This document shows, piece by piece, positions 1-50,301 of a stretch of 50,301 bases of DNA. The stretch lies in assembly GCA_030698665.1 (NCBI GenBank), contig JAUYMI010000029.1:1-50301 (forward strand). The letters run 5' to 3'. The notes under the pieces are model-generated. The model searched no databases, had not been told where the DNA came from, and saw only the letters and a program-made list of their open reading frames with translations. The translations under genes and the position numbers were made by a program. Numbering within the stretch: the first letter of the stretch is position 1; the number at the start of each line of letters is the position of its first letter. The stretch comes from a bacterium. Its GTDB lineage: Bacteria; Patescibacteriota; Minisyncoccia; Minisyncoccales; UBA10102.

Positions 1-3
1 TTT

Positions 4-462
4 TTATTCCCGCACCTTCACGATCACCTTGCGCTCAAGACCCTCACCAATACTCTCCGTTGCCACGTCTTCCCTGGAATCAAGCTCCATGTGAACAATC
101 CGGCGCTCAGCTGCGGTCATTGGAGGAAGTTCCTTTGGCCGCTTGAGAAGAGACACCTCGTCAGCTGTGGTGCGAGCCAGCTCCCGGATATAGGTTTCCT
201 TGTTCTTCTTGTAGTCGTTTATATCAACATTCAGGTAGAAAGGTTCCTCTACTTTCTTCCTCATAATCGCCTTGAGAAGATGCTGGAGTTCGCCAAGGGT
301 CTGCCCCTTCTCTCCTATGAACATGCGGGGCTCGTCCGTTGTGAGGCGGATGAGAACCGAGTCCTCTCCCGTGCTCTCAACCTGAATACGGGAACCCAGG
401 CCGAGCTTCTCAAAAAACTCTTTTGCGATAGCTTCTATTGTTCTAAGTGATTCTTTGCTCAT
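4..462 (-). CDS. jag: Jag/KhpB-type RNA-binding protein (KH + R3H)
   Basis: ORF 4..498. The ATG at 460-462 overlaps the yidC stop (ATGA). An R3H-like C-terminus (MTAAERRIVHMEL) and the position after yidC match the conserved rnpA-yidC-jag arrangement. Confidence 0.8.
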   Translation of the reverse strand: MSKESLRTIEAIAKEFFEKLGLGSRIQVESTGEDSVLIRLTTDEPRMFIGEKGQTLGELQHLLKAIMRKKVEEPFYLNVDINDYKKNKETYIRELARTTADEVSLLKRPKELPPMTAAERRIVHMELDSREDVATESIGEGLERKVIVKVRE

Positions 463-1160
463 GGCTTCTTTTTCCCCACCATCATACGTTGCTGCCAAAT
501 GGAGAAAACGGAGGTTGTGATCCAGTATAGGCCAATGGCCGAGGGAAGACTGGTGAGGATAGCGAAGGTAACGATTGGGAAAATATACAGCATGCGCTGT
601 TGAATCTGGGAAGCTGCATCCGCACTCTTCTGCTGGGGTGGGATTGCGGTCTTCGCTTGAAAAAACTGAGCCACAGCTGCCACCACGGCAACGGCCAAAG
701 ACGAGGAAGCGAGATCAAAGAATCCAAAGAAGCTCGTGTCAATGCCGGCTGGAACGGGGATGAAGGGGTACAGGCGAAGGGCAAGCTCTCCGTCAAGCCC
801 TGAACGGAAGAGATGGAAGAGGGCGAGAAAAATGGGAAGCTGCAAGAGGAGCACCAAGATACCGCTGAACGGATTAACCCCTTCTTTCCGATACAGTCCC
901 AGGGTTGCCTTGGTCAGTTCCTCTTTGTTTTCTTTCAGCTTCGCTTGGAGCTCCTTGAGTTTGGGCTGAAGTTCAGCCATCTTAAACTGCGTCCTAATGC
1001 TCAGGGAAAAGAGGGGCATTAAGACGAGGCGCACAAGAAGGGTCAGTAAAATAACGGCAACCCCAAAGTCCTGACCTGGTATAAACTCGTATAACGCCAC
1101 CAGCATGTTCAGCAGGGGATTATAGAGAAGGCTGTCGTACAAGAGTATAAAAAAGCTCAT
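459..1160 (-). CDS. yidC: YidC/Oxa1-family membrane protein insertase (short form)
   Basis: 233-aa polytopic membrane protein with a YidC core (QFKMAELQPKLKELQ, GVNPFSG..LLQLPIF), sandwiched between rnpA and jag. Confidence 0.9.
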   Translation of the reverse strand: MSFFILLYDSLLYNPLLNMLVALYEFIPGQDFGVAVILLTLLVRLVLMPLFSLSIRTQFKMAELQPKLKELQAKLKENKEELTKATLGLYRKEGVNPFSGILVLLLQLPIFLALFHLFRSGLDGELALRLYPFIPVPAGIDTSFFGFFDLASSSLAVAVVAAVAQFFQAKTAIPPQQKSADAASQIQQRMLYIFPIVTFAILTSLPSAIGLYWITTSVFSIWQQRMMVGKKKP

Positions 1161-1161
1161 A

Positions 1162-1500
1162 TCACATGAGTTCAGCTCTCTTTAAAAGATCCTCGGTCGC
1201 TTGTTTGATTCCAGATGAATCCACTCCCTTGAGCTCGGAACCAACGACGAAGACGACATCCAGGCCGGCGCTGATCCCGGATAGGTGGTCCCGAATGGCT
1301 TGCGCGATCACGCGGTGAATCCGGTTGCGCTCCACTGCTTTTTTGTCCACCTTCTTTGAAATAATGATTCCAAAGCGCGTTTCAGGGATCCCATTTGCCC
1401 TGATCTTTACGTAGAGACCCTCTCCCTGCGTGCGCCTCCCTCTCTTAAGGACGAAGGCAAAGTCGTTCTCTTTTTTGAGGCGGTGCTTTGAGGGAAGCAT
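1162..1500 (-). CDS. rnpA: RNase P protein component
   Basis: Basic ~112-aa protein (LKKENDFAFVLKRGRR, ISKKVDKKAVERNRIHR). The ATG at 1498-1500 overlaps the rpmH stop; the ORF track starts one codon earlier at a GTG. Confidence 0.85.
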   Translation of the reverse strand: MLPSKHRLKKENDFAFVLKRGRRTQGEGLYVKIRANGIPETRFGIIISKKVDKKAVERNRIHRVIAQAIRDHLSGISAGLDVVFVVGSELKGVDSSGIKQATEDLLKRAELM

Positions 1501-1634
1501 CACACCGTGAGATGCTTCCTCCCCTTTCTCCGCCTCGCCTTTAACGTCCGCCGGCCGTTCGGAGTATTGCTCCGTTTGAGAAACCCGTGGGTCCGCTTGC
1601 GCTTTTTCTTTTTTGGCTGATAGGTTTGGCTCAT
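1500..1634 (-). CDS. rpmH: 50S ribosomal protein L34
   Basis: Not in the ORF track (<60 aa). Hand translation of the minus strand gives [44 protein letters not shown] (44 aa), a classic L34 located upstream of rnpA. Confidence 0.9.
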
Positions 1635-1655
1635 ACGATTCTGCTAATGTGCTAC

Positions 1656-1684
1656 AGTATACTATAGGAGTGCTTATTAGACAA
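1656..1684 (-). promoter_or_regulatory. candidate rpmH-rnpA-yidC-jag promoter
   Basis: On the minus strand: TTGTCT (1679-1684), a 17-nt spacer, then TATACT (1656-1661), 21 nt upstream of the rpmH ATG. Confidence 0.45.
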
Positions 1685-1746
1685 GGCGCTTTGAAAAAGG
1701 CTCTCCCACAAAAGCAGTTTGTTTTTGTGCCCAGATTTTCCCCATG

Positions 1747-1755
1747 TTATCAACA
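1747..1755 (+). promoter_or_regulatory. DnaA-box-like 9-mer (one mismatch)
   Basis: TTATCAACA versus the consensus TTATCCACA, in the rpmH/dnaA divergent spacer. Confidence 0.35.
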
Positions 1756-1799
1756 GGTATACGGGTTTCGTGCCTATTTTGGCCCTATCTCCCGCGTCC

Positions 1800-1808
1800 T
1801 GGTATAAT
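1800..1808 (+). promoter_or_regulatory. extended -10 element upstream of dnaA
   Basis: TGgTATAAT at 1800-1808. It overlaps the ATG at 1807, which argues that the dnaA start is the ATG at 1837. Confidence 0.4.
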
Positions 1809-1836
1809 GACTTATCGCAAACTCCCAACAACCCTG

Positions 1837-3192
1837 ATGACTAACGAAGAACTCTGGCAGGCGACCCTTGCTCAAATCCAGTTTTCCATCTCCCGAGCAA
1901 ACTTCGCCACCTGGCTCAAAAACACCTACATCCTGTCGAAAAAAGACGGTGGCCTCATTATTTCAGTTCCCAACAACTTTTCCAAAGAGTGGCTGGAGAA
2001 CAAATACAATAAGATTATTTTTAAGATCCTCCGCGAACTAGATGAGGGAATCCGTGAGGTCAGCTACACGGTTGCACGCGCAGCCCCGGATCGCCAGAAG
2101 AGTAAGCTCCAAGGAAGGCAGCTAGAACAACCCTCCGAGCTTGAAGCAGTCAAGTACAAAGCCGACAAGGCGACAAACCTCAACCCGAAGTACACGTTTG
2201 AGAACTTCATCGTGGGCCCGTTCAATGAACTGGCAGCAGCCGCAGCGACAGCAGCCGCAAAGAGCCCGGGGTCAGCCTACAACCCTCTCTTTCTGTACGG
2301 TGGAGTTGGTCTGGGTAAAACCCACCTCCTGCAGGCAATCGGGAACTCCATCACCAAGGAGTTCCCACAAATGAAGATTCGCTACGTGCCCTCAGAGCGC
2401 TTCATCTCGGGGTTCATCTCGGCCATCGGGTCAAAGAATGTTGAACCTTTCCGTCAGATGTACCGCACCGCTGACGTAATCATCATGGACGACGTGCAGT
2501 TCTTCACAAAGAAAGAAAAGAGCCAAGAGGAGCTCTTTCATGTCTTCAACCTCATATACGAACAAGGAAAACAGATTATCTTTTCCTCGGACCGACCACC
2601 AAAGGCGATTCCGGACATTGAAGAGCGTCTGCGTTCGCGCTTTGAGGGCGGCATGGTCGCCGACATCTCAGCTCCCGACTATGAAACCCGCATGGCTATT
2701 CTCAAGGCAAAGGCCCAAGAAACTGGGCTCGAAGTTGCAGATGAGGTGGCAGACTACATTGTTTCAGAGGTCCAGCGCAACATCAGGGAACTGGAGGGCG
2801 CCCTCAACCGCCTCCTAGCCTTCCAGCGCCTCAACAACTCAACGGCGACGCTCGGAGAGGCCCGAGGTATGCTACGTAGTATTATTCAAGCCCCAAACCG
2901 GAGCGCAACCCCTAAAAAAATCATCCAAGCGGTAGCCGAGTTCTATGACATGGCAGAAAAAGAGATTATGGCAATCTCAAGAAAAAAAGAGGTGGTGAAA
3001 CCGCGGCAGATTGCAATGTACCTTCTGAGAGAAGAACTCAAAAGCTCCTACCCCTTCATCGGCAAGCGCTTCAACGGGAAAGACCACACGACAGCAATTT
3101 ACGCCTGCGAAAAAATATCAAAAGAGATCCTCTCATCCGAGTTTTTGGCTGATGAAATTACGTTGATAAAGCAGAGGATATATAGTGGATAG
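1837..3192 (+). CDS. dnaA: chromosomal replication initiator DnaA
   Basis: N-terminus MTNEELWQATLAQIQ, AAA+ Walker A GGVGLGKTHLLQAIG, box VII and the C-terminal DNA-binding helix (KDHTTAIYA). The ORF track begins at 1744; the starts at 1744 and 1807 cannot be excluded. Confidence 0.9.
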   Translation: MTNEELWQATLAQIQFSISRANFATWLKNTYILSKKDGGLIISVPNNFSKEWLENKYNKIIFKILRELDEGIREVSYTVARAAPDRQKSKLQGRQLEQPSELEAVKYKADKATNLNPKYTFENFIVGPFNELAAAAATAAAKSPGSAYNPLFLYGGVGLGKTHLLQAIGNSITKEFPQMKIRYVPSERFISGFISAIGSKNVEPFRQMYRTADVIIMDDVQFFTKKEKSQEELFHVFNLIYEQGKQIIFSSDRPPKAIPDIEERLRSRFEGGMVADISAPDYETRMAILKAKAQETGLEVADEVADYIVSEVQRNIRELEGALNRLLAFQRLNNSTATLGEARGMLRSIIQAPNRSATPKKIIQAVAEFYDMAEKEIMAISRKKEVVKPRQIAMYLLREELKSSYPFIGKRFNGKDHTTAIYACEKISKEILSSEFLADEITLIKQRIYSG

Positions 3193-3344
3193 TATGGGGA
3201 GTGGATTGTGTAACAACCATTCCTCTAAAGTTTCCACCATATTATCCACAGAGATTCCTAGGGTTTATCTGAGCACAATTCCTCTTTAAAAAACACTTCT
3301 CCCCACACACAACAACAACAAGAATACTTTAATACATTATAATT
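3193..3344. promoter_or_regulatory. candidate oriC segment (dnaA-dnaN spacer)
   Basis: Non-coding 152 bp with a perfect DnaA box, degenerate boxes on the opposite strand (3184-3192, 3200-3208) and an A+T-rich end (3320-3344). Confidence 0.5.
3242..3250 (+). promoter_or_regulatory. perfect DnaA box TTATCCACA
   Basis: Exact match to the consensus 9-mer, read directly from the sequence. Confidence 0.7.
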
Positions 3345-4472
3345 ATGGAATCCACTATATTAAAAGAATATGCAAAAGAGGGTATTGGGATCGTTGAGCG
3401 AGTTGTTGGAAGATCTTCTACGCTTCCAGCGCTCAGTTCAATTTTAGTGACGGCAGAAAAAAACACACTAGAGTTTGCTGCCACAGATCTTGAGATTGGT
3501 ATCCGCTACAAGGTGTTAGCTAAAAACAAGCAGGACGGACAAACAGTAATTCCCTCCAGGTTTTTATCCTCCCTTCTCGGTTTTCTTCCAGATTCCCAAG
3601 TGACGTTTAAGGCTCACGGAAGCACATTTCACGTTGAGGCGAAAAACCACACGTCTGAGGTGAAAACCATGGACCCGGACGAGTTCCCTATTATCCCAGC
3701 ACCCGAGCAAAAAGAGATTGCCATTGAGGTTGAAGCTCAGCCGTTTTGCCGCGGCCTTGCTCAAGTTTCGGGGTTTTCCAGCCAAAGCCAAACGAGGCCG
3801 GAACTCACGGGCGTATTTTTCTCCTTTCTTTCAAAAGAGCTCAGGATGGCTGCTACAGACAGTTTTCGTCTGGCTGAAAAGATTTTCATGTTCACGAAAG
3901 AGAACAAACAAGAACACCAGATCATCCTTCCCGGCAAGGCGGTGCGGGAGCTTATCTCCATCCTTTCAGAGCGCACAGGAAGAGTAAAGATATATGTTTC
4001 GGGGCATCAGGCGGCCTTTGAGTACATCGCAGGAGACAACGCCTCATCCCCTCAGATTCAGATTATTTCCCGCCTTATTGAGGGCGAGTACCCTCCGTAT
4101 CGTGAAGTCATTCCTACGACGCACTCCACGAAGGTGGTGGTTGAGAAGGCGCAGTTCCTCAACCAAATTAAGGCATCAGCAATTTTTACGGGCAAAAAAG
4201 AAGAGGTTCGTCTTACTTGTGACCCCTCAAAGAAAGGAGTGACTATTACGTCAAAGTCCCCGGATCTCGGAGAATCGGAGTCCTTTCTTCAGGGAAAGGT
4301 TGAGGGCGAGAAGATGGCTATCTCCTTTAATTGGAGGTTTTTGGCTGAGGGGCTTGCTCAGATAAAAGGAGGAGAGGTCCAGCTTCTTTTGAACGGGGAA
4401 GAGGGCCCAGCCCTGCTGGTCCCGACCGAAGAGGAACAGTATCGCTACGTGATTATGCCCATTAAGGCGTGA
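3345..4472 (+). CDS. dnaN: DNA polymerase III beta sliding clamp
   Basis: 375 aa immediately after dnaA, with a three-domain clamp pattern (LEFAATDLEIGIRY, MAATDSFRLAE, YRYVIMPIKA C-terminus). Confidence 0.92.
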   Translation: MESTILKEYAKEGIGIVERVVGRSSTLPALSSILVTAEKNTLEFAATDLEIGIRYKVLAKNKQDGQTVIPSRFLSSLLGFLPDSQVTFKAHGSTFHVEAKNHTSEVKTMDPDEFPIIPAPEQKEIAIEVEAQPFCRGLAQVSGFSSQSQTRPELTGVFFSFLSKELRMAATDSFRLAEKIFMFTKENKQEHQIILPGKAVRELISILSERTGRVKIYVSGHQAAFEYIAGDNASSPQIQIISRLIEGEYPPYREVIPTTHSTKVVVEKAQFLNQIKASAIFTGKKEEVRLTCDPSKKGVTITSKSPDLGESESFLQGKVEGEKMAISFNWRFLAEGLAQIKGGEVQLLLNGEEGPALLVPTEEEQYRYVIMPIKA

Positions 4473-6363
4473 GCCCCCGGAGCTCCACCGCCGAGCGCAT
4501 AAAGCGGTTCCAAATAGGCCCCCCGAGTATCACGCTCGGGTTTTCGTTTGCCGGTTCAGCGTCGCTGTTGCCAACCCAGACACCAACTGAGATGTTTTTC
4601 GTGTAGCCCATTACCCAGGCATCTTTTGATTCCTGGGTTGTCCCGGTTTTTGCTGCCACCCCAGGAATGTTCAGAGATGAGTTTTCAATAAATACTGGGA
4701 TCCGGGCGGCGTTGTCTGAGAGAATAGAGGTTATCATCTCAGCCACCTTGGGATCTAGCACGACAATAGGAGTTTTACGGGTTTCCTTGAGCACTCTGCC
4801 ATCGGATGACTCAATGCGCTTGATGCTGTAAGGAGGGATGCGCTTTCCGCCGGCCGCAAAGACCCCGTAGGCTGACGTCATATCCAAGAGCCGTACCTCT
4901 CCTCCTCCGAGTACGAGCGAGGGGCCGTATGCAAAAGCGTCTTGGAGGGTTGTGATACCCATGGCGCGGGCTGTGTCAATGCTGTCTTGGATTCCGGCAA
5001 AGTCCAGAAGCACCTTAATTGATGGAATGTTGAGGGATTGAGCCAGTGCCTGCCTGAGTGTGACCGGCCCCCGGAACGTCCCGTCGTAGTTGCGAGGGAT
5101 GTATTCTTGGTCTCCCCACACGCCAAAGTTCGTTTCCTCGTCTATCACTACCGTGTTGTCATCAAACCCCTTTTTGAATGCGGTGGCGTAGACAAATGGT
5201 TTGAAGGCGGAACCCGGCTGGCGTCCTGGAAGGGAGGTCGCGACATTCACTTTTGGATCAAAGAGACAACTGAGTCCTGACGTGCACCCGGCCGGCTCAG
5301 AGTTCCCGAACCAGTCACGGGAACCAACCATAACAAGAATCTCTCCCGTGTTGGGGTCAACGGCCGCTAGGGCGGCATTGTGGGCTCCGAGCGCCTTGTT
5401 TTGGTCGGCCAAGTCCGAGATAGTTTTCTCGGCTGCCTCCTGGAGGTTCCAGTCTAGCGTCGTGATCACCTTAAGCCCGTTCTCTCTCAGGTAGTTGTCC
5501 CCGTACTCATTGAGAAGCTCATCTAACACCATGAGAGAGAAGTGCGGAGCCCTGATGTTCTGGCCGGCTTGGGCAAACGCAATCTCCTCTGCCTGGGCCG
5601 CCTTCATTTCTTCGGTCGTGATGTATCCTTCATCCCGCATGCGCCTCAAGACGTAGTCCTTGCGTTCCAGCAGTGCGTCCTGGTGTGAGCCGAAGGGGGA
5701 GTAGTAGCTTGGAGCCGGCATCATGGCGGCGAGGGCGGCTGACTCGGACAAGGTGAGCTCGGAAGGTTTTTTATGAAAGTAGAGATTGGAGGCCGCCCCA
5801 ACGCCGTAGGCATTTGAGCCAAAGGGAATCTGGTTCAAAAAGAGTTCCAGGATCTGGTCCTTTGAGTACTTGCGCTCCATCTCAAGAGTTAAGAAGAGCT
5901 CTCTCATCTTTCGTTCAATGGACTTGTTCCGCGTGAGCAGGGAGTTGCGAACAAGTTGTTGGGAGATAGTGGAGCCCCCGGCTGCGAGCGATCCTGACTT
6001 GAGGTTGACGAACGTGGCCCTGAGAATTCCAGCAGGGTCAATGCCAAAGTGGTGATAGAACTTCGCGTCCTCAGCTGAGATGATGGCTTCCTTGAGGTAG
6101 CCTGGGAACTCGGACATCGGGTAGACCTCCCGCTTGACCTCTCCGTATACTTCATAGAGCAGGATCTCCCCGGTCCGGTCGTAGATTCTTGTTGATTGAG
6201 CCAAACTCACCTCCCCGAAGCTCTCGGGCCGCGGAAGTTCACCCGCGTAGTACACAAAGAGCGCAAAAAGAAGGGCCGAGCCGAACAGGAAACAGAGCAC
6301 GGCTCCCCCGGCAGCAGTCCTCCAGGAGACGTGCCAGTGTTTTTTCCTTGAGTGTTTTTTCAT
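4462..6363 (-). CDS. class A penicillin-binding protein (glycosyltransferase + transpeptidase)
   Basis: N-terminal TM anchor, GT51 motifs (EDAKFYHHFGID, GGSTISQQLVRN), transpeptidase SxxK (GSAFKPF) and KTGTT. Confidence 0.9.
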   Translation of the reverse strand: MKKHSRKKHWHVSWRTAAGGAVLCFLFGSALLFALFVYYAGELPRPESFGEVSLAQSTRIYDRTGEILLYEVYGEVKREVYPMSEFPGYLKEAIISAEDAKFYHHFGIDPAGILRATFVNLKSGSLAAGGSTISQQLVRNSLLTRNKSIERKMRELFLTLEMERKYSKDQILELFLNQIPFGSNAYGVGAASNLYFHKKPSELTLSESAALAAMMPAPSYYSPFGSHQDALLERKDYVLRRMRDEGYITTEEMKAAQAEEIAFAQAGQNIRAPHFSLMVLDELLNEYGDNYLRENGLKVITTLDWNLQEAAEKTISDLADQNKALGAHNAALAAVDPNTGEILVMVGSRDWFGNSEPAGCTSGLSCLFDPKVNVATSLPGRQPGSAFKPFVYATAFKKGFDDNTVVIDEETNFGVWGDQEYIPRNYDGTFRGPVTLRQALAQSLNIPSIKVLLDFAGIQDSIDTARAMGITTLQDAFAYGPSLVLGGGEVRLLDMTSAYGVFAAGGKRIPPYSIKRIESSDGRVLKETRKTPIVVLDPKVAEMITSILSDNAARIPVFIENSSLNIPGVAAKTGTTQESKDAWVMGYTKNISVGVWVGNSDAEPANENPSVILGGPIWNRFMRSAVELRGLTP

Positions 6364-6433
6364 AACAACAGCACCAGCATATCACGGAGAGTGCCGCCTT
6401 TCAATTTCACTCCGTTCCAGATAGAATGAGATT

Positions 6434-7585
6434 ATGAACAAGCACTCAGACATTCTTTCGCGTGGCCTGGTGGAAGTGCTGCCTTCGAAAAAAGCGCTGG
6501 CCGCCCTCATGGCAAAGGGCCCGATCAGGATATATCTCGGCGTGGATCCGACCTCCCCGTTTTTGCACCTGGGCCACGCCATTCCCCTGAGAAAGCTAAG
6601 GGAGTTTCAGGACCTGGGCCATGAGGTCATCGTGCTCTTTGGCACCTTCACGGCCCTTATTGGCGACCCTGCGGGGAAAGACAAACGCAGAGAGCCCCTG
6701 ACTCCAACTGAGGTATCCGCTAACATGGCAACCTACACGAAGCAGGCCTTCAAAGTGTTGGACGCAAAGAAGACCCGAGTTCTCAAGAATGGGGACTGGT
6801 TGGGGAAGCTCAAGCCAGAAGAGATTCTGCGCCTTGCTTCCCATATGACCGTCTCGCGCCTTTTAGAGCGCGACATGTTCCAAGAGCGCATGAAGAGGGG
6901 TGGGGAGGTATGGGTGCATGAGTTTCTCTATCCGCTGTTGCAGGGGTATGACTCTGTGGCCATGGATGTTGATGCTGAGATCGGAGGAACCGACCAGACC
7001 TTCAATATGCTGGTCGGGCGCCGCCTCCAAAAGTCCTACCGGAACAGAGAGAAGTACGTACTTACCGTTCCCCTCTTAATGGGTTTGGACGGGAGGAAGA
7101 TGAGCAAGTCCTACGGCAATACGGTGAACCTGACAGACTTGCCCGACGACATGTATGGCAAGCTCATGAGCATGAACGACGGACTCGTGAGTCAGTATGT
7201 GGAGCTCTGCACCACCATGAACCAAAAAGAGCTCTCAGGGCTTTCCCCGAGAGAGGCAAAAGCGAGGGTAGCGTTCAGTATCGTGGAGCAGTATCACGGC
7301 AAGCTGAAGGCCGCGAAGGCCGAGCAGGAATTTGTACGCGTGTTCCAGAAAAAAGAAGCTCCATTGAAGATGGAGGAGGTCGCGGTGGCAGGAAAGACCA
7401 TGCCGTTAGCCGATCTTCTCTTTGCCTCGCACCTCACGTCTTCAAAGGGAGAAGCAAGGCGGCTTGTGGCTCAGCATGGAGTGAAGCTGGATGGGGAGGT
7501 CCAGGAGGATCCTTTCTTGAGGGTTAAGCTGAAAAAGGGCACCGTTATCCAAATTGGTAAGCGGAGGTTCGCCAGGGCTTCCTAA
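6434..7585 (+). CDS. tyrS: tyrosyl-tRNA synthetase
   Basis: HIGH (PFLHLGHAIP), GGTDQTFN, KMSKS, and a C-terminal S4 domain (EARRLVAQHGVKLDGE). Confidence 0.92.
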   Translation: MNKHSDILSRGLVEVLPSKKALAALMAKGPIRIYLGVDPTSPFLHLGHAIPLRKLREFQDLGHEVIVLFGTFTALIGDPAGKDKRREPLTPTEVSANMATYTKQAFKVLDAKKTRVLKNGDWLGKLKPEEILRLASHMTVSRLLERDMFQERMKRGGEVWVHEFLYPLLQGYDSVAMDVDAEIGGTDQTFNMLVGRRLQKSYRNREKYVLTVPLLMGLDGRKMSKSYGNTVNLTDLPDDMYGKLMSMNDGLVSQYVELCTTMNQKELSGLSPREAKARVAFSIVEQYHGKLKAAKAEQEFVRVFQKKEAPLKMEEVAVAGKTMPLADLLFASHLTSSKGEARRLVAQHGVKLDGEVQEDPFLRVKLKKGTVIQIGKRRFARAS

Positions 7586-7589
7586 CAAG

Positions 7590-7621
7590 CAACCCCGGAA
7601 TTCCGGGGTTGTGTTGTTTTT
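7590..7621 (+). terminator. intrinsic terminator shared by the convergent tyrS and 7620..7799 genes
   Basis: Hairpin CAACCCCGGAATTCCGGGGTTG (7590-7611) followed by TGTTGTTTTT. Confidence 0.7.
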
Positions 7622-7799
7622 ACGCACCAGGAGTCTCTTCGGTGGCGGGAGCTGACTGCTCTCCGTCCTCTGAAGGTGCCTCTTCGGGCGTGCTAGCTGG
7701 CTCTGAGGCAGGAGTTTCCTCGCCGCCCTCTGAGGGAGCTGCTTCTGGCTGACCCTCTTGCTGGTTTCTCAGGGTCAGTATTTCAGTTTCGTGTGTCAT
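7620..7799 (-). CDS. hypothetical small acidic low-complexity protein
   Basis: MTHETEILTLRNQQEGQPEAAPSEGGEETPASEPASTPEEAPSEDGEQSAPATEETPGA. The minus strand has -10-like TATACT and TACTAT boxes upstream. The longer ORF-track version would overlap ruvC. Confidence 0.35.
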   Translation of the reverse strand: MTHETEILTLRNQQEGQPEAAPSEGGEETPASEPASTPEEAPSEDGEQSAPATEETPGA

Positions 7800-7870
7800 G
7801 GGAATAGTACAATTTTCTGATCCCGACCTTTCAGAAACTGCTTCCCAGTATACCGATATGAGAGAAAATG

Positions 7871-8350
7871 TCAATGCACCTTCAAGTGCAGGGAACATGC
7901 GATGGCGCAAGCCAAGGCATCGGCTGCGTCATCCGGTTTCGGGATTTCCTCTAACTGAAGAATCTCTTTGACCATGCGCTGGACCTGGATCTTGCTCGCT
8001 GCTCCGTTTCCGGTAACAGCCATCTTGACTTGGGAAGGGGTGAACTCATGAACGGGAAGCTTGAAACGCGCAGTTGAGAGAAGGATTACGCCCCTGGCTT
8101 CAGATACCGCCATCCCAGTCTTTACGTTCTTGGAAAAGTACAGCTTCTCCACTCCAGCAACGTGGGGCTTGTGTTTTTTCATGACGTACAAGAGTCCTTC
8201 TTGGAGGGAGAGAAGTCGCTCTGCTGGTGAGTCGCCTTTGTCAGTCAGAATGCAGTCGTACGCCAGACAGACGGGAGCCAACCCTTTTTCCACCTTAATC
8301 ACCCCAAATCCAGTGGTTGCCGTCCCAGGGTCAATGCCGAGAATAATCAT
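7871..8350 (-). CDS. ruvC: crossover junction endodeoxyribonuclease RuvC
   Basis: MIILGIDPGTATTGFGVI with catalytic acidic residues, 159 aa, stop/start overlap with yebC. Confidence 0.9.
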   Translation of the reverse strand: MIILGIDPGTATTGFGVIKVEKGLAPVCLAYDCILTDKGDSPAERLLSLQEGLLYVMKKHKPHVAGVEKLYFSKNVKTGMAVSEARGVILLSTARFKLPVHEFTPSQVKMAVTGNGAASKIQVQRMVKEILQLEEIPKPDDAADALACAIACSLHLKVH

Positions 8351-9057
8351 GCGAGGTTGGAGTATATCTCCTGGATGTCCTCAAGATCATCAAGCGCTTC
8401 AAGCAGACGTTCGGCTGCAGCCGTATCGCTCTCTGAGACCGTGACGGGCTCTTTTGCCACCCAGTCCACTGAGGAGGACTCAATGGCGAATCCGGCAAGT
8501 GAGAGTTTTCCCTTGAGGTTTTCCAGCTCCTCTGGTCTTCCTGAGACCTCAAGAGCGTCGGGGACCCAGGAGAGGTCCTCGGCTCCAGCTTCGATGGCGG
8601 CCAGTTCGGCCTCCTCTTTTGATTTTGAGCTGGAGACCTCAACGATGGCCCTTTGCTCAAACATCCACTTCACTCCTCCGGCGTCCACGAATTTTCCTCC
8701 GTTTTTAGATAGGGCCTGTCTGATTTCCCCGAGCGTACGATTCTTATTGTCCGTGATTGCCGCGATAAGCAGGGTGATACCGCCAGGCCCATACGCCTCG
8801 TACATGGCGTCTTCAAGCTGCCCCCCGGCGAGTTCTCCGGTTCCCTTCTTAATAGCCCTCTCAATGCTGTCAGAGGGCATATTAGAGGCCTTTGCCCGAT
8901 CAACGGCCAGACGGAGCCTGATATTGGAAGCAAGATCGTTTCCGCTCTTTGCGGCCAGCGCGATCTCGCTAGAGATTTTTGAGAAGACCTTGGACTTTTT
9001 CGCGTCGGCAGCTTCTTTTTTGTGCTTGACGGTCTTGGCGTGAGAGTGTCCGCTCAT
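8347..9057 (-). CDS. yebC: YebC/PmpR family DNA-binding regulator
   Basis: MSGHSHAKTVKHKKEAADAKKSKVFSK N-terminus typical of the family, 236 aa, lying between ruvC and ruvB. Confidence 0.9.
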   Translation of the reverse strand: MSGHSHAKTVKHKKEAADAKKSKVFSKISSEIALAAKSGNDLASNIRLRLAVDRAKASNMPSDSIERAIKKGTGELAGGQLEDAMYEAYGPGGITLLIAAITDNKNRTLGEIRQALSKNGGKFVDAGGVKWMFEQRAIVEVSSSKSKEEAELAAIEAGAEDLSWVPDALEVSGRPEELENLKGKLSLAGFAIESSSVDWVAKEPVTVSESDTAAAERLLEALDDLEDIQEIYSNLA

Positions 9058-10028
9058 ATGAGTTCTGGATTTGGAAGCTTGAGTCCGAGGTGACGATAGG
9101 CTGATGGAGTGGCGACCCTCCCCCTCTGAGTCCTTTCTATGAGTCCTTGCTGGATGAGGAAGGGTTCGTAGACCTCAAGCACAGCCTCCTCTTCTTCAGA
9201 GCACGCAGCGGCCAGGGATTGGGCTCCTACAGGTCCTCCCCTGAATCTAGTGACGATGGTGGAGAGAATCTTGCGGTCCCCCTTCTCCAGACCGAGTTTG
9301 TCTATGCCGAGAAAGGCGAAGGCGTGTTCTGTGATCTCTGGGGTGATGATAGAGCTCCCTTTGATGGTGGCAAAGTCCCTCACGCGCTTGAGCAGGCGGT
9401 TGGCGACCCGGGGGGTGAGGCGAGAACGCTCTGCGATCTGTCTTCTTGCCACGGGATCCAGCTGAACTGCGAGGATGCCAGAGGAACGCTCCAGGATCTG
9501 CTCAATGTGCTGTAATTCATAGAAGTTGAACTGGAAGGTGGCACCAAATCGGTTGCGGAAGGGGGAGGAGAGGAGCTGGAGTTTTGTGGTTGCCCCGATC
9601 AAAGTGAAGCGGGGGAGCTGGATATCCATGGTTCGTGCCATGGGCCCTTTTCCGATTACGAGGTGCAGGGTGTAGTCCTCCATGGCCGAGTACAGCATCT
9701 CTGTGACCGATTTGTGGATGCGATGGCACTCGTCCAAGAACAGGATGCTCCCCTCCTCAAGATTAGTGAGGAGGGAGGCAATGTCTCCCACGCGTTCTAA
9801 CTGAGGCCCGGCGCATGTGGTCACTTTTGCTCCCGTTTCGTTCGCTATCACATGAGCCATTGTAGTCTTTCCGAGTCCGGAGTTGCCATAGAAGAGAAGG
9901 TGTTCTAATGGCTCGCCTCGCTTGCGGGCGGCCTTGATAATGACATCAAGGTTGCCCTTGAGTTGTTCCTGTCCGACGTATTCGCTCCAGGTTTTGGGTC
10001 GTAGGTTTGTGTCAGGGAGAGATGCCAT
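9054..10028 (-). CDS. ruvB: Holliday junction branch migration helicase RuvB
   Basis: AAA+ Walker A GNSGLGKTT, Walker B LFLDECHR, sensor motifs and a winged-helix C-terminus. Confidence 0.92.
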   Translation of the reverse strand: MASLPDTNLRPKTWSEYVGQEQLKGNLDVIIKAARKRGEPLEHLLFYGNSGLGKTTMAHVIANETGAKVTTCAGPQLERVGDIASLLTNLEEGSILFLDECHRIHKSVTEMLYSAMEDYTLHLVIGKGPMARTMDIQLPRFTLIGATTKLQLLSSPFRNRFGATFQFNFYELQHIEQILERSSGILAVQLDPVARRQIAERSRLTPRVANRLLKRVRDFATIKGSSIITPEITEHAFAFLGIDKLGLEKGDRKILSTIVTRFRGGPVGAQSLAAACSEEEEAVLEVYEPFLIQQGLIERTQRGRVATPSAYRHLGLKLPNPELI

Positions 10029-10035
10029 AGGGGCC

Positions 10036-10064
10036 TTGACAAGATTTTTCTTTCGTATTATAAT
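10036..10064 (+). promoter_or_regulatory. consensus sigma70-type promoter (TTGACA-17-TATAAT)
   Basis: TTGACA 10036-10041, a 17-nt spacer, TATAAT 10059-10064. The ATTATAAT core also reads TATAAT on the minus strand (10057-10062) toward ruvB. Confidence 0.6.
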
Positions 10065-10070
10065 TTAGAG

Positions 10071-10328
10071 GATGTGAGTGGAGAGCTTTTCTCCTACTCG
10101 CCCCCTGAGCTGGGGACCTGGAATTACTTTTCGGTAGGGTACCGCGGGTCGTGCTGCGATATTCCCCAATGTAATTCTACGATTTGGCAGCTGGTCAAAT
10201 TGGTCCCCAGCTCAGGGGGTCAAAAGCAAACTTCTTTGCTTTTGACGGGAAACCTACCTTAGTATGCCATGTGCGAAGCACGGCACAAAGGGGTTTCACA
10301 GGGACTCGCCGTAAGGCGAGTTTCTTTT
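10071..10328 (+). ncRNA. candidate structured non-coding RNA, family unassigned
   Basis: Starts ~7 nt after the consensus -10. Elements in order: a 5' hairpin (10080-10094); an 18-bp perfect helix (10101-10118 / 10202-10219) closing a three-way junction with helices 10119-10127/10171-10179 and 10181-10186/10196-10201; a 12-bp hairpin (10219-10246); and a GUAA-capped hairpin with a U-tract (10304-10328). There is no credible ORF. Confidence 0.45.
10219..10246 (+). repeat. 28-nt perfect hairpin (12-bp stem, 4-nt loop), AAAAGCAAA family
   Basis: GTCAAAAGCAAA-CTTC-TTTGCTTTTGAC. A near-identical element sits at 21400-21427. Confidence 0.6.
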
Positions 10329-10433
10329 ACAGTTACTTTTGCCCCTGAAAACTCAAGCAACTTGCCCCTGGCCATATTCTCAACTCCACGGTGCTTCGTT
10401 CCACTTAGCACATCGTTCCGCGAGAATATGCCC

Positions 10434-10461
10434 CTGAAACCACAAGCAGTTGTGGTTTCAG
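10434..10461. repeat. 28-nt perfect hairpin (12-bp stem, GCAG loop) overlapping the pilB stop codon
   Basis: CTGAAACCACAA-GCAG-TTGTGGTTTCAG. It may act as the pilB 3' end hairpin. Confidence 0.5.
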
Positions 10462-11759
10462 CCCGCGACCCGCACCACCTCTTCAAGGGTGGTGATTCCT
10501 TCCAGCGCTTTCAAGAATCCGTCCTGGCGCATGGTAACCATGCCCTGCTCAATGGCCTTTTTCCGTACGGCTGGGATTGATCCTGATGCTAGAATGAGTT
10601 CCTGCACTTCTTGCGTGACGGCGATTGCTTCAAAGATTCCCTGGCGCCCTTTATATCCCGTATCTCCACAGACCTTGCATCCCTTTGGGCGCTTGAGCGT
10701 GGTTGTAGCTGAAACCTTCTGTGCGATCTCTTTGGGAAGAGATGAGAGATCTCGCTCAATCAGAGTCAATTCCTGAGCTGTGATCTTCCCAGGTTCCCCA
10801 CAGCTTGTGCACAGAGTTCTCACCAGGCGCTGGGCTATGACGAGATTGAGGGCGGGAGCGATGTTTGCCGCGGTAGCTCCGAGGGAGATGAGGCGAGAAA
10901 TGGCTCCCGCAGCGTCATTCGTGTGCAGGGTTGAGAAAACTAGGTGTCCTGTGAGGGCGGCCTGGAGCGCGATGTCCACGGTTTCCTCGTCCCTCATCTC
11001 GCCAACGAGAATAACGTCCGGGTCTTGCCTCACGATTGCCTTGAGTCCTGAGGCAAAGTCATATCCCTTCGTCGGATTCACCTGCGTTTGAGAGATCCCC
11101 TCCAAGTGGTATTCAATAGGGTCTTCAATGGTAATAATCTTGATTTCGGGAGCAAGAATGGTTCTCAAGAAGGCGTAGAGCGTGGTGGTCTTTCCCGATC
11201 CCGTGGGTCCGGTCACGAGCACCATGCCGTTCGGGCGCTTGATCTCCGACTCAAAGAGGGCGAGCAGGTCTTTTCTCAGCCCGAGCTCGGGAAGTTTGCG
11301 CAGGCTCTTGGGGTCCAGTACGCGCATCACCAGGGACTCCCCATGTTCTGAGGGAAGGGAGGAGATTCTGACCTCAATGGGAGATGTTGCTTCGTTGATT
11401 GAGAAGCGGCCATCCTGCGGTCTGTCTGCCACGTTAAGCTTGAGACCCGAGAGGAGCTTGATGCGAGAGAGCATGGGGCGGAAGGATTCAAGAGAAAGGG
11501 TGGCCGCGTCATGAAGCATGCCGTCCACTCTGAGTCTGATCTGAACCTGTTTCTCCTCTGGTTCCACGTGAACGTCGGAGGCCTTGAGCGCTAAGGCCGA
11601 GGCCAGGAGAACGCTCACGGCGTGCGTGGTATCTTTCCCGAGAGCCCCTTCAAGCATCGGGCCCAGGTCTTTGGCCGAAACCACCTGGCCTGAAACTTCG
11701 CTGAGCAACTGGTCTGTGATCTCAATCTCTCCTGAAAGCGCGCGGTGTTCCTCGTTCAT
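10458..11759 (-). CDS. pilB: type II/IV secretion (type IV pilus assembly) ATPase, GspE/PilB family
   Basis: Walker A GPTGSGKTTTLYA, Asp box ITIEDPIE, Walker B DPDVILVGEMRD, His box TGHLVFSTLHTN, tetracysteine CTSCGEP...CKVCGDTGYKGR. The N-terminal region is short. Confidence 0.88.
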   Translation of the reverse strand: MNEEHRALSGEIEITDQLLSEVSGQVVSAKDLGPMLEGALGKDTTHAVSVLLASALALKASDVHVEPEEKQVQIRLRVDGMLHDAATLSLESFRPMLSRIKLLSGLKLNVADRPQDGRFSINEATSPIEVRISSLPSEHGESLVMRVLDPKSLRKLPELGLRKDLLALFESEIKRPNGMVLVTGPTGSGKTTTLYAFLRTILAPEIKIITIEDPIEYHLEGISQTQVNPTKGYDFASGLKAIVRQDPDVILVGEMRDEETVDIALQAALTGHLVFSTLHTNDAAGAISRLISLGATAANIAPALNLVIAQRLVRTLCTSCGEPGKITAQELTLIERDLSSLPKEIAQKVSATTTLKRPKGCKVCGDTGYKGRQGIFEAIAVTQEVQELILASGSIPAVRKKAIEQGMVTMRQDGFLKALEGITTLEEVVRVAG

Positions 11760-12517
11760 TGGAGTTGAGTGAGGATGCGCTCTTGTATCTCTTGTGGTCG
11801 CTGGTTTGGTGCCGTGAAGAGAAGCCAGCCCTTCTTTTCTTGAGAAGGGAAGGATGAGGAGATGCTTTGCTTGAGCGCCTCATCCCCAGAGCACAAGAGT
11901 CCTTTGGCTTTGCCGTTTTCCTCAAACAGGACGAGGCAGGAAGGGACTCCGAGCTCCTGAATTTCTTTGAGGGCGGAGGGTAGAATTTTGGCTGATAGAT
12001 GCTGGGTGGGGGAAGAGATGCAGAGCTTTGACTCGGTGCTGTGGCGCGAGTGAGCCAGAAGATGCGAGGCAATCTTGATACTCTCAGCTGAATCGGGGAG
12101 CTTGAGCAGGATGGACTCTAAGAGTTCCTTGGTGCCCGCCACAATATTTTTCTCGTTGTCCGACAGGCTCTTTTCCCCTACAATGATGGTGAGATGGGGA
12201 GGTTGGCTCGTATCTATAGCAAGATCCTTTGGCGAGATGTCCCCATTTTTGAGAGTGAAGTACAGCCGCACGTCTTGGCTGTCCCGCTCATAGTACACTT
12301 TTGAGATGACGCGTCCCAACCCCCTCAGCGTGACGGCAAAGTTCTTCTCGTGAAGGGGCGATTCAGGAAGCCCCGTCTGAAGGTTGAGGGGAAGCTTCAC
12401 CTGTTTGCCGAGCTTGCGCAGGGCGAGATAGAAAGCGAACGCCGCTTCTCGCCCCTCTGCACCCGGAACTTCCAGGGTAATAGCGGGAGCAGCAATGATG
12501 TGTTCAAAGTCAGCCAT
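11756..12517 (-). CDS. hypothetical protein, translationally coupled to pilB
   Basis: Long ORF with an ATG at 12515-12517 (MADFEHIIAAP...). The stop overlaps the pilB start. I recognise no family motif. Confidence 0.6.
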   Translation of the reverse strand: MADFEHIIAAPAITLEVPGAEGREAAFAFYLALRKLGKQVKLPLNLQTGLPESPLHEKNFAVTLRGLGRVISKVYYERDSQDVRLYFTLKNGDISPKDLAIDTSQPPHLTIIVGEKSLSDNEKNIVAGTKELLESILLKLPDSAESIKIASHLLAHSRHSTESKLCISSPTQHLSAKILPSALKEIQELGVPSCLVLFEENGKAKGLLCSGDEALKQSISSSFPSQEKKGWLLFTAPNQRPQEIQERILTQLQ

Positions 12518-12555
12518 ACGTGAGCCCACCATACAAAAATGGAGGGTTAAAGTCA

Positions 12556-13002
12556 ATGAAGGAGATTCGCACTAATTCACCTAAAGAGATGAAAAAGGCG
12601 GCCGCGGACATGGCGGTTGCAATAGCAAAGAAGAGGGGAAATGAGCCCCGGGTTTTTGCCTTAAAGGGCGAGTTGGGAAGTGGCAAGACAACCTTTGCTC
12701 AGGGGTTCGCAGAAGGGATCGGTGTCAAAGAGAGGGTGCTGAGTCCGACCTTTGTTGTAATGCGGGAGTTCCAAATCCCAGGGGCCAAGGGCAAGCTCTA
12801 CCACATTGACGCCTACCGACTACAAAAAGAAAAGGACCTTCTTGACTTGGGATGGAGCGATATTCTCAAGAACCCGGACAATGTCGTGCTCGTTGAATGG
12901 GCGGACAGAGTAAAGGAGATTCTCCCCCCGAATACCACGTGGCTGAGGTTTGAGAATCTCGGGGGAGAGAAGAGGTCTGTTTTGATTGCACAAGAAGCCT
13001 GA
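12556..13002 (+). CDS. tsaE: tRNA t6A37 biosynthesis ATPase TsaE
   Basis: P-loop GELGSGKTTFAQG, SPTF, YHIDAYR. A GGAGGG Shine-Dalgarno lies upstream of the ATG at 12556. Confidence 0.85.
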   Translation: MKEIRTNSPKEMKKAAADMAVAIAKKRGNEPRVFALKGELGSGKTTFAQGFAEGIGVKERVLSPTFVVMREFQIPGAKGKLYHIDAYRLQKEKDLLDLGWSDILKNPDNVVLVEWADRVKEILPPNTTWLRFENLGGEKRSVLIAQEA

Positions 13003-13037
13003 GATTTGGAGCTTGGGCAATGTGATATACTCAGAGT

Positions 13038-15227
13038 ATGGCAGAGAAAAAAACCCTCCTCATTTTAGATTCAAACTCCCTCATCCATAGGGCGTACCAT
13101 GCCCTGCCGCCGTTCCGAACTTCCGGGGGAGAGATGACCAACGCCGTGTACGGCTTTCTTTTGATACTTTTTAAAGCACTCAAGGAGTTTCCTCCCGATT
13201 ACATCGCGGCAACCTTTGACTCGCCCGGCCCCACGGAGCGCTCAAAGAAATTTGAGCAGTATAAGGCAAAGCGAGCCAAGGCGGATGATGAGCTGTATGA
13301 GCAGATGCCCAGGGTCAAGGAGATTCTTCGGGCAATGAACATTGCTGTCTACGAAAAGCAGGGCTTTGAGGCAGACGACCTCATTGGGACAATCGCAAAG
13401 GAGGCAAAGCGCAAGCAGGCAAAGCCCCCACTCAGCGTTGTCATTGTTTCAGGAGACATGGACACCCTTCAGTTAGTGGACAAGAGGACGCGCGTGTACA
13501 CGGCGAGGAAAGGAATCCAGGACACCGTGCTCTATGACGAAAAAGCAGTGAAAGAGCGCTTCTCCGGCCTCACTCCTTCCCAGATGACCGACTATAAGGG
13601 GCTGAGGGGGGATCCCTCAGACAACATTCCCGGGGTGACGGGCGTTGGCGAGAAGACCGCCACCACCCTGCTCAATGAGTTTGGCTCCTTGGAGAAACTC
13701 TATGCAGCAGCCGGGAAAGAGGATCAGCGCATCAAGCCAAAACTGAGAGAGAATCTGTTGCAATATAAAGACCAGGCGTTTTTGAGCAAGGAGCTTGGGA
13801 CGATTGACTGCTCGGTCCCCACAGACGTTTCACTAGGAGATCTTGCCTGGCCCGGATATGAGCAAGAGAAGGTGAGGGGGATCCTCCGTGAGTTAGAGAT
13901 CCATTCACTCATAGACAAGCTTCCAGTCCCAAACGGAGCTGCAGAGTCACAGGGGTTTTTTAAAGACGGGGTTGCCGAACAGGCAAAGCGTTTCTATGAC
14001 CAGGAGGTATTTTCAAAGGAAGTGTATGACCTTGAGATCGCCTTGATTCCTGTCATTTCTCGTATGGAGGAGCTGGGAGCCAAGATTGACATCCCGTACT
14101 TTGCGAAGCTGGAGAAGGAGGTTGCAAAGGAGCTTAAGGGAGTGGAGAAGCGCATCTTTGCCATGGGAGGCCGTGAGTTCAACGTGAGCTCACCTCAGCA
14201 GGTTGCCGAGGTGCTGTTCACCGATCTTGAGATATCAGCCAAGCGCATTAAAAAGACCCCGGGAGGGGCCTTATCCACGGCTTCAACCGAGTTAGAAAAG
14301 ATTGCACCTGACCACCCAATCGTGGAGGAGATTCTCTGGCATCGTGAGATTCAAAAGCTCTACTCCACCTACATCCTACCTTTGCCAGAGAAGGCAGATG
14401 GCAATGGAAGAGTGCATACTCATTTTGACCAGCTGGGAACGGCCACGGGCCGCATCTCTTCTTCCGATCCGAATCTTCAGAACATTCCCGTGCAGACCGA
14501 GTGGGGCAAGAGGATTCGGAGAGGATTTATCGCAGAGCGGGGCTACCGCCTTGTCTCTTTTGACTACTCCCAGATGGAGCTGAGGATCGCAGCCCACGTG
14601 GCGCAGGATACAAAGATGCTGGAGTTCTTTGCCAAGGGAGCGGACATCCATACAATGACGGCTTCTGAGGTTTTCCAGATTCCGCCCGAGAAAATCACGA
14701 AAGACATGAGGTTCCGGGCAAAGGCGCTCAACTTTGGCGTGCTCTACGGCATGGGAGCTCGGGGATTCGCTCATTCAGCCAAGATCCCCATGCAGGAGGC
14801 CCAGGACTTCATTGACGACTACTTCCTGCGCTTCCCCGGTATCCAGAGATATATTGAGAAGATGAAAGCAAAGGTGGAAAAGGACGGGTACACGGAGACC
14901 CTATTGGGGAGAAGGCGCTACCTTCCAGACATTCACTCCTCAGCTCCCCAGCTGAGGGCGGCAGCCGAGCGCATGGCAGTGAACCATCCGCTCCAGGGAA
15001 CGGCAGCTGACGTTACCAAGACGGCCATGGTTGACATAGCCCGTACGATGCCCTCAGAGCGCATGCTTCTTCAGATTCACGACGAGCTCCTTTTTGAGAT
15101 TCCCGCAAAAGAAGTGGAGGCAAAGAGCGCTGCTATACAAAAGATCATGGAGAAAGACCCTCTGGGTATTAAGCTGGTGGTTGAGGCAAAGGCCGGGAAG
15201 AACTGGATTGACATGGAAAAACTATGA
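13038..15227 (+). CDS. polA: DNA polymerase I (5' nuclease + polymerase domains, no 3'-5' exonuclease-like domain)
   Basis: 5' nuclease motifs (LILDSNSLIHRAYHALP, H3TH GIPGVTGVGEKTA) and pol motifs A (LVSFDYSQMELRIAAH), B (RFRAKALNFGVLYGMG) and C (LQIHDELLFE). Only ~45 aa separate the nuclease from the start of the pol domain. Confidence 0.92.
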   Translation: MAEKKTLLILDSNSLIHRAYHALPPFRTSGGEMTNAVYGFLLILFKALKEFPPDYIAATFDSPGPTERSKKFEQYKAKRAKADDELYEQMPRVKEILRAMNIAVYEKQGFEADDLIGTIAKEAKRKQAKPPLSVVIVSGDMDTLQLVDKRTRVYTARKGIQDTVLYDEKAVKERFSGLTPSQMTDYKGLRGDPSDNIPGVTGVGEKTATTLLNEFGSLEKLYAAAGKEDQRIKPKLRENLLQYKDQAFLSKELGTIDCSVPTDVSLGDLAWPGYEQEKVRGILRELEIHSLIDKLPVPNGAAESQGFFKDGVAEQAKRFYDQEVFSKEVYDLEIALIPVISRMEELGAKIDIPYFAKLEKEVAKELKGVEKRIFAMGGREFNVSSPQQVAEVLFTDLEISAKRIKKTPGGALSTASTELEKIAPDHPIVEEILWHREIQKLYSTYILPLPEKADGNGRVHTHFDQLGTATGRISSSDPNLQNIPVQTEWGKRIRRGFIAERGYRLVSFDYSQMELRIAAHVAQDTKMLEFFAKGADIHTMTASEVFQIPPEKITKDMRFRAKALNFGVLYGMGARGFAHSAKIPMQEAQDFIDDYFLRFPGIQRYIEKMKAKVEKDGYTETLLGRRRYLPDIHSSAPQLRAAAERMAVNHPLQGTAADVTKTAMVDIARTMPSERMLLQIHDELLFEIPAKEVEAKSAAIQKIMEKDPLGIKLVVEAKAGKNWIDMEKL

Positions 15228-16147
15228 CTCTTGTTCTCCTGCATGGAGAGGATACCTACCGCTCCGCAAAGAAGCTGACTGAGATAGTTGGGCAGTATCA
15301 AGCAAAGCACGCAAGCTTGCTCAATCTCAGGGAGCTTGAGGCCTCCGACATTCGCATAGAGGACATCAAGCTAGAGCTCTCCTCGGTTTCTATGTTCAAA
15401 GAGACCAAGCTTCTTGTTATCCATAATCCCTTTGAGATTCCTGAGTTTGTAAAGGAAGTTGTTGAAAACAAGGAAGTTTTTTTGACGAACGAGGTCATTG
15501 TCTTTTTGCAAGAAGGCAAGGCGAAGGCGGCCAGCCCCTTATTCAAGTTTCTTTTCAAGGAAGGCAGGGTTCAGGAGTTTTCTCAGCTCATGGGGGCTAA
15601 GCTTGCCTCGTGGATTAACCAGGAATCAGAGAAGTATGGCGTGAAGCTCCCAGACTCTGTGGTATCCCGTTTGCGCTTGCAGGTCGGGGGAGACCTGTGG
15701 CGCATGAGCAATGAGATTCAAAAACTCGCATTGTGGAGTAAGGCCGGTGAGGAAAAGCTTGATCAAGAAGCCCTGGACGCTCTCTTGGGGAGAAACATTG
15801 AAACAGAGATATTCCTTACTCTTGAGGCCGCCGCCCAGCTGAAGCGCGGCGAGGCCATGCGTCTTTTGCACGAGCACCTGGTTTCGGGTGAGTCTCCCTT
15901 GTATCTGCTCAGCATGGTTATCTACCAGTTCCGCACCATGCTGGAGGTGCAGGATCTCCAGGAACGAGGAATGGCGTACAACGGAATCCACCCTTTTGTT
16001 GTTCGAAAGACGCTCCCTTTGCTGAGGAAGTTTTCACCAGAGAAACTTAAAAGAGCCTACGTGCGGCTCTATGAGATTGACCTGAGATCCAAGACCGGAG
16101 AAGGAGACGCAGAAGCCCTCCTCACCCACTTTATAGCGACGGTCTAG
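15224..16147 (+). CDS. holA: DNA polymerase III delta subunit
   Basis: 307 aa with ATGA overlap to polA. N-terminus LVLLHGEDTYRS and a helical C-terminal domain typical of HolA. Confidence 0.75.
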   Translation: MTLVLLHGEDTYRSAKKLTEIVGQYQAKHASLLNLRELEASDIRIEDIKLELSSVSMFKETKLLVIHNPFEIPEFVKEVVENKEVFLTNEVIVFLQEGKAKAASPLFKFLFKEGRVQEFSQLMGAKLASWINQESEKYGVKLPDSVVSRLRLQVGGDLWRMSNEIQKLALWSKAGEEKLDQEALDALLGRNIETEIFLTLEAAAQLKRGEAMRLLHEHLVSGESPLYLLSMVIYQFRTMLEVQDLQERGMAYNGIHPFVVRKTLPLLRKFSPEKLKRAYVRLYEIDLRSKTGEGDAEALLTHFIATV

Positions 16148-16400
16148 GGGAGGCGAGGCGGCTGGCCCGAGACTTCTTTCTGGCTCCCGTGTTCTTTTTG
16201 AGCACCTTTGCCTTGACCGCCTTGTCAATTGCTTTTGTAAGTTGGGGGAGCATTGCCTTTGCCTCCTCAAGCTTCTGGGTGGTGAGCAAACGCTGGAACT
16301 TCTTTTGGATGTCCTTAACCGCGTTCTTGCGCTTGAGGTTTCTTGCCTTGCGCTTTATTGATTGTCGCTGCGCCTTTGTGGCTGATTTTGTAATTGGCAT
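16131..16400 (-). CDS. rpsT: 30S ribosomal protein S20
   Basis: MPITKSATKAQRQSIKRKARNLKRKNAVK, basic, 89 aa. Confidence 0.9.
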   Translation of the reverse strand: MPITKSATKAQRQSIKRKARNLKRKNAVKDIQKKFQRLLTTQKLEEAKAMLPQLTKAIDKAVKAKVLKKNTGARKKSRASRLASPRPSL

Positions 16401-16403
16401 ATC

Positions 16404-18341
16404 CTATTGAGTACCACCTTTCCTCTTTTTTAGCAAGTCGCGGATGGCCGCCGCTCGCTCAAAGTCCAGATTTGAGGCGGCCTCCTTCATCTCGCGCTCC
16501 AAGAGTTTGGCATCTGTGATATCTTCTAGTTCTGAAACCACAGCCAGTTTCTTTTCCCCAAGCTCCCAGGTTTTAATTTCTTTGACAATGGCCTGGGGCG
16601 TGATTCCATGTTTTTTGTTGTAGGCGAGCTGTATCTTTCTTCGCCGATTCACCTCAACAATGGCGTTCTTTATGGATCCTGTCATCTTGTCAGCGTACAG
16701 AATGGCCTTGCCCTCCGTGTGCCTGGCGGCTCTTCCCATGGTCTGGATGAGGGTCGTCTCGTTTCTCAAGAATCCTTCCTTGTCGGCATCCAGAATGAGG
16801 ACGCGTGTAACCTCGGGCAGGTCCAGGCCCTCTCGCAGGAGGTTGATGCCCACAATGACGTCAAACTCCCCCCTCCTGAGTTTTTCTAAGATGGTCGGCC
16901 GCTCCAGCGTCTTTATTTCAGAGTGCAGCCACTGCACCTTCATTCCCCGCTGGGCCAGGTACTCTGTGATGTCTTCAGCCAAGCGCTTGGTGAGGGTGAT
17001 GAGCAGGGACCTCTGACCTTGTAGTGTTACCTTGGCGATTTCCTCAATGGCGTCTTGCATCTGGTTTACGGTCGGCCGGATCTCAATCTCCGGTTCCACA
17101 AGACCCGTCGGGCGGATGATCTGCTCTGCAATATAGGGGTCTGAGATCTCTTTTTCAAAGTTGGCGGGTGTGGCTGAGACGTAGACGATCTGGGGAGCCC
17201 GTTTGAAGAATTCTTCTGAGGTGAGGGGCCTGTTATCCATTGCTGAGGGAAGCCGGAAGCCGTGGGTGATAAGGGACTCCTTGCGGACGCGGTCTTGAGC
17301 CGACATGGCCCGAATCTGGGGAAGTGTGAGATGGCTCTCGTCAATGAAGCAGAGAAAGTCATCCCCCAGATAGTCCAAGAGCGTGTACGGGGGCTCGCCG
17401 GGGGCCCTGAACTCCAGGTGAGAAGAGTAGTTTTCAACCCCGTGGCAGTATCCTGCCTCCTCAATCATCTCAAGGTCATAGAGGGTGCGCTGTTCCAAAC
17501 GCTCTGCCTCCAGAAGCCTCCCTTCTCCTTTGAGTTCTACTAGGCGTTCTTCCAGCTCCTTTCTGATGTTGAGGACCGCTAGCTTAAGCTTGTTCTCTGG
17601 CGTGACCCAGAACTTGGCCGGGAAGACCCGGTACCGCAGGATTTCCTCAAAGCGAGGAGATGGGCTTACGTCTCCTCTTGAGATGCGATCTATGGCGTCT
17701 TTTGAGAACTCCACCCTAATGACTTCTTTCCCTGTGGAGGGAGCAAACTCAACGACTTCTCCCCTGGCACGACAGGAACCGGGAGCAAGATCAATGTCAT
17801 TTCTCTGGTACTGGAGGGAGGTGAGATGCGAAAGGAGCTCCCTTCTTGTAATCTTCTGACCCTTTGTGATCTCCAGGGAGACCTCCTGGTATTCTTCGGG
17901 AGATCCGATGTTGTATATACAGGAGACGGAGGCCACGACAATGACGTCCTTTCTGGCCACTAAGTCCTGCACCGCCTCGTGGCGCATGCGGTCAATGGTT
18001 TCATTGACCTTCGCGTCCTTTTGAATGTACGTGTCGGTTTGTGGGATGTAGGCCTCGGGCTGGTAGTAGTCGTAGTATGAGACGAAGTAGTGGACCCCGC
18101 TTTCAGGGAAGAAGTCCTTGAACTCCTGGTACAATTGAGCCGCGAGAGTTTTATTTGGGCTTATCACGAGAGTCGGCCTTTGTGCCTTTTCGATAACCCA
18201 CGACATCGTCGCAGTTTTTCCCGATCCAGTCACGCCCAAGAGCACCTGATGGGGAACCCCCGAGGCAATGTTCTTTGAGAGCTCGGCTATTGCAGTTGGC
18301 TGATCTCCCGTGGCTTTGAACTTTGATACCAGCTTGAACAT
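16404..18341 (-). CDS. uvrB: excinuclease ABC subunit B
   Basis: Walker A GVTGSGKT, DESH box (IDESHLTLPQ), helicase motifs, C-terminal UVR domain (NLDFERAAAIRD). Confidence 0.95.
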   Translation of the reverse strand: MFKLVSKFKATGDQPTAIAELSKNIASGVPHQVLLGVTGSGKTATMSWVIEKAQRPTLVISPNKTLAAQLYQEFKDFFPESGVHYFVSYYDYYQPEAYIPQTDTYIQKDAKVNETIDRMRHEAVQDLVARKDVIVVASVSCIYNIGSPEEYQEVSLEITKGQKITRRELLSHLTSLQYQRNDIDLAPGSCRARGEVVEFAPSTGKEVIRVEFSKDAIDRISRGDVSPSPRFEEILRYRVFPAKFWVTPENKLKLAVLNIRKELEERLVELKGEGRLLEAERLEQRTLYDLEMIEEAGYCHGVENYSSHLEFRAPGEPPYTLLDYLGDDFLCFIDESHLTLPQIRAMSAQDRVRKESLITHGFRLPSAMDNRPLTSEEFFKRAPQIVYVSATPANFEKEISDPYIAEQIIRPTGLVEPEIEIRPTVNQMQDAIEEIAKVTLQGQRSLLITLTKRLAEDITEYLAQRGMKVQWLHSEIKTLERPTILEKLRRGEFDVIVGINLLREGLDLPEVTRVLILDADKEGFLRNETTLIQTMGRAARHTEGKAILYADKMTGSIKNAIVEVNRRRKIQLAYNKKHGITPQAIVKEIKTWELGEKKLAVVSELEDITDAKLLEREMKEAASNLDFERAAAIRDLLKKRKGGTQ

Positions 18342-18354
18342 GGTATGATGAGGT

Positions 18355-18915
18355 ATGATCTCCTATTTGGCAGGTACAATTCTCCTAAAAGCATCTGATT
18401 ATATCATACTTTCCACGGGGAACGTAGGGTACAAAGTGTTCCTTTCCGCAAAGACCTCAGAGGGCCTCAGGGAGGGTTCTGAGTTCACGACCTTCTGCCA
18501 CCTCTACCTCAGGAAGGATGAAACCCTGGAGCTCTACGGTCTTCCATCCGCAGAACAGCTCCAGCTCTTCTCCCTGCTCAATGACATCTCAGGAGTTGGT
18601 CCCAAGGCCGCCCTCGCCATGGCCTCTTTGGGAAGCGTTACTGACTTTAAAAAGGCCTTGGCAGCCCAGGACAGCTCTTTCTTTGCTGGGATCAAGGGCA
18701 TTGGCACAAAGAAGGTGCAGAAAGTTATCTTGGAGCTCACGGGCAAGATTGATCGTATGGACAAGAAAGCTGCTCCGGAAGACGAAGACGCTCTCACGGC
18801 GCTGGTTTCTCTCGGCATTCCTCGCCAGAAGGCCAAGCAGGCCTTAGACAGTGTAGATTCAGCACTCACAACAGAAGAGAGGGTTGGGTTGGCTCTCAAG
18901 TTAATCCGGCGGTAG
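18355..18915 (+). CDS. ruvA: Holliday junction DNA helicase subunit RuvA
   Basis: OB-fold N-terminus (ISYLAGTILLKASDYIIL) and two HhH motifs (ISGVGPKAALAM, IKGIGTKKVQKVI). It is detached from ruvB. Confidence 0.88.
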   Translation: MISYLAGTILLKASDYIILSTGNVGYKVFLSAKTSEGLREGSEFTTFCHLYLRKDETLELYGLPSAEQLQLFSLLNDISGVGPKAALAMASLGSVTDFKKALAAQDSSFFAGIKGIGTKKVQKVILELTGKIDRMDKKAAPEDEDALTALVSLGIPRQKAKQALDSVDSALTTEERVGLALKLIRR

Positions 18916-18955
18916 ATGCACCCCTTTCTTTTTCTATCTATATGATGCTGAACTC

Positions 18956-20197
18956 ATGATGAAACTTCTGCGCAGGATTATTCCTCCCCAATGCTTGAGT
19001 GCATACCACCTCACCCTGGCCTTCCTGGGTGCTTTGCTGTATGGTTTCCCTTCTCGCAAGCTCACTCTCATTGGCGTGACCGGGACCAATGGCAAGTCAA
19101 CCTGCGTGGAGATGCTCTCCCGTGTCCTCAACGCTTCGGGTAAGAAGACGGCCTCCATTTCTTCCATTCGCTTTGAGGTTGGCGGGGTTGAAGAGCGCAA
19201 TCGTCTCAAGATGACCATGCCAGGACGCCTCAGGGTGCAGAGGTTTCTCAGGGAAGCCGTGAAGCAGGGGTGTGAGTATGCGGTGCTGGAGGTGACCTCA
19301 GAAGGCATCCTTCAGCATCGCCATCGCTTTTTGGGCTTTGACGTTGCGGTTTTCACGAACCTGAGCCCAGAACACATTGAACGCCATGGCTCGTACGAGA
19401 AGTACCGGGAGGCAAAGGGCAGCTTCTTTTCTCAGATTTCGGGGATTCATGTGGTCAACATGAACGACAAGGAGGCAGAGTACTTTCTTTCTTTCCCCGC
19501 TCAAGAGAAATGGGGATACGGCATAGACGCCGCAAAGGGAGAGAAGGTGGTTGTGGGGCGCAACGTTCAGGCAGACGAGAAAGGGAGTTCCTTTGAGGTT
19601 GAAGGTGTTTTATTCCGTCTTCGTCTCCAAGGGAGGTTCAACGTCTCAAACGCCCTGTGCGCCATAGCCACAGCAAGATCTCAAGGAGTGTCCCTGAAAA
19701 TCTGCAAGCAAGCTCTAGAAGGCATTGAGAAGGTGCCGGGACGCATGGAGGAGATTGCCTCATCTCCCTTCAGGGTGGTCGTTGACTATGCCTTTACCCC
19801 GGCCGCCTTAGAACAGGTGTATGCTTCCCTCAAGCCAAAGAAGGGGAAACTTATCTGTGTTCTTGGAGCTGCCGGCGGAGGGAGAGACAGGTGGAAGCGG
19901 AAGGTTTTAGGTACGATTGCACAAGAGCATTGCGACAAGGTTGTTGTCACAAATGAGGATCCGTATGAAGAAGACCCAATGGCCATCATGGATGAGGTTG
20001 CCCAGGAGGGAGCCGTGAAGATTCTGGACCGCCGTGAGGCTATCAGAAAAGCGATTAGTTTAGCTCAAGTAGGGGACGTTGTGGTGGTAACAGGCAAGGG
20101 GAGCGAGGACTCCATGGCTGTTGCGGGAGGAAAAAAGATTCCCTGGGATGATCGGGACGTCATACGGGAAGAGCTGGACGCGATGGGAAAATCGTGA
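18956..20197 (+). CDS. Mur ligase, MurE-like, lacking the N-terminal UDP-binding domain
   Basis: P-loop GVTGTNGKST at residue ~41, then TNLSPEHIERHGSYEKYREAK, TNEDPYEEDP and VVVTGKGSED, all matching MurE central and C-terminal domains. Confidence 0.8.
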   Translation: MMKLLRRIIPPQCLSAYHLTLAFLGALLYGFPSRKLTLIGVTGTNGKSTCVEMLSRVLNASGKKTASISSIRFEVGGVEERNRLKMTMPGRLRVQRFLREAVKQGCEYAVLEVTSEGILQHRHRFLGFDVAVFTNLSPEHIERHGSYEKYREAKGSFFSQISGIHVVNMNDKEAEYFLSFPAQEKWGYGIDAAKGEKVVVGRNVQADEKGSSFEVEGVLFRLRLQGRFNVSNALCAIATARSQGVSLKICKQALEGIEKVPGRMEEIASSPFRVVVDYAFTPAALEQVYASLKPKKGKLICVLGAAGGGRDRWKRKVLGTIAQEHCDKVVVTNEDPYEEDPMAIMDEVAQEGAVKILDRREAIRKAISLAQVGDVVVVTGKGSEDSMAVAGGKKIPWDDRDVIREELDAMGKS

Positions 20198-20381
20198 TAC
20201 ACAAAGAAGGTTCATGAGCATTCAAGAGCACATCATTTATGAAGCACAAACTGCTCCCCAGGAGCTTGAGAAAACACATTGCGCAAGAGAAGGGTAGGAT
20301 CCGCAGAGAGGTCGGAGACAAGGCCGAACAAGTGCGGCTTGTTTCAGAACTCCTTGGTCGTTACCGCAAAGAAGAAAAGCA

Positions 20382-21326
20382 ATGAAGATACGAGACATCT
20401 ACAGTAAGGCGATCCAGATGGGTATTGATGCGGACTTTCGTACCAATGAATACGTAGCCCGCCTTTTGGAACGTAAGAAGCAGAAATATGAGAAGCTTTC
20501 CGGCCATGAGAAGGCGGAATTTGACACGGAATCTCTCGCGAACCCATATTCAGATACCAGGGTTCTTCATGTTGCAGATGACCGGGAAATAAAGAAGGTG
20601 ATGTGCGGTATTGATATTGAGGTAGGAGAGATTCTGCTCGCAAAAGAACTGGGAGACATTGATCTCGTGATTGCTCACCATCCCATGGGAAGGGCTTTAG
20701 CAGACATGCACGAAGTCATGGAGCTGCAGGCGGATATCTTCCATCAGTACGGGGTTCCCATTAACGTGGGAGAAGGAATGATGAAAGAGCGCAGTTCTGA
20801 GATTGCGAGAGCTTTTAACCCAAGAAATCATTGGAGAACGGTGGATGCTGCAAAGCTCTTAGGGGTTAACCTCATGTGCATTCATACGGCGGCAGATAAC
20901 ATTTCAGCGTCTTTCGTACGGGACGCGATTGCGAAGGGAAATCCGGAACGCGTAGAGGATCTCATGGAGATTCTCTCTGGCGTTGGGGAATATCAAGAGG
21001 CGGAGCGCCTTGGAGTTGCTCCCCGCATCTTTACCGGCCGTCCCGAAAACAGATGCGGCAAGGTTCTCGTGGACATGACCGGAGGAACGGAAGGCCCCCC
21101 AAAGATCTATGAACGCATGGCGCAGGCTGGCATTGGTACCGTTGTTGGCATGCATATTTCAGAAGACCATAAGAAGGAAGCGGAAGCAGCTCACGTGAAC
21201 GTTGTTGTCGCGGGGCACATGTCTTCTGACTCCATTGGCATGAACCTTATCTTAGATGAAATTGCAAAGCAGGGTGCTCAGGTTGTGTCATGCGGCGGCC
21301 TGTTTCGAGTGTCCCGGAATACATAG
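20382..21326 (+). CDS. NIF3/YbgI-family dinuclear metal centre protein
   Basis: DLVIAHHPM and CIHTAADN motifs; 314 aa with an inserted cap domain. Confidence 0.85.
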   Translation: MKIRDIYSKAIQMGIDADFRTNEYVARLLERKKQKYEKLSGHEKAEFDTESLANPYSDTRVLHVADDREIKKVMCGIDIEVGEILLAKELGDIDLVIAHHPMGRALADMHEVMELQADIFHQYGVPINVGEGMMKERSSEIARAFNPRNHWRTVDAAKLLGVNLMCIHTAADNISASFVRDAIAKGNPERVEDLMEILSGVGEYQEAERLGVAPRIFTGRPENRCGKVLVDMTGGTEGPPKIYERMAQAGIGTVVGMHISEDHKKEAEAAHVNVVVAGHMSSDSIGMNLILDEIAKQGAQVVSCGGLFRVSRNT

Positions 21327-21337
21327 GAGAGTAGACC

Positions 21338-21400
21338 CGGTGCAGTTTCTCGCCTCGCGGTTCGCCTGTTAGCAAACATCGCTCGCAGAGAAACTGCCCG
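21338..21400 (+). other. long stem-loop between the NIF3 gene and tRNA-Arg
   Basis: GCAGTTTCTC (21342-21351) pairs with GAGAAACTGC (21388-21397), extendable by CGG/CCG with a 1-nt bulge, enclosing a 36-nt loop. Confidence 0.4.
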
Positions 21401-21427
21401 ACAAAAGCAAAGCAGTTTGCTTTTGTC
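21400..21427 (+). repeat. 28-nt perfect hairpin, AAAAGCAAA family, overlapping the tRNA 5' end by 3 nt
   Basis: GACAAAAGCAAA-GCAG-TTTGCTTTTGTC. Confidence 0.6.
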
Positions 21428-21496
21428 CCCATAGCTCAAGGGATAGAGTGTAGCCCTCCGAAGGCTGAGATGCAGGTTCGAGTCCTGCTGGGGACA
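21425..21496 (+). tRNA. tRNA-Arg (anticodon CCG)
   Basis: Hand-folded cloverleaf. Acceptor GTCCCCA/TGGGGAC; D stem GCTC/GAGT; anticodon stem TAGCC/GGCTG with loop CTCCGAA; T arm GCAGG-TTCGAGT-CCTGC; discriminator A. No CCA is encoded. Confidence 0.9.
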
Positions 21497-21523
21497 CAGA
21501 CGGATTTCTGGTATACTGAACGT

Positions 21524-21790
21524 ATGCCAGAAGCAAAGAAAAAAACGCCAAAGCGCGTGGGCAAGGTCACCCACTACTTTGACAAGATCAAGGTGGCGGT
21601 AATTAAATTCTCCTCTCCCGTGAAGGTCGGGGATACCCTTCTCATTGAGGGAGGGGAGGTGAAGCTTTCACAAAAGGTCTCTTCTCTAGAGAAGGACCAC
21701 GAGAAGGTGAAGACAGCCAAGAAGGGCCAGTCGCTCGGACTCAAGGTTAGATCTCAGGTGAGGGCGGGGTACCGTGTTTTTGTGAAATGA
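21524..21790 (+). CDS. small beta-barrel protein, elongation-factor domain-2-like (hypothetical)
   Basis: MPEAKKKTPKRVGKVTHYFDKIKVAVIKFSSPVKVGDTLLIEGG... The ATG lies 6 nt after TGgTATACT (21509-21517). The ORF-track start at 21470 lies inside the tRNA. Confidence 0.55.
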   Translation: MPEAKKKTPKRVGKVTHYFDKIKVAVIKFSSPVKVGDTLLIEGGEVKLSQKVSSLEKDHEKVKTAKKGQSLGLKVRSQVRAGYRVFVK

Positions 21791-22914
21791 CCTTTCACGG
21801 TTTTGCGATTGCTTTGTCTACTCTGGTGGGCACCATTGTGGGAGCTGGAATTTTTGCCCTTCCATACGTGACCGCCCAGAGCGGGGTTCTCATTACTCTT
21901 TCCTACTTTGTGATTCTCGGAGGAGCCGTGCTTTTGTTGCACCTCATGTTCGGAGAGGTGTGCTTGAGAACCTCGGGCAGGCATCGCTTAGTCGGGTACG
22001 CAGGGCGGTATCTCGGACTTGCGGGGAAGCTTCCCGTGGTCTTCTCTACACTCTTTGGACTAGTTGGAGCCTTACTGGCCTATACCATCATCGGAGGAAG
22101 TTTTCTCAGCATTTTTACTGGAATCTCCCCATTCTGGGCCTCCATATTGTTTTGGGCGGCCCTTTCCTTTTTCGTAATCAAGGGCATTCAGTTCATCAGC
22201 CGAGCCGAGCTGTTTATGAACATAGCTCTTCTTGGGATTTTCGTTCTCATCCTTGTCGCGGCTCTTCCCCACGTTGACCTTTCTCGCTTTGAGTCGTTCC
22301 ATGCCTCTCGTTTATTCGTCCCATTCGGTGTTGTTCTGTTTGCCCTTACCGGGTGGTCCGCAATTCCGGAGGTTGCAGATCTCTTCAAGCGGGATGCTGA
22401 ACGCAGGTCTTTAGATAACCTGCTTGTCTGGGCCTCCATTATCACGGTTTCTCTGTATGCGGTGTTCTCGCTTGTCGTTGTCGGCGTGACTGGTTCTGCC
22501 ACGAGCCAAGACGCGCTCTCGTCTCTGTCTCCGATTCTCGGGGACGGGGTGGCCCGTCTGGGTGCCGCCTTCGGCCTCATTGCCGTGGCAGCTTCTTTCC
22601 TTGTGCTTGGCAACTACCTCAAGAACTCGCTCAGGTATGACTTCAAGCTTTCAGTTCCTCTTGCCCTGTCCCTGACCCTCCTGCTCCCGCTCGCCCTCTT
22701 CCTCTTTGGGCTCAGGGAGTTTATCCCCGTACTCTCGTCCGTGGGCATCGTGCTCGGGGCTATTGAGGGAAGCGCCATTGTTGTACTGTTCTGGCGGGCC
22801 CGCAAGAAAGGGGACCGCAAGCCCGAGTACCAGCTTCATCTTTCTCCAAAGGTCGGATATGCTCTTATTCTCCTTTTGCTCCTTGGAGCCATTGGATCCC
22901 TTATATATGCTTGA
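21787..22914 (+). CDS. amino acid transporter family membrane protein
   Basis: 375 aa with ~11 predicted TM segments and N-terminus STLVGTIVGAGIFALPYV, typical of amino acid permeases. Confidence 0.7.
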   Translation: MTFHGFAIALSTLVGTIVGAGIFALPYVTAQSGVLITLSYFVILGGAVLLLHLMFGEVCLRTSGRHRLVGYAGRYLGLAGKLPVVFSTLFGLVGALLAYTIIGGSFLSIFTGISPFWASILFWAALSFFVIKGIQFISRAELFMNIALLGIFVLILVAALPHVDLSRFESFHASRLFVPFGVVLFALTGWSAIPEVADLFKRDAERRSLDNLLVWASIITVSLYAVFSLVVVGVTGSATSQDALSSLSPILGDGVARLGAAFGLIAVAASFLVLGNYLKNSLRYDFKLSVPLALSLTLLLPLALFLFGLREFIPVLSSVGIVLGAIEGSAIVVLFWRARKKGDRKPEYQLHLSPKVGYALILLLLLGAIGSLIYA

Positions 22915-23002
22915 TACCTTTCTCACCATCCTGCTCTTTGCCGCCATCCTCATCCTGGCGCTGTGGGCATTGTCCGGGAGCAGCTTCCACATCTTTTCCT
23001 GA
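22907..23002 (+). CDS. possible 31-aa single-TM micro-protein
   Basis: MLDTFLTILLFAAILILALWALSGSSFHIFS. Its ATG overlaps the transporter 3' end and its TGA overlaps the acyP ATG. Confidence 0.3.
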   Translation: MLDTFLTILLFAAILILALWALSGSSFHIFS

Positions 23003-23298
23003 TGATCAGGGCCCACATCATCGTTTCGGGCCTTGTCCAGGGGGTTTCCTATCGCAAGAATACCCAGAATGAAGCTCGGAAACTCAAGATTACGGGCTGG
23101 GTACGCAACCTGTTTTCAGGCAAGGTGGAGATTGTGGCTGAGGGGACAGAGGAGGCGGTCAACGCCCTCATCTCTTGGATCAGGGAGGGTCCGCGCTTTG
23201 CCAGGGTAAAGGGGGCCGCAGTTTCCCTTTCTGAGTCCACAGGGGAGTTCAAGGATTTTGAGATCAGGGAATATGGGCTTTTCCCCCTCCCCGAGTGA
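23002..23298 (+). CDS. acyP: acylphosphatase
   Basis: VSGLVQGVSYRKNT...GWVRNLFSGKVEIVAEG signature. Confidence 0.85.
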   Translation: MIRAHIIVSGLVQGVSYRKNTQNEARKLKITGWVRNLFSGKVEIVAEGTEEAVNALISWIREGPRFARVKGAAVSLSESTGEFKDFEIREYGLFPLPE

Positions 23299-23323
23299 GG
23301 ATGATTATGTTATACTATAGATT

Positions 23324-23659
23324 ATGAAAAAGATGGCAAAGTTGTCTTTGGGAGCGGTCCCCATGCTTATTTCACTTGAGCTGGGCCTGAGTCTTCTGGC
23401 AGGGTACTTTTTAGCCAAGTTCTTTTCTGGGTCCTCAGTAAAGCAGCCGGGGCGCTTTGGCTCCCTCGTCTTTGATGTTTCGGGATATCGCGTACACCTC
23501 CATCATTGGCTGGTGTCAGGCGCCATCCTAGCCCTTGCCTTTACTTTCAATGTATTCGTGTTCGGCCCCTCTTTGTTCTACGGCTTCCTCGGGGGAGTCA
23601 TGGCTCAGGGTATTGTGAGCTATGAGGACTGGAGGCAGGTGATTTGGCGCGAGCGATGA
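23324..23659 (+). CDS. hypothetical membrane protein
   Basis: 111 aa with 3 hydrophobic segments. The ATG lies 7 nt after TGtTATACT (23308-23316). Confidence 0.55.
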   Translation: MKKMAKLSLGAVPMLISLELGLSLLAGYFLAKFFSGSSVKQPGRFGSLVFDVSGYRVHLHHWLVSGAILALAFTFNVFVFGPSLFYGFLGGVMAQGIVSYEDWRQVIWRER

Positions 23660-24447
23660 TCCGCGATCTTTTTTTAAGCGAGGAAACGAGAAAGGAGCGT
23701 TATGGCGAGCTTGCCCGAGCGGGCAAGGCCAAAGAGGCGAGCGAGAATCTCCACCGTCTCAATCGCGGCACCTACGTGCCGGATTTTGTATATGGAGCAA
23801 ACGACGGTATCGTGACGACCTTTGCCGTGGTTGCCGGAGCGACGGGAGCGCTTTTCTCCCCCGCCGTCATCATCATTTTGGGCATTGCGAATCTCGTGGC
23901 GGATGGGTTTTCTATGGGGGCCTCATCTTTTCTTTCTTTGAAATCTGCTCGGGGATTCGTGAACGCCCAGAAGACGAAAGAAGAGTGGGAGGTTCAAGAG
24001 TATCCCGAAATTGAGATCAAGGAGACCGAGTTCTTGTTGGGCGAGATCGGGGTGCCTTCCTCCGCGGCGAGCGAGGTAGCTCAAGGCATTGCCGCAGACA
24101 AGCAGAGATGGGTGAAGTTTTTGGTGCGAGAGAAGCTGGGCCTTAAGGACGGGGAAGACCATGGGTCTCCTCTGCGCCACGGCATGGCAACCTTTGCCGC
24201 ATTCCTGACGGTGGGGTTCATTCCCTTACTCCCATACCTGCTTGGAACTGGAGACCATGATCAGTTCCTCATCTCGGTCTTCCTCTCGGGCCTTGCCTTT
24301 TTTCTTGTGGGAGCCGCCCGTACGCTCGTGACCGATGAATCCGCCTGGAAAGGGGGCTTGGAGATTCTCTTGGTGGGAGGACTCGCGGCTTCCGTTGCCT
24401 ACGGTCTTGGGTGGCTCATTCGCTCGTTGTTTGGTATCGTACTCTAA
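23656..24447 (+). CDS. VIT1/CCC1-family iron/manganese transporter
   Basis: YGANDGIVTTFAVVAG signature plus a C-terminal TM bundle. The ATG at 23656 forms an ATGA overlap with the preceding gene. Confidence 0.8.
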   Translation: MIRDLFLSEETRKERYGELARAGKAKEASENLHRLNRGTYVPDFVYGANDGIVTTFAVVAGATGALFSPAVIIILGIANLVADGFSMGASSFLSLKSARGFVNAQKTKEEWEVQEYPEIEIKETEFLLGEIGVPSSAASEVAQGIAADKQRWVKFLVREKLGLKDGEDHGSPLRHGMATFAAFLTVGFIPLLPYLLGTGDHDQFLISVFLSGLAFFLVGAARTLVTDESAWKGGLEILLVGGLAASVAYGLGWLIRSLFGIVL

Positions 24448-24448
24448 T

Positions 24449-24748
24449 ATGCCAATGTTATTTGTCTTTGCGGCCGGAGCTCTGGGAGGGGTAATCCGGG
24501 GGCTCGTGGGTTTTCTCAAGCACCAGTACTCCTACAAGTCAGTCCCCTTCAATGCAACCTACTTTGTGCTCATGATGGCGGCATCGGGCCTGGTGGGTCT
24601 TGTGGTGGCGCTCGCGGTCAGGGAGCTTTCTTCAGACATTCTGGGTTCTCCTGACCTTACATGGGCCATGGCGCTGGTCGTCGGGTATGCAGGAGGAGAC
24701 TTCTTAGAGAATGTTTATAAGACCATTATCAAAAAGGACCGTGGATAA
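24449..24748 (+). CDS. hypothetical membrane protein
   Basis: MPMLFVFAAGALGGVIRGLVGFLK..., 99 aa, 3 TM. It starts 1 nt after the VIT stop. Confidence 0.5.
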   Translation: MPMLFVFAAGALGGVIRGLVGFLKHQYSYKSVPFNATYFVLMMAASGLVGLVVALAVRELSSDILGSPDLTWAMALVVGYAGGDFLENVYKTIIKKDRG

Positions 24749-25481
24749 GGGATTCCAGGAACGATACGGATACGAGATTGATGGCATGTGGCTGCCGAGA
24801 GTGACGGCCATCACTTCCCAGTCCCTCTCCAGAAGTTCGTACCTTGAGCACAGGTTGAAGTACTCCGCTCAGTGGGGTAGCGAAGTACACGAGGGGGTTG
24901 AGCGCATGCTCAAGGGCGAGGAAGAAAAAGAAGAAGATGCTACGAGGATATCCCTGGATGCATTTCGCTCGTGGATGGAGCAGAGCCATTGTCGGGTTTT
25001 GAACCCAGAAGAGGATGTTGAGGTGAGGGTTGTTGATTTTGAGGAAGGGTACGCTGGAACCATAGATATGGTAGCTGAGGTCGCAGGACGCCTCGGTGTT
25101 GTTGATGTCAAAACGACATCAGCCGTGACGAGGCAGCACCGCCTTCAGACAGCGGCATACCTTGCTGCTTTAAGAAAGGAGAGAGGGATAGAAGCGGACG
25201 GGAGATGGATTCTGCGCATTGACCAGTACCAGCTGTGCTTGGGGTGCGAGGCGAGGATCACGGCAAAGTATGGAAACCACAGGCCCCAGGGAGGCCACGA
25301 ATCCTGCAATCACCAGTGGGGGGAGGCGAGAGCCGAGTCGGAGCTTACCGAGCTTACAAACTTTGAGCAGGATCTGGAGGGATTTTTAGATGCGAAGGAG
25401 CGGTGGGAGTGGGCAAATCGTTTCACGTTGGCTGAAATTCCGGGGTATCAAAAATCAGTATTTACGCGCATTTTCGTATGA
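24711..25481 (+). CDS. PD-(D/E)XK (RecB/Cas4-like) nuclease family protein with a Cys/His-rich C-terminal segment
   Basis: Motifs in order: GSEVHEGVE, GTIDMV (D), VVDVKT (D/E-x-K), QTAAY (QxxxY), followed by CLGCEARITAKYGNHRPQGGHESCNHQW. Confidence 0.7.
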   Translation: MFIRPLSKRTVDKGFQERYGYEIDGMWLPRVTAITSQSLSRSSYLEHRLKYSAQWGSEVHEGVERMLKGEEEKEEDATRISLDAFRSWMEQSHCRVLNPEEDVEVRVVDFEEGYAGTIDMVAEVAGRLGVVDVKTTSAVTRQHRLQTAAYLAALRKERGIEADGRWILRIDQYQLCLGCEARITAKYGNHRPQGGHESCNHQWGEARAESELTELTNFEQDLEGFLDAKERWEWANRFTLAEIPGYQKSVFTRIFV

Positions 25482-25801
25482 ACCCACTTCGCATTGCTGG
25501 AGTCCTTCTCATCGTCGTAGGATTAGCGGTTATCGGTTCTACCCTCTGGTATTCGTATCTCGTCTTTACTGGCGGGACCCAGGCGCCTCAGCTCTTTGAG
25601 GTGGCAGTTCAGGAAACCGGGAGCGGAGGTTCAGGAGGTCTGGAACAGCAGATTGGCTCTGTCATAGGGGACCAGATCAACTCGGTCCTGCCTCCTGACG
25701 CCGTGTCAAGAACCCTCAATCTGGCGGCCTGGAGCTTGTTTGCGGGAGTTGCGATTTTTGCCGGGAGTCAGGTTGCTTCTGTAGGGATCAAACTGCTCTG
25801 A
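25478..25801 (+). CDS. hypothetical two-TM membrane protein
   Basis: 107 aa with ATGA overlap to the nuclease gene. A Gly/Ser-rich loop lies between the two hydrophobic helices. Confidence 0.5.
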   Translation: MNPLRIAGVLLIVVGLAVIGSTLWYSYLVFTGGTQAPQLFEVAVQETGSGGSGGLEQQIGSVIGDQINSVLPPDAVSRTLNLAAWSLFAGVAIFAGSQVASVGIKLL

Positions 25802-25803
25802 TC

Positions 25804-27048
25804 ATGAGGACGATCTGTGATTTTCATATTCACTCACAGTACGCTCGAGCAACCTCCAAGGCCATGAACCTGGAGGGATTGGACGAGTGGGCGGAGAAAA
25901 AGGGGATCTCCGTCATTTCCTCGGCCGACTTCACTCACCCTGTTTGGTTTTCAGAGCTCAAGAGCAAGCTGGAGGAGGCGGAGCCCGGACTCTACAGGCT
26001 CAGAGGGAGCACAAGGGCGACCAGGTTCATTCTCACCACGGAGATTTCCTGCATCTATTCAAAAGGAGGAGCGGTGAGAAGAATCCATCTTCTCCTCTTT
26101 GCTCCTTCTCTCGAGGCGGTCGCAAAGATCAACGCCGAACTGGGCTGGAGGGGAAACCTGAAGTCAGACGGGAGGCCGATTCTTGGCCTGGATGCTCTGG
26201 AGGTTGCCAAGATTGTTTTTGCGGCAGACGAGCGCTGTCTCGTGGTGCCGGCTCACGCCTGGACTCCATGGTTCTCGGTCTTTGGCTCAAAATCGGGCTT
26301 TAACTCGCTAGAGGAGTGCTTTGAAGACCTCACTCCGCGCATCTACGCCATTGAGACGGGTTTATCTTCCGATCCCGCAATGAACTGGCGCCTTTCCGCT
26401 TTAGACAACATAACCCTGCTCAGTAACTCGGACTCGCACTCTCTGCCCAAGATTGGGAGGGAGGCCAATGTCTTTGACCTTGACGCTCTCAGTTACGACG
26501 CGATAGTTGAGGTGATAAAGACGAGAAAGGGATTTTCGTACACGGTAGAGTTCTTTCCCGAGGAGGGCAAGTATCACTATGATGGCCACCGTCTCTGTCA
26601 CCAGCGTTTTTCTCCGGTAGAGTCCAAAGCAAGGAACAATATCTGTCCTTCATGCGGCAAGCCCCTGACTATCGGAGTGCTCAACCGCGTTGATGAGTTA
26701 GCTGACAGAAAAGAAGGGGCCCGCCCCGCGGGCGCCGTTCCCTACAAGAGTATGATTCCGTTAGGGGAGATCATAGCTGACGCGATGGGCCAGGGAACCG
26801 GAACAAAACAGGTTGTCAAAGAGTATGAGCGTCTTGTCTCGCTCTTCACCTCCGAGTTTCAGGTTCTCTTGGACATTGAGGAACAGGAGCTTAGGAAGAT
26901 TGCCCTTCCCGAGGTCGCAGAGGGCATCATGAGAGTGAGAGAAGGGAAAGTGAGGGTTGAGCCGGGGTATGATGGGGAGTATGGGGTCATACGGATTTTC
27001 GGGAAGGATGAAGACAGAACATCGGCCTCCCAGGGCGCCTTGCTGTAG
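25804..27048 (+). CDS. endonuclease Q-like PHP-domain protein with zinc ribbon
   Basis: CDFHIHSQYA, VPAHAWTPW, LLSNSDSHS, EEGKYHYDGH, CPSCGKPLTIGVLNRVDELAD and GYDGEYGVIRIF track the archaeal/bacterial EndoQ (COG1379-type) pattern as I remember it. Confidence 0.8.
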   Translation: MRTICDFHIHSQYARATSKAMNLEGLDEWAEKKGISVISSADFTHPVWFSELKSKLEEAEPGLYRLRGSTRATRFILTTEISCIYSKGGAVRRIHLLLFAPSLEAVAKINAELGWRGNLKSDGRPILGLDALEVAKIVFAADERCLVVPAHAWTPWFSVFGSKSGFNSLEECFEDLTPRIYAIETGLSSDPAMNWRLSALDNITLLSNSDSHSLPKIGREANVFDLDALSYDAIVEVIKTRKGFSYTVEFFPEEGKYHYDGHRLCHQRFSPVESKARNNICPSCGKPLTIGVLNRVDELADRKEGARPAGAVPYKSMIPLGEIIADAMGQGTGTKQVVKEYERLVSLFTSEFQVLLDIEEQELRKIALPEVAEGIMRVREGKVRVEPGYDGEYGVIRIFGKDEDRTSASQGALL

Positions 27049-27050
27049 TA

Positions 27051-27078
27051 TTGACAGGGTTTTTTGTGGCGGTATACT
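27051..27078 (+). promoter_or_regulatory. strong promoter for the greA leader
   Basis: TTGACA 27051-27056, a 16-nt spacer, TATACT 27073-27078, beginning 3 nt after the EndoQ-like stop. Confidence 0.55.
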
Positions 27079-27199
27079 GATATACCACGATGAAGATGGC
27101 AAGAAACAACAAAAGGTTCCCATCTTGGAAGTTGGTATTTATGGCCCGACCGGATTTGTTGCTTTTGTAGCCCTCCTATCTCAGTCAAGCAACGAATCT

Positions 27200-27221
27200 G
27201 GCGGATCGAATCCGCCTTTTT
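27200..27221 (+). terminator. intrinsic terminator 8 nt upstream of the greA ATG
   Basis: GGCGGAT-CGA-ATCCGCC followed by TTTTT. Confidence 0.65.
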
Positions 27222-27229
27222 CAACCCAT

Positions 27230-27718
27230 ATGAACAACGTTTCATCAACACACGGAACATACTACCTGACTCCAGAAGGCCTCAAGAAGATCAGGCAGGA
27301 GTTTGAGCGCTTGAGCGAGTTCAAGAAGACGAAGACCTCAGGCGAGGTCCCTTCGACCTGGGAATCAGAAGAGGTCAACCCGGAGTACCTCGCCTTTCAA
27401 GAGGACATCTCCATCCTAGAGGCGCGTCTTGCCGAGTACGAGATTATTTTAAAGAATGTTGAGATCATTGCTCCTCCAGTCGGAGAGAAGCGTTTTGAGG
27501 TTCACTTGGGGGCTCGGATTACGGTTGAAGTAGACAACGGAGAAGTTGACGAGTTTGAAATTGTGGGAACCCTGGAAGCAAATCCTTCCCTGGGGCGGAT
27601 TTCAAACGAATCTCCCGTTGGGGCGGCCCTCATGAATTCTAAGATTGGAGACGAAGTTGCGGTGTCTTCCCCGAAGCAGACGATATACAAAATAAAGAAG
27701 ATCGCGTACGCGGTTTAG
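27230..27718 (+). CDS. greA: transcription elongation factor GreA
   Basis: YYLTPEGLKKIRQEFERL coiled-coil N-terminus and ISNESPVGAALMNSKIGDEVAV C-domain. The upstream 91 codons of the ORF track (26957..) span a promoter and a terminator. Confidence 0.88.
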   Translation: MNNVSSTHGTYYLTPEGLKKIRQEFERLSEFKKTKTSGEVPSTWESEEVNPEYLAFQEDISILEARLAEYEIILKNVEIIAPPVGEKRFEVHLGARITVEVDNGEVDEFEIVGTLEANPSLGRISNESPVGAALMNSKIGDEVAVSSPKQTIYKIKKIAYAV

Positions 27719-27764
27719 GGACGGAGCCCTTGGTTTCTCAGGGCACGTTTCCTTGTACACATCC

Positions 27765-28328
27765 ATGATTTTGAGAGTTGGCATTATAGGTCCTACGAAT
27801 ATGGAGAAGCTGACGAGGTTGACGGGCAAGCCCGAGTCTTTTTTTGAAGAACGCGCACAACACATCGGATCCACCCTCGCGCGTTCTGGGGCTGAGTTGT
27901 GGGTGAACAGTGACAGGGGAATGTTGTACAACGTTGCCTCTTCGTACCGCGAGAATAAGGGAGTGAAGCTCGTTGTGCTGTTCCCTGCCAGCGGGCACCC
28001 GTGGCCAAACGCGCACGCTGAAGCCCACGTTGGGTATGCTGACGAAGTGATGGAGGAACCGAGTTGGTTTGAGACGAACTACAAGGTGGTATCTGAGCCC
28101 GATTTCTGTGTCTGCGTTGGACTCTCGGCCGGCACCTTGAGCGAGCTCGCGTATATCAAATGGAATTGTCAGTTCCAAAAAGGAAACCTGCGCCGTCTCT
28201 ACGTTGTACAGGAGCTTGTGCGGGGCGAGACACTGCCTCTCGAGATTGAAGAGGAGGTGGAGAGTGTACTAAAATACGTGAAGACGGCTGAGGAGTTAGA
28301 ACAGGAGATTGCGCGTGATTTTTCATGA
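27765..28328 (+). CDS. divergent LOG/SLOG (TIGR00725-like) Rossmann-fold protein
   Basis: MILRVGIIGPTN start and GLSAGTLSELAY, resembling the GGxGTxxE LOG motif. The glycine-rich loop is degenerate (NSDRGML). Confidence 0.55.
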   Translation: MILRVGIIGPTNMEKLTRLTGKPESFFEERAQHIGSTLARSGAELWVNSDRGMLYNVASSYRENKGVKLVVLFPASGHPWPNAHAEAHVGYADEVMEEPSWFETNYKVVSEPDFCVCVGLSAGTLSELAYIKWNCQFQKGNLRRLYVVQELVRGETLPLEIEEEVESVLKYVKTAEELEQEIARDFS

Positions 28329-28963
28329 AGCGCACTCTCGCATTTTTGCAGAAAGTGGGAGAGCTCAAGCATCTTCAGCGTCAGGGCGTTCTTTTGTACG
28401 GGTACAAGAATGCCGACAGCGCCTCAGATCACACACTCCGCCTCGCGATCATGGTTTGGGTGTTCGGGCAGGGCAGGAGGATGAATCTGGAGCAGGCGCT
28501 CAAGATAGCTTTGGTCCATGATTTGTGCAAAGTGTACACGGGGGACATCACGCCTTACGACGGGCTCTTTAGTAACGGGAAGGCGGCTTCGGCGAAAGAG
28601 AAGTACGACGTAGCGAAAAGGTGGCGCCGCCTCACCATCAAACAGAAAGAGAAGCGCTTTAAGGACCGTTTCCGCAAGGAGTATGCAGCGTTAAAAAAGC
28701 TGATCGGAAAGCTTCCAGAAAGGGTAAGGCGAGACATGGAGCGAGCGTGGTGTGATTATCAAAAGCTGGAAAGTCCGGAGGCGAAGTTCGTGAATCAGGT
28801 GGACCGGGCCGAGAACCTGCTGGAGGCGTTTGAGGCGTGGGAGATTGATAAAAGATTTCCTACTATGCCGTGGTGGGAACACGCAGACGAGGTTATCCAC
28901 GATAAAACGCTTCAGGAGTTTCTCCGGGAGATCGAGAAAGAAGAGCTGAGGCGTAAGAAGTAG
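28325..28963 (+). CDS. HD-domain phosphohydrolase, YfbR-like 5'-deoxynucleotidase family
   Basis: SDHTLRLAIM ... ALVHDLCKVYTGDITPYD (H...HD...D). ATGA overlap with the preceding gene. Confidence 0.78.
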   Translation: MKRTLAFLQKVGELKHLQRQGVLLYGYKNADSASDHTLRLAIMVWVFGQGRRMNLEQALKIALVHDLCKVYTGDITPYDGLFSNGKAASAKEKYDVAKRWRRLTIKQKEKRFKDRFRKEYAALKKLIGKLPERVRRDMERAWCDYQKLESPEAKFVNQVDRAENLLEAFEAWEIDKRFPTMPWWEHADEVIHDKTLQEFLREIEKEELRRKK

Positions 28964-29008
28964 TATCCCCTTTTGAAAATTCCCGGTTGGGGTATACTGT
29001 ATGGGTAT

Positions 29009-29989
29009 ATGAAACGAGGTCTTTTGTTTCTTCTCTCGCTTTTTGTGGGGGCCGTCCTCTTTGTCTGGACGGTAAAGCAGATCGGATGGCAGGCGATTTC
29101 TTCTTCGCTTTTTGAGCTTCCGATTCCCAGCCTTCTTCTTATTGTTGCAGCAACTCTCCTGATGCTGTTTTTTGGAACTTTGAGGTGGCGGGAGGTGCTG
29201 AGGAGTCAGAAAAAAGAAGTATCCATCCTTCCGCTCTTTGTCGCCTATCTCGGAGGGTTCTCGCTCTCCTTTCTTACGCCCATGGCGATTTTTGGAGGTG
29301 AGGCCTTCAGGGCGTATGCGGCGGCGGAACAGACGGACACCCCGTTTTCTCAGACGTTTGCCTCAGTTGTAGTCGAGCGAGTGCTCGAAATACTGACATA
29401 CGCCGTGGTGGTCATAGCGGGGATTACCTTCTTCTTTTTCTATGCCGGGACTCCTCCTATATTCCTCTTTTGGATCCTGGGAGTGGCCGTGTTTCTTTTG
29501 GGGGCGGTAGGCTTCCTGTTCTTTAAAGAAAAGAGCGTCCTGAGGGGACTCTTCCAGCTCAAGGGACGAAACGGGGCCCTGGATACTGAGCGCGAGGTCC
29601 TTCGCTTCTTTCGCTTTAGTAACCCGTTTCTCTGGAGCTCCCTTTTCTTTTCGGTCGGCAAGTCCTGCGCCGCCCTCCTGCGTACCTGGATGCTCATCTC
29701 TTTTCTTGGGGCGAGCCCTGGGATTCTGCAGGCACTTGGCATTACCTCCTTTTATTATGCCTCGCTCTTTATACCCATTCCGGCCTCTCTCGGTCTCCAC
29801 GAGGTCTTCCAGGCGTTTGCCTTTGGCATGATTGGGAGCTCCTCAACGGTCGGAGTTGCTTTTGCTCTCATTACCAGAATCGCCGAACTTTCCGTTGCTC
29901 TCCTGGGGCTCCTGTTCCTTGCCCACTTCGGACTCGGCATGTTGGTGCGAAAGATGGTTGTGAAGGTGGCTCGCATGTTTGAAAAATGA
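29009..29989 (+). CDS. flippase-like (UPF0104 / lysyl-PG synthase TM region-like) membrane protein
   Basis: MKRGLLFLLSLFVGAVLFVWTVKQIGWQAI N-terminus, ~8 TM. TATACT at 28993-28998 lies upstream. Confidence 0.7.
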   Translation: MKRGLLFLLSLFVGAVLFVWTVKQIGWQAISSSLFELPIPSLLLIVAATLLMLFFGTLRWREVLRSQKKEVSILPLFVAYLGGFSLSFLTPMAIFGGEAFRAYAAAEQTDTPFSQTFASVVVERVLEILTYAVVVIAGITFFFFYAGTPPIFLFWILGVAVFLLGAVGFLFFKEKSVLRGLFQLKGRNGALDTEREVLRFFRFSNPFLWSSLFFSVGKSCAALLRTWMLISFLGASPGILQALGITSFYYASLFIPIPASLGLHEVFQAFAFGMIGSSSTVGVAFALITRIAELSVALLGLLFLAHFGLGMLVRKMVVKVARMFEK

Positions 29990-30010
29990 CAATTGGGATA
30001 TAATGTAAAG

Positions 30011-30451
30011 ATGCCAAAGGAAAAATCAGTGGGAGCTGTGGTGATGACGAATATCAGGGGAGAAACACACTTTCTTCTCCTGCGCTATCCTTCCTCTATT
30101 CATGCGAAGCGGGAGTACTGGGATTTTCCCAAGGGACACGTGGAGGCGGGGGAGACGGAAGACCAAACCATGAGACGCGAAGTGCAAGAGGAGACGGGGC
30201 TTGTCTCCGTAAGCGCGCTCAAGGGATTTCGCGAGCCCATCTCGTACCACTTCCGCTCTGAAGGCAGGACGGTGTTCAAGACCGTCATCTTCTACCTCGT
30301 ACGAGCGAAGGGAAGGAGGGTCGATGTTTCCCATGAACACATTGGGTATGCCTGGGTCCCGTATGCCGATGCCTTGGCGCACCTTAAGTTTCAAAATGCA
30401 AAAACCATTCTTCAAAAAGCGCACGACTTCCTTTCAAAGAAAGGTGTATGA
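30011..30451 (+). CDS. NUDIX hydrolase
   Basis: Nudix box GHVEAGETEDQTMRREVQEETGL. The ATG lies 6 nt after TATAAT (29999-30004). Confidence 0.85.
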   Translation: MPKEKSVGAVVMTNIRGETHFLLLRYPSSIHAKREYWDFPKGHVEAGETEDQTMRREVQEETGLVSVSALKGFREPISYHFRSEGRTVFKTVIFYLVRAKGRRVDVSHEHIGYAWVPYADALAHLKFQNAKTILQKAHDFLSKKGV

Positions 30452-30677
30452 AGAGGTCAAAAAGATTCCGAGTGGACAGACGAGAACCTACAAAGAAATA
30501 GCTGACCTCATTTTACACCCCTACGCTTTCCGGGCGGTCGGCTCCGCGCTCAACAAGAATACGGATTCCGAGGTTCCTTGTCACCGCGTAGTGAGGTCTG
30601 ACGGAAAGATTGGAGGGTACCGGGGCGGGAGCGGAGAGAAGGAGCGTATCCTCAGAAAAGAGGGAGCCATACGGTAA
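30396..30677 (+). CDS. methylated-DNA--protein-cysteine methyltransferase, stand-alone C-terminal (active-site) domain
   Basis: FQRKVYEEVKKIPSGQTRTYKEIA and an intact PCHRV. The start is uncertain (ATG 30396 or GTG 30444) and the gene overlaps the Nudix 3' end. Confidence 0.8.
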   Translation: MQKPFFKKRTTSFQRKVYEEVKKIPSGQTRTYKEIADLILHPYAFRAVGSALNKNTDSEVPCHRVVRSDGKIGGYRGGSGEKERILRKEGAIR

Positions 30678-30680
30678 CCA

Positions 30681-30706
30681 AAAACTCCGGTTGATCCGGA
30701 GCTTTT
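30681..30706. terminator. bidirectional terminator between the MGMT gene and rplT
   Basis: AAAA-CTCCGG-TTGAT-CCGGAG-CTTTT. Confidence 0.65.
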
Positions 30707-30707
30707 G

Positions 30708-31055
30708 TTATTTCTTTGCTTCTTCCACGATCTTTTGAAAGACCGTTGGGCGCTCAGCAGCTATCTTGGCCAGAATCTTGCGGTCCAGCCCGATCTTGTG
30801 CTGCTTGAGCTGGGAGATGAGGCGACTGTACGATATGCCTTCGGCCCTGGAAGCTGCTCCGATGTTTGCCTGCCAAAGCTGGCGGAAGGAACGCTTCTTG
30901 GCTTTCCGGTCACGGAAGGCGTACTGCCAGGCGTGGGAGAGGGCGTCCTTGGCGAGACGGTACTTGGACTTTCTTCCCCACTTGAATCCCTTTGCGGCCT
31001 TTAAAACCTTCTTTCTCCGTTTGTGCGCGGTTGTTCCCCGTTTGACTCGTGCCAT
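30708..31055 (-). CDS. rplT: 50S ribosomal protein L20
   Basis: MARVKRGTTAHKRRKKVLKAAKGFKWGRK. Confidence 0.95.
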   Translation of the reverse strand: MARVKRGTTAHKRRKKVLKAAKGFKWGRKSKYRLAKDALSHAWQYAFRDRKAKKRSFRQLWQANIGAASRAEGISYSRLISQLKQHKIGLDRKILAKIAAERPTVFQKIVEEAKK

Positions 31056-31057
31056 GG

Positions 31058-31255
31058 TTATGCCTTCAATGCCTTTTTCATTTTCTTTGCTTCTGGTTTT
31101 GACAACTCAACCCACTTTTTTGAGAGACGATGAACTCTGCCTGACTTTTTTGAAAGGTTGTGATCCTGCCCCGAAGCTCGCCGCATCACCTTTCCTGACT
31201 TGGTGAACTTAAAGCGCTTGGAGACCGATTTTCTCGTTTTAGCCGATCTTGCCAT
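31058..31255 (-). CDS. rpmI: 50S ribosomal protein L35
   Basis: MARSAKTRKSVSKRFKFTKSGKVMRR, between infC and rplT. Confidence 0.93.
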   Translation of the reverse strand: MARSAKTRKSVSKRFKFTKSGKVMRRASGQDHNLSKKSGRVHRLSKKWVELSKPEAKKMKKALKA

Positions 31256-31764
31256 TATCCTTTGTTGATGATGATACTCAGCCCCCTGGGTTCCCGTTTG
31301 ATCTCTCCCTCAGAGGATATCTTCATCTGCTCTGTGAGGGAGTCAAGGAATCCTTTCATCTTTCCTCTCGCGTATCCCTCCAGTGCCTTTTGCCGTCCTC
31401 TGAGAGGGAGCGTGACCCGCACGCGATCTCCCTTGTCCAAGAACTGTTTTGCTCTTTGAGCCCTCGTTTCAATGTCGTGGGGGGACATGGTGTAGGTGAG
31501 GCGCACTTCCTTGAGATCTCCTCCTGGGCGCTTTTTGGTTTCACGCCCCTTTTTTTCCTGTTGGTAGAGATACTTTCCGTAGTCGCCGATCTTACATACC
31601 GGCGGAACCACTTTCTCCGTCACCTGGATAAGGTCGCGCCCTCGTTCCAGGGAGATCTTGAGGGCGTCTGAGAGCTTGAGGACGCCGAGCTGGGATCCGT
31701 CTTCGTCAATTAAGCGAACTTCGGCGGCTCGTATCTGATTGTTGATTGGAATGCGTTTATTCAA
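31255..31764 (-). CDS. infC: translation initiation factor IF-3 (non-AUG start inferred)
   Basis: INNQIRAAEVRLIDEDGSQLGV and the C-domain are present. The ORF-track ATG at 31809 lies inside the tmRNA 3' end. In-frame TTG (31762-31764) and ATT (31750-31752) follow the tmRNA CCA. Confidence 0.85.
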   Translation of the reverse strand: MNKRIPINNQIRAAEVRLIDEDGSQLGVLKLSDALKISLERGRDLIQVTEKVVPPVCKIGDYGKYLYQQEKKGRETKKRPGGDLKEVRLTYTMSPHDIETRAQRAKQFLDKGDRVRVTLPLRGRQKALEGYARGKMKGFLDSLTEQMKISSEGEIKREPRGLSIIINKG

Positions 31765-31773
31765 GACGTGCTT

Positions 31774-32122
31774 TGGTGGAGGCGGGGAGGATGAGCTCCC
31801 GTCCAGCATGAGTAGGCCTCGTGAGTCTTCAAGCGTAGTCGGGCCTGGTAAGGAACGGAGTCAAGGCCCGACGAAATCTCCATTCCTGCGGTCCCTTATG
31901 CGGCGGTGAGTCGGGACCAGATTTTCACCGTCGTTTCTCGAAACGTGACGCCTCTTTGACCTATCGAGAATCGGTCAGGAGACGGCCGTAAGCTTACGCT
32001 ACAGCTAAGGCCGGTTGTCGGCCGAATATGTTGCCAGATAATGTGGCCCCACTTGATTTGTGAGAGATCGGGGCTCTCAGCTTGCACACGCAGCTTCCCA
32101 TCCTGTCAATGCGCTCGCCCCC
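31774..32122 (-). ncRNA. ssrA: tmRNA (SsrA)
   Basis: The 5' GGGGGCG pairs with the 3' CGCCUCC-ACCA, including a G3:U70 wobble. The T arm is GGGAG/CUCCC. The internal reading frame GGC AAC ATA TTC GGC CGA CAA CCG GCC TTA GCT GTA GCG TAA gives tag GNIFGRQPALAVA. The gene is 349 nt and lies directly downstream of smpB. Confidence 0.85.
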
Positions 32123-32127
32123 GTGTC

Positions 32128-32577
32128 TTAGCGGTTCTTGAGCGCGGCTCTCATCTCTCGTTCTGCCTCACGTTTTGCGATGGTTTGGCGCTTGTCGTGT
32201 TCCTTCTTTCCCCGCGCCAAGGCGAACTCAAGCTTGATGGTGCCGTGGTCAGCACTATACACCCTCAAGGGTATCATCGTCAAGCCACGGGCCTTGCTCT
32301 TGCCCATGAGTCCTTTCATCTCCCGCTTGTGCACAAGAAGCTTCCTTGAGCGCCCTGGGTCGTAGTCAGCGGGCGTGTTCTTTGGCTGATATGCAGGAAT
32401 CGTGGCTCCCACGAGCCAGAGCTCTCCCCGTGTGGGCACAACATAGGAGCCGGCCAGCTGGAATCTTCCCATTCTGACCGATTTTACCTCGTGGCCCAGC
32501 AAAACGATGCCCGCCTGCATGCGTTCTAATATCTCGTATCCGTATGCCCCTCTTTTATTTTCAGCAAAAATCTTCAT
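32128..32577 (-). CDS. smpB: SsrA-binding protein SmpB
   Basis: 149 aa (ENKRGAYGYEILERMQAGIVLLGHEVKS, GRSRKLLVHKREM, basic C-tail). Confidence 0.92.
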   Translation of the reverse strand: MKIFAENKRGAYGYEILERMQAGIVLLGHEVKSVRMGRFQLAGSYVVPTRGELWLVGATIPAYQPKNTPADYDPGRSRKLLVHKREMKGLMGKSKARGLTMIPLRVYSADHGTIKLEFALARGKKEHDKRQTIAKREAEREMRAALKNR

Positions 32578-32618
32578 TGTTCCATTGTAGGGTCAAATAC
32601 GATAAACTGAAAGGGAAT

Positions 32619-34334
32619 ATGATTGCAGATGAGTTCAAGGAAGAGATAGAGGAAGCGCTCGTTCTCCTTCAAAAACAAGGAAAGCTTTCCGCAGGCGATC
32701 TGCCCGAGGTTGAGGTTGAGGTTCCGGAGATTCCCGAGCATGGCGACTACTCAACCAACATTGCCCTTCGCCTCTCAAAGCTCACGGAGCAGAGCCCGCA
32801 GGAGACAGCCCATCTTATCGCCGGCGCCCTCAAACACCCTGTCCAGGTGGCGCAGCCGGGATTTTTGAACATGAGTGTTTCGCTTGATCGTCTGGCTGTT
32901 GAGATGGCCGAGATTCTCAAGCAGAAAGAGAGATACGGAAAGGGTTCTGAGTCAAAGAAGATTGTCGTTGAGTACTCAAGCCCGAACATTGCAAAAAGAT
33001 TCGGCATCGGGCATCTGAGGTCCACCATCATCGGGCAGGCGATATACAATCTTTTCTCCTTTCAGGGGAATAGAACGATTGGAGACAATCACCTCGGGGA
33101 CTGGGGAACACAGTTCGGCGCGCTGATCTACCAAATAGAGCGGGTACTTGAAGGGAAGTCGGATTCCGAACGGAAGCACTTCCTCCTCAACTTGAGCGTG
33201 GAGGAGATGGAGCGTCTCTATACGGAGTTTCACCTTCAGGCAGAGAACAATGAGAAGCTGAGAGACGATGCGAGAGCTGCTTTCAAGCGTTTGGAAGACG
33301 GGGACACGTCTACTCGCGAAATCTGGGAGGCATCGCGCAGGATTAGCCTCAAGGAGTTTGACGAAATATATAGCCTGCTCGGGGTTCGCATAGACCATGC
33401 CCTTGGTGAGGCGTTTTTTGAGAAAGACCTTACCGGGATCATTGAGGAGGTGCAGAAGAAAGGCATTGCCAAAGAGAGCCAAGGAGCGCTTATTGTGGAG
33501 TTTGAGGATATGCCTCCCGCTATGTTGAGAAAGTCGGATGGAGCGAGCACATACTTCACTCGCGACCTTGCGACGGCCCGATACCGATTGAAGAAATGGG
33601 AGCCCGATTTTGTCGTTATAGAAACGGGGGCCGAACAATCCCTACACTTCAGGCAGGTTTTCCGCACGGTGGAGTTGTTGGGGTGGGCAAAAGAAGAAGG
33701 GTTTTTTCATGTGGGACACGGGCTGTACCGGACGAAGGAGGGGAAGTTCTCAACGAGACGCGGCAAGACGGTTCAGCTCAAAGAGGTGCTGGAAGATGCC
33801 ATTGAGCGGGCGGAAGAGATTATTGAGGGATCGGCGACAGGCGGACTTGATGAGTATGAGAAGAAAGAAGTTGCCCGTATGGTCGGAATCGGCGGCGTGA
33901 AGTACAACGACCTGGTCCAGCACCCAAGAAAGGACATCGTTTTTGAATGGGATAGGATTCTCAATCTGAGGGGCAACTCGGCAGCTTACATTCAGTACAC
34001 GCATGCGAGGTGCCAGAGCATCCTGGGGAAAGCAAGGACGCCCAGAAGCTCTTCCTACAAAGACATTTCACCAGCGGAGACCTCACTTTTGAGAATTCTT
34101 CAGGGGTTTCCTCTCCAGGCTCGTTTGGCAAGCCAGCGCTTTTCTCCGAACCTTATGTGCTCGTACGCTTTCAGCTTGGCTCAGGCATATAACCACTTCT
34201 ATCAGCAGCACCGGGTGCTGGAGGCCGAGAGCAAGGAGGCAAAGGACTTCCGGCTTTGCCTCACGGCGGCCACGGCCCAGATTCTCAAAACCTCCCTTTC
34301 TCTCCTCGGCATTGAGGCGCCAGAGCGCATGTAG
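32619..34334 (+). CDS. argS: arginyl-tRNA synthetase
   Basis: SPNIAKRFGIGHLRS (HIGH region), the class I core and a DALR anticodon-binding C-terminus ending ...GIEAPERM. The start is taken at ATG 32619 (MIADEFKEE). Confidence 0.92.
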   Translation: MIADEFKEEIEEALVLLQKQGKLSAGDLPEVEVEVPEIPEHGDYSTNIALRLSKLTEQSPQETAHLIAGALKHPVQVAQPGFLNMSVSLDRLAVEMAEILKQKERYGKGSESKKIVVEYSSPNIAKRFGIGHLRSTIIGQAIYNLFSFQGNRTIGDNHLGDWGTQFGALIYQIERVLEGKSDSERKHFLLNLSVEEMERLYTEFHLQAENNEKLRDDARAAFKRLEDGDTSTREIWEASRRISLKEFDEIYSLLGVRIDHALGEAFFEKDLTGIIEEVQKKGIAKESQGALIVEFEDMPPAMLRKSDGASTYFTRDLATARYRLKKWEPDFVVIETGAEQSLHFRQVFRTVELLGWAKEEGFFHVGHGLYRTKEGKFSTRRGKTVQLKEVLEDAIERAEEIIEGSATGGLDEYEKKEVARMVGIGGVKYNDLVQHPRKDIVFEWDRILNLRGNSAAYIQYTHARCQSILGKARTPRSSSYKDISPAETSLLRILQGFPLQARLASQRFSPNLMCSYAFSLAQAYNHFYQQHRVLEAESKEAKDFRLCLTAATAQILKTSLSLLGIEAPERM

Positions 34335-34375
34335 CTCAATTGAAAAAAGGGGTTCTCCGTGATACCTTGTTTCAT

Positions 34376-37300
34376 ATGGAACTCAATCTTCCAAAACTGG
34401 AAGAGCAAATGCTCGCCCGATGGCGGCAGGAGAAGGCCTTTGAGAAATCCCTCTCAAAACGGAAGCGCTCTCCCCGCTTTGTTTTTTACGAAGGCCCTCC
34501 AACGGCAAACGCGGGGCCCGCACTCCATCATGTCCTCTCCCGGGCCTTCAAGGACGTGGTTTTGAGGTATAAGACCATGCGAGGATTTCTGGTTGAGCGC
34601 AAGGCGGGGTGGGATACACACGGGCTTCCCGTGGAGCTGCAGATTGAAAAAAAGCTCGGTCTCACCTCAAGGAAAGAAATTGAAGAGTATGGGATTGCTC
34701 GCTTCAACAAGCAGTGCCGGGACTCAGTGTGGAAGTTCAAGGGAGAGTGGGAGAAGCTGACGGAGAGAATCGGATTCTGGCTGGATACAGATCATCCCTA
34801 CATTACCTACGAGACACCGTATATTGAATCGTTGTGGTGGATCATCAAACAGTTTGCGGACAGAAAGCTCCTGTACCGTGATTACAAAGTGGTTCCATAC
34901 TGTCCGAGGTGCGGCACCTCTCTTTCTTCCCACGAGCTTGCCCAGGGGTACAAGACCGTGAAGGATACTTCCGTGTACGTGAGTTTCCGGGTCGTTAAAG
35001 GGAAGGCACATATTCCTGTGGGCACATCGCTTGTTGCCTGGACCACGACTCCATGGACTCTGCCTGGAAACGTAGCCCTGGCCGTGAACCCAAAGGTCTC
35101 ATACGCGCTTGTCAAAAAAGATGGGAAGAACTTTGTGGTTGCAAAAGAGCGTGTGTCGCAGGTGTTCGGGGAGAATGCAGAGGTTGTTGAGCGCTTTGTG
35201 GGCAGGGAGCTTGTGGGACTCACATATGAGCCACTCTTTCGCTTTGGCAAGCCCGAGGAAGGCAAAAAGGTGTGGGAGGTTGTCCCAGCTGACTTTGTCT
35301 CTATGCAAGAGGGAACCGGTATTGTGCACACTGCCGTTGCCTATGGAGTTGATGACTTTGAGCTGGGGAAAAAAGAGGGCCTTGCCATGCTGCACTTGGT
35401 GGACAGTGAGGGGAAGTTCACGAGCGATGTCGCGCCGTGGGCCGGGATCCGCGTGATGGATGCCAACCTATCCATCATCCAGCATCTCAAGCAGTCGGGG
35501 CATGTGCTTTACCAAGAAGAGATTGAACACGAGTATCCCTTTTGCTGGAGGTGTTCAACGCCACTTCTGTACTACGCAAAGGAGTCCTGGTTTGTTGCCA
35601 TGAGTCGCCTCAAGGATCAACTTCTCTTCAATAACAGTAAGGTGAACTGGGTGCCTTCGCACATTAAAGAGGGAAGGTTTGGCTCTTGGCTAGCTGAGGT
35701 GAAGGACTGGGCGTTTTCCCGCGACCGGTACTGGGGAACTCCCTTGCCCATCTGGGAGTGCGCGAAGTGCGGAGCGCATGTTGTCATAGGATCCCTCCGC
35801 GAGCTTTCAGAGAGGCAGGTGTCTCAGAATACGTATTTTACCATGCGCCACGGCCACTCAGAGCGTCAGGAGCTCAAGGGCAACATCATCTCCTGCTGGC
35901 CCGAGAAAAAGGAACTTCACCTGACGGAAAAAGGAAGGCGCGAGGTCAGGAAGGCTGCTCAAGAACTCAAGAAAAAGAAGATAGATGTCATCTTGACTTC
36001 AGACCTTATGCGCACGAGAGAGACCTCAGAGATTCTTGGGGCAGAGCTTGGTATCAAGCCAAGGATTGAGAAGGCTCTTCGTGAGATTGACGTTGGTAAA
36101 CTCAACGGAAAACCGCTCAACGAGGTTGCCGCATATTGGAGACGGGAGAGCCAGACGCCGTCTGAGCACTACCGTTTGAGATTTGAGCTTTCAGCCCCCG
36201 GAGGGGAAAGCTATCGCGACGTTGAAAAAAGGGTGTACCGGTTGCTCTTGAAGCTTGAAAAGCAGTATCACGGGAAAAATATTCTTTTGGTTTCCCATCA
36301 GCGAGTCATCTCGCTCATGGAGGTGGCCGTCCGCGGCTTGAGCCGTGATGAGGCGGCAAAATATTGGAAGGCGCATGATCCTGAAACCGCAGAGTGGAGA
36401 AAGGCCGAGTTCCATCAGCTTCCCTATAATGACGACATGGAGCTTGACCTGCACCGTCCGTACATAGACAGCGTTGTCTTGCCGTGTGACTCCTGCACGA
36501 AAGGAGAGATGAGGAGGGTGAGGGAAGTAGTTGATGTCTGGTTTGACTCGGGAGCCATGCCCTTTGCCCAGCTCCACTACCCCTTTGAGAACAAGGCGGC
36601 GATTAATGGGAAGACATGGTTCCCGGCCGACTACATCACAGAAGCCATTGATCAGACGCGGGGCTGGTTCTACACCCTTTTAGCCGTTGCCACGGCTCTG
36701 GGGAAGGGGACCCCGTACAAGAACGTCATCTCCTTGGGGCACATCATGGATGAGAATGGAGAGAAGATGTCAAAGTCCAAGGGAAACATCGTGAATCCCT
36801 GGGAGGCTGTTTCTCGCTATGGGGCTGACGCAATTCGTTGGCACTTCTATACGGCTTCCTCACCCGGGGATTCTAAGCCCTTTGCCGAACAGGAAATTCA
36901 GCTCACGATCAGAAAGTTCATCCTGACCATTTGGAACTCATACCTTTTCTATGAAACATATAAGCCAGAAGGCCTCCGTGTCTCAAAAAGTTCCCACGTG
37001 TTGGATCGATGGATCCTTTCCCGTCTTCAATCTTTGCGAAACGAGATGACTCTCCAGATGGATACCTATGACATCACGGGTGCTGCCCGCGCGCTGGAGA
37101 GATTTGTCATTGACGACGTATCTTTGTGGTACGTCAGGCGCTCCCGTTCCAGGTTCCAGAACCCGAGCTCCCAAAAGGAGCTCCGGGAAGCAGCCTCAAC
37201 CCTTAGACTGGTATTGGAGGAGATTTCGTGTCTTGCGGCCCCCTTCATTCCTTTTTTGTCTGATTTCATGTACCGGTCCTTATCTCAAAAGCAAGAAAGC

Positions 37301-37849
37301 GTGCACTGGGTCCGTTGGCCAAAGGAAGCTGGGGCCTATTTGAACGTCAAGCTGGAACAAGAGATGGAGAGGGCCCGAGACGTGGTACAAAGGGGGCTGA
37401 GCCAGCGCTCGCGCCACAGCATCAAGGTTCGGCAGCCCTTGGCATCCCTGAGCTCCGGAGAGCGCTTCTCGCTCGAGGTTGCAGAGATTATTGCTGAAGA
37501 GCTCAATGTGAAAAAGCTGATTCACCTCTCTTCGCTGGGGTCCGACGTTCGCTTTGATACCGTTATTACGCCCGTCCTCAAGGCGGAGGGACAGCTCAGA
37601 GAGCTCTTCCGCCGTATTCAGGACATGCGCAAGCGGGCCGGGTACAAGCCCTCAGAGAAAGTAGAGCTCTGGTATGATGGGGATTCCCGGCTTACCACGA
37701 TGATACAAGAGAACGCCGAGAGTATCCGCCACCAGCTTCGGGTGGCTGACCTGAGAGCAGGAGACCGGCCCAAACTGGTATTTGATATTGAAGAGGAGTT
37801 CACGGTTGACGGAAACCGTCTGGGCCTTCATATGAGACGAGCTGCATGA
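34376..37849 (+). CDS. ileS: isoleucyl-tRNA synthetase (type 2) with an inserted histidine-phosphatase-like domain
   Basis: HIGH region (PTANAGPALHHV), CP1 editing (TTTPWTLPGN), zinc knuckle halves (WECAKCG ... LPCDSC), DVWFDSG, KMSKSKGN. The start is taken at ATG 34376 (the ORF track starts at TTG 34340). Confidence 0.93.
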   Translation: MELNLPKLEEQMLARWRQEKAFEKSLSKRKRSPRFVFYEGPPTANAGPALHHVLSRAFKDVVLRYKTMRGFLVERKAGWDTHGLPVELQIEKKLGLTSRKEIEEYGIARFNKQCRDSVWKFKGEWEKLTERIGFWLDTDHPYITYETPYIESLWWIIKQFADRKLLYRDYKVVPYCPRCGTSLSSHELAQGYKTVKDTSVYVSFRVVKGKAHIPVGTSLVAWTTTPWTLPGNVALAVNPKVSYALVKKDGKNFVVAKERVSQVFGENAEVVERFVGRELVGLTYEPLFRFGKPEEGKKVWEVVPADFVSMQEGTGIVHTAVAYGVDDFELGKKEGLAMLHLVDSEGKFTSDVAPWAGIRVMDANLSIIQHLKQSGHVLYQEEIEHEYPFCWRCSTPLLYYAKESWFVAMSRLKDQLLFNNSKVNWVPSHIKEGRFGSWLAEVKDWAFSRDRYWGTPLPIWECAKCGAHVVIGSLRELSERQVSQNTYFTMRHGHSERQELKGNIISCWPEKKELHLTEKGRREVRKAAQELKKKKIDVILTSDLMRTRETSEILGAELGIKPRIEKALREIDVGKLNGKPLNEVAAYWRRESQTPSEHYRLRFELSAPGGESYRDVEKRVYRLLLKLEKQYHGKNILLVSHQRVISLMEVAVRGLSRDEAAKYWKAHDPETAEWRKAEFHQLPYNDDMELDLHRPYIDSVVLPCDSCTKGEMRRVREVVDVWFDSGAMPFAQLHYPFENKAAINGKTWFPADYITEAIDQTRGWFYTLLAVATALGKGTPYKNVISLGHIMDENGEKMSKSKGNIVNPWEAVSRYGADAIRWHFYTASSPGDSKPFAEQEIQLTIRKFILTIWNSYLFYETYKPEGLRVSKSSHVLDRWILSRLQSLRNEMTLQMDTYDITGAARALERFVIDDVSLWYVRRSRSRFQNPSSQKELREAASTLRLVLEEISCLAAPFIPFLSDFMYRSLSQKQESVHWVRWPKEAGAYLNVKLEQEMERARDVVQRGLSQRSRHSIKVRQPLASLSSGERFSLEVAEIIAEELNVKKLIHLSSLGSDVRFDTVITPVLKAEGQLRELFRRIQDMRKRAGYKPSEKVELWYDGDSRLTTMIQENAESIRHQLRVADLRAGDRPKLVFDIEEEFTVDGNRLGLHMRRAA
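35816..36445 (+). other. histidine phosphatase (PGAM-like, branch 1) domain inserted in IleRS
   Basis: YFTMRHGHSE, LTEKGRREVRKAAQELKKKKIDVILTSDLMRTRETSEIL, LREIDVGKLNGKPLNEV, PGGESYRDVEKRV, NILLVSHQRVISLM. The segment is in frame and flanked by IleRS motifs. Confidence 0.7.
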
Positions 37850-38541
37850 GGAGGCACGTGACGCAGGCCTACATTCTCACAAAATACCTCAGAGGGGAGG
37901 CCGATTCTCTCTGTGTGGTGTTCACAAAAGATTTTGGCAAGCTTGTTCTCAGGGCAGGGGGAGAGCATAAGATTACCTCAAAGCTCAGGGGAGGATTGGA
38001 GCCTCTTTCGCTCTCCACCCTGGAGTTCGTGGAAGTCAGGACGATGAGGATCACGGATGCCGTATCTTCTCATCGCTTTCCCAGCATTAAGAGGAACTTG
38101 TCCCGCCAGAGGACCGCGCGAGCCATAGTTGAGCTGACGGATGCGATGATGCGGGAAGGGGAGCCCGATGAGAAAGTGTGGCTGCTCTTAGAGGAGTGCT
38201 TCTTCCGTCTCTCCGCCTCCATCTCAAACTCCCCGCTTCTCTACTACTACTTCCTCTGGAAGATACTTTTGATTTTGGGGTACGCCCTAAAGGTTTCCTC
38301 GTGTGTCTTCTGTGGTCTCCCTATCGGGGGCCCCGCCGCTCTGGATGCTGAGAACGGAGGATTCAGGTGTTCTGCCTGCTGCAAAAACCCCGACACCCTT
38401 GTACCAGCAGAGGTTTTCTCGGCCGTCAGGACATTTCTCAACGGTACCCCGGGTCTTTTGTCTCAGACCTCATTCCACCACAAGGGCCTCGGAGAGATCT
38501 CCGAGGCCTACCTTTCGTATGTGAAGGAAGTTGTGCAATAA
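37846..38541 (+). CDS. recO: DNA repair protein RecO
   Basis: OB-fold N-terminus (QAYILTKYLRGEADSLCVVFTKDFGKL) and zinc motif CVFCG...CSAC. ATGA overlap with ileS. Confidence 0.8.
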   Translation: MRRHVTQAYILTKYLRGEADSLCVVFTKDFGKLVLRAGGEHKITSKLRGGLEPLSLSTLEFVEVRTMRITDAVSSHRFPSIKRNLSRQRTARAIVELTDAMMREGEPDEKVWLLLEECFFRLSASISNSPLLYYYFLWKILLILGYALKVSSCVFCGLPIGGPAALDAENGGFRCSACCKNPDTLVPAEVFSAVRTFLNGTPGLLSQTSFHHKGLGEISEAYLSYVKEVVQ

Positions 38542-38548
38542 TGGAGGC

Positions 38549-40195
38549 ATGACACGGAAAACATCTCTCGTCTTTGCACTCGGAGCCATTATCCTGCTTT
38601 TTGGGATGGGTGTTTTCATATGGCAGCGCAACTCATATTCAAAAGACGTCGTGCGTTTGGAGGTGCTTGCTCCAAAGGAAGTGGAGGCAGGGGAAGAGAT
38701 AACGTACAAGGTGACCTTCAAGAATAATGGGAACGCGGCGCTGGAAAATGTGCGTCTCTCCTTTGAGTTCCCCAAAGGCAGCGCTCCAAAGGAGGGGGGA
38801 GCCTTGAGAAAAAACATTGAGGTGGATGACATCTATCCTGGGCAGGAGGGAAGCCATGACTTTGCGGGCCGGCTCTTTGGCGCAGAGCAGGAAGTCCTGG
38901 AGGCCGCAGCCGAGCTTTCCTATACCCCCCGCAACCTGACGGCCACCTTTAGGTCCAAGACCATCTTTGTCAGCACCATCACCTTTGTCCCCCTGACCTT
39001 TGAAATGGATGTTCCCTCCCGAGCCCCGTCTGATCAGCAGATTGAGTTTTCCCTGAACTATTTCTCCAACATTGACTACCCGCTTTCCGACCTCAGAATC
39101 CAACTGCAGTACCCGGACAGCTTTGAGTTTCAGAGTTCTACCCCCGTTTCCCTATCTGAAAACGAGTGGGCGCTCCCGCTTTTGAACCGCGCTGACGGGG
39201 GGCGTATCTCCGTCAAGGGCGTGCTTCGAGGAAGCGCGGGAGACGACAAGCTCTTCCGGGCACTCATGGGAACCTGGAAGGAAGGAGAGTTCACGGTCTT
39301 CAAGGAAGTTACAAAGGGCGTTGAGGTTGTGGCTCCTCAGTTGTTTCTCTCGCAGGTGGTGAATGGATCCGTTGCCCACGTAGCGTCTCCGGGGGAGCAG
39401 CTGAACTACGAGATATATTTTAAGAACGTTTCAGACAAGAGCTTTGAGAATTTCTTTTTGGTGGTTGATCTTTCAGGGCGTCCTCTGGACTCAGCTTCGG
39501 TAGTTGCTCCCAACGGCAGTTTTTCTAAGAGCTCCTCTTCCATCATATGGGAGGCGGGGAGCAATCCGAGTCTCAGGTTTCTCGGCAAGGGAGAGGAAGG
39601 AAGTGTCTCCTTCTCGGTCAAGGTGCGCGATGGATGGGATATCGTAAGTCCCCAGGAGAAGAACTTTGCCATTCACACCGTACTCCAACTCTCAGACGTG
39701 AAAGAAGAGTTTGACGTAAAGGTGAACTCCGAGCTTGGCCTCACCCAGAGCGTTCACTATCAGGACGCCACCTTCTCTAATTCAGGACCCCTGCCCCCGC
39801 AGGTCGGTCAGGCGACAACATACACCGTGCTTTGGCGCGCAGAGAATCAGTACAACGATGTTCGTTCTGCAACCGTCAGAGCCCGTCTGCCCCAGGGAGT
39901 TGAGATGACGGGGTCCGTCTTTCCCATCGGTTCCCCGGTGGTCTTTGACTCGGTTTCGCGTGAAGTGGTATGGGAGGTAGGAGGGATGGGGGCGGCTTCC
40001 GGCATCCTGACTCCTGCCCCATCGGTTGCCTTCCAGGTGAGGCAGACCCCTACGGCTTCCCAACTCGGAACGTCTCTGGAGATTATATCTGAGGCCAGGA
40101 TTACCGCTGAGGACGATTACACCGGACGCCAGCTTTTTTCCTCATCTCCCCGGGTCACGACGAATCAGGTTGAGGGAGGAGGAGGTGTCCAATGA
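38549..40195 (+). CDS. membrane-anchored protein with four DUF11/CARDB-like beta-sandwich repeats (hypothetical)
   Basis: N-terminal TM segment (LVFALGAIILLFGMGVFIW). Repeated units include GEEITYKVTFKNNGNAALENVRLSFEFP, GEQLNYEIYFKNVSDKSFENFFLVVDL and GQATTYTVLWRAENQYNDVRSATVRARLP. Confidence 0.65.
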   Translation: MTRKTSLVFALGAIILLFGMGVFIWQRNSYSKDVVRLEVLAPKEVEAGEEITYKVTFKNNGNAALENVRLSFEFPKGSAPKEGGALRKNIEVDDIYPGQEGSHDFAGRLFGAEQEVLEAAAELSYTPRNLTATFRSKTIFVSTITFVPLTFEMDVPSRAPSDQQIEFSLNYFSNIDYPLSDLRIQLQYPDSFEFQSSTPVSLSENEWALPLLNRADGGRISVKGVLRGSAGDDKLFRALMGTWKEGEFTVFKEVTKGVEVVAPQLFLSQVVNGSVAHVASPGEQLNYEIYFKNVSDKSFENFFLVVDLSGRPLDSASVVAPNGSFSKSSSSIIWEAGSNPSLRFLGKGEEGSVSFSVKVRDGWDIVSPQEKNFAIHTVLQLSDVKEEFDVKVNSELGLTQSVHYQDATFSNSGPLPPQVGQATTYTVLWRAENQYNDVRSATVRARLPQGVEMTGSVFPIGSPVVFDSVSREVVWEVGGMGAASGILTPAPSVAFQVRQTPTASQLGTSLEIISEARITAEDDYTGRQLFSSSPRVTTNQVEGGGGVQ

Positions 40196-40196
40196 C

Positions 40197-41561
40197 ATGA
40201 ACAACGAGATGAAAGACATCGTATCATTAGCAAAACGAAGGGGATTCATCTTCCCCTCTTCTGAGATATATGGAGGAGTGGAGGCCTTGTGGGATTACGG
40301 TCCTCTGGGAGCCGCCACAAAGCAGAATATCAAGGATGCGTGGATCTCGCGCTTTGTGCGGGAGCAGGACAGCATGGTGCTCATTGATGCTGCCATAATC
40401 ATGCACCCTGCGGTCTGGAAGGCCTCAGGACACTTAGAGAACTTCACTGATCCCCTCATTGAGTGCAAGACCTGCAATGCCAGATTTCGGGCTGATCACA
40501 TGATGGACGGCAGGTTTGTTGGTCAGGGAGAGGCAAAGGAGAAAAATCAGTGTCCGAATTGCGGAGACCGCGACTTCACGCAGCCCAAGGATTTCAACCT
40601 CATGTTTAAGACCTTCCTGGGCCCCGTGGAGGATTCTGCCAACACAGCATACCTGAGGCCCGAGACGGCGCAGGCTATGTTCACGGACTTCAAGCTCGTG
40701 CAAGAGTCCATGCGCCTCAAGCTCCCATTCGGGATTGCGCAGATCGGCAAGTCCTTTCGCAACGAGATCACCACGGGCAACTTCACGTTTCGCTCCCGCG
40801 AGTTTGAGATTGCGGAGGCTGAGTTCTTCGTGCGCCCGGGCGAGGACGAGAAATGGTTTGAGTATTGGCTGGATCAGTGGGAAAAGTTCTTTGTGGATAT
40901 GGGATTGAACCCAAAGAAGCTGAGGAGGTATGAGCATCCCAAAAACTCCCTCGCCCACTACTCAAAGCGTACCGTGGACATTGAGTATGAGTTTCCCTTT
41001 GGGTGGTCGGAGCTCGGGGGAGTTGCCAACCGCACCGACTTTGATTTGCGACAGCACGAGAAGGCATCAGGCAAGGACCTTTCGTATCTTGATGAGGAGT
41101 CGGGCAAGAAAATCATTCCCTATGTCATTGAGCCTACGCTGGGCATTGAGCGCCTGCTCTTGGCCCTGCTTCTTGACTCCTACCGCGTCGTGAAGGGGGG
41201 AAGGAGCACCACTACCAAGTCAGTGAAAGAGGAGGAGGTGATGCTGGATCTCAGGCCCCAGATAGCTCCCGTGAAGGTTGCGGTCTTCCCTCTGTTGCGC
41301 AACAAGCCGGAGCTTGTGTCCAAAGCTAGAGAGATTTTTGAGGAGTTGAGAAAGCATTTCGCGTGCCAGTATGACGAAACAGGGGCTGTGGGCAGGAGAT
41401 ACCGAAGGCAGGACGAGATCGGAACTCCCTTTGCCGTCACTGTGGACTTTGAGACATTGGAGCAGGGGAGCGTAACCTTGCGGGATCGCAACACCATGGA
41501 GCAAGAGCGCGTGCAAATAACCCAACTGAAAGATGTCATCTCAAAGCGCCTCAAAGCATAA
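40197..41561 (+). CDS. glyQS: glycyl-tRNA synthetase (class II, homodimeric type)
   Basis: FIFPSSEIYGG, motif 2 FRNEITTGNFTFRSREFEIAEAEFF, motif 3 GIERLLLALL. A GGAGGAGGAGG Shine-Dalgarno lies upstream. Confidence 0.92.
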   Translation: MNNEMKDIVSLAKRRGFIFPSSEIYGGVEALWDYGPLGAATKQNIKDAWISRFVREQDSMVLIDAAIIMHPAVWKASGHLENFTDPLIECKTCNARFRADHMMDGRFVGQGEAKEKNQCPNCGDRDFTQPKDFNLMFKTFLGPVEDSANTAYLRPETAQAMFTDFKLVQESMRLKLPFGIAQIGKSFRNEITTGNFTFRSREFEIAEAEFFVRPGEDEKWFEYWLDQWEKFFVDMGLNPKKLRRYEHPKNSLAHYSKRTVDIEYEFPFGWSELGGVANRTDFDLRQHEKASGKDLSYLDEESGKKIIPYVIEPTLGIERLLLALLLDSYRVVKGGRSTTTKSVKEEEVMLDLRPQIAPVKVAVFPLLRNKPELVSKAREIFEELRKHFACQYDETGAVGRRYRRQDEIGTPFAVTVDFETLEQGSVTLRDRNTMEQERVQITQLKDVISKRLKA

Positions 41562-42819
41562 GCGGCACGTCTTGAGGAACGGCGTGACCGTTCTTGAGAT
41601 TGACAGTCCGAGTACGCAGGCTGCCACCGTGTTGGTGCTGGTCAAGACGGGTTCCAAGCATGAGACGAGGAAAGAGTCCGGCCTCTCCCACTTTTTAGAG
41701 CACATGTTTTTTAAGGGAACGAAGAAGCGCCCGACCCCGATTGCTGTCTCAGAGCCCTTGGATCTTGTGGGCGGCGTGTTCAACGCCTTCACCTCAGAGG
41801 AGTGCACAGGATACTTTGCCAAGGTGGACAGAGCGCATATCAAGCTCGCCATTGATTGGGTCTCAGATATCTTTCTTCACTCCACGATCCCAGTCCGAGA
41901 GGTGGAAAAAGAGAAGGGGGTGATCATAGAAGAGCAGAATATGAGGCGGGACGCCCCCATGATGCACATTGAGAGTATGTGGCAGCGCCTTCTCTACGGA
42001 GACCAGCCCGCCGGATGGGATATTGCTGGCACGAAAGAAAGTATTCAAGCCATGTCCCGAAATGACCTCACCTCGTACATGAAAGAGCAGTACGTCGCCA
42101 GCAATACCGTGGTCTGCATTGCTGGGAACCTCGGGCGTTCGGGAGCCGCGGCCCAGGTCAAGCGCGCTTTTCGTGCCGTTCCCTCTTCATCCCCCCGCGC
42201 GAAGCCCGAGGTCGTGGAGTTTCAGACAGATCCCAACGTGCTCTCAGAGTACAGAAAGACCGACCAGACCCACATTGCCCTCGGGGTGAGGGGGTATAAT
42301 CTATTCCACAAGGATCGCTTCGCCCAGGATCTCCTGGCCGTGATCTTGGGAGGCATGATGAGCTCCCGTCTATTTATTGAGATCAGAGAGCGCCTTGGAC
42401 TGGCATACTATGTCTCCACCCAGTCTGACTCCAATCCGGATACTGGGTTCGTAATGACGCAGGCGGGGGTAAGGAATGCAAACGCAGTGAAGGCGGTGTC
42501 AGCAATCCTCAAGGAGTACCGACGGGTAGCGATTCGCGGGGTGACGGCCCCAGAACTCAGAAAGGCGAAAGAGAACACGAAGGGCAAGTTGGCCTTGGCG
42601 TTGGAGTCCTCTGACCGGAAGGCGACCGCCTTTGGCCTCCAGCAGCTTTTGGAAGGCAGGACGTACAGCCTCCAAGAGATGTATGATATGATAGATAGCG
42701 TGAGGAGGTCTGACATCCACAGGGTCGCGAGCGACGTCTTCCGTTCAGAGAACCTGAATCTTGCGGTCCTGGGTCCCTTCAAGGACTCCTCCGAGTTTCA
42801 ATCTATTCTCAAGCTGTAA
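41533..42819 (+). CDS. M16-family (pitrilysin-like) zinc peptidase
   Basis: HxxEH motif in SHFLEHMFFKGT. 428 aa, two-domain. Confidence 0.85.
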   Translation: MSSQSASKHKRHVLRNGVTVLEIDSPSTQAATVLVLVKTGSKHETRKESGLSHFLEHMFFKGTKKRPTPIAVSEPLDLVGGVFNAFTSEECTGYFAKVDRAHIKLAIDWVSDIFLHSTIPVREVEKEKGVIIEEQNMRRDAPMMHIESMWQRLLYGDQPAGWDIAGTKESIQAMSRNDLTSYMKEQYVASNTVVCIAGNLGRSGAAAQVKRAFRAVPSSSPRAKPEVVEFQTDPNVLSEYRKTDQTHIALGVRGYNLFHKDRFAQDLLAVILGGMMSSRLFIEIRERLGLAYYVSTQSDSNPDTGFVMTQAGVRNANAVKAVSAILKEYRRVAIRGVTAPELRKAKENTKGKLALALESSDRKATAFGLQQLLEGRTYSLQEMYDMIDSVRRSDIHRVASDVFRSENLNLAVLGPFKDSSEFQSILKL

Positions 42820-43856
42820 TGGTTTCTCAGTACGGTTCCCTTGATATCACGTGGCCCACAATCTTCAAGCTTGCGCTTGCCGCTTTTGGCCTGTACGTGA
42901 TTTTTCTGATCAAGGACATCTTGGTCTGGGTACTTTTCGCTCTTGTCATTTCGGTGGTCTTTGACCCGGTCATTGATTTTCTTTGCAAACGCCGGATTCC
43001 CAGAACCCTGGCCGCTGTCCTGGTCTACTCTATGCTCTTTGCGTTCCTTGCCTTCACTATCTATAGTTCGGCCCCCTTCTTTCTTAAAGAGATTCAGCGC
43101 TTTTCCGCGCTCTTCCCTCAGTACTTTGAAACTCTAGCCCCTCCTTTGCAGGGAATCGGGATCACGGCGTTCTCTGACTTTCAAAGTTTTCTGGATGCGG
43201 TGGGCGGGAGCATTCAGCAGCTTGGGTCCAGTGCCGTTTCGGGCCTTTCAACCGTATTCGGGGGCCTCTTTTCCATGATCTTCGTCATCTCCATCGCGAT
43301 TTTCCTTTCCATTGAGGAGAAGTCCGTGGACCGCGCCATCTCCCTGCTTTTCCCAAAGAAGTATGAGGCCGTCGCTTTGAAGGTGTGGGGGCGAAGCCAG
43401 CGTCAGGTGGCGGGCTGGTTTCTCACTCGCCTGTTCTCCTCTGCGTTTGTGGGAGTTGCAACCTACATCGCTCTGGTGATTCTCAACGTTCCGTATCCCT
43501 TTTCCCTTTCACTTTTTTCAGGAGTTTTGAATCTTATCCCAATCGTAGGGCCTCTGCTTACTGGTGTCTTAATCGGAGGCGTAGTCGCATTGGATTCCAT
43601 ACCCAAGGCAATTTTTGTCCTGCTTTCCTTTATTCTCATTCAGCAGATTGAAGGAAACGTTCTCACCCCTCTTCTCACCAACCGTTTCGTCGGCCTGCCT
43701 CCCGCCCTTGTTCTCATCTCCCTGGCCATCGGAGGTCAGCTCTGGGGAGTGATGGGAGCCATTCTCGCAATTCCGTTAGCAGGCATCCTCTATGAATTCC
43801 TCCGGGATTTTCTCAAGAGGCGCCGCGAGGAGGAGGCGAAGGCCGCTCCTGTTTGA
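42819..43856 (+). CDS. AI-2E (PerM/UPF0118) family transporter
   Basis: 345 aa, ~8 TM, with NLIPIVGPLL and AILAIPLAG segments typical of the family. Confidence 0.85.
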   Translation: MVSQYGSLDITWPTIFKLALAAFGLYVIFLIKDILVWVLFALVISVVFDPVIDFLCKRRIPRTLAAVLVYSMLFAFLAFTIYSSAPFFLKEIQRFSALFPQYFETLAPPLQGIGITAFSDFQSFLDAVGGSIQQLGSSAVSGLSTVFGGLFSMIFVISIAIFLSIEEKSVDRAISLLFPKKYEAVALKVWGRSQRQVAGWFLTRLFSSAFVGVATYIALVILNVPYPFSLSLFSGVLNLIPIVGPLLTGVLIGGVVALDSIPKAIFVLLSFILIQQIEGNVLTPLLTNRFVGLPPALVLISLAIGGQLWGVMGAILAIPLAGILYEFLRDFLKRRREEEAKAAPV

Positions 43857-43881
43857 CGTTTTGAGCCAGTATGCGTATCCT
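43853..43881 (+). promoter_or_regulatory. candidate promoter of orphan cassette 0
   Basis: TTGACG (43853-43858, overlapping the AI-2E TGA stop), a 17-nt spacer, then TATCCT (43876-43881). Confidence 0.4.
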
Positions 43882-43902
43882 TTGAGCAGGAAGGAGAGAC
43901 AC

Positions 43903-44121
43903 ATGGCTCTTTTGCAAGAGGAGCTTGAGCTCGCCTGTGGGGAAAAGCAACGAGTCTGCTTCCAGGGAAGGGTCGTGGGTACGCTCTTTGCCGTGCATAC
44001 GAGCGCTGACTCCGTTCTCGGGGCGCTCGTCGTTACGAGGAGCCGCGTCACGAGATCCGGCCTTGAAGCTTTTACGGCTTGGTTCCCGGCAGCCGAACTC
44101 TCGCTCGCGGAACCTCAATGA
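43903..44121 (+). CDS. hypothetical 72-aa protein (orphan cassette 0)
   Basis: GGAAGGAGAG Shine-Dalgarno 5-14 nt upstream of the ATG. Sequence MALLQEELELACGEKQRVCFQGRVVGTLFAVHTSADSVLGALVVTRSRVTRSGLEAFTAWFPAAELSLAEPQ. A terminator follows immediately. Confidence 0.45.
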   Translation: MALLQEELELACGEKQRVCFQGRVVGTLFAVHTSADSVLGALVVTRSRVTRSGLEAFTAWFPAAELSLAEPQ

Positions 44122-44147
44122 TCCCGATACGTCGGGGTCTTCTTTTT
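44120..44147 (+). terminator. intrinsic terminator of cassette 0
   Basis: GATCCCGA-TACG-TCGGGGTC followed by TTCTTTTT. Confidence 0.65.
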
Positions 44148-44179
44148 GAGAGAAGAGATAATTATGATACAACACTCGT

Positions 44180-45616
44180 ATGGAGAAGTTTTATGTCACA
44201 AGTGCGATTCCTTATGTGAACGCCCGGCCCCATCTCGGTCACGCCTTGGAATTCGTCCAGGCGGATGTTATTTCCCGCTTTCATCGTCAGAAAGGGGAAG
44301 ACGTACTTTTGCTGTCCGGGAGTGACGACAACGCCCTAAAGAACGTGCAGGCGGCAGAACAGGCGGGGGTTCCCGTGGAGCAGTTCGTTGAAGAGAACGG
44401 TCAGCTTTTTTTTGAGCTGGCCCAGGCGCTTGGCGTGCACCTTGATATATTCCAGCGGGGAACCAGTAAGGAGCATCACTCCTCAAGCCAGAAACTGTGG
44501 GAGCTGTGTCGCAAGGCAGGTGACATCTACAAAGATTCCTATGAGGGGCTGTACTGTGTGGGGTGCGAGGTCTTCTACGTGAGAGGCGAACTCAACGAGA
44601 AGGGAGAGTGTCCCGAGCACCCCGGCAAGAAGCTGGAAAAGGTTTCAGAAGAGAACTACTTCTTCCGTCTCTCCAAGTATCAAAAGCAACTGGTTGAGCT
44701 TCTGGAGAAAGACGAACTGCGCATCATTCCAGAATCCAGGAAGAACGAGATGTTGGCGTTTCTCAGAGAACCCCTCCAAGATATCAGTATTTCCAGATCC
44801 AACGAGCGCGCCCGCAACTGGGGAGTTCCGGTTCCCGAAGACGAGGGGCAGAGAATGTACGTTTGGTTTGACGCTTTGAACATCTACCAATCAGGCATAG
44901 GTTTCGGGTCTGACGAGGGAAAGTACAAAAAGTGGTGGCCAGCTGACGTGCAGGTCATTGGAAAAGGCATCGCGCGCTTTCATGCCGTGTATTGGCCGGC
45001 CTTTCTTCTCTCAGCAGGACTTCCTTTGCCAAAGGTGCTGTTCGTGCACGGGTATCTCACCGTAGAGGGCAAGAAGATGTCCAAGTCCGTGGGAAACGTT
45101 GTTGATCCGTTCGAGCTGATTGAGCGGTACGGGGCAGACGCCCTCAGGTACTTTCTTTTGCGCGAGATTCCGGCAAGCGAGGACGGGGACTACAGCCGCG
45201 AGAAGTTTGAGACGAGGTACAATGCTGACTTGGCGTCCGGGCTCGGGAATTTGACGGCTCGAGTACTGACCTTAGCAGAAAAGAACAAGATGAAGGTTCC
45301 AAAACGTGTGGGGGATCGCCTTGGTTCAGCGCTTCGTGGGGCAAAAGAAAAGCTGGAGCAGGATCTTTCTGAGTTCCAGTTTGGTTCTGCCCTGGGAGCT
45401 ATATGGGAGCTTATTACCATATGCGACAGATATATTGAGGCAAAGAAGCCCTGGGAGGAATCAGAAGAACAGGAGGAGGTGATAGCCGACCTCATGTTTG
45501 TCCTCAGAGAGATTGGGGATATGCTGAAACCCTTTCTGCCTGAAACATCAGAGAGGATAGTAGCTCAACTCAAAACTGGCAAAGGGGAATCTTTGTTCCC
45601 TCGTATTGCTTCTTGA
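44180..45616 (+). CDS. metG: methionyl-tRNA synthetase (short form, no C-terminal tRNA-binding domain)
   Basis: HIGH (PYVNARPHLGHALE), zinc knuckle (CVGCE...CPEHPG), KMSKSVGN. Confidence 0.93.
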   Translation: MEKFYVTSAIPYVNARPHLGHALEFVQADVISRFHRQKGEDVLLLSGSDDNALKNVQAAEQAGVPVEQFVEENGQLFFELAQALGVHLDIFQRGTSKEHHSSSQKLWELCRKAGDIYKDSYEGLYCVGCEVFYVRGELNEKGECPEHPGKKLEKVSEENYFFRLSKYQKQLVELLEKDELRIIPESRKNEMLAFLREPLQDISISRSNERARNWGVPVPEDEGQRMYVWFDALNIYQSGIGFGSDEGKYKKWWPADVQVIGKGIARFHAVYWPAFLLSAGLPLPKVLFVHGYLTVEGKKMSKSVGNVVDPFELIERYGADALRYFLLREIPASEDGDYSREKFETRYNADLASGLGNLTARVLTLAEKNKMKVPKRVGDRLGSALRGAKEKLEQDLSEFQFGSALGAIWELITICDRYIEAKKPWEESEEQEEVIADLMFVLREIGDMLKPFLPETSERIVAQLKTGKGESLFPRIAS

Positions 45617-45642
45617 CAGGAGGCGCCTACCCCACGTATACT
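45613..45642 (+). promoter_or_regulatory. promoter of orphan cassette 1
   Basis: TTGACA (45613-45618, containing the metG TGA stop), an 18-nt spacer, then TATACT (45637-45642). Confidence 0.5.
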
Positions 45643-45648
45643 CTGTAT

Positions 45649-45876
45649 TGTGAGTATGCACGTAGTAAACATTAGGACAATTAAGCAGTACTTCTTTGGA
45701 TTTTCCGCCCGCTTAGGGCTGGGAGATTCGTTGCGCGCATAGACAGACATTGTCTTGAACCAGCGAGCCCTCCCAGCCCGGGGGGCTCTTTCTTTGAGCT
45801 CAGTACCCAGGGAAATCCCTGCATACTGCGCTCACATGGAGTGCAGACAGTACACGAAAGGGGGGTGGGTGCTTAC
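45649..45876 (+). promoter_or_regulatory. ~230-nt structured leader with alternative helices (attenuator-like)
   Basis: Helix GGGCTGGGAG (45716-45725) / CTCCCAGCCC (45770-45779) is mutually exclusive with the hairpin 45765-45788 (GAGCCCTCC-CAGCCC-GGGGGGCTC) plus TTTCTTT. A 38-nt imperfect palindrome follows at 45796-45833. Confidence 0.4.
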
Positions 45877-46272
45877 ATGAACTCCACCATCGTGGGAATG
45901 CCTGGCGTGGCGGCCGGCTCAAGGATCATCGACATCCTCTTGAGCTCGGATCTTCAAGAGCGCACTGCTCGTCGAGACAGACACGACGAGCTTCGGCAGT
46001 CGGATGTCCTCGTGGTCGTGCAGAGCGGAGCCGCTGGAGCGTCCTTCCAGAGGTATCCCCCGCACGGCATTTCTCCGGATCTTGAAGGGGCAGCCGGCTA
46101 CCTGATTGTTCCCCCGGTTCCAGAAGGAGAGTGCTCCCCTGAACTGATGGACATGATCATCACGCGGGCCAGGCATGCCCTGACCGCGGCGGACATGGCT
46201 CTCAACGGCGGCAGTGGGTGGAAGCCGGCCAGGGCTGGCGGGCCTCGTACCCGCCACGACAGCTTCGTGTAG
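45877..46272 (+). CDS. hypothetical 131-aa protein (orphan cassette 1), G+C-rich
   Basis: AAAGGGGGG lies upstream of the ATG. In this frame 46 of the first 63 codons end in G/C (hand count), whereas the overlapping minus-strand ORF puts those positions at codon position 2. I recognise no family. Confidence 0.5.
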   Translation: MNSTIVGMPGVAAGSRIIDILLSSDLQERTARRDRHDELRQSDVLVVVQSGAAGASFQRYPPHGISPDLEGAAGYLIVPPVPEGECSPELMDMIITRARHALTAADMALNGGSGWKPARAGGPRTRHDSFV

Positions 46273-46311
46273 GGCGCCTTCGCAGTCAGTCTCTAATCGT
46301 GTGGTGCATAA

Positions 46312-46347
46312 GGGGTTCCCTGGTATCCAGAGAGCCCCGTTTTCTTT
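46312..46347 (+). terminator. intrinsic terminator of cassette 1
   Basis: GGGGTTC-C-CTGG-TAT-CCAG-A-GAGCCCC followed by GTTTTCTTT. Confidence 0.65.
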
Positions 46348-46358
46348 ACAATATACCT

Positions 46359-47237
46359 ATGTATATAGACACGCACGGACACGTGAACTTCAACGCTTTT
46401 AAGGATGACGGCAAGGAGGTGCTGGATAGAGCGCTGAAGCTGAATACCTGGGTCATCATGCCGGGCTCCCAGCTCACGACATCTGCGAGGGCTGTTGAGT
46501 TGGCTCAGGAGTATGCGGAGGGCGTGTATGCTGCAGTGGGCCTCCATCCTATTCACTTAGACAAGCGGGAGGTGGACGTGCAGGAGGTGCAGTCAGAGGA
46601 AGTAAGGGAGCGCCCCTGGATGCTTTTTGAAACTCGGGGAGAAGAGTTTTTATACGAAGAGTACAAGCGTTTGGCTCAGAGTAAAAAGGTGGTTGCTATT
46701 GGAGAAGTTGGACTTGACTACTATCACCAGCCCAGTTCCCAGGGAAAGAGAAAAGAGTACAGAGAACGTCAGAAGAACGTTCTGAATCAGCAGATTGACC
46801 TTGCCCTTGAGTTGGACCTTCCCCTCATTCTCCACTGTAGGGTTGCTCACCAAGATATGATAGCTTTGCTGAGAGAGCGGCAAGACAAGAGCGGAGGAAA
46901 GCTGAGGGGTGTGATGCACAGCTATACGGGTACCTCAGAGCAGGCCCAAGAGCTCGCGGAGCTTGGATTTTCCTTTGGTTTTAACGGCCTCATCTTCAAG
47001 GACGTGCCTGCTTTGCCTCCTCCGTCAGAGGTTATTTCTTCAATTCCCTCAGATCGCATCGTGCTGGAGACGGATAGCCCGTATCTTGTGCCTCCCAAAG
47101 CCGGAGTTGAGAGAAACGAACCTGCCTTTGTACGCTTCGTGGCAGAGGAAATTGCCAGGGCGAAGGGCATTTCCGTAGAGGAGATTGCCTCTGTCACAAC
47201 TGCCAACGCCAAAGCCCTCTTCTCTTTATCTCCTTAG
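46359..47237 (+). CDS. tatD: TatD-family metal-dependent hydrolase/DNase
   Basis: YIDTHGHVNF, GEVGLDY, LILHCR, ETDSPYL. The ATG lies 6 nt after TACAAT (46347-46352). Confidence 0.88.
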   Translation: MYIDTHGHVNFNAFKDDGKEVLDRALKLNTWVIMPGSQLTTSARAVELAQEYAEGVYAAVGLHPIHLDKREVDVQEVQSEEVRERPWMLFETRGEEFLYEEYKRLAQSKKVVAIGEVGLDYYHQPSSQGKRKEYRERQKNVLNQQIDLALELDLPLILHCRVAHQDMIALLRERQDKSGGKLRGVMHSYTGTSEQAQELAELGFSFGFNGLIFKDVPALPPPSEVISSIPSDRIVLETDSPYLVPPKAGVERNEPAFVRFVAEEIARAKGISVEEIASVTTANAKALFSLSP

Positions 47238-47331
47238 CTTAGCTCAGGCATATTCATGCCTAAACGAGATTTAGTTTTCCACAGGTAGGAACTTTGTTTT
47301 TTCTGAGGAGACGGTATAATAAAACAATGCA

Positions 47332-47613
47332 ATGTCGCTAGTCGGCATTCCAGATAGCACCTCAGATGAGGTGAGTAGCGCGGAAGGAAGTATCATGGCG
47401 TCTCCTCGGGATTACATGACCCTTCAGGATCTGGTTGCCGTTCGACCATCGATCTCGTCGATTCGCACGGCACGTCGTCTAGCCAGGGAAGGGGCCTTCG
47501 GCGAGCCGATCCGGTGTGGGAGCAGGATTCTGGTCCCACAGTCGGCCGCCAGGGAGACCGTGACTCCTGACCGCCGCGTCGTCCACCAGGAGCCGTTGCT
47601 CCCAGCCGCCTAG
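47332..47613 (+). CDS. excisionase/MerR-like helix-turn-helix small protein (orphan cassette 2)
   Basis: The core MTLQDLVAVRPSISSIRTARRLAREGAFGEPIRCGSRILVPQSA matches the Xis-family HTH pattern (LT..E.A..L.VS..T..R....G.....R.G.R..V). TATAAT at 47315-47320. An alternative start at ATG 47395 has a GGAAGGAAG Shine-Dalgarno. Confidence 0.5.
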   Translation: MSLVGIPDSTSDEVSSAEGSIMASPRDYMTLQDLVAVRPSISSIRTARRLAREGAFGEPIRCGSRILVPQSAARETVTPDRRVVHQEPLLPAA

Positions 47614-47713
47614 TCCTCTCTCGGGAGGGCTAGCAACTAAGTTAAGGGATTTCGGAGTTCCTGTCGCAACAAGAAGTACCCCCGCCGCACGGCAGGTATC
47701 TCCGTTCCTGATT

Positions 47714-47758
47714 GTCGGAGAGGAGGACTCTCCCACTCCTCTCCGACAGCACTTTTTT
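47714..47758 (+). terminator. intrinsic terminator of cassette 2 (convergent with the glycosylase gene)
   Basis: GTCGGAGAGGAG (47714-47725) pairs with CTCCTCTCCGAC (47736-47747), followed by AGCACTTTTTT. Confidence 0.65.
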
Positions 47759-48579
47759 CAATCTTGAATAAGGTAGGAGTGAAGAGACTCGGCAATCAGC
47801 CCGTCTTGCACAAGAGACTCAATGATGTCATCCGCCTCCCAGGGCGCTTTTTGTTTGTGGAGTTGTTGATCAAGAAAGCTACGTAGGACTTTTTTCTCCA
47901 CGCCTTCTTTTTCCAGGAGCATCTTGACAATACTGGTTCGAAAAGAGCGGAAGGAACCCTCAAAGCGGCTCTGCTTTGCATAGTGGCGGCTTTGCCTGTT
48001 TACCTTTTTATCCTTCAGCTCTACGGCTCCATAGTCAAAGAGGGCGTAATGCCATTCCCGAGGATCTTCTCTCCACACCACCTTTTGGGCAATCGTCAAA
48101 ATATCTTTGTCTGATACCTCAGCTTTGTCTTTGAAGAAAAAATGCAGATAGACGCGCCTGATGTTTGTGTCAATGAAGGCCTCCGGGTTCAGAAAGGCAA
48201 AACAGGCAACCGCCCTGGCCGTGTACGGCCCAACTCCCGGAAGCTTCTCAAGCTCCCTCGGGTCTTTTGGAAATCTTCCTTTGTGTTCTTGTTGTATAAT
48301 CCTGGCTGTCTCTTTCAGATTCAGAGCCCGCTTCCAGTACCCCAGGCCTTTCCACACGGAAAGAAGCTCTCTGTCTGGGGCACGGGCAAGGGCTTTCAGA
48401 GTAGGGAATGCCTTGAGAAACTCAGGGTACTTTTCAAGCACCCGGGATACCTGGGTCTGCTGGAGCATGACCTCAGAGACAAGAATCTCGTACGGGTCCT
48501 TTGTCTTGCGCCAGGGGAGGTCCCGTTTGTTGTTTTTGTACCAACCAAGAACTGTTTTCTGAAGTTTTTGGACGCTCAT
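47758..48579 (-). CDS. HhH-GPD DNA glycosylase, MutY/Nth-like but without the 4Fe-4S cysteine cluster
   Basis: DLPWRKTKDPYEILVSEVMLQQTQV, HhH-GPD hairpin LPGVGPYTARAV, catalytic Asp context FIDTNIRRV. The whole protein has a single Cys and the C-terminal ~80 aa are unrelated to the MutY Nudix-like domain. Confidence 0.85.
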   Translation of the reverse strand: MSVQKLQKTVLGWYKNNKRDLPWRKTKDPYEILVSEVMLQQTQVSRVLEKYPEFLKAFPTLKALARAPDRELLSVWKGLGYWKRALNLKETARIIQQEHKGRFPKDPRELEKLPGVGPYTARAVACFAFLNPEAFIDTNIRRVYLHFFFKDKAEVSDKDILTIAQKVVWREDPREWHYALFDYGAVELKDKKVNRQSRHYAKQSRFEGSFRSFRTSIVKMLLEKEGVEKKVLRSFLDQQLHKQKAPWEADDIIESLVQDGLIAESLHSYLIQD

Positions 48580-48619
48580 GTCTCAGAGTATACCCCGCTT
48601 CCTTTTGTGGACAAAGTCC

Positions 48620-48647
48620 TTGACAAAAACCGCAAAAGGAGTATACT
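48620..48647 (+). promoter_or_regulatory. promoter of orphan cassette 3
   Basis: TTGACA 48620-48625, a 16-nt spacer, TATACT 48642-48647. Confidence 0.5.
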
Positions 48648-48700
48648 GTTTATATGTGCGGACAAAGGGTCTGCGCTGTTGTAGGAAGGGAGCTCCCTCC

Positions 48701-48796
48701 ATGATGCTCATTCGAGCAGGTCCGATGGTCGCCGTCACGACCAAGGTGAACGTCGCCAACGACATCGCGACCGGCGCCGCGGACACCGCCGCCTAA
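48701..48796 (+). CDS. possible 31-aa peptide MMLIRAGPMVAVTTKVNVANDIATGAADTAA
   Basis: GGGAG lies 8 nt upstream of the ATG. 27 of 31 codons end in G/C and G+C is ~65% (hand count), against ~53% in the first 100 nt of leuS. Confidence 0.3.
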   Translation: MMLIRAGPMVAVTTKVNVANDIATGAADTAA

Positions 48797-48902
48797 CACC
48801 GCCTCGACACGCGGTGAGAGGCGATCTCGCCGAAGAAGGGAAATTCCCATGGTTCGGACTCGCGCGAGTCCCTAGCCCGTAAGGGCGCACGTAGTCTCCG
48901 CA

Positions 48903-48969
48903 GGGACGGGGGTCATCAGTCATCGCACTGAGCCCCCGTCCCGCCCACTCCCCATTTCAGGGGTTTTTT
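48903..48969 (+). terminator. tandem hairpins plus T6 ending cassette 3
   Basis: GGGACGGGGG...CCCCCGTCCC (10 bp, with inner TCAGT/ACTGA), then CCCC-ATTTCA-GGGG-TTTTTT. Confidence 0.55.
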
Positions 48970-49007
48970 GATGGACAAAAGACCCGAAAAAGCGTAGAAT
49001 CTGCCCC

Positions 49008-50301
49008 ATGAGAACTCGCTACAACCACCAGGAGGTGGAGCGTAGGTGGCGGAAGATTTGGGCTGAAAAGAAGGCCTGGGAGGTTGATTTGGCAAGAGCC
49101 AAAAACCCGTACTACAACCTCATGATGTTTCCTTATCCCTCAGCTGAGGGTCTGCATGTGGGGAACGTCTACGCCTTCACGGGGTCTGATATTTTCGGAA
49201 GGTTCCAGAGGATGAGAGGATATGATGTCTTTGAACCCATCGGGTTTGACGCTTTTGGTATTCATTCAGAGAATTTTGCCATCAAGCAAGGCACTCATCC
49301 CAAAGAACAGACAGCCCAGAATGTGGCGCATTTTACAGAACAGCTTTCCCAGATGGGGGCTCTCTTTGCTTGGGACCACAAGATTAACACCACGGACGCC
49401 GCGTACTACAGGTGGACCCAGTGGCTCTTTCTCCAGCTGTACAAAGCGGGCTTGGCGTACCGGGCAAAGGCCGCTGTTGACTGGTGCCCCTCTTGCAAGA
49501 CAGTGTTGGCGAACGAGCAGGTGATTCAGGGAAGGTGCGAGCGGTGTGATTCGGAGGTTATTCAAAAGGAGTTGGAACAGTGGTTTTTTAAGATTACCAA
49601 GTACGCAGAGCGTCTTTTGGAGAATTTAGAAACAATTGACTGGAGCGAGAGAACCAAGCTTGCTCAGAAAAACTGGATCGGCAAGTCAGAAGGAGCTGAG
49701 TTGGATTTCCCCATCAAGGGCTCAGAGCATAAGATTGGGGTATTCACCACGAGACCCGACACCCTTTTTGGTGCCACCTATGTCGTTTTGGCTCCTGAGC
49801 ATCCCCTGGTGTCAGAACTCCTTTTGGGAGTTGAAAACAAAGCGGAGGTCAAAGAGTATATTGCCAAGGCCCGAACAAAGAGCGAGCTTGAGCGAGCCGA
49901 GCTTACTAAAGAGAAAACCGGAATTCAGCTACGGGGTGTTTGGTGCGTGAATCCTGGGAGCAAGGAAGAGGTGCCCGTATTCGTGGCCGACTATGTACTG
50001 GCCACGTATGGAACCGGGGCCATCATGGCGGTACCTGCGCATGACGAGAGGGATTGGGAGTTTGCAAAGAAGTATGACCTTCCCTTGCGTGTCGTTGTGG
50101 AGTCAGGGGAAGAAACCGATGGGGCGTACACGGGAAATGGAAGATTGGTGAATTCGGGGAAGTTTGACGGCATGACCTCCGAGGAGGCGCAAGATAGAAT
50201 CACAAAGGACGTTCGAGGAGAGAAGAAGATAAGATACCATCTTCGCGACTGGCTCATCTCGCGCCAGCGGTACTGGGGTCCCCCCATCCCCATTATATAC
50301 T
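49008..50301 (+). CDS. leuS: leucyl-tRNA synthetase, 5' partial (runs off the window)
   Basis: Hand translation gives MRTRYNHQEVERRWRKIWAEKKAW...PYPSAEGLHVGNVYAFTGSDIFGRFQRMRGYDVFEPIGFDAFG...CPSCKTVLANEQV...RCERC...TTRPDTLFGATYVVLAPEH...RDWLISRQRYWGPPIP. It is absent from the ORF track because no stop occurs in the window. Confidence 0.93.
   Translation, partial: MRTRYNHQEVERRWRKIWAEKKAWEVDLARAKNPYYNLMMFPYPSAEGLHVGNVYAFTGSDIFGRFQRMRGYDVFEPIGFDAFGIHSENFAIKQGTHPKEQTAQNVAHFTEQLSQMGALFAWDHKINTTDAAYYRWTQWLFLQLYKAGLAYRAKAAVDWCPSCKTVLANEQVIQGRCERCDSEVIQKELEQWFFKITKYAERLLENLETIDWSERTKLAQKNWIGKSEGAELDFPIKGSEHKIGVFTTRPDTLFGATYVVLAPEHPLVSELLLGVENKAEVKEYIAKARTKSELERAELTKEKTGIQLRGVWCVNPGSKEEVPVFVADYVLATYGTGAIMAVPAHDERDWEFAKKYDLPLRVVVESGEETDGAYTGNGRLVNSGKFDGMTSEEAQDRITKDVRGEKKIRYHLRDWLISRQRYWGPPIPIIY

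Follow-up and report, generated by a model that had tools for sequence, protein, structure and literature searches.

A predicted three-way-junction RNA conserved across Paceibacteria and encoded convergently with an orphan PilB-type ATPase gene

The window, by which we mean the whole stretch of DNA analyzed here (50,301 nucleotides), is the 50-kb contig C4 of a genome of 572 kb in 29 contigs. An earlier note on this DNA had described the sole perfect TTGACA-17-TATAAT promoter of the window, facing an island (10036-10461) between ruvB and a pilB gene that were both placed on the other strand, and had read the island as one multi-helix transcript of approximately 400 nt acting as a single functional RNA. 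The promoter, its uniqueness, and the orientation of both genes are confirmed (Table 1). The proposal of an undescribed structured RNA also holds, given that no Rfam family matches, the RNA is conserved in relatives, and its helices covary. The single 400-nt RNA does not hold, since only a three-way junction of ~128 nt is conserved as RNA, and the island is three things, namely, one RNA gene and two repeat modules. When the island was compared with related genomes by BLAST, the matches fell into two separate sets. Query positions 72-191 (window 10101-10220) gave one match per genome, at the same locus, and query positions 187-293 (window 10216-10322) gave several matches per genome, at other sites.

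Table 1. Features of the island and of the genes on either side (positions in the window)
Feature	Position	Strand	Remarks
ruvB	9054..10028	-	Pfam RuvB_N, AAA_lid_4, RuvB_C; divergent from the RNA gene (head-to-head); yebC and ruvC come next
Sigma-70 promoter, TTGACA-17-TATAAT	10036..10064	+	Sole perfect match in the 50-kb window; 0.01 expected by chance
5' leader hairpin	10074..10100	+	MFE fold; family-specific; relatives have leaders of other sequence and length
Conserved three-way-junction RNA (RNA A)	10097..10223	+	Covariance-model match, 97.2 and 90.7 bits
P1 closing helix, 5' arm	10101..10118	+	Pairs with 10202-10219; 18 nt, 100% complementary
P2, long irregular arm	10119..10179	+	9-bp base, internal loops, conserved GG/CC pairs, variable apical loop
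P3, short hairpin	10181..10201	+	Loop GCAGCUGGU in this copy, unlike the GUUCCNAANAC motif of the family
P1 closing helix, 3' arm	10202..10219	+	Pairs with 10101-10118
Repeat module B	10219..10335	+	12-bp hairpin 10219-10246, stem-loop 10247-10300, GUAA hairpin and U tract 10304-10328
Repeat module B2, inverted copy	10339..10461	-	12-bp hairpin 10461-10434, stem-loop closed by 10433-10422 / 10381-10370
pilB2, orphan PilB-type (T2SSE) ATPase, 433 aa	10458..11759	-	PF00437, E = 5e-119; tail-to-tail with the RNA gene
253-aa gene, overlaps the pilB2 start	11756..12517	-	Predicted DHH/DHHA1 (NrnA/RecJ-like) fold without catalytic motifs

The first part of the island, 10036-10223 on the forward strand, is a stand-alone gene for an RNA of ~128 nt, RNA A, which is a tight three-way junction. 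Its closing helix P1, already recognized in the earlier note as an 18-bp perfect helix and fully complementary on inspection, comprises 21 pairs in the model (19-21 bp) and is represented in the window by the 18 perfect pairs and one G-U. The MFE fold of 10070-10335 likewise reproduced the 5' hairpin, the 9-bp helix, the hairpin on the 3' side of the junction, the GAA-loop hairpin, and the GUAA hairpin with its U tract, all of which had been proposed before. The strands joining the three helices are 1, 3, and 1-2 nt long among 33 members, which is so short that the three-way junction is closed. The conserved inner pairing of P2 consists of GGGUA/UAUUC plus CGCGG/CUGCG; an inner hairpin proposed earlier, CGGTA-GGG-TACCG, is present in the sequence but unsupported by relatives. 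The apical loop of P2 varies freely among UNCG, GNRA, and other types. The P3 loop is GUUCCNAANAC in most members and may, from its letters, loosely recall a T-loop.

The gene is preceded by its own promoter wherever we looked, with TTGACA-16/17-TAnAAT (at least 11 of 12 matches) in 28 of 28 homologous loci checked, ending 4-66 nt before P1; in most of the order, just 4-17 nt separate the -10 box from the closing helix. The MFE fold of 10070-10335 on the plus strand is highly stable (z = -9.4, with none of 200 shuffles as stable), and the minus strand folds about equally well (z = -9.5), so that folding energy alone cannot assign the strand. The promoter and the counts of wobble pairs do so. 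Across the RNA alignment, there are 180 G-U/U-G pairs versus 29 A-C/C-A pairs, which identifies the modeled plus strand as the RNA. A T-rich tail (at least five T in a 9-nt window) stands 3' of P1 in 33 of 43 relatives. The window copy has no U tract at this place, where its tail is TCAAAAGCA, and its primary transcript, therefore, probably extends as far as the U tract of the GUAA hairpin (10304-10328), for a probable length of ~260 nt in this genome. We infer that the RNA is abundant and stable.

The conservation of RNA A was followed with two covariance models, the first built from 15 family members and the second from 33 members. Of 301 genomes of the order, the first model detected the RNA in 147, almost always as a single copy. 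The second detected it in 18 of the 21 genomes sampled from that order and in about 21 from other orders of the class, in which the matches were weaker than in its own order (the E-values of the models are rough). A closed relative of 671 kb has exactly one copy. Compensatory changes were seen in 22 of 50 pairs of the 15-member family alignment. In the 33-member alignment (A4), which was fitted to the model's own structure, 92.9% of cells are paired and compensatory changes reach 39 of the 50 pairs, including 20 of 21 in P1 (helix 1) and 5 of 6 in P3 (helix 5). Sliding the 3' partners by 1-3 columns as a control reduced pairing to 36-56% and the covariation score to 0.09-0.18, compared to 0.55 unshifted. 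An independent MAFFT alignment showed compensatory changes in 34 of 40 predicted pairs. On this comparative evidence, RNA A does belong to an RNA family, so far uncatalogued, that extends across the class of the Paceibacteria (CPR). Two of the checks that had been suggested for an undescribed RNA, a scan of the Rfam/Infernal type and a search for conservation and covariation in relatives, thus both came out in its favor, the former with no family match even at E up to 10. A protein-coding reading of the locus was ruled out by the lack of an open frame common to the members, 19 of 33 of which have stops in all six frames. A mobile element (MITE), which the 18-bp inverted repeat could have suggested, was ruled out because there is one copy per genome, in a syntenic position, and the arms of the RNA covary.

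Throughout the window's order, the RNA has three arms, and no closed four-way junction was found. In members from other orders, a further hairpin at the junction adds a fourth arm, and the RNA measures 145-215 nt. The number of arms, therefore, varies within one RNA family and is three or four depending on the lineage. The window copy is itself atypical, with a P3 loop off the motif, no U tract after P1, and a score of 97 bits versus 110-131 for its family.

Against Rfam, the locus gave nothing at gathering scores and nothing at E up to 10, and for the window and 20 diverse members together no family matched the position of the RNA; our literature search found no published description of it. 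That the earlier note could not match the region to the signatures of RNase P RNA, SRP RNA, 6S RNA, tmRNA, or the T-box is borne out by the absence of matches at the locus, and the genuine RNase P RNA and tmRNA lie elsewhere (contig C5, 14713-15100, and window 31774-32122, respectively). 5S rRNA, which is of similar size and also has three arms, was rejected because RF00001 has no match at the locus; the real 5S rRNA is on contig C6 at 14471-14578 (72.5 bits). A riboswitch or 5'-leader element was ruled out given that, in 59 of 59 loci, the gene that follows downstream runs toward the RNA gene, and the 19-21-bp P1 made by both RNA ends leaves no obvious alternative fold. A parallel in general design is offered by the bacterial Y RNAs and YrlA, which are encoded beside their protein partner Rsr. 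Like these, RNA A is a small multibranched RNA with a long stem made of both ends, kept beside particular protein genes; searches with the Rfam Y RNA and YrlA models at E up to 10, however, found no match in 20 members or at the locus itself, and the conserved neighbor of RNA A is a PilB-type ATPase.

The 59 loci fetched come from several orders and many families, and in every one of them the RNA gene converges on a PilB-type ATPase gene. ruvB is the divergent neighbor in ~40 of the 59, or about two thirds; in loci without it, yebC or a gene for a lamin-tail-domain surface protein takes its place, always on the ATPase strand. Since the upstream neighbor is always on the ATPase strand, the RNA gene always lies antisense between two co-oriented genes. 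On the 3' side, the end of the RNA model and the ATPase stop codon are separated by a median of 6 nt among the loci, with the stop codon 0-9 nt past the RNA in most relatives and 234 nt past it in the window. Insertions of 50-290 nt between the RNA and the ATPase gene occur in 16 of 40 loci, the window included, and the RNA is still kept. The constant neighbor of the RNA gene is, thus, the orphan PilB-type ATPase and not ruvB.

pilB2 is an orphan paralogue; a second PilB is found together with a PilT on contig C15. It is translationally coupled to a gene for a protein of 253 aa, whose position upstream of the ATPase is conserved in the closed relative. Pfam had no match for the 253-aa protein. 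Its predicted structure (pLDDT 87.7) matched TM1595 and NrnA with a Foldseek probability of 1.00, and the predicted fold is that of DHH/DHHA1 enzymes, including NrnA, TM1595, GdpP, and RecJ-like proteins. No DHH or GGGH motif was present in the 31 members of the protein's family. The modeling, therefore, suggests that the companion of pilB2 has a nucleic-acid-enzyme fold of the NrnA/RecJ type and is predicted to be catalytically dead.

The explanation that we favor on balance is that the locus holds a conserved gene for an RNA of ~128 nt that may act in trans, as the RNA of a ribonucleoprotein whose partner would be encoded nearby. This proposal is drawn by analogy from the paired ends, the conserved internal loops, and the neighboring genes. 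The specific picture, in which the RNA would be stable, abundant, trans-acting, paired at its ends, and part of a ribonucleoprotein, is tentative, and we hold it with a little less than even confidence. The best candidates for a protein partner would be those encoded next door, namely, the ATPase, its companion with the DHH/DHHA1 fold, or the Ruv proteins.

The layout of the locus could also have an effect in cis, in that a strong promoter would fire head-on into transcription running from pilB2 to ruvB, and the RNA is fully complementary to the spacer in that path. We considered that this might be the whole function, with the RNA gene as a cis-acting antisense or transcription-interference element, excludon-like, that sets the ratio of ATPase to Ruv proteins and whose fold serves only stability and termination. 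We judge this unlikely, though far from negligible, and the same grade applies to the mechanism that it implies, in which the promoter collides with pilB2-to-ruvB transcription and the duplex of RNA and spacer can be cut by RNase III, an enzyme that the genome encodes. The constant antisense position, flanked in 59 of 59 loci by the ATPase gene and, downstream of it on its strand, by ruvB, yebC, or the gene of the lamin-tail-domain surface protein, fits a role in cis just as well. With its stop codon a median of 6 nt from P1, the mRNA of the ATPase must enter the RNA gene in antisense. At the other end, the -35 box of the RNA promoter is 7 nt from the start codon of ruvB on the opposite strand (and within a few nucleotides of the start of the downstream gene in the family), which leaves no space for a separate consensus ruvB promoter. 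An antisense transcript, however, needs no three-way junction, yet the plus-strand fold and the sequences of the internal loops and of the P3 loop are under selection; moreover, the RNA is retained in the 16 of 40 loci in which 50-290 nt have come between it and the ATPase gene. The cis and trans-acting readings can both hold.

A trans-acting ribonucleoprotein RNA, which is the reading that we prefer, could be given a more specific role. The RNA might be a subunit or substrate of an undescribed machine of the Paceibacteria, built from the orphan PilB-type hexameric ATPase and a dead partner of the NrnA/RecJ fold and engaged in uptake, export, or recombination of nucleic acid at the envelope. 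We regard this as improbable. Were it true, an RNA-protein complex would serve the cell envelope in a class of bacteria that does without the signal recognition particle as well.

6S RNA (SsrS; RF00013 and RF01685) resembles RNA A in being single-copy, in its strong promoter and paired ends, and in its rod-like shape. It was ruled out as an identity by the absence of any Rfam 6S match and of a large single-stranded central bubble between long helices. There is a slim chance that RNA A is, nonetheless, the 6S-type RNA of this lineage, an abundant decoy binding the RNA polymerase holoenzyme. The consensus sigma-70 promoter, the paired ends, and a rod of P1 and P2 from whose 3' strand a hairpin branches would all suit such a decoy, as would the fact that the whole genome, searched with the Rfam 6S models at E up to 10, has no recognizable 6S RNA. 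However, RNA A has no open central bubble that could mimic a melted promoter, its junction strands being 1, 3, and 1-2 nt, and at ~128 nt it is well under the usual 150-200 nt. Even at a threshold as lax as E = 10, neither the window nor 20 members gave a weak 6S match.

We give still less credence to the idea that the RNA is a mimic of branched nucleic acid that binds or titrates the Holliday-junction machinery of the Ruv proteins next door. Such a role is suggested by the head-to-head position of ruvB, yebC, and ruvC in the window, by ruvB as neighbor in about two thirds of loci, and by the fourth arm in members of other orders. RuvA and RuvC recognize DNA junctions, and nothing here speaks for the binding of RNA by either. 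The RNA has three arms and not four across the window's whole order, other genes take the place of ruvB in about one third of loci without parting the RNA from the ATPase gene, and the finding of three or four arms by lineage weakens the idea further.

The signal recognition particle entered the analysis through its RNA (4.5S RNA, RF00169), a tempting identity for RNA A given that the genome has none. The two RNAs are of similar size, and both have paired ends, but RNA A has no domain IV motif and its apical loop is variable. SRP RNA was ruled out since Ffh and FtsY are also absent. RF00169 had no match in the genome or in 36 genomes of the family. The Ffh/FtsY domain, PF00448, is absent from the genome, from 35 of 35 genomes of the family bar one P-loop fragment, and from all 401 genomes sampled from the class (0/401). 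A tblastn search with Ffh of E. coli gave a best E of 0.13 in the genome and 0.25 in the closed relative, compared to ~1e-13 for an S16 control. The SRP pathway is usually called universal. We found no report in the literature of its loss in Patescibacteria, and a lineage without Ffh, FtsY, and 4.5S RNA deserves a study of its own.

CPR bacteria account for much of the diversity of bacteria; their genomes are very small, and there is hardly any experimental work on them. To our knowledge, new RNA classes of the kind described here are rare. A single-copy RNA that stands behind a consensus promoter and is kept across a class with genomes of 0.5-1 Mb likely has a central role, and its constant neighbor is an orphan PilB-type ATPase whose companion is predicted to have a dead nanoRNase fold.

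The remaining ~240 nt of the island, 10219-10461, lie outside the conserved RNA and consist, as judged by alignment, of a hairpin repeat module of the Wildermuthbacteria family that is present twice, in inverted orientation. In this genome, modules B and B2 separate the RNA gene from the ATPase gene. The stem-loop of module B is closed by GGGAAACCU/AGGUUUCCC (..GGUUUC) and has the conserved core GCC-AU-GU...AC-GGC; the hairpin of B2 starts at the ATPase stop codon. Several elements that the earlier note had assigned to its single RNA belong to these modules. The 12-bp hairpins at 10219-10246 and, next to pilB, at 10434-10461 are both present. The GAA-loop hairpin exists at 10265-10283 rather than at 10268-10285, and the helix reported at 10373-10381 / 10422-10430 is real and extends as 10370-10381 / 10422-10433, but the two, like the 12-bp and GUAA hairpins, are parts of the two repeat modules and not of the RNA. 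The repeats of TGCCCCTGAAA fare similarly: the direct repeat is confirmed and measures 20 nt (10340-10359 / 10429-10448), but its two occurrences fall in the two inverted module copies, one of which is read on the other strand.

That the whole of 10036-10461 is one functional RNA of ~400 nt has, in our assessment, very little probability. It can draw on the lack of any plus-strand U-tract terminator before 10304-10328, such that at least 10071-10330 may be one primary transcript in this genome. However, relatives carry just the core of ~128 nt before the ATPase stop codon, 10219-10335 and 10339-10461 are copies of a repeat module that is found elsewhere in this and related genomes, and the second module aligns with its other copies (window 21436-21318 and contig C23) on the minus strand. 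Module B probably acts here as the terminator of the RNA transcript. The RNA has in the window a three-armed form to whose 3' side a repeat module is fused, within a family that is uncatalogued in Rfam and for which no published description was found. Least probable of all is a bidirectional terminator or structured spacer without an RNA product of its own, which would suit the flanks of P1, T-rich on the 3' side in 33 of 43 loci and A-rich on the 5' side in 18 of them, but a near-perfect promoter points into the element in 28 of 28 loci, and the inner arms with their covariation and conserved loops would be needless for a terminator.

There are 3-4 copies of modules B/B2 in the window's genome, and in related genera copies of module B that are 75-82% identical number up to three per genome, along with shorter pieces. 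A scan with a longer pattern found module B only in assemblies of the Wildermuthbacteria family; a scan with a 14-mer of the module gave almost nothing but chance matches. No convincing promoter flanks the copies of module B on either strand, and their G-U counts lean weakly to the plus sense. The modules resemble REP/BIME elements in being multicopy intergenic hairpins with varying stems and a short conserved motif, placed at gene ends and in inverted pairs. They differ in being larger (~100 nt, with a second conserved stem-loop) and in that many abut the 5' ends of tRNA genes, as module B does, in the opposite orientation, in 7 of 11 loci. Hairpins of the form ..AA-CTGC-TT.., with stems of 11-12 bp of varying sequence, account for 4 of the 17 perfect hairpins in the genome, and in the closed relative, 16 of 74 perfect hairpins carry a CTGC/GCAG loop.

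Judging from its genome sequences, the lineage that carries this RNA gene, Candidatus Wildermuthbacteria, is one without a signal recognition particle. Neither Ffh nor FtsY (PF00448) nor 4.5S RNA was detected in the source genome or in its closed 671-kb relative G032, a finding checked by tblastn alongside a positive control, and all three were likewise missing across 35 family genomes. The protein components (PF00448) were found in 0 of 401 sampled Paceibacteria, and our literature search returned no publication that describes a missing signal recognition particle in Patescibacteria. The sole near-match to a small SRP RNA in the family scored 30 bits, which is under the cut-off; it was met in the 1.1-Mb assembly G022, where its contig is a small one, and may be contamination. 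With E. coli queries against the whole genomes, tblastn gave no homologue of the GTPase Era at E < 1e-3 in either the source genome or G032, and RNase III, the query for which comes from the same operon as Era, was present in both.

Read from the sequence, the -10 region of the RNA gene (ATTATAAT) contains a perfect TATAAT on either strand, with an offset of 2 nt. The same box could in principle launch RNA polymerase toward ruvB, and no -35 box fitting such a start was seen on that side. Between the -10 box and the closing helix P1, several Wildermuthbacteria genera (loci L012, L013, L022, and L027) have in common a palindromic leader hairpin, AUAGGACAUGUCCUAU, from which the leader hairpin in the window differs; in most of the order there is no leader at all.

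Coordinates of the features discussed
Feature	Location	Strand	Remark
-10 region of RNA gene	10055-10064
Leader hairpin of RNA gene	10074-10100
12-bp CTGC/GCAG hairpin	10219-10246
12-bp CTGC/GCAG hairpin	10434-10461
12-bp CTGC/GCAG hairpin	21400-21427
12-bp CTGC/GCAG hairpin	C23:35834-35861
253-aa protein gene	11756-12517	-	translationally coupled to orphan PilB-type ATPase
tRNA-Arg(CCG) with preceding inverted B2 module	21327-21496
Near-match to small SRP RNA	G022:C16:366-452

The 253-aa protein has a predicted DHH/DHHA1 fold (nanoRNase/RecJ-like), and both the DHH and the GGGH motifs are missing from it in all 31 aligned relatives. We consider that it is probably a non-catalytic partner of the ATPase, binding nucleic acid or nucleotide.

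The CTGC/GCAG hairpins form a family in which perfect 12-bp stems of varying sequence carry the same loop (..AA-CTGC-TT..), and they stand at the head of repeat modules of ~100 nt. The closed relative G032 has 16 hairpins with this loop. They are located at stop codons or share the first 3 to 5 nt of tRNA genes. One such gene is tRNA-Arg(CCG), which lies downstream of an ORF with no promoter in between and is immediately preceded by an inverted copy of the B2 repeat module. Given that the hairpin of this module includes tRNA positions 1 to 3, it competes with the tRNA acceptor stem for those bases.

What the first reader, a model, noticed from the sequence alone, without database searches (positions are those of the whole stretch)
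35816..36445. Histidine-phosphatase (PGAM-like) domain inserted into the catalytic core of isoleucyl-tRNA synthetase
In type-2 IleRS, the two halves of the zinc-knuckle region (PIWEC.KCG...GS..EL and DLHRPYID...C..C...DVWFDSG) are joined, as far as I know, by a short linker. Here ~205 aa (residues ~481-690 counted from ATG 34376) intervene. They carry the full set of branch-1 histidine-phosphatase hallmarks in the right order.
- Beta-strand plus RHG: YFTMRHGHSE
- LTEKGRREVRKAAQELKKKKIDVILTSDLMRTRETSEIL (second Arg)
- LREIDVGKLNGKPLNEV
- PGGESYRDVEKRV
- NILLVSHQRVISLM (second His)
The frame is continuous. HIGH, CP1 editing and KMSKS are intact on both sides. The neighbouring genes (argS, recO) are normal. 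This is therefore a genuine domain insertion with apparently intact catalytic residues, not a fusion of adjacent genes. I am not aware of a phosphatase domain embedded in an aminoacyl-tRNA synthetase. Possible roles, all speculative, are dephosphorylation of 2'/3'-phosphorylated tRNA ends, of nucleotide by-products, or of a phosphorylated inhibitor, or a regulatory moonlighting activity.
Basis: partly seen in the sequence, partly recalled or inferred. Interest (0 to 1): 0.75.

Follow-up and report, generated by a model that had tools for sequence, protein, structure and literature searches.

The report
Phosphatase domain nested inside isoleucyl-tRNA synthetase
This candidate-phyla-radiation bacterium's isoleucyl-tRNA synthetase has a complete, apparently active histidine-phosphatase domain built into its catalytic body; at least 80 related species share this, relatives keep the same phosphatase as a separate gene just upstream of ileS, and I found no paper describing it.

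Summary
ORF 34376-37849 is a type-2 IleRS of 1157 aa. About 207 residues (aa 480-688, nt 35813-36439) replace a 6-residue linker in the zinc-knuckle hairpin of subdomain CP3. They form a branch-1 histidine phosphatase (Pfam E 9e-33; fold nearest PspA, PhoE and a glucosyl-3-phosphoglycerate phosphatase).

It is not an assembly artefact. The same in-frame insert at the same site occurs in at least 80 GTDB species representatives, mostly Parcubacteria. R491, H492, R546 and H641 are invariant in 81 of 81 sequences; E570 is E in 78 and D in 3.

New here:
- In relatives with the same synteny, the phosphatase is a separate 194-204 aa gene directly upstream of an insert-less ileS (5 of 5 contexts). 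In one case it is fused to the argS C-terminus.
- Other IleRS carry two or three copies at three further loops.
- Close relatives of the domain are also fused to ValRS, TsaC and a MiaB-like enzyme.

The "HIGH" motif is really ALHH, the non-canonical mupirocin hyper-resistance variant.

Best reading: an active phosphatase module functionally tied to IleRS. Its substrate is unknown; my leading guess is a phosphate on tRNA. No paper found describes this. Interest 0.75.

The parts
34376..37849 (+). ileS: type-2 isoleucyl-tRNA synthetase carrying the nested phosphatase. 1157 aa from ATG 34376; an upstream TTG at 34340 is an alternative start.
   Evidence: TIGR00392, 887.9 bits. Full-length AF2 model: pLDDT 91.0, pTM 0.84. 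Foldseek TM 0.76-0.87 (normalised to target length) against IleRS2 structures 8C8U, 1ILE and 9WQS.
34520..34531 (+). Class I signature motif in its non-canonical form, ALHH (aa 49-52).
   Evidence: The G/AXHH motif is described in PMC10485003.
34376..35812 (+). N-terminal IleRS part (aa 1-479): first half of the Rossmann fold, CP core, CP1 editing domain (TTPWT at 35045, GTGIVH at 35312), CP2, and the first half of the CP3 zinc knuckle.
   Evidence: aligns to PmIleRS2 residues 13-476..
35759..35770 (+). First CxxC of the CP3 zinc knuckle (C462-A-K-C465).
   Evidence: CP3 naming and the zinc motif of T. thermophilus IleRS come from PMC7191050.
35813..36439 (+). Inserted branch-1 histidine-phosphatase domain (aa 480-688).
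   Evidence: Pfam PF00300, E 9.2e-33 within the protein and 1.9e-34 alone. No counterpart in PmIleRS2. Ordinary IleRS2 have 6 aa here. AF2 pLDDT is at or above 90 over most of the domain. Foldseek TM 0.73-0.77 against PspA 4IJ6, GpgP 4PZ9 and PhoE 1H2E.
35846..35854 (+). RHG motif: R491, the nucleophile H492, and G493.
   Evidence: R and H are invariant in 81 of 81 sequences; G in 78 of 81.
36011..36013 (+). Second phosphate-binding arginine, R546 (in SDLMRTRET).
   Evidence: 81 of 81.
36083..36085 (+). Proton-donor glutamate, E570 (in LREID).
   Evidence: 78 E and 3 D among 81.
36296..36298 (+). Second catalytic histidine, H641 (in LLVSHQ).
   Evidence: 81 of 81.
36443..36496 (+). Return to IleRS: the LDLHRPYID motif and the second CxxC of the CP3 knuckle (C704-D-S-C707).
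36764..36778 (+). KMSKS motif (aa 797-801).
32619..34334 (+). argS, the upstream neighbour. In relatives the phosphatase is a separate gene between argS and ileS, or is fused to the argS C-terminus.
   Evidence: TIGR00456, 428.8 bits..
37846..38541 (+). recO, the downstream neighbour. It is part of the conserved synteny used to recognise orthologous loci.

Best explanation
The window encodes what is probably the housekeeping type-2 IleRS of a Parcubacteria-like (CPR) bacterium. A compact histidine phosphatase of about 200 aa, similar to PhoE, PspA and CobC, is nested at the tip of the zinc-knuckle hairpin of subdomain CP3. This hairpin lies just before the second half of the Rossmann fold.

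Shown:
- The domain is complete and predicted to fold independently. It is joined to CP3 by short linkers that are modelled with high confidence.
- It keeps every catalytic residue across at least 80 species.
- It belongs to one family of phosphatases that exists in three states: a separate gene immediately 5' of ileS, a C-terminal fusion to the neighbouring argS, or an insert inside ileS. The insert occupies four different surface loops, in one to three copies.

Inferred:
- It is an active phosphomonoesterase that uses the family's standard mechanism. H492 attacks the phosphate to form a phospho-histidine intermediate. R491, R546 and H641 hold the phosphate. E570 protonates the leaving group. 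Water then releases phosphate.
- Its function is coupled to IleRS. It has been tethered to the synthetase so that it acts beside the aminoacylation machinery.

Most likely substrate (my estimate, about 0.3): a phosphate group on tRNA, for example a 2'/3'-phosphate or pyrophosphate blocking the CCA end. Bound tRNA would then be made chargeable.

The stated confidence of 0.6 covers the shown points and the two inferred points together. It does not cover the substrate.
For: Identity and integrity of the domain.

Same insert at the same site:
- 24 partial homologues at 36-53% identity.
The 80 best loci were fetched and checked; nearly all are single ORFs of 1100-1290 aa, and the shorter ones are cut by contig ends or a run of N.

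Purifying selection on catalysis:
- R491, H492, R546, R619 and H641 are invariant in 81 of 81; E611 in 80 of 81; E570 is E in 78 and D in 3.
- Mean pairwise identity is 0.39 for the insert against 0.50 for the IleRS core.

Link to IleRS:
- Standalone orthologues of 194-204 aa (39-43% identical to the insert) lie directly upstream of ileS in 5 of 5 informative contexts. In the three contexts that extend past the insertion point, that ileS lacks the insert.
- Conversely, no second copy of the phosphatase is found in the flanks (up to 6 kb, where the contig allows) of the 80 insert-bearing loci. argS lies upstream in at least 54 of them.
- An argS-phosphatase fusion occurs in a locus with the window's own synteny.
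- Extra copies or other sites B, C and D occur in P0126, P0205, P0211 and P0220, and every copy keeps the catalytic residues. The P0220 cluster is seen on contigs up to 1.06 Mb.

tRNA lead:
- Every other host found among the 150 closest representatives acts on tRNA or tRNA modification: ValRS, ArgRS, TsaC and a MiaB/MtaB-like methylthiotransferase.
- Phosphorylated CCA ends that block charging are a known phenomenon: toxSAS enzymes, some of them specific for particular tRNAs (PMC11559606, PMC11782079).
Against: - No activity was measured, and I know of no histidine phosphatase that acts on an RNA end (own knowledge).
- The cap region that usually shapes substrate specificity (aa 580-607) is poorly conserved, and two homologues have lost it. 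This neither identifies a substrate nor excludes a small molecule.
- Four different insertion loops and one to three copies argue that exact geometry relative to the CCA end is not required.
- The cyanobacterial CAAD precedent shows that class I synthetases repeatedly capture a neighbouring protein for reasons unrelated to catalysis on tRNA.
- The TsaC and ValRS fusions each rest on one or two short contigs.
- Whether this is the only IleRS in the genome cannot be told from 50 kb.
Confidence: 0.6

Rival explanations
1. The phosphatase acts on a small molecule. It is tethered to IleRS to act on a nucleotide by-product (AMP, PPi) or to hydrolyse a phosphorylated inhibitor that mimics an adenylate at the mouth of the active site. 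This would be an in-cis resistance or detoxification module.
For: - The nearest solved relatives all act on small molecules: phosphoserine phosphatase PspA, broad-specificity PhoE, CobC and GpgP.
- IleRS, ValRS, ArgRS and TsaC all form acyl-adenylates and release PPi (established biochemistry; hosts).
- 32 of 74 insert-bearing IleRS, including this one, carry the G/AXHH motif that gives mupirocin hyper-resistance. This suggests pressure from IleRS inhibitors.
- Multiple copies at several loops fit a need for proximity or dosage rather than precise geometry.
- Some IleRS carry a GNAT domain: NF040702 and P0234. GNAT and HIT enzymes are known to detoxify aminoacyl-adenylate mimics (own knowledge: MccE, MccH).
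Against: - I know of no phosphate-bearing natural inhibitor of IleRS.
- The MiaB-like host makes no adenylate.
- The specificity cap is not conserved.
- PPi and AMP are produced by all 20 synthetases, yet the association is centred on IleRS.
Confidence: 0.2
2. The domain is a non-catalytic passenger or a scaffolding or localisation module. It would have been captured because monomeric class I synthetases tolerate insertions, as with CAAD in cyanobacteria. It could also serve as a protein phosphatase or regulatory switch acting on IleRS or a partner.
For: - CAAD shows recurrent capture of a stand-alone, sometimes neighbouring, protein at several sites in ValRS, IleRS, LeuRS, GluRS, ArgRS, MetRS and CysRS. 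Removing CAAD from Anabaena ValRS hardly changed its kinetics.
- Other in-frame passengers occur in these IleRS, for example a Y1 transposase-like domain in P0234.
- Branch-1 members include protein phosphatases such as SixA (weak match, 35.9 bits).
Against: - Strict invariance of all catalytic residues over 81 sequences, and in every extra copy, is not expected of a purely structural module.
- The SixA model is far below its cutoff of 74.5 bits.
- The standalone form is kept next to ileS.
Confidence: 0.12
3. The insert is an artefact or a selfish element: an assembly chimera, a mis-joined pair of genes, or an intein-like or transposon-derived insertion with no role for the host.
For: Only that the feature is unusual, and that the C-terminal junction often reads ..LPHN.., which superficially recalls the end of an intein.
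Against: - Base composition runs smoothly across both junctions.
- The same junctions occur in at least 80 independent genome assemblies and in many metagenome contigs at only 34-58% identity.
- Pfam finds no Hint, intein or endonuclease domain.
- The whole segment is a histidine-phosphatase fold.
- The residues flanking the junctions are not those inteins require.
- The catalytic residues are conserved.
Confidence: 0.02

Closest known systems
CAAD-containing class I aminoacyl-tRNA synthetases of cyanobacteria (ValRS, IleRS, LeuRS, GluRS, ArgRS, MetRS, CysRS; PMC4893482)
   Same: Both are lineage-specific and recurrent captures of a protein that also exists on its own. Both insert at several alternative loops of monomeric class I synthetases. 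For one host in each case, the origin is a neighbouring gene (gltX-curt1 there, argS-phosphatase-ileS here). The host enzyme stays active or intact.
   Different: CAAD is a non-enzymatic membrane anchor, whereas this insert is a catalytic domain with invariant active-site residues. The lineage differs (Patescibacteria, not cyanobacteria). So does the main site (CP3, inside the catalytic body), and up to three copies occur per enzyme.
Small branch-1 histidine phosphatases: PspA (4IJ5), PhoE/YhfR (1H2E, 1EBB), CobC (6NRU, 6E4B), GpgP Rv2419c (4PZ9)
   Same: Same fold (Foldseek TM 0.7-0.77 against these targets), same size of about 200 aa, and the same catalytic set R-H-(G)...R...E...H.
   Different: Those are free-standing enzymes acting on small molecules. 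No curated NCBIfam model for any of them is reached: CobC 93.4 against a cutoff of 162.9, PspA 62 against 350, archaeal dPGM 70.8 against 225. The cap region differs and is variable. This family is nested in, or encoded beside, a tRNA synthetase.
Type-2 IleRS with the non-canonical G/AXHH signature motif (D. radiodurans ALHH; P. megaterium IleRS2 structures 8C8U-8C8W; PMC10485003)
   Same: The host enzyme is an IleRS2 (34% identical to the P. megaterium enzyme, TM 0.76-0.78). It carries exactly ALHH, as D. radiodurans IleRS2 does.
   Different: Those enzymes have a linker of about 6-10 residues where this one has a 207-residue phosphatase.
Bifunctional RNase H / acid phosphatase (NCBIfam NF005567, PRK07238; Rv2228c type)
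   Same: It is another case of a branch-1 histidine phosphatase covalently joined to an enzyme that works on nucleic acid. It is also the second-best NCBIfam match of the insert (84 bits).
   Different: It is an end-to-end fusion, not a nested domain. The partner is different, and the score is far below the cutoff of 326.
IleRS with an added N-acetyltransferase domain (NCBIfam NF040702, ileS_w_GNAT)
   Same: It shows that IleRS does acquire extra catalytic domains. One relative found here, P0234, has both the phosphatase and a C-terminal GNAT.
   Different: The window protein has no GNAT domain and scores 320 bits against a cutoff of 1999.

Membership tests
Isoleucyl-tRNA synthetase, type 2 (TIGR00392 ileS; IleRS2) | The whole protein scores above the curated equivalog cutoff. 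| tested here: met
   887.9 bits against a cutoff of 621.4. Best PDB matches are IleRS2 of P. megaterium and T. thermophilus, E about 1e-250.
Isoleucyl-tRNA synthetase, type 2 (TIGR00392 ileS; IleRS2) | Class I signature motifs HxGH (or the IleRS2-specific G/AXHH) and KMSKS. | tested here: met
   ALHH at aa 49-52 is the non-canonical form known only in IleRS2 (PMC10485003). KMSKS is at aa 797-801.
Isoleucyl-tRNA synthetase, type 2 (TIGR00392 ileS; IleRS2) | CP1 editing domain and a type-2 C-terminal region. | tested here: met
   PDB editing-domain chains match aa 191-388. The TTPWT and GTGIVH motifs are present. PF08264 and PF19302 cover aa 877-1151. The full-length model superposes on 8C8U, 1ILE and 9WQS with TM 0.76-0.87. 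I did not test separately for absence of the type-1 C-terminal zinc-binding domain.
Isoleucyl-tRNA synthetase, type 2 (TIGR00392 ileS; IleRS2) | Aminoacylates tRNA-Ile, and is the only IleRS of the cell. | not testable with these tools
   This needs biochemistry and the whole genome. No second IleRS lies in the 50 kb window.
Histidine phosphatase superfamily, branch 1 (Pfam PF00300) | Profile match above the gathering score. | tested here: met
   114 bits within the protein and 119.5 bits alone, against a cutoff of 21.7.
Histidine phosphatase superfamily, branch 1 (Pfam PF00300) | Catalytic set: RHG with the nucleophile His, a second Arg, an acid Glu and a second His. | tested here: met
   R491, H492, G493, R546, E570 and H641 are present. 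R, H, R and H are invariant in 81 of 81 homologues; E570 is E in 78 and D in 3.
Histidine phosphatase superfamily, branch 1 (Pfam PF00300) | The alpha/beta fold of the family. | tested here: met
   AF2 model with pLDDT 84.5 (fragment) and 91.0 (full length). Foldseek probability 1.00 and TM 0.73-0.77 against 4IJ6, 4PZ9 and 1H2E.
Histidine phosphatase superfamily, branch 1 (Pfam PF00300) | Phosphatase or mutase activity through a phospho-histidine intermediate. | not testable with these tools
   Needs an enzyme assay.
Cofactor-dependent phosphoglycerate mutase (dPGM; TIGR01258, NF038349) | Score above the curated cutoff. | tested here: not met
   pgm_1 scores 26.2 against 81.7. dPGM_arch scores 70.8 against 225.
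Alpha-ribazole phosphatase CobC (TIGR03162) | Score above the curated cutoff. | tested here: not met
   93.4 bits against 162.9.
Phosphoserine phosphatase PspA (NF045917) and phosphohistidine phosphatase SixA (TIGR00249) | Score above the curated cutoff. | tested here: not met
   PspA scores 62 against 350. SixA scores 35.9 against 74.5.
Intein or other self-splicing or mobile protein insertion | A Hint or endonuclease domain and conserved splice-junction residues. | tested here: not met
   No such Pfam domain. The whole insert is a His_Phos fold. The junction residues vary.
Anti-phage defence proteins (PADLOC) | Match to any defence-system model. | tested here: not met
   No hit for the insert or for two standalone orthologues.

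The most novel reading that the evidence does not exclude
[quoted passage not shown] That would make IleRS in these bacteria a combined "repair or erase, then charge" enzyme. It would also reveal a cycle of tRNA phosphorylation and dephosphorylation (toxin-driven or regulatory) in the candidate phyla radiation. It would be the first histidine phosphatase known to act on RNA, and the first phosphatase activity built into an aminoacyl-tRNA synthetase.
Probability: 0.25. Interest if true: 0.9.

Novelty: new variant of a known kind. Interest (0 to 1): 0.75.

Why it matters
Aminoacyl-tRNA synthetases are among the best-studied enzymes. The only hydrolytic module known to be nested in IleRS is the CP1 editing domain.

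Here a second catalytic domain, a phosphatase, has been tied to IleRS again and again. It appears as a neighbouring gene, as an insert at four different loops, in up to three copies, and across at least 80 species. Its active site is invariant throughout. This implies a phosphate-removal step that matters for isoleucine charging, or for tRNA handling, in a large uncultured branch of bacteria.

The system is directly testable with recombinant protein. It could reveal a new tRNA repair or regulatory activity, or a new kind of built-in antibiotic protection. It is also a clean natural example of how a separate gene becomes a nested domain.

Tried and rejected
1. The genome scan with the insert-only alignment A2 failed because no stretch was conserved enough. 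I solved this by adding the 12-residue junction (A3), so that the pattern came from LDLHRPYID and the tblastn confirmation came from the insert.

2. Assembly chimera: rejected on composition and recurrence.

3. Apparent split ileS in L059: only a run of N in the record.

4. Intein or mobile element: no supporting domain or junction residues.

5. I tried to count how many times the standalone gene became an insert.
- Nearest-neighbour typing and a [WYF]P[ED] loop motif (30 of 49 standalone, 29 of 190 nested including the window) hint at more than one event.
- The identity difference is tiny, 0.370 against 0.354. This remains unresolved.
- About 4 of the 49 sequences classed as standalone are really fragments of nested genes.

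6. Net charge as a hint of RNA binding: standalone forms are basic (mean pI 8.5, net charge +8.8) and the window insert has pI 9.5, but nested forms average neutral. The evidence is weak.

7. Defence-system and phage libraries: no PADLOC hit, and only a PHROG of unknown function.

8. Promoter and terminator scan around the gene: nothing above shuffled controls.

9. Literature: eight searches found no description of a phosphatase in or beside an aaRS (one search gave the G/AXHH paper).

10. Orientation of the phosphatase pocket relative to the tRNA path: not obtainable, because model coordinates are not exposed.
Full report
**What is in the window.** The + strand ORF 34340/34376-37849 is continuous. 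It is an isoleucyl-tRNA synthetase of type 2: TIGR00392 scores 887.9 bits against a cutoff of 621.4, and the best solved relatives are P. megaterium IleRS2 and T. thermophilus IleRS at E about 1e-250.

Pfam splits the class I catalytic domain in two and places a His_Phos_1 domain (PF00300) at aa 490-660, with E 9.2e-33. Against PmIleRS2, residues 8-479 align to 13-476 and residues 679-1047 align to 476-846, so about 200 residues have no counterpart. In a multiple alignment, ordinary IleRS2 have six residues between "IGS..EL.." and "LDLHRPYID" where this protein has 207.

All motif coordinates were checked by translation. One detail needs correcting: the signature motif is ALHH (34520-34531), not HIGH. 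This is the non-canonical G/AXHH form described for IleRS2. In D. radiodurans IleRS2 (also ALHH) it raises the mupirocin Ki to 6.6 mM (PMC10485003).

**It is real and old.** Base composition is smooth across the junctions.
- A protein search with aa 430-740 found about 40 clusters with PF00133 plus PF00300. They cover the whole query at 36-53% identity and come mostly from Patescibacteria.
- A scan of one genome per GTDB species used the junction peptide as the search pattern and the insert for confirmation. I fetched the best 80, and each covers essentially the whole insert. Record titles name Wildermuth-, Taylor-, Nealson-, Jorgensen-, Zambryski-, Kaiser-, Lloyd-, Adler-, Colwell-, Yanofsky- and Nomurabacteria, Paceibacterota and Minisyncoccia.
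- In nearly all 80, the insert lies in a single ORF of 1100-1290 aa. The shorter ones are cut by contig ends or, in L059, by a run of N.
- The window protein is 56-58% identical to its nearest relatives, L001 and the Wildermuthbacteria locus L003.

**The active site is under selection.** Across the window plus the 80 loci:
- R491, H492, R546, R619 and H641 are invariant (81 of 81).
- E611 is present in 80 of 81.
- E570 is E in 78 and D in 3.
- G493 is present in 78.

Mean pairwise identity is 0.39 in the insert against 0.50 in the IleRS core, and the two correlate (Spearman 0.36). The region that normally forms the substrate-specific cap (aa 580-607) and aa 650-675 are poorly conserved. The zinc-knuckle cysteines are kept in only about 45 of 81 sequences, so the knuckle is dispensable while the insert is not.

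**Structure.**
- An AF2 model of aa 430-740 has pLDDT 84.5 and pTM 0.81. Linker blocks score 85-96, suggesting rigid rather than floppy attachment.
- The full-length model has pLDDT 91.0 and pTM 0.84, with no segment below 50.
- The fragment model, which is mostly the insert, matches PspA, GpgP and PhoE with TM 0.73-0.77. A profile search of PDB sequences gives the same neighbours.
- The full-length model matches IleRS2 structures with TM 0.76-0.87, so the host scaffold is predicted to be preserved.

**The key new evidence: a gene next door.** I searched 1.84 billion representative proteins with the insert alone. Of 146 newly retrieved hits among the best 150, roughly 85 are IleRS, whole or fragmentary, with the domain at aa 477-479|689-691. 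About 45 are genuine stand-alone proteins of 180-215 aa.

Every stand-alone protein whose context I could read lies immediately upstream of ileS:
- L084: argS, then three short ORFs, then the phosphatase, then ileS (955 aa), then one ORF, then recO.
- L085: L20, L35, IF3, SmpB, then one short gene, then argS, phosphatase, ileS.
- L090: argS, phosphatase, ileS (984 aa), then one ORF, then recO.
- L088/L089 and L083: the downstream fragment is the IleRS N-terminus.

In L084, L085 and L090 the IleRS runs straight from window position about 483-494 to 693, so it lacks the insert. Conversely, the flanks (up to 6 kb, where the contig allows) of the 80 insert-bearing loci contain no second copy of the phosphatase, and argS is upstream in at least 54 of them. 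The window's own order is IF3, tmRNA, SmpB, argS, ileS, recO, surface protein, glyS, M16 peptidase, which is the same synteny.

In L081, which shares that synteny, the phosphatase is fused directly to the last residue of ArgRS, and recO follows with no ileS between. So one phosphatase family occurs as a separate gene, as a terminal fusion, or as a nested domain. The separate and nested states look mutually exclusive at this locus.

**More copies, more sites, more hosts.** Other IleRS carry the domain at three further loops, in window numbering:
- B: about 709-712, just after the second CxxC.
- C: about 732-747, after DVWFDSG.
- D: about 868-875, before the anticodon-binding helices.

The combinations seen are A+B (P0211, Ca. 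Peribacteria), A+D (P0126), C+D (P0220) and B+C+D (P0205). P0220 has six cluster members on contigs up to 1.06 Mb and sits in a different gene context. All copies keep the catalytic residues.

The only non-IleRS hosts among the closest 150 are:
- a ValRS with four copies, one of them at the homologous CP3 site;
- the ArgRS fusion;
- a TsaC/Sua5 fusion;
- a fusion to a MiaB/MtaB-like radical-SAM methylthiotransferase, seen on six contigs.

The TsaC and MiaB-like fusions are not next to ileS. All four hosts act on tRNA or on tRNA modification.

**How it most likely works.** Shown: a complete, conserved phosphatase fold, rigidly attached and genomically locked to IleRS. Inferred: it is catalytically active by the family mechanism. 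H492 forms the phospho-histidine intermediate. R491, R546 and H641 bind the phosphate. E570 acts as the general acid. Also inferred: its job is linked to isoleucine charging.

The substrate is not determined. I rank three options:
1. A phosphate on tRNA (about 0.3). The fusion partners are all tRNA enzymes. CP insertions of class I synthetases surround the cleft where the acceptor end enters (established knowledge). CCA ends blocked by pyrophosphate, sometimes in a tRNA-specific way, are a known route of translation inhibition.
2. A small molecule at the active-site mouth, either a nucleotide by-product or a phosphorylated adenylate-mimic inhibitor (about 0.2). This is supported by the small-molecule nature of all solved relatives and by the co-occurring G/AXHH resistance motif.
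3. A structural, localisation or protein-phosphatase role (about 0.1). The cyanobacterial CAAD insertions are the precedent.

Several different loops and several copies suggest that proximity matters more than exact geometry. This weakens, but does not exclude, option 1.

**Comparison with what is known.** The host is a member of IleRS2, and the insert is a member of branch-1 histidine phosphatases. Every defining feature I could test is met. The insert is not a member of any curated subfamily: dPGM, CobC, PspA, SixA and the RNase H/acid phosphatase model all fall below their cutoffs.

The closest analogue as a phenomenon is CAAD, a stand-alone protein repeatedly captured at several loops of class I synthetases, once from a neighbouring gene. 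CAAD, however, is a membrane anchor and not an enzyme. NCBIfam's "ileS_w_GNAT" shows that IleRS can gain catalytic domains. Eight literature searches, including a 2026 preprint that annotated domain architectures for a database of 96,219 IleRS sequences, turned up no mention of a phosphatase.

**Verdict.** The feature is real, conserved and apparently undescribed. It is a new variant of a known kind: a synthetase with an accessory domain. The chance that it represents a new activity is appreciable.

Caveats:
- No biochemistry was done.
- The orientation of the pocket is unknown.
- The ValRS and TsaC fusions rest on short contigs.
- The total number of species is a lower bound.
- The whole genome of the window organism was not available to exclude a second IleRS.

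Noticed in passing
window 34520-34531: The IleRS signature motif is ALHH, the non-canonical G/AXHH variant. In D. radiodurans IleRS2 (also ALHH) this motif gives mupirocin hyper-resistance. Among 74 insert-bearing IleRS with this region, 42 have HxGH and 32 have [GA]xHH, so both forms coexist with the insert.
   Followed up: partly
window 31774-32122 (-) and 32128-32577 (-): A tmRNA gene (Rfam RF00023, 81.9 bits) lies directly beside smpB. ARAGORN reported only tRNA-Arg(CCG) at 21425-21497 and did not report the tmRNA.
   Followed up: no
window 32619-45616: Four aminoacyl-tRNA synthetase genes lie within 13 kb: argS (32619-34334), ileS, dimeric-type glyS (40170-41561), and a short metG of 478 aa (44180-45616) that lacks a C-terminal extension.
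   Followed up: partly
window 35759-35770 and 36485-36496; loci L001-L080: The four cysteines of the CP3 zinc knuckle are present in the window but retained in only about 45 of 81 insert-bearing IleRS. The knuckle has been lost repeatedly while the insert is kept.
   Followed up: partly
P0234 (JGI, 11.3 kb contig): An IleRS with an in-frame IS200-like Y1 transposase domain (aa 340-461) in the editing-domain region. It also has the phosphatase at the usual site and a C-terminal GNAT acetyltransferase.
   Followed up: no
P0123 (L093, L094; 3.9 kb contigs): A ValRS carrying four divergent histidine-phosphatase copies, one of them at the CP3 site homologous to the IleRS site. The ORF stops after the fourth copy and coverage is low, so the gene may be incomplete.
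   Followed up: partly
P0205, P0220 (L095), P0126, P0211: IleRS with two or three phosphatase copies at other loops (window aa about 709-712, 732-747 and 868-875). P0220 sits in a different gene context (DAHP synthase, SLH protein), which suggests independent acquisition outside the argS-ileS-recO lineage.
   Followed up: partly
window 35900-35925 (aa about 509-517) and homologues: A [WYF]P[ED] loop motif after RHG (window: CWPEKKELHLT) marks 30 of 49 sequences classed as standalone (about 4 of which are fragments of nested genes), the ArgRS- and TsaC-fused domains, and only 29 of 190 nested domains. The window's clade is among those 29. This may mean the window's insert stems from a separate or more recent capture.
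   Followed up: partly
window 36143-36172 (aa 590-599): An extra stretch of about 10 residues (RESQTPSEHY) in the cap region is shared with few homologues, P0001 among them. Two homologues (P0027, P0039) instead lack about 38 residues of the cap.
   Followed up: no
window 32544-32577: The longest argS ORF overlaps the 5' end of smpB on the opposite strand. The NCBIfam match begins at the internal ATG at 32619, so the true argS start is probably there.
   Followed up: no

Follow-up and report, generated by a model that had tools for sequence, protein, structure and literature searches.

Four small G+C-rich cassettes at variable gene junctions of a Candidatus Wildermuthbacteria genome, one of them with a widely conserved putative leader-peptide attenuator

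The window analysed here, a stretch of 50,301 nt, belongs to a groundwater CPR bacterium (Candidatus Wildermuthbacteria) with a streamlined genome of 572 kb and 52.8% G+C. Within it, five genes assigned by Pfam alternate with four gaps, the contents of which are called cassettes 0 to 3:

42819-43856, + strand, AI-2E gene
43857-44179, gap AI-2E/metG, 323 bp (cassette 0)
44180-45616, + strand, metG
45617-46358, gap metG/tatD, 742 bp (cassette 1)
46359-47237, + strand, tatD
47238-47757, gap tatD/glycosylase, 520 bp (cassette 2)
47758-48579, - strand, HhH-GPD glycosylase gene
48580-49007, gap glycosylase/leuS, 428 bp (cassette 3)
49008 onwards, + strand, leuS

An earlier note on this DNA had described the gaps as G+C-richer mini transcription units, and each indeed has promoter-like and terminator-like sites and a small ORF led by a Shine-Dalgarno (SD) sequence. 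The promoter scan of the region gave six promoter-like sites against 2.1 expected, and intrinsic terminators were scanned at 44120, 45765 and 48947. The TGA stops of the AI-2E gene and metG lie inside the TTGAC of a -35 box, as that note had claimed, while the box that it placed at 27051 before greA is at 27052 and starts 3 nt after the stop. Genome-wide, a stop in or near a -35 box is found for 16 of 514 genes, against about 3 expected by a rough estimate from base frequencies. The flanking genes are mostly predicted to be leaderless, also as claimed, with the -10 box ending 6-7 nt before the start of tatD, leuS and the glycosylase gene, and 11 nt before that of metG. Two of these promoters are:

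48972..49000, + strand, leuS promoter TGGACA-17-TAGAAT (scan), 7 nt before the ATG, leaderless
48614-48587, - strand, glycosylase promoter, back to back with the cassette 3 promoter

The four small ORFs have a G+C content of 0.60, 0.64, 0.65 and 0.65 versus 0.50-0.52 in the flanking genes, in line with the composition given earlier, and the core of each gap reaches 60-65%. Windows of 200 nt with at least 0.64 G+C, which make up the top 1% genome-wide, define 34 regions, three of them inside these 5 kb. For whole gaps the excess is moderate and not extreme (0.55-0.58 versus 0.51 ± 0.05 in other gaps of at least 300 bp). The annotated frame has the best hexamer coding score of six in all four cassettes; against references of 0.68 ± 0.29 for true genes and -0.56 ± 0.49 for wrong frames, the scores of cassettes 0 and 2 (0.16 and 0.00) fall in between.

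The gene order from AI-2E to leuS is kept in 14 Candidatus Wildermuthbacteria relatives. Their junction gaps are anywhere between 8 bp and 7.6 kb long and are occupied by ordinary genes (rsmI, pheA, DAHP synthase, Nudix, RlmE and others) or by almost nothing. The regular interleaving that had seemed unusual is not so for this family, the same junctions being variable slots in these relatives. The AI-2E/metG gap holds rsmI in nine relatives (Pfam-backed), at the site of the cassette 0 ORF, and rsmI was not found in the host genome. The tatD/glycosylase and glycosylase/leuS gaps measure 22-150 bp in most relatives and otherwise hold unrelated genes; cassettes 2 and 3 are insertions compared with most of them. 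Even in a same-genus pair (G021/G051) the content between the conserved elements is entirely different, and in one relative the equivalent slot carries a DAHP synthase with a GC3 of 0.90 in surroundings of much lower G+C, which is probably foreign.

Cassette 0 is the simplest of the four:

43853..43881, + strand, promoter-like TTGACG-17-TATCCT (scan, 9 of 12 matches), the -35 containing the AI-2E TGA stop
43903..44121, + strand, ORFan of 72 aa, with GGAAGGAGAG preceding the start
44120..44147, + strand, intrinsic terminator (scan) with an 8-bp stem and a T-run

The ORF is annotated as a gene at NCBI, where it forms a singleton cluster, and has no homologue in a 5.8-billion-cluster protein collection. 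Folding of the cassette is no better than that of shuffles (z = -1.1).

Cassette 1 had been taken for one plain unit and is here corrected to a leader element plus a cargo gene:

45613..45642, + strand, promoter TTGACA-18-TATACT (scan, 11 of 12 matches), the -35 containing the metG TGA stop
45650..45742, + strand, leaderless leader ORF MSMHVVNIRTIKQYFFGFSARLGLGDSLRA with GTG at 45650 and ATG at 45656
45705..45797, + strand, four-segment RNA with a U-run after segment 4
about 45705-45712, + strand, segment 1, CCGCCC
45716-45733, + strand, segment 2, GGGCUGGGAGAUUCGUUG
45761-45779, + strand, segment 3, CAGCGAGCCCUCCCAGCCC
45780-45785, + strand, segment 4, GGGGGG
45877..46272, + strand, cargo ORFan of 131 aa, 0.64 G+C
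46312..46352, + strand, terminator (GGGGTTCCCTGG...CCAGAGAGCCCC and T-run), overlapping the TACAAT -10 box of the leaderless tatD

The leader ORF has 28-30 codons, a hydrophobic and Phe-rich composition and a coding score of 0.64, and its stop lies in the hairpin's upper part. The four-segment RNA, which includes the scanned terminator at 45765-45788, has a folding z of -5.4. The promoter is also present in G017, G013 and G001. The element itself occurs in 21 of 36 family genomes, mainly between metG and tatD, and in 23 genomes from 15 other families of the same order; a 24-37-codon ORF from a conserved 5' ATG is retained in 26 of 28 homologous elements. Double, compensatory changes were seen in 13 of 21 pairs, a number reached by none of 500 shuffles and with lower values in slid controls, in an alignment that was fitted to the structural model and so favours the structure. 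The element, a candidate leader-peptide attenuator, is conserved order-wide and matches no Rfam family. The earlier note had allowed that all cassettes might be ancient conserved leaders of known Rfam families; conservation holds for the 5' part of cassette 1 only, while the Rfam search of the cassettes gave no match even at E <= 5.

In the mechanism that we propose, segments 2 and 3 would pair as antiterminator and segments 3 and 4 or 1 and 4 as terminator; a ribosome stalled at Phe or hydrophobic codons would mask segment 1, so that 2:3 forms, segment 4 stays unpaired and transcription reads through. When a ribosome block was included in the folding of the window element, the terminator segment had a pairing of 0.78 without a ribosome and 0.79 when one sat on the stop codon, as opposed to 0.01 with the A-site placed at GFSA; a ribosome on the final Phe codons of the pheA-linked elements likewise brings it down to 0.01-0.02. 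The switch is not equally clear in all copies, since pairing stays at 0.3-0.8 under the block in about half of the 26 elements modelled. FFFFAFF leaders are immediately followed by pheA in G002 and G051, and by pheA together with DAHP synthase in G051; DAHP synthase is found in the same interval in several relatives.

No promoter was detected ahead of the cargo ORF by a scan of 45643-46359, and its expression would depend on read-through of the leader terminator. The 131-aa ORF has a coding score of 0.37, a poor AF2 model (pLDDT 41) and no homologue among 1.84 billion representative proteins. The stretch upstream of tatD (positions 689-736 of cassette 1) is conserved in L011, L031 and L013.

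Cassette 2 contains the following:

47257..47285, + strand, REP-like dispersed repeat, single copy (core TAAACGAGATTTAG)
47316..47321, + strand, TATAAT -10 box, read from the sequence
47332..47613, + strand, ORF of 93 aa from 47332, or of 72 aa from the ATG at 47395 after GGAAGGAAG
47713..47757, no strand assigned, terminator shared with the convergent glycosylase gene, with a perfect 13-bp stem (47713-47725/47736-47748) and a T-run

No repeats had been noticed before, and in this respect the earlier description does not hold. The repeat has 12 exact and 4 near copies in the genome, all intergenic, and is patchy across the family, with 57 copies including inverted pairs in G042; on C17 a Y1_Tnp gene is flanked by an array of copies. 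The TATAAT was missed by the promoter scan because it has no -35 box, and since the ATG at 47332 lies 10 nt past it the mRNA would be nearly leaderless. The protein falls below the cut-off of Pfam Exc (E = 0.011, 16.2 bits versus 23), and its AF2 model (pLDDT 75) has a beta-alpha-alpha-beta-beta order with a low-confidence C-terminal tail of about 25 residues. The top Foldseek matches of the model are lambda Xis (1rh6/2ief, 36% identity, probability 1.0), followed by BldC and Pukovnik Xis, which supports the earlier Xis-type HTH reading as an Xis/BldC-type winged helix. The 72-aa ORF has no sequence homologue in the 5.8-billion-cluster collection. The folding z of the cassette is -3.3.

In cassette 3 the 31-aa ORF described earlier was confirmed, and a leaderless 16-codon uORF had been missed:

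48620..48647, + strand, promoter TTGACA-16-TATACT (scan)
48654..48704, + strand, putative leaderless 16-codon uORF (MCGQRVCAVVGRELPP), read from the sequence
48701..48796, + strand, ORF of 31 aa, GC3 0.84, coding score 1.11 (native-like)
48797..48970, + strand, hairpin-rich 3' part and terminator (48947-48964, T-run)

The uORF runs through a 12-nt palindrome, AGGGAGCTCCCT (48687-48698), which holds the SD of the 31-codon ORF; the TGA of the uORF shares an ATGA with the start codon that follows. The transcript folds with z = -5.2. A search of 300 genomes from the order found no homologue of cassette 3. Run X2 contains 48681-48767 at 88% identity behind other upstream sequence, and in X1 a variant strain has C52>T and G61>A, which compensate each other in the terminator stem. 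All runs found to hold cassette sequence are DNA runs.

Our preferred reading, to which we give a probability of about 0.6, is that the four cassettes are unrelated, lineage-specific fillers at ancestral transcription-unit boundaries and not one system. The AI-2E gene, metG, tatD, the glycosylase gene and leuS would each keep their own promoter, mostly leaderless, while the DNA between them turns over fast; such boundaries would be prone to exchange and become filled with orphan cargo. The slots would then hold an SD-led ORFan replacing rsmI (0), a putative attenuator with a strong promoter plus an ORFan (1), a REP-like copy plus an Xis/BldC-fold gene (2) and, behind a strong promoter, a uORF and ORF with hairpins (3). 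We infer that the ORFans are translated. The G+C excess may come from young or foreign coding sequence rich in Ala, Gly, Arg and Pro together with G+C-rich hairpins. Three origins had been proposed earlier. That of small regulators or sRNAs agrees in part, through the leader-peptide/terminator element of cassette 1 and the DNA-binding protein of cassette 2; that of a fragmented mobile element is not supported, its sole trace being the one REP-like copy in cassette 2; and for transfer from a high-G+C donor neither homologues nor flanking repeats were found, the DAHP synthase with high GC3 being indirect support.

Recent uptake of the small ORFs, as micro-genes or fragments, from a donor of higher G+C is in our view unlikely. 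The cores of 0.60-0.65 G+C, with GC3 up to 0.84 and a GC2 of 0.49-0.56 that lies 2-3.6 sd above long native genes, would fit it, as would the probably foreign DAHP synthase, the insertion of cassettes 2 and 3 and the part of the cassette 3 ORF seen in another context in the same community. Against this, the searches for the 131-aa ORF and both 72-aa ORFs found no homologues, the cassette ORFans gave no match in Pfam, PHROGs or IMG/VR, no flanking repeats or integrase were found around the cassettes, and the cassette 3 ORF scores as native coding. Moreover, relatives of lower G+C have small helical genes in the same slot that likewise reach 0.60-0.63 G+C, so that slot cargo may be G+C-rich through amino-acid composition. 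It is very unlikely that the fillers are eroded remnants of the relatives' slot genes (rsmI, pheA, DAHP synthase, others). Both rsmI and pheA are missing from the host exactly where relatives have them, and in a tblastn search of a 2-kb database, residues 100-139 of the G051 DAHP synthase weakly matched the C-terminal end of the 131-aa ORF in its own frame (E = 0.012). However, the rsmI, pheA and DAHP synthase HMMs were silent on six-frame translations, the last ranking the cassette 1 windows 119th or lower among 1826 genome windows, and 2501 ORFs of relatives gave chance-level matches only; neutral decay should furthermore drop G+C toward the intergenic 0.49-0.51, not lift it.

Quite unlikely, too, is a reading in which the ORFs are incidental and the G+C-rich parts of cassettes 0 and 3 and of the cassette 1 cargo represent structured non-coding RNAs. 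The folding of the cassette 3 transcript and of cassette 2, the ORFan status and unusually high GC2 of the ORFs and the poor model of the 131-aa ORF point that way, and high G+C leaves frames open by chance; antisense mirror ORFs with 112 and 120 aa are present. The Rfam result, the shuffle-like folding of cassette 0, the lack of a homologous RNA in relatives, a strong SD at the right distance before every ORF, the best-of-six annotated frames and the predicted known domain of the cassette 2 product argue against it. Somewhat more room is left for the cassette 1 element involving no switch, which we regard as a minor possibility: its long hairpin would just be the terminator of a gene that encodes a type I toxin or a small hydrophobic (membrane) peptide. 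The retained ORF has a core of hydrophobic residues, with (R/K)LG(D/G)F recurring as its tail, and as the nested (1:4 + 2:3) and 3:4 folds both place segment 4 in a stem beside the U-run, termination could be constitutive. The cargo is variable and often unknown, and outside the family, too, Phe-rich leaders precede unknown genes. In the window the cargo is non-biosynthetic, and the leader has no more than 3 Phe and 1 Tyr in a stretch of 5 codons; the product could thus be the hydrophobic peptide as such. On the other hand, the conserved UGGGAGAUUUUCG is read in two frames across copies (LGDF versus GRFS), so that conservation acts first of all on the RNA; many of the hydrophobic stretches are a mere 9-12 residues long, and the peptides match no known family. 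The FFFFAFF leaders preceding pheA and DAHP synthase, and an SD-led ORF some 20-150 nt downstream in most copies, with no own promoter detected for that ORF in the window, likewise argue against a mere peptide gene.

The cassette 1 element can be compared to the attenuators of amino-acid operons (E. coli pheL-pheA, leuL, ilvL/ivbL and trpL, and C. glutamicum aroR-aroF) in its short 5' ORF with a run of hydrophobic or Phe codons and in its four segments with mutually exclusive antiterminator and terminator, U-run and following ORF; the FFFFAFF version of the relatives precedes pheA and DAHP synthase. It differs from them in the leaderless leader ORF, RNA arms that are nearly invariant across genera, 1:4 pairing that can nest 2:3, the absence of a match to Rfam leader families, the ORFan cargo and the absence of pheA from the genome. 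The modelled cassette 2 protein resembles lambda Xis, BldC and mycobacteriophage Xis (MerR-like, HTH_17) in its predicted fold, matching 1rh6, 2ief and 2og0 at 36% identity over 41-45 columns with an rmsd of 1.5-1.6 A; unlike in Xis systems, it lies below the Pfam cut-off, has no sequence homologues, carries the C-terminal tail, and no integrase, att site or prophage gene was seen beside it in the ~5-kb region. The repeat is similar to REP with RAYT (IS200-like Y1) as a short extragenic palindrome with an array flanking a Y1_Tnp gene, patchy spread and inverted pairs in G042, and departs from that system in the 0.57-Mb CPR genome, the low copy number and the single copy in cassette 2; no evidence was found that this copy had moved the cassette.

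The likeness to integron cassettes with attC, in small single-gene units and a conserved imperfect hairpin beside variable cargo, is superficial only; here housekeeping genes alternate with the units, and every unit brings its own promoter. The hairpin arms GTTGGGAG...CTCCCAAC have the opposite polarity to R''(RYYYAAC)...R'(GTTRRRY), many copies lack GTT and no integrase gene was seen in the ~5-kb region. Hotspots of gene flux between conserved core genes are known from bacterial pangenomes. The slots described here are very small in comparison; each unit in them is one gene with its own promoter and terminator, and they lack an integrase and a tRNA anchor. They share with such hotspots the conserved flanking core genes and a content that varies even inside one genus.

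The element that opens cassette 1, the content of the gap between metG and tatD, is conserved among relatives, and our modelling suggests that it is a leader-peptide attenuator that would now gate an orphan gene. The genome is that of a Candidatus Wildermuthbacteria bacterium, a Parcubacteria/CPR lineage of groundwater, and has 572,409 bp in 29 contigs (the window being contig C4) with 52.8% G+C. Five anchor genes delimit the region, and the gaps between them, with cassettes 0 to 3, are in order 323, 742, 520 and 428 bp long.

Features of the anchor-gene region (basis in brackets)
42819-43856, + strand: AI-2E transporter gene (Pfam)
43853, + strand: promoter-like site of cassette 0, TTGACG-17-TATCCT (consensus scan)
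44180-45616, + strand: metG (Pfam)
45613, + strand: promoter-like site of cassette 1, TTGACA-18-TATACT (consensus scan)
45650/45656-45742, + strand: leader ORF of 28-30 codons, translation predicted (hexamer coding score 0.64)
45765-45788, + strand: leader terminator with U-run (consensus scan)
46359-47237, + strand: tatD (Pfam)
47257-47285: REP-like repeat of 29 nt, opening cassette 2
47316, + strand: TATAAT of cassette 2, without -35 box (sequence)
47713-47757: perfect 13-bp stem with T-run, cassette 2 (sequence and repeat check)
47758-48579, - strand: HhH-GPD glycosylase gene (Pfam)
48620, + strand: promoter-like site of cassette 3, TTGACA-16-TATACT (consensus scan)
48654-48704, + strand: leaderless 16-codon uORF (MCGQRVCAVVGRELPP), ATG six nt past the TATACT box (sequence reading)
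48972, + strand: leuS promoter (consensus scan)
from 49008, + strand: leuS (Pfam)

By nhmmer and blastn, the first ~190 bp of cassette 1 (45613-45800) have counterparts between metG and tatD in other genera. A covariance model made from five copies detected the element in 21 of the 36 genomes and 16 of the 24 genera of the family, with one or two copies each, mainly in that interval, and a model made from 28 copies extended its range to 23 genomes from 15 further families of the order. The fully read copies (this window and the relatives G017, G013 and G001) share a promoter of the TTGACA...TATACT type, with a conserved (G/A)TGAGTATG where transcription would start. Across the 28 copies the RNA consists of four segments (1, CCYCYC; 2, UGGGAG..UUCGC; 3, GCGAA..CUCCCA; 4, GGGAGG with a U-run), and 26 of the 28 retain a reading frame of 24-37 codons. 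Compensatory changes occur in 13 of the 21 base pairs of helices 2:3 and 1:4, a value that none of 500 shuffles matched and that was far lower in slid controls, in an alignment that was fitted to the model and thus favours structure. Since the conserved nucleotides are read in two different frames among the copies (LGDF vs GRFS), the RNA is the primary constraint, with the ORF maintained as well.

The leader peptides belong to no known Pfam or NCBIfam family, and in the interval 45643-45800 no promoter-like site was listed on the minus strand that would point to the antisense RNA of a type I toxin-antitoxin system. The earlier note had allowed that the gaps might hold cis-regulatory leaders of known Rfam families; no family matched in any gap within 43700-49100 at the gathering threshold or at E <= 5, and the same applies to Phe_leader, Leu_leader, Trp_leader, His_leader and Thr_leader.

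The effect of translation was modelled by folding each element with a 28-nt ribosome footprint set at every codon, which is a thermodynamic model only. For the window element, segment 4 has a pairing probability of 0.78 when no ribosome is present and of 0.79 when one sits at the stop codon, and the value is predicted to fall to 0.01 once the A-site occupies G15-A18 of ...YFFGFSA.... For the elements linked to pheA the modelled value falls to 0.01-0.02 at the last Phe codons; in roughly half of the remaining copies it falls only part of the way. The window leader reads YFFGF, with the third Phe alone inside the modelled stall window, and the pheA-linked leaders read FFFFAFF, with the last two Phe codons inside it. 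In the relatives G002 and G051 a leader ...NFFFFAFF(I/T)P... lies directly upstream of pheA (PDT + ACT); in G051 a DAHP synthase gene follows pheA, and several further relatives also have a DAHP synthase in this interval.

In the genome studied pheA is absent, and the cargo downstream of the element is a 131-aa ORFan. The consensus scan found no promoter-like site between the leader terminator and this ORF, so that its expression probably depends on read-through. Among 1.84 billion representative proteins it matched itself and one low-complexity sequence only, a PDB sequence search returned nothing relevant, and its single-sequence AF2 model was poor (pLDDT 41). In several genera small helical proteins of 55-92 aa lie downstream of the attenuator element; they share the motif ..LERL..K...IR.RL.....LS..EK..A..RLEKTE.., have no Pfam match, and are encoded between element and tatD at L013:5176-5358, L052, L054 and L060 (genomes G001, G006, G047 and G016); small helical proteins follow the element in G017 too. 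The 131-aa ORF is unrelated to them (hhalign probability 0.06).

As the earlier note had described, each gap holds a small unit with promoter- and terminator-like sites, three promoter-like sites and the terminators being recovered by the scan and cassette 2 having its TATAAT and stem. Six promoter-like sites were found against 2.1 +/- 1.2 in shuffles, and 15 terminator-like sites, among them 44120, 45765 and 48947, against 6.0 expected in the same scan. The flanking genes tatD, leuS and glycosylase look leaderless, as the note had also said, since their start codons lie only 6-7 nt past the -10 boxes; genome-wide, such spacing is found at ~18% of longest-ORF starts and at 3.4% of random positions. 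The overlap of a TTGAC -35 box with the stop codon of the upstream gene was seen in the window at 43853, 45613 and in the 8350 region, and extends to 16 of 514 genes genome-wide, against roughly 3 expected from a rough base-frequency estimate; 8 of the 16 have a -10 box at 16-19 nt. Placing a TGA stop inside the -35 box of the next promoter looks like a habit of genome compaction.

On translation the small ORFs have the lengths reported before (72, 131, 72/93 and 31 aa in cassettes 0 to 3). Each is preceded by a purine-rich Shine-Dalgarno sequence (SD), all four show GC1 > GC2 < GC3 in the annotated frame, and this frame is the best of six for each, with hexamer coding scores of 0.16, 0.37, 0.00 and 1.11 in a model trained on 332 long native genes (true genes 0.68 +/- 0.29, wrong frames -0.56 +/- 0.49). 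Public annotation calls the 72-aa ORF and the 131-aa ORF as genes, both as singleton clusters. Homology search with the 72-aa ORF of cassette 0 returned itself only, the 72-aa ORF of cassette 2 had no homologue in the protein search or in IMG/VR, and antisense and alternative ORFs matched no Pfam family. In PHROGs the main ORFs and several antisense ORFs gave nothing beyond a weak match of the cassette 2 protein to phrog_66 (E = 0.075).

Cassette 2 corrects the earlier statement that repeats are lacking, as the REP-like repeat at its start has 16 copies in the genome. Its core TAAACGAGATTTAG occurs in 12 exact and 4 one-mismatch copies, all intergenic, and five copies surround a 238-aa Y1_Tnp (IS200-like) gene at C17:25717-26433 (E = 1.5e-6); the interval C17:25672-26584 is an array of repeat copies flanking this RAYT-type gene. 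Among the family members, G042 has 57 copies of the 14-mer, most of them in inverted pairs, G006 and G047 have 3-4, and the rest, including the other genomes in the genus of G042, have none. With its palindromic core, extragenic location, copies flanking a Y1 gene and patchy occurrence, the repeat behaves as REP elements with a RAYT transposase do. The repeat is followed by the Xis/BldC-like gene, ~100 nt of hairpins and a shared terminator. Structure prediction agrees with the Xis-type HTH proposed earlier: the single-sequence AF2 model has a confident beta-alpha-alpha-beta-beta core (pLDDT 85-90, residues 10-50), and the best PDB matches in Foldseek were lambda Xis (36% identity, rmsd 1.6 A, probability 1.0), HK022 Xis, BldC and Pukovnik Xis. 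The small size of the domain keeps their E-values marginal (0.02-0.4). The match to Pfam Exc, at 16.2 bits, is below the cut-off of 23. No integrase was seen beside the cassette, in line with the earlier observation, and no att-like repeats adjoin it, the neighbours being tatD and glycosylase.

Cassette 3 lies between the divergent starts of glycosylase and leuS, which are 40-150 bp apart in most relatives and 428 bp apart here. Its uORF ends in a TGA that forms an ATGA with the start codon of the 31-codon ORF, and the uORF spans a palindrome, AGGGAGCUCCCU, that contains the SD of the 31-codon ORF, an arrangement which suggests translational coupling of the two ORFs with the palindrome masking the SD. 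Compared with shuffled sequences, the full transcript is predicted to fold much more stably (z = -5.2). A DNA search of 300 genomes of the order did not find this DNA, and pattern scans gave no match in JGI metagenome contigs. Logan contigs of the source study contain two variants. One matches 48681-48767 at 88% identity but has other DNA upstream; the other matches 48872-49018 at ~90% identity, lies ahead of leuS, and has a C>T change in the terminator stem that is compensated by G>A.

The synteny comparison proposed in the earlier note (40 relatives searched at the DNA level, the anchor genes then being placed by tblastn on 14 fetched loci) does not support one regular four-cassette system. 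The order AI-2E - metG - tatD - glycosylase(-) - leuS is kept across genera, and the junctions range from 34 to 6797 bp (AI-2E|metG), 8 to 7650 bp (metG|tatD), 22 to 4831 bp (tatD|glycosylase) and 40 to 152 bp (glycosylase|leuS, 781 bp in one genome), with differing contents. None of the loci examined encodes a peptide of the four cassettes. The gene rsmI sits between AI-2E and metG in 9 relatives, and the remaining slots hold Nudix, RlmE, PEP-synthase-like, glycosyl-hydrolase-like and other genes. Two genomes of one genus, G021 (contig C2) and G051 (contig C27), are ~90% identical in shared DNA; the DNA between their two conserved attenuator elements measures 780 bp in G021 and 2846 bp in G051 and is wholly non-homologous, whereas the elements themselves are 89-90% identical, cargo turnover being faster here than turnover of the switch. 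By blastn the cassettes resemble neither one another nor the rest of the genome, the REP-like repeat excepted. The regularity of the four cassettes is therefore that of the gene-boundary architecture and not of a common mechanism: the conserved genes are transcribed as separate units, the DNA that separates them turns over fast, and the interleaving reflects this.

Acquisition from a high-G+C donor, as the earlier note considered, may account for the composition of the small ORFs, which have 0.60-0.65 G+C against 0.50-0.52 in neighbouring genes and 0.528 in the genome, and whose GC2 is +2 to +3.6 sd from that of native genes. Their proteins are rich in Ala, Gly, Arg and Pro, and the units also carry G+C-rich hairpins. 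Three of the 34 regions in the top 1% of 200-nt windows genome-wide (G+C of at least 0.64) lie within these 5 kb. The excess of the whole gaps is real and moderate in size (0.55-0.58 against 0.51 +/- 0.05 for 68 other gaps of at least 300 bp), and the genes for small helical proteins that relatives of lower G+C have in the metG-tatD slot likewise reach 0.60-0.63 G+C. Foreign high-G+C DNA probably does enter slots between anchor genes: the DAHP synthase gene of G051 (C27, loci L050/L066), ~1.3 kb downstream of the Phe-type leader and behind attenuator and pheA, has 0.66 G+C and a GC3 of 0.90 in a neighbourhood of ~0.40-0.50 G+C, and is probably a recent acquisition from such a donor. For the four units here, however, only the compositional deviation was upheld. 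Protein, genome and metagenome collections and a check of the flanks gave no donor homologues, mobility genes or repeats of a horizontal islet, no donor can be named for the four ORFans, and no target-site duplications, terminal inverted repeats or flanking direct repeats were found at the cassettes. Two of three DNA runs of the same study hold the same strain, with no presence/absence polymorphism of the cassettes, and the third lacks the sequence.

Erosion of former residents of these slots was also considered. The genes rsmI (16S rRNA C1402 2'-O-methyltransferase), pheA and DAHP synthase adjoin metG and tatD in many family members, and all three are missing from the genome studied. HMMs of these three genes, and 2501 ORFs of relatives, gave chance-level matches only when compared with the gaps; cassette 0 has no residual similarity to rsmI, the 131-aa ORF is not recognisable as a remnant of pheA or DAHP synthase, and a suggestive DAHP synthase match to it failed a genome-wide null test. 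The element differs from an integron cassette array in that its hairpin arms are of opposite polarity to those of attC and the GTT core is missing in many copies, and no integrase was seen in the ~5-kb region.

It is tempting to go further and to regard the boundaries of housekeeping genes in Wildermuthbacteria as slots at which single-gene units dock and can be exchanged. The attenuators, leaderless and almost invariant, would on this view serve as portable sensors of charged hydrophobic or aromatic tRNA that outlive pheA and DAHP synthase and gate orphan cargo, letting an auxotrophic symbiont read the amino-acid supply of its host, and the cargo would be swapped, without integrase, by recombination at the conserved promoter, attenuator and terminator sequences. 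We consider this proposal unlikely, with perhaps one chance in seven of being right.

CPR bacteria are regarded as mainly auxotrophic, with little regulation, and what looks like a classical ribosome-stalling attenuator, conserved across an order of Parcubacteria, is for this reason unexpected. Full-text literature searches turned up nothing published on leader peptides or on leaderless promoters of CPR bacteria. An attenuator that is sometimes still joined to pheA or DAHP synthase, and here stands before a gene without relatives, may give a handle on nutrient sensing in this group, and the 0.57-Mb genome makes visible the turnover of small genes at transcription-unit boundaries. The data also advise caution in taking G+C-rich orphan ORFs for a sign of transfer from a host.

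Overall, attenuation is a known mechanism; the lineage for which it is proposed here is unexpected, as is the cargo. The window element has both the 5' ORF and, as far as the folding model indicates, the terminator with an excluding alternative fold that characterise leader-peptide attenuators. A regulated gene from the pathway of the sensed amino acid is not its cargo in the window but is present in G002 and G051, where leader and pheA have the same arrangement as in the enterobacterial pheL-pheA attenuator.

Follow-up and report, generated by a model that had tools for sequence, protein, structure and literature searches.

The gap between metG and tatD in the patescibacterial genome studied here (G000) most probably carries a ribosome-mediated (leader-peptide) transcription attenuator at 45613-45795. 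All positions refer to the window, the whole stretch of 50,301 nt that was analysed. Four lines of evidence form the basis of this reading: homology, a conserved short ORF, exclusive and covarying helices, and codon runs that agree in relatives with the pathway of the downstream gene. From the sequence we infer that termination is regulated in vivo.

The initial annotation had already placed the promoter, the helices, the palindrome, the ORF and the last terminator correctly, but had regarded the region as an orphan cassette; in fact the attenuator unit is one member of a family with representatives in at least 21 related genomes. Of the two interpretations then offered for the leader, riboswitch or attenuator, only the second is retained, because the leader holds a nearly leaderless ORF of 28-30 codons. 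This short ORF, overlooked earlier and predicted to be translated, would be the sensor.

Organization of the metG-tatD gap

The features of the locus are listed in Table 1. As noticed before, the promoter embeds the end of metG, whose stop codon TGA (45614-16) sits inside the -35 hexamer. The leader ORF may start at GTG 45650, which is 7 nt past the -10 box and thus in leaderless position, or at ATG 45656, 13 nt past it; its predicted product is M(SM)HVVNIRTIKQYFFGFSARLGLGDSLRA. The putative sensing codons end 12 nt upstream of region 2. The stop codon of the leader lies 15 nt beyond region 2, so a ribosome waiting there would barely cover region 2.

Table 1. Predicted elements of the gap between metG and tatD (positions in the window).
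Feature	Position	Strand	Remarks
Promoter TTGACA(45613-18)-18-TATACT(45637-42)	45613-45642	+	sigma-70-type; 11/12 consensus match
Leader-peptide ORF, 28-30 codons	45650/45656-45742	+	stop TAG 45740-42
Putative sensing codons TAC TTC TTT GGA TTT (Tyr-Phe-Phe-Gly-Phe)	45689-45703	+	read from sequence
Region 1, TTTTCCGCCC	45701-45710	+	protector hairpin possible with region 2
Region 2, GGGCTGGGAG, 5' strand of antiterminator	45716-45725	+	pairs with 5' arm and loop of terminator
Intrinsic terminator GAGCCCTCC-CAGCCC-GGGGGGCTC plus TTTCTTT	45765-45795	+	9-bp hairpin 45765-88
Post-terminator hairpin (38-nt imperfect palindrome)	45796-45833	+	predicted in read-through transcripts only
G-rich Shine-Dalgarno-like stretch GGGGGGTGGG	45860-45869	+	7 nt before ATG 45877
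131-codon ORF, G+C 63.6%	45877-46272	+	cargo position of attenuator
Terminator GGGGTTCCCTGG-TAT-CCAGAGAGCCCC-G-TTTTCTTT	46312-46347	+	end of cargo unit
TACAAT -10 box	46347-46352	+	6 nt before tatD ATG (46359)

The last terminator, which had been proposed to end the unit, is present and has an orthologous sequence directly upstream of tatD in G001, G006, G016, G028 and G033. The tatD gene looks leaderless and seems to have a promoter of its own, and a TAnnnT hexamer is found 6-9 nt before its ATG in nearly all of 30 relatives. The 742-nt gap with attenuator and ORF occurs only once in the genome, so that a repeat or a mobile element was rejected. No tRNA or tmRNA was detected in the region. 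The organism is uncultivated. Its sequence at the locus was found in only two sequencing runs, both of metagenomic DNA, and in no RNA run; it is identical in the two, with no strain variants for a dN/dS comparison.

Two mutually exclusive helices

Region 2 (GGGCTGGGAG, 45716-25) is over 10 bp perfectly complementary to region 3 (CTCCCAGCCC, 45770-79), which is common to terminator and antiterminator, and the resulting helix overlaps the 9-bp terminator hairpin at 45765-88. The antiterminator duplex has an energy of -23.1 kcal/mol versus -12.9 kcal/mol for 200 dinucleotide shuffles (z -3.97, 0/200), and the 10-bp helix is included in the minimum free energy structure of the transcript that was calculated with RNAfold. 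In the full-length leader the antiterminator is the thermodynamic optimum, lengthened by the pairing of GCCC (45707-10) with GGGC of the 3' arm of the terminator; the lengthened helix stops 1-2 nt before the U-tract. Energy alone does not suffice to predict the default state of the switch or what the long helix would do.

The duplex of regions 1 and 2 amounts to -18.1 kcal/mol. A C-rich motif occupies the position of region 1 in most relatives (29 of 36 copies), with a pairing weaker and less regular than in G000, and the region 1:2 duplex of many relatives is weak or irregular.

In the palindrome downstream of the terminator, 15 of 18 positions are paired. It folds as a predicted hairpin, and the stretch 45790-45880 reaches -32.7 kcal/mol (z -2.2). 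Of the two roles formerly considered for it, RNA hairpin or operator, the first is favoured: in 32 of 36 homologs the structure is kept without the sequence, which argues against a sequence-specific operator.

A family of attenuators in Candidatus Wildermuthbacteria

We built a covariance model (R1) of the metG-tatD attenuator family of the Wildermuthbacteria, with the G000 copy included. It recognizes 36 distinct homologous copies in 21 of the 36 genomes of the taxonomic family, one to three per genome and nearly all between metG and tatD; G000 carries a single copy, which scores 80.8 bits. R1 also matches in 20 of 196 genomes from other families of the order. The predicted attenuator family is common to Candidatus Wildermuthbacteria (CPR) and neighbouring Patescibacteria. 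With a profile made from four copies, one of them from G000, at least 14 relatives were seen to carry the element before tatD. When the G000 copy is left out, an nhmmer profile built on the remaining 35 finds 45675-45795 as its sole match in the G000 genome (E 1.2e-10).

A promoter of the form TTGACA-16..19-TAnnnT precedes 35 of the 36 copies, the match of G007 being only weak. Each copy has an ORF at the leader position, 22-38 codons long with one exception of 64 codons, which starts 3-27 nt after the -10 box. Under a strict geometry test the leader ORF was observed in 28 of 36 copies, compared with 4.2 expected from shuffles. Between the end of the codon run (Phe, Ile, Leu or Val) and region 2 there are usually about 10-20 nt, and the leader stop lies in most copies 14-30 nt after the start of region 2. 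The homologs have no conserved structured core in common upstream of region 2; only the ORF is found there, and its sequence varies freely except for the amino-acid run.

In all 36 copies the terminator is preceded, at a distance of 25-48 nt, by a segment complementary to its 5' arm and loop (mean z -3.76, 34 of 36 below -2). On alignment A2, 92% of the cells of the antiterminator pair, with compensatory changes; for one pair the combinations CG, UA and UG occur 10, 9 and 6 times, and the covariation score exceeds those of all 500 shuffles. The terminator pairs in 96.3% of the cells over the 36 copies, and both sides change in eight of its ten pairs. Both helices share columns 186-190 of A2. 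Thus the mutually exclusive helices, described earlier as an expression platform, are both conserved, and the covariation in homologous leaders that had been suggested as a check is found for the two of them over 36 copies. The YTGGGAG motif of region 2 is nearly invariant in the family. Where the terminator is a different one, region 2 matches it, as in the combinations CGAAGAG with CTCTTCG and GGGGAGTGT with ACACTCCCC.

The architecture downstream of the terminator is likewise kept. A long hairpin follows in 32 of 36 copies (z < -2, mean z -3.7), although the sequences that form it are unrelated. The ribosome binding site and ATG of the family are located about 70-110 nt after the terminator, and in G000 an ATG is found 82 nt after the U-tract. 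Relatives show GTACnTTnAA-GGAG..ATG at the same distance from the hairpin as the Shine-Dalgarno-like stretch of G000.

Codon runs and downstream genes

In several relatives the codon run of the leader corresponds to the enzyme encoded downstream. Leaders with FFFFAFF or FFFFFIF stand directly before a prephenate dehydratase gene (Pfam PDT) in G002, G030 and G017, an LLLGLLLLL leader precedes an HMGL-like leuA in G015, and the Met run of a VVMGMVMS leader precedes a metE gene (Meth_synt_1) in G080. Most Wildermuthbacteria copies have leaders rich in Leu, Ile and Val, mostly before small proteins without known function.

The run of G000, three Phe codons and one Tyr codon within five codons, is the weakest of the family. 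The absence of pheA, leuA and aroG from the G000 genome makes the signal harder to interpret, and for Phe (perhaps together with Tyr) as the signal the chances appear roughly balanced. The leader of the nearest homolog, G017, reads ..KLISLLVITP... A frameshift by which a Leu/Ile/Val run like that of G017 turned into the Phe run of G000 was considered and dropped, as the pairwise alignment is too ambiguous there. The closest copies have a small coiled-coil protein as cargo, which was not found anywhere in the G000 genome.

The 131-codon frame

The frame of 45877-46272 is open over 195 codons from stop to stop. Its G/C bias at the third codon position had been taken to identify the plus frame as coding, an argument that does not hold: the GC1/2/3 values of 0.66/0.53/0.71 are mirrored by the exact antisense frame (0.70/0.52/0.69), and 29% of the dinucleotide shuffles of this segment of 62% G+C contain an open frame of 131 codons or more. 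In codon usage the plus frame scores best among the six frames. Its borderline score of 0.078 per codon compares with 0.19+-0.07 for genes and -0.39+-0.21 for off-frames, and is 1.7 sd below the mean of genes.

No family had been recognized for the 131-aa product, and we too obtained no match in Pfam, NCBIfam, PHROGs or PDB. Homologs were found neither in 60 relatives nor among 5.8 billion proteins, and a search of 1.8 billion cluster representatives returned a single match, P0002, which is a repeat protein of low complexity. The structure prediction proposed in the initial annotation gave an AF2 model with a pLDDT of 41, too poor for a fold search. As an RNA the ORF region is not conspicuous either (fold z -0.22 in the search for structured RNA). 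A likeness by eye to a 140-aa protein of G009 and G019 is not supported by phmmer, and tblastn revealed no similarity by which the ORF could be a decayed pheA or another cargo of the relatives. Whether the frame is a real gene is, in our estimation, close to an even question.

Proposed mechanism

We propose that the consensus promoter starts a nearly leaderless mRNA, of which the first 28-30 codons would be translated. A ribosome running freely toward the stop codon (45740) would pass over region 2 (45716-25), and the terminator (45765-88 plus U-tract) would form. The attenuated RNA of roughly 146 nt is the expected product in that case, in agreement with the small RNA foreseen earlier for dominating termination. 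With translation absent, regions 1 and 2 would pair and termination would likewise result. A ribosome that stalls on the Tyr-Phe-Phe-Gly-Phe codons (45689-703) would cover region 1 and leave region 2 free; the latter could then pair with the 5' arm and loop of the terminator (45770-79), and the polymerase would read on. The read-through RNA would comprise the hairpin (45796-833), the Shine-Dalgarno-like stretch and the 131-codon frame, and would probably end at the ancestral terminator before the separately promoted tatD.

Alternative explanations

The attenuator of G000 could be an evolutionary relic which lost its ancestral cargo, a small coiled-coil protein or a biosynthetic gene, so that the G+C-rich segment 45834-46310 is non-coding or junk DNA and the switch regulates nothing useful. 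We consider this unlikely, although several observations fit it: the cargo without homolog, a frame length within chance, the codon score under the gene mean, the low pLDDT of the model, the degenerate codon run, and the absence from the whole genome of the coiled-coil cargo known from the closest copies. On the other hand, the promoter is intact, the leader ORF is open, the 10-bp antiterminator is perfect, and terminator and hairpin are present. Furthermore, the Shine-Dalgarno-like stretch and its ATG keep the usual distance of the family, the plus frame outscores the other five in codon usage, and a genome of 572 kb rarely keeps 740 nt of useless DNA.

Two other readings concern the sensor itself. 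The short ORF might encode a functional small hydrophobic peptide, e.g. a membrane peptide or toxin, with the hairpin merely as its terminator and YTGGGAG reflecting a ..RLGDF.. peptide motif and not an RNA pairing. Many copies indeed combine ..R-L-G-D-F.. near the C-terminus with a hydrophobic core, and trans-acting leader peptides are known (peTrpL, PMC7298713). Nevertheless this is very improbable: in G006 and G033 the stop codon precedes CTGGGAG and the motif is still kept, copies with other terminators have a region 2 matching their own terminator, the hydrophobic runs of 8-14 residues are too short to span a membrane, and the residue of the run follows the downstream enzyme (Phe/PDT, Leu/leuA, Met/metE). 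A riboswitch that binds a metabolite, or a tRNA sensor similar to a T-box, with the two helices as expression platform, would account for mutually exclusive helices, which are real, but its probability is close to negligible. The scan of the leader against Rfam, one of the checks named in the initial annotation, returned no family at E <= 1 between 44000 and 48000, T-box included, and none at gathering score in the whole window. In addition, all that the homologs have in common upstream of region 2 is a variable ORF with an amino-acid run, and a structured core is not conserved there.

Implications

Leader-peptide attenuation is a textbook mechanism, with most of its documented cases in Proteobacteria, Actinobacteria and some Firmicutes. 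Our literature search revealed no paper describing it in Patescibacteria/CPR, and the metG-tatD attenuator family appears to be undescribed in the searchable literature. The same modular switch seems to gate biosynthetic genes (pheA, leuA, metE) and, more often, tiny proteins without known function. Wildermuthbacteria and the CPR lineages near them are auxotrophic for the most part, and their amino acids are believed to come from other organisms. It is conceivable, if rather doubtful, that these lineages keep portable leader-peptide attenuators, each reading the charging of an individual tRNA, into which they insert small genes that evolve fast and are specific to the lineage. In G000 the sensor would then have been re-tuned to Phe/Tyr codons and would switch on a new 131-aa protein, arisen de novo or from an unknown donor, once host or environment no longer provide enough aromatic amino acids. 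If this is true, the switch would represent a starvation or host-interaction signal and not a biosynthetic feedback.

The family offers a concrete handle on nutrient-supply sensing in ultrasmall symbionts, and the gated small ORFs, including the orphan frame, are candidate starvation-response genes. For annotation it indicates that "empty" intergenic gaps of CPR genomes can hold regulated micro-operons that gene callers and Rfam miss.

Comparison with known systems

Phe_leader (RF01859), Leu_leader, Thr_leader, Trp_leader, His_leader and T-box all remained without an Rfam match at E <= 1 in 44000-48000 and at gathering score in the window. T-box riboswitches resemble the proposed switch in that tRNA charging is read via a choice between terminator and antiterminator. 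In contrast to it, they bind uncharged tRNA directly and do not need translation.

The pheL-pheA attenuator of gamma-proteobacteria (Rfam RF01859 Phe_leader; Gurvich et al. 2011, PMC3082878) likewise has a short leader ORF whose Phe codons are immediately followed by an antiterminator/terminator pair, and the relatives G002, G017 and G030 carry theirs before prephenate dehydratase. The family described here differs in showing no sequence or covariance-model similarity to it, in its nearly leaderless mRNA and in the extra conserved hairpin after the terminator. Moreover, the G000 copy has only three Phe codons and the orphan frame as cargo in place of pheA.

The attenuator-derived rnTrpL sRNA and the peTrpL peptide of Sinorhizobium meliloti are both trans-acting (PMC7968998, PMC7298713). 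The terminated leader transcript of G000, predicted at about 146 nt, would be a discrete small RNA like rnTrpL, whereas nothing at the G000 locus points to a role in trans.

The ilvL, ivbL and leuL leaders of enterobacteria have counterparts in Actinobacteria (Seliverstov et al. 2005, PMC1262725) and Staphylococcus aureus (Kaiser et al. 2018, PMC5794164). With their Leu/Ile/Val-rich peptides and their design of four regions they resemble most of the Wildermuthbacteria copies, including the one in G017 that is the nearest homolog of the G000 copy. However, the Wildermuthbacteria leaders mostly stand before small proteins of unknown function and not before ilv or leu operons, and the copies are clustered in one variable island between metG and tatD.

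The metG-tatD gap and its leader

The source genome of the window (G000; 572 kb on 29 contigs, of which the window is one entire 50.3-kb contig) has relatives labelled Candidatus Wildermuthbacteria, within the Parcubacteria/Patescibacteria, and its sequence occurs in two groundwater metagenome runs. A leader and a downstream frame, here called cargo, fill the 742 nt that separate metG from tatD, and this gap is single-copy in the genome. On re-reading of the sequence all features of the initial annotation were found in place: the promoter scores 11/12 and embeds the metG stop codon, GGGCTGGGAG is exactly complementary to CTCCCAGCCC, which overlaps the 5' arm and loop of a 9-bp hairpin, the 38-nt palindrome is predicted to fold as drawn, and the 131-codon frame is open. 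The suggestion that the leader might be a riboswitch is not supported, as neither leader nor gap matched any Rfam family, leader families included, and a short leader-peptide ORF, overlooked before, was found instead.

Positions of the described features in the window
Feature	Position	Remark
greA leader	27051-27229	
metG	44180-45616	upstream flank of the gap
Promoter TTGACA-18-TATACT	45613-45642	
Tyr-Phe-Phe-Gly-Phe codons	45689-45703	overlap region 1 (TTTTCCGCCC)
Region 1	45701-45710	
Region 2	45716-45725	antiterminator 5' strand
Terminator hairpin	45765-45788	9 bp, then TTTCTTT
Region 3	45770-45779	within terminator
131-codon frame	45877-46272	cargo
Final terminator	46312-46347	hairpin 46312-46338, then G-TTTTCTTT
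TACAAT	46347-46352	adjoins final terminator, 6 nt before tatD ATG
tatD	46359-47237	TatD-family hydrolase gene (Pfam TatD_DNase, E 2e-70), downstream flank
leuS upstream element	48620-48990	

A family of leaders upstream of tatD

A search with a profile of four copies placed the element ahead of tatD in at least 14 relatives. The covariance model R1, built from an alignment of 13 copies (A1), matches 21/36 family genomes with one to three copies per genome, almost all of them in the metG-tatD interval, and the unit can therefore no longer be called an orphan. Matches were also obtained in 20/196 genomes of other families of the order. When the G000 copy was left out, a profile of the 35 others gave one match in the G000 genome, at 45675-45795 (E 1.2e-10).

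DNA matches of the G000 gap in relatives are limited to two short pieces. One is the last 45 nt with the final terminator, which is orthologous to the terminator immediately 5' of tatD in G001, G006, G016, G028 and G033. The other is the first terminator; its match in G017 lies 365 nt ahead of tatD. Read from its sequence, this G017 site is a complete leader homologous to that of G000, with the TTGACA-18-TATACT promoter, the GTGAGTATG start region, CTGGGAGATT and the terminator in common.

The metG-tatD interval of the family genomes (L042-L058) is a gene-turnover hot spot. Its length ranges from 7-14 nt (G023, G024) to 7.6 kb (G020), and besides one to three attenuator cassettes it carries variable genes, some identified by eye (prephenate dehydratase, DAHP synthase, M20/M24-like peptidases, HAD-like hydrolase), the others being small ORFs. 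For three of the prephenate dehydratase candidates the identity was confirmed by Pfam PDT.

Leader peptides and codon runs

The -10 box is followed after 3-27 nt by a start codon in 36/36 distinct copies; the spacing is often 7 nt, as for a leaderless mRNA. The ORFs comprise 22-38 codons (64 in one copy), and under a strict geometry test 28 copies qualify, while 4.2 are expected from dinucleotide shuffles. The peptides have little sequence in common, yet each contains a run of one kind of residue: Phe (FFFFAFF or FFFFFIF), Ile (IIIIITI, IEIISII or IIGIITI), Leu (LLLGLLLLL) or mixed Leu/Ile/Val (ILLVLIL or LLLLVLV).

In every case where the downstream gene is recognisable, the run fits that gene. 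In G002, G030 and G017 the gene behind the Phe-run leader encodes prephenate dehydratase (Pfam PDT, lowest E 2e-50), in G015 (L088) a Leu-run leader (..NLLLGLLLLL..) lies ahead of the HMGL-like 2-isopropylmalate synthase gene leuA, and in another family a Met-rich leader (..VVMGMVMSF..) precedes the cobalamin-independent methionine synthase gene metE (G080, L094). Judged from the sequences, such agreement between run and gene is the hallmark of ribosome-mediated attenuation. In G007 (L074) a Leu/Val/Ile leader (..WMLVVLFIIPNRLGVF..) stands before an Asp/Glu racemase-family gene.

Mutually exclusive helices

The competing helices postulated for the leader are borne out by pairing and covariation in the homologous copies. 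In 36/36 copies the 5' arm and loop of the terminator have a complementary segment 25-48 nt before the terminator, with a mean z of -3.76 (200 dinucleotide shuffles per copy; 34/36 below -2); for G000 the pairing amounts to -23.1 kcal/mol vs -12.9 in shuffles (z -3.97). On the model-based alignment A2, 92% of the antiterminator cells pair, one pair occurs as CG 10, UA 9 and UG 6 times, none of 500 shuffles reaches the covariation score, and with a shifted partner the pairing falls to 30-70%. Copies with a deviant terminator carry the matching upstream segment (CGAAGAG/CTCTTCG, GGGGAGTGT/ACACTCCCC, GGGAGGCC/GGCCTCCC). In the terminator 96.3% of the cells pair, and both sides are changed in 8/10 pairs. 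Since alignment columns 186-190 are common to both helices, antiterminator and terminator cannot coexist. Between the end of the codon run and region 2 there are usually about 10-20 nt, and the leader stop codon lies 14-30 nt after the start of region 2 (in G006 and G033 just before it).

The predicted G000 leader peptide reads M(SM)HVVNIRTIKQYFFGFSARLGLGDSLRA, with Tyr-Phe-Phe-Gly-Phe codons at the sensing position of the family. Pairing of region 1 with region 2 is computed at -18.1 kcal/mol; from the geometry, a ribosome stalled on these codons would sit on region 1, with region 2 left accessible. The chances that the signal in G000 is Phe, perhaps together with Tyr, are roughly even; its codon run is the weakest of the family, and pheA, leuA and aroG are absent from the genome. 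When the whole leader is folded, the lowest energy belongs to the antiterminator, which a 1:4-type pairing lengthens to a point just short of the U-tract; energy by itself is therefore no guide to the default state.

The palindrome as a post-terminator hairpin

For the palindrome an RNA hairpin or a protein operator had been considered. A long hairpin directly 3' of the terminator U-tract is found in 32/36 copies (z < -2, mean -3.7), the sequences being unrelated among copies and the stem base often including the U-tract; the G000 palindrome is this family hairpin. That structure is kept without sequence favours an RNA element of the read-through transcript over an operator. It may act in stability, processing or a second control step.

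Cargo and the 131-codon frame

Relatives carry GTACnTTnAA-GGAG behind the hairpin, and their cargo start codons lie 70-110 nt downstream of the terminator. The G000 counterpart is GTACACGAAAGGGGGGTGGG, with the ATG at 82 nt, so that the 131-codon frame begins at the position of cargo-gene starts.

Among the nearest copies, the most frequent cargo is a small coiled-coil protein (..LERL..RL..P.VS.EEK.RA.VRLEKTE..), which is absent from the whole G000 genome. This coiled-coil-looking protein is conserved, 43-100 aa long and the commonest cargo of Leu/Ile/Val-type leaders (L043, L047, L048, L053, L055, L057 and L058, from G001, G006, G033, G009, G017, G016 and G028; motif ..LERL..I..RL..P.VS.EEK.RA..RLEKT...I..L), and the two members scanned (G006, G028) match no Pfam family. 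Two further cargo families recur, SGHL(T/S)AQA(F/Y)HLRR(L/I)R in L073 (G035) and L076 (G020), and ..CKYVL....VE(V/I)RT.R....LLQR.GQ(V/I)TRSDR... in L071 (G021) and L049 (G003), again with no Pfam match for the members scanned.

As noted initially, the 131-aa product belongs to no recognised family (no Pfam, NCBIfam, PHROG or PDB match), and no homolog was found in 60 relatives, 5.8 billion proteins or 1.8 billion cluster representatives. Its AlphaFold model has a pLDDT of 41. With a codon score of 0.078 per codon it outranks the other five frames; this value lies 2.3 sd above the mean of off-frames and 1.7 sd below that of genes. The G/C codon-position bias, taken earlier as proof of the plus frame, is mirrored in the antisense frame, an open frame of this length occurs in 29% of shuffles, and the RNA of the ORF has no unusual structure (z -0.22). 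Both metagenome runs carry an identical sequence, which makes a selection test impossible. Given this mixed evidence, the frame is about equally likely to code for a protein or not.

Ends of the unit and neighbouring units

The final terminator was rightly seen as the end of the unit: it is ancestral, with orthologs in relatives, and is followed by a promoter-like TACAAT. Nearly all 30 family relatives (L012-L041; G000: 46340-46361) have this arrangement before tatD. Their hexamer is TAnnnT, mostly TACAAT or TAGAAT, often with TG upstream, 6-9 nt before the ATG. The conserved arrangement suggests a conserved leaderless tatD mRNA, and tatD looks like a separately promoted, leaderless gene outside the regulated unit. 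As there is no terminator between metG and the leader, metG transcripts probably end at the attenuator too.

Upstream of greA, TTGACA-16-TATACT and an 11-nt spacer are followed by a 26-codon ORF (ATG..MKMARNNKRFPSWKLVFMARPDLLLL, the last four Leu codons) and the terminator GGCGGATCGAATCCGCC-TTTTT, 8 nt before the greA ATG; this may be a further ribosome-sensing attenuator. In G084, of another family, greA is immediately preceded by a partial R1 match (L095). The region before leuS has TTGACA-16-TATACT and, after 6 nt, a 16-codon ORF (MCGQRVCAVVGRELPP), whose stop overlaps the start of the very G+C-rich 31-codon frame of the initial annotation; G+C-rich hairpins spanning about 170 nt and a terminator (GGGG-TTTTTT) come next. 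This leuS element has no Rfam match at gathering score and no resemblance to R1. All the small intergenic units of this stretch (43853-44147, 47315-47758 and 48580-49007) have 60-65% G+C vs about 52% in the surrounding housekeeping genes, an excess that the 131-codon frame has in common with them and that may mean that the small ORFs share a foreign or recent origin.

Comparison with known attenuators

Our literature search found no paper on leader-peptide attenuation in Patescibacteria. The proposed mechanism is classical attenuation, and the same match of run to gene is known from pheL-pheA (PMC3082878) and from the ilv and leu leaders (PMC1262725, PMC5794164). In contrast to the textbook attenuators, the leader ORF of the Wildermuthbacteria family is nearly leaderless, a conserved hairpin follows the terminator, the copies are clustered in one variable island, and the cargo consists mostly of uncharacterised small proteins, the lineage itself having little biosynthesis.
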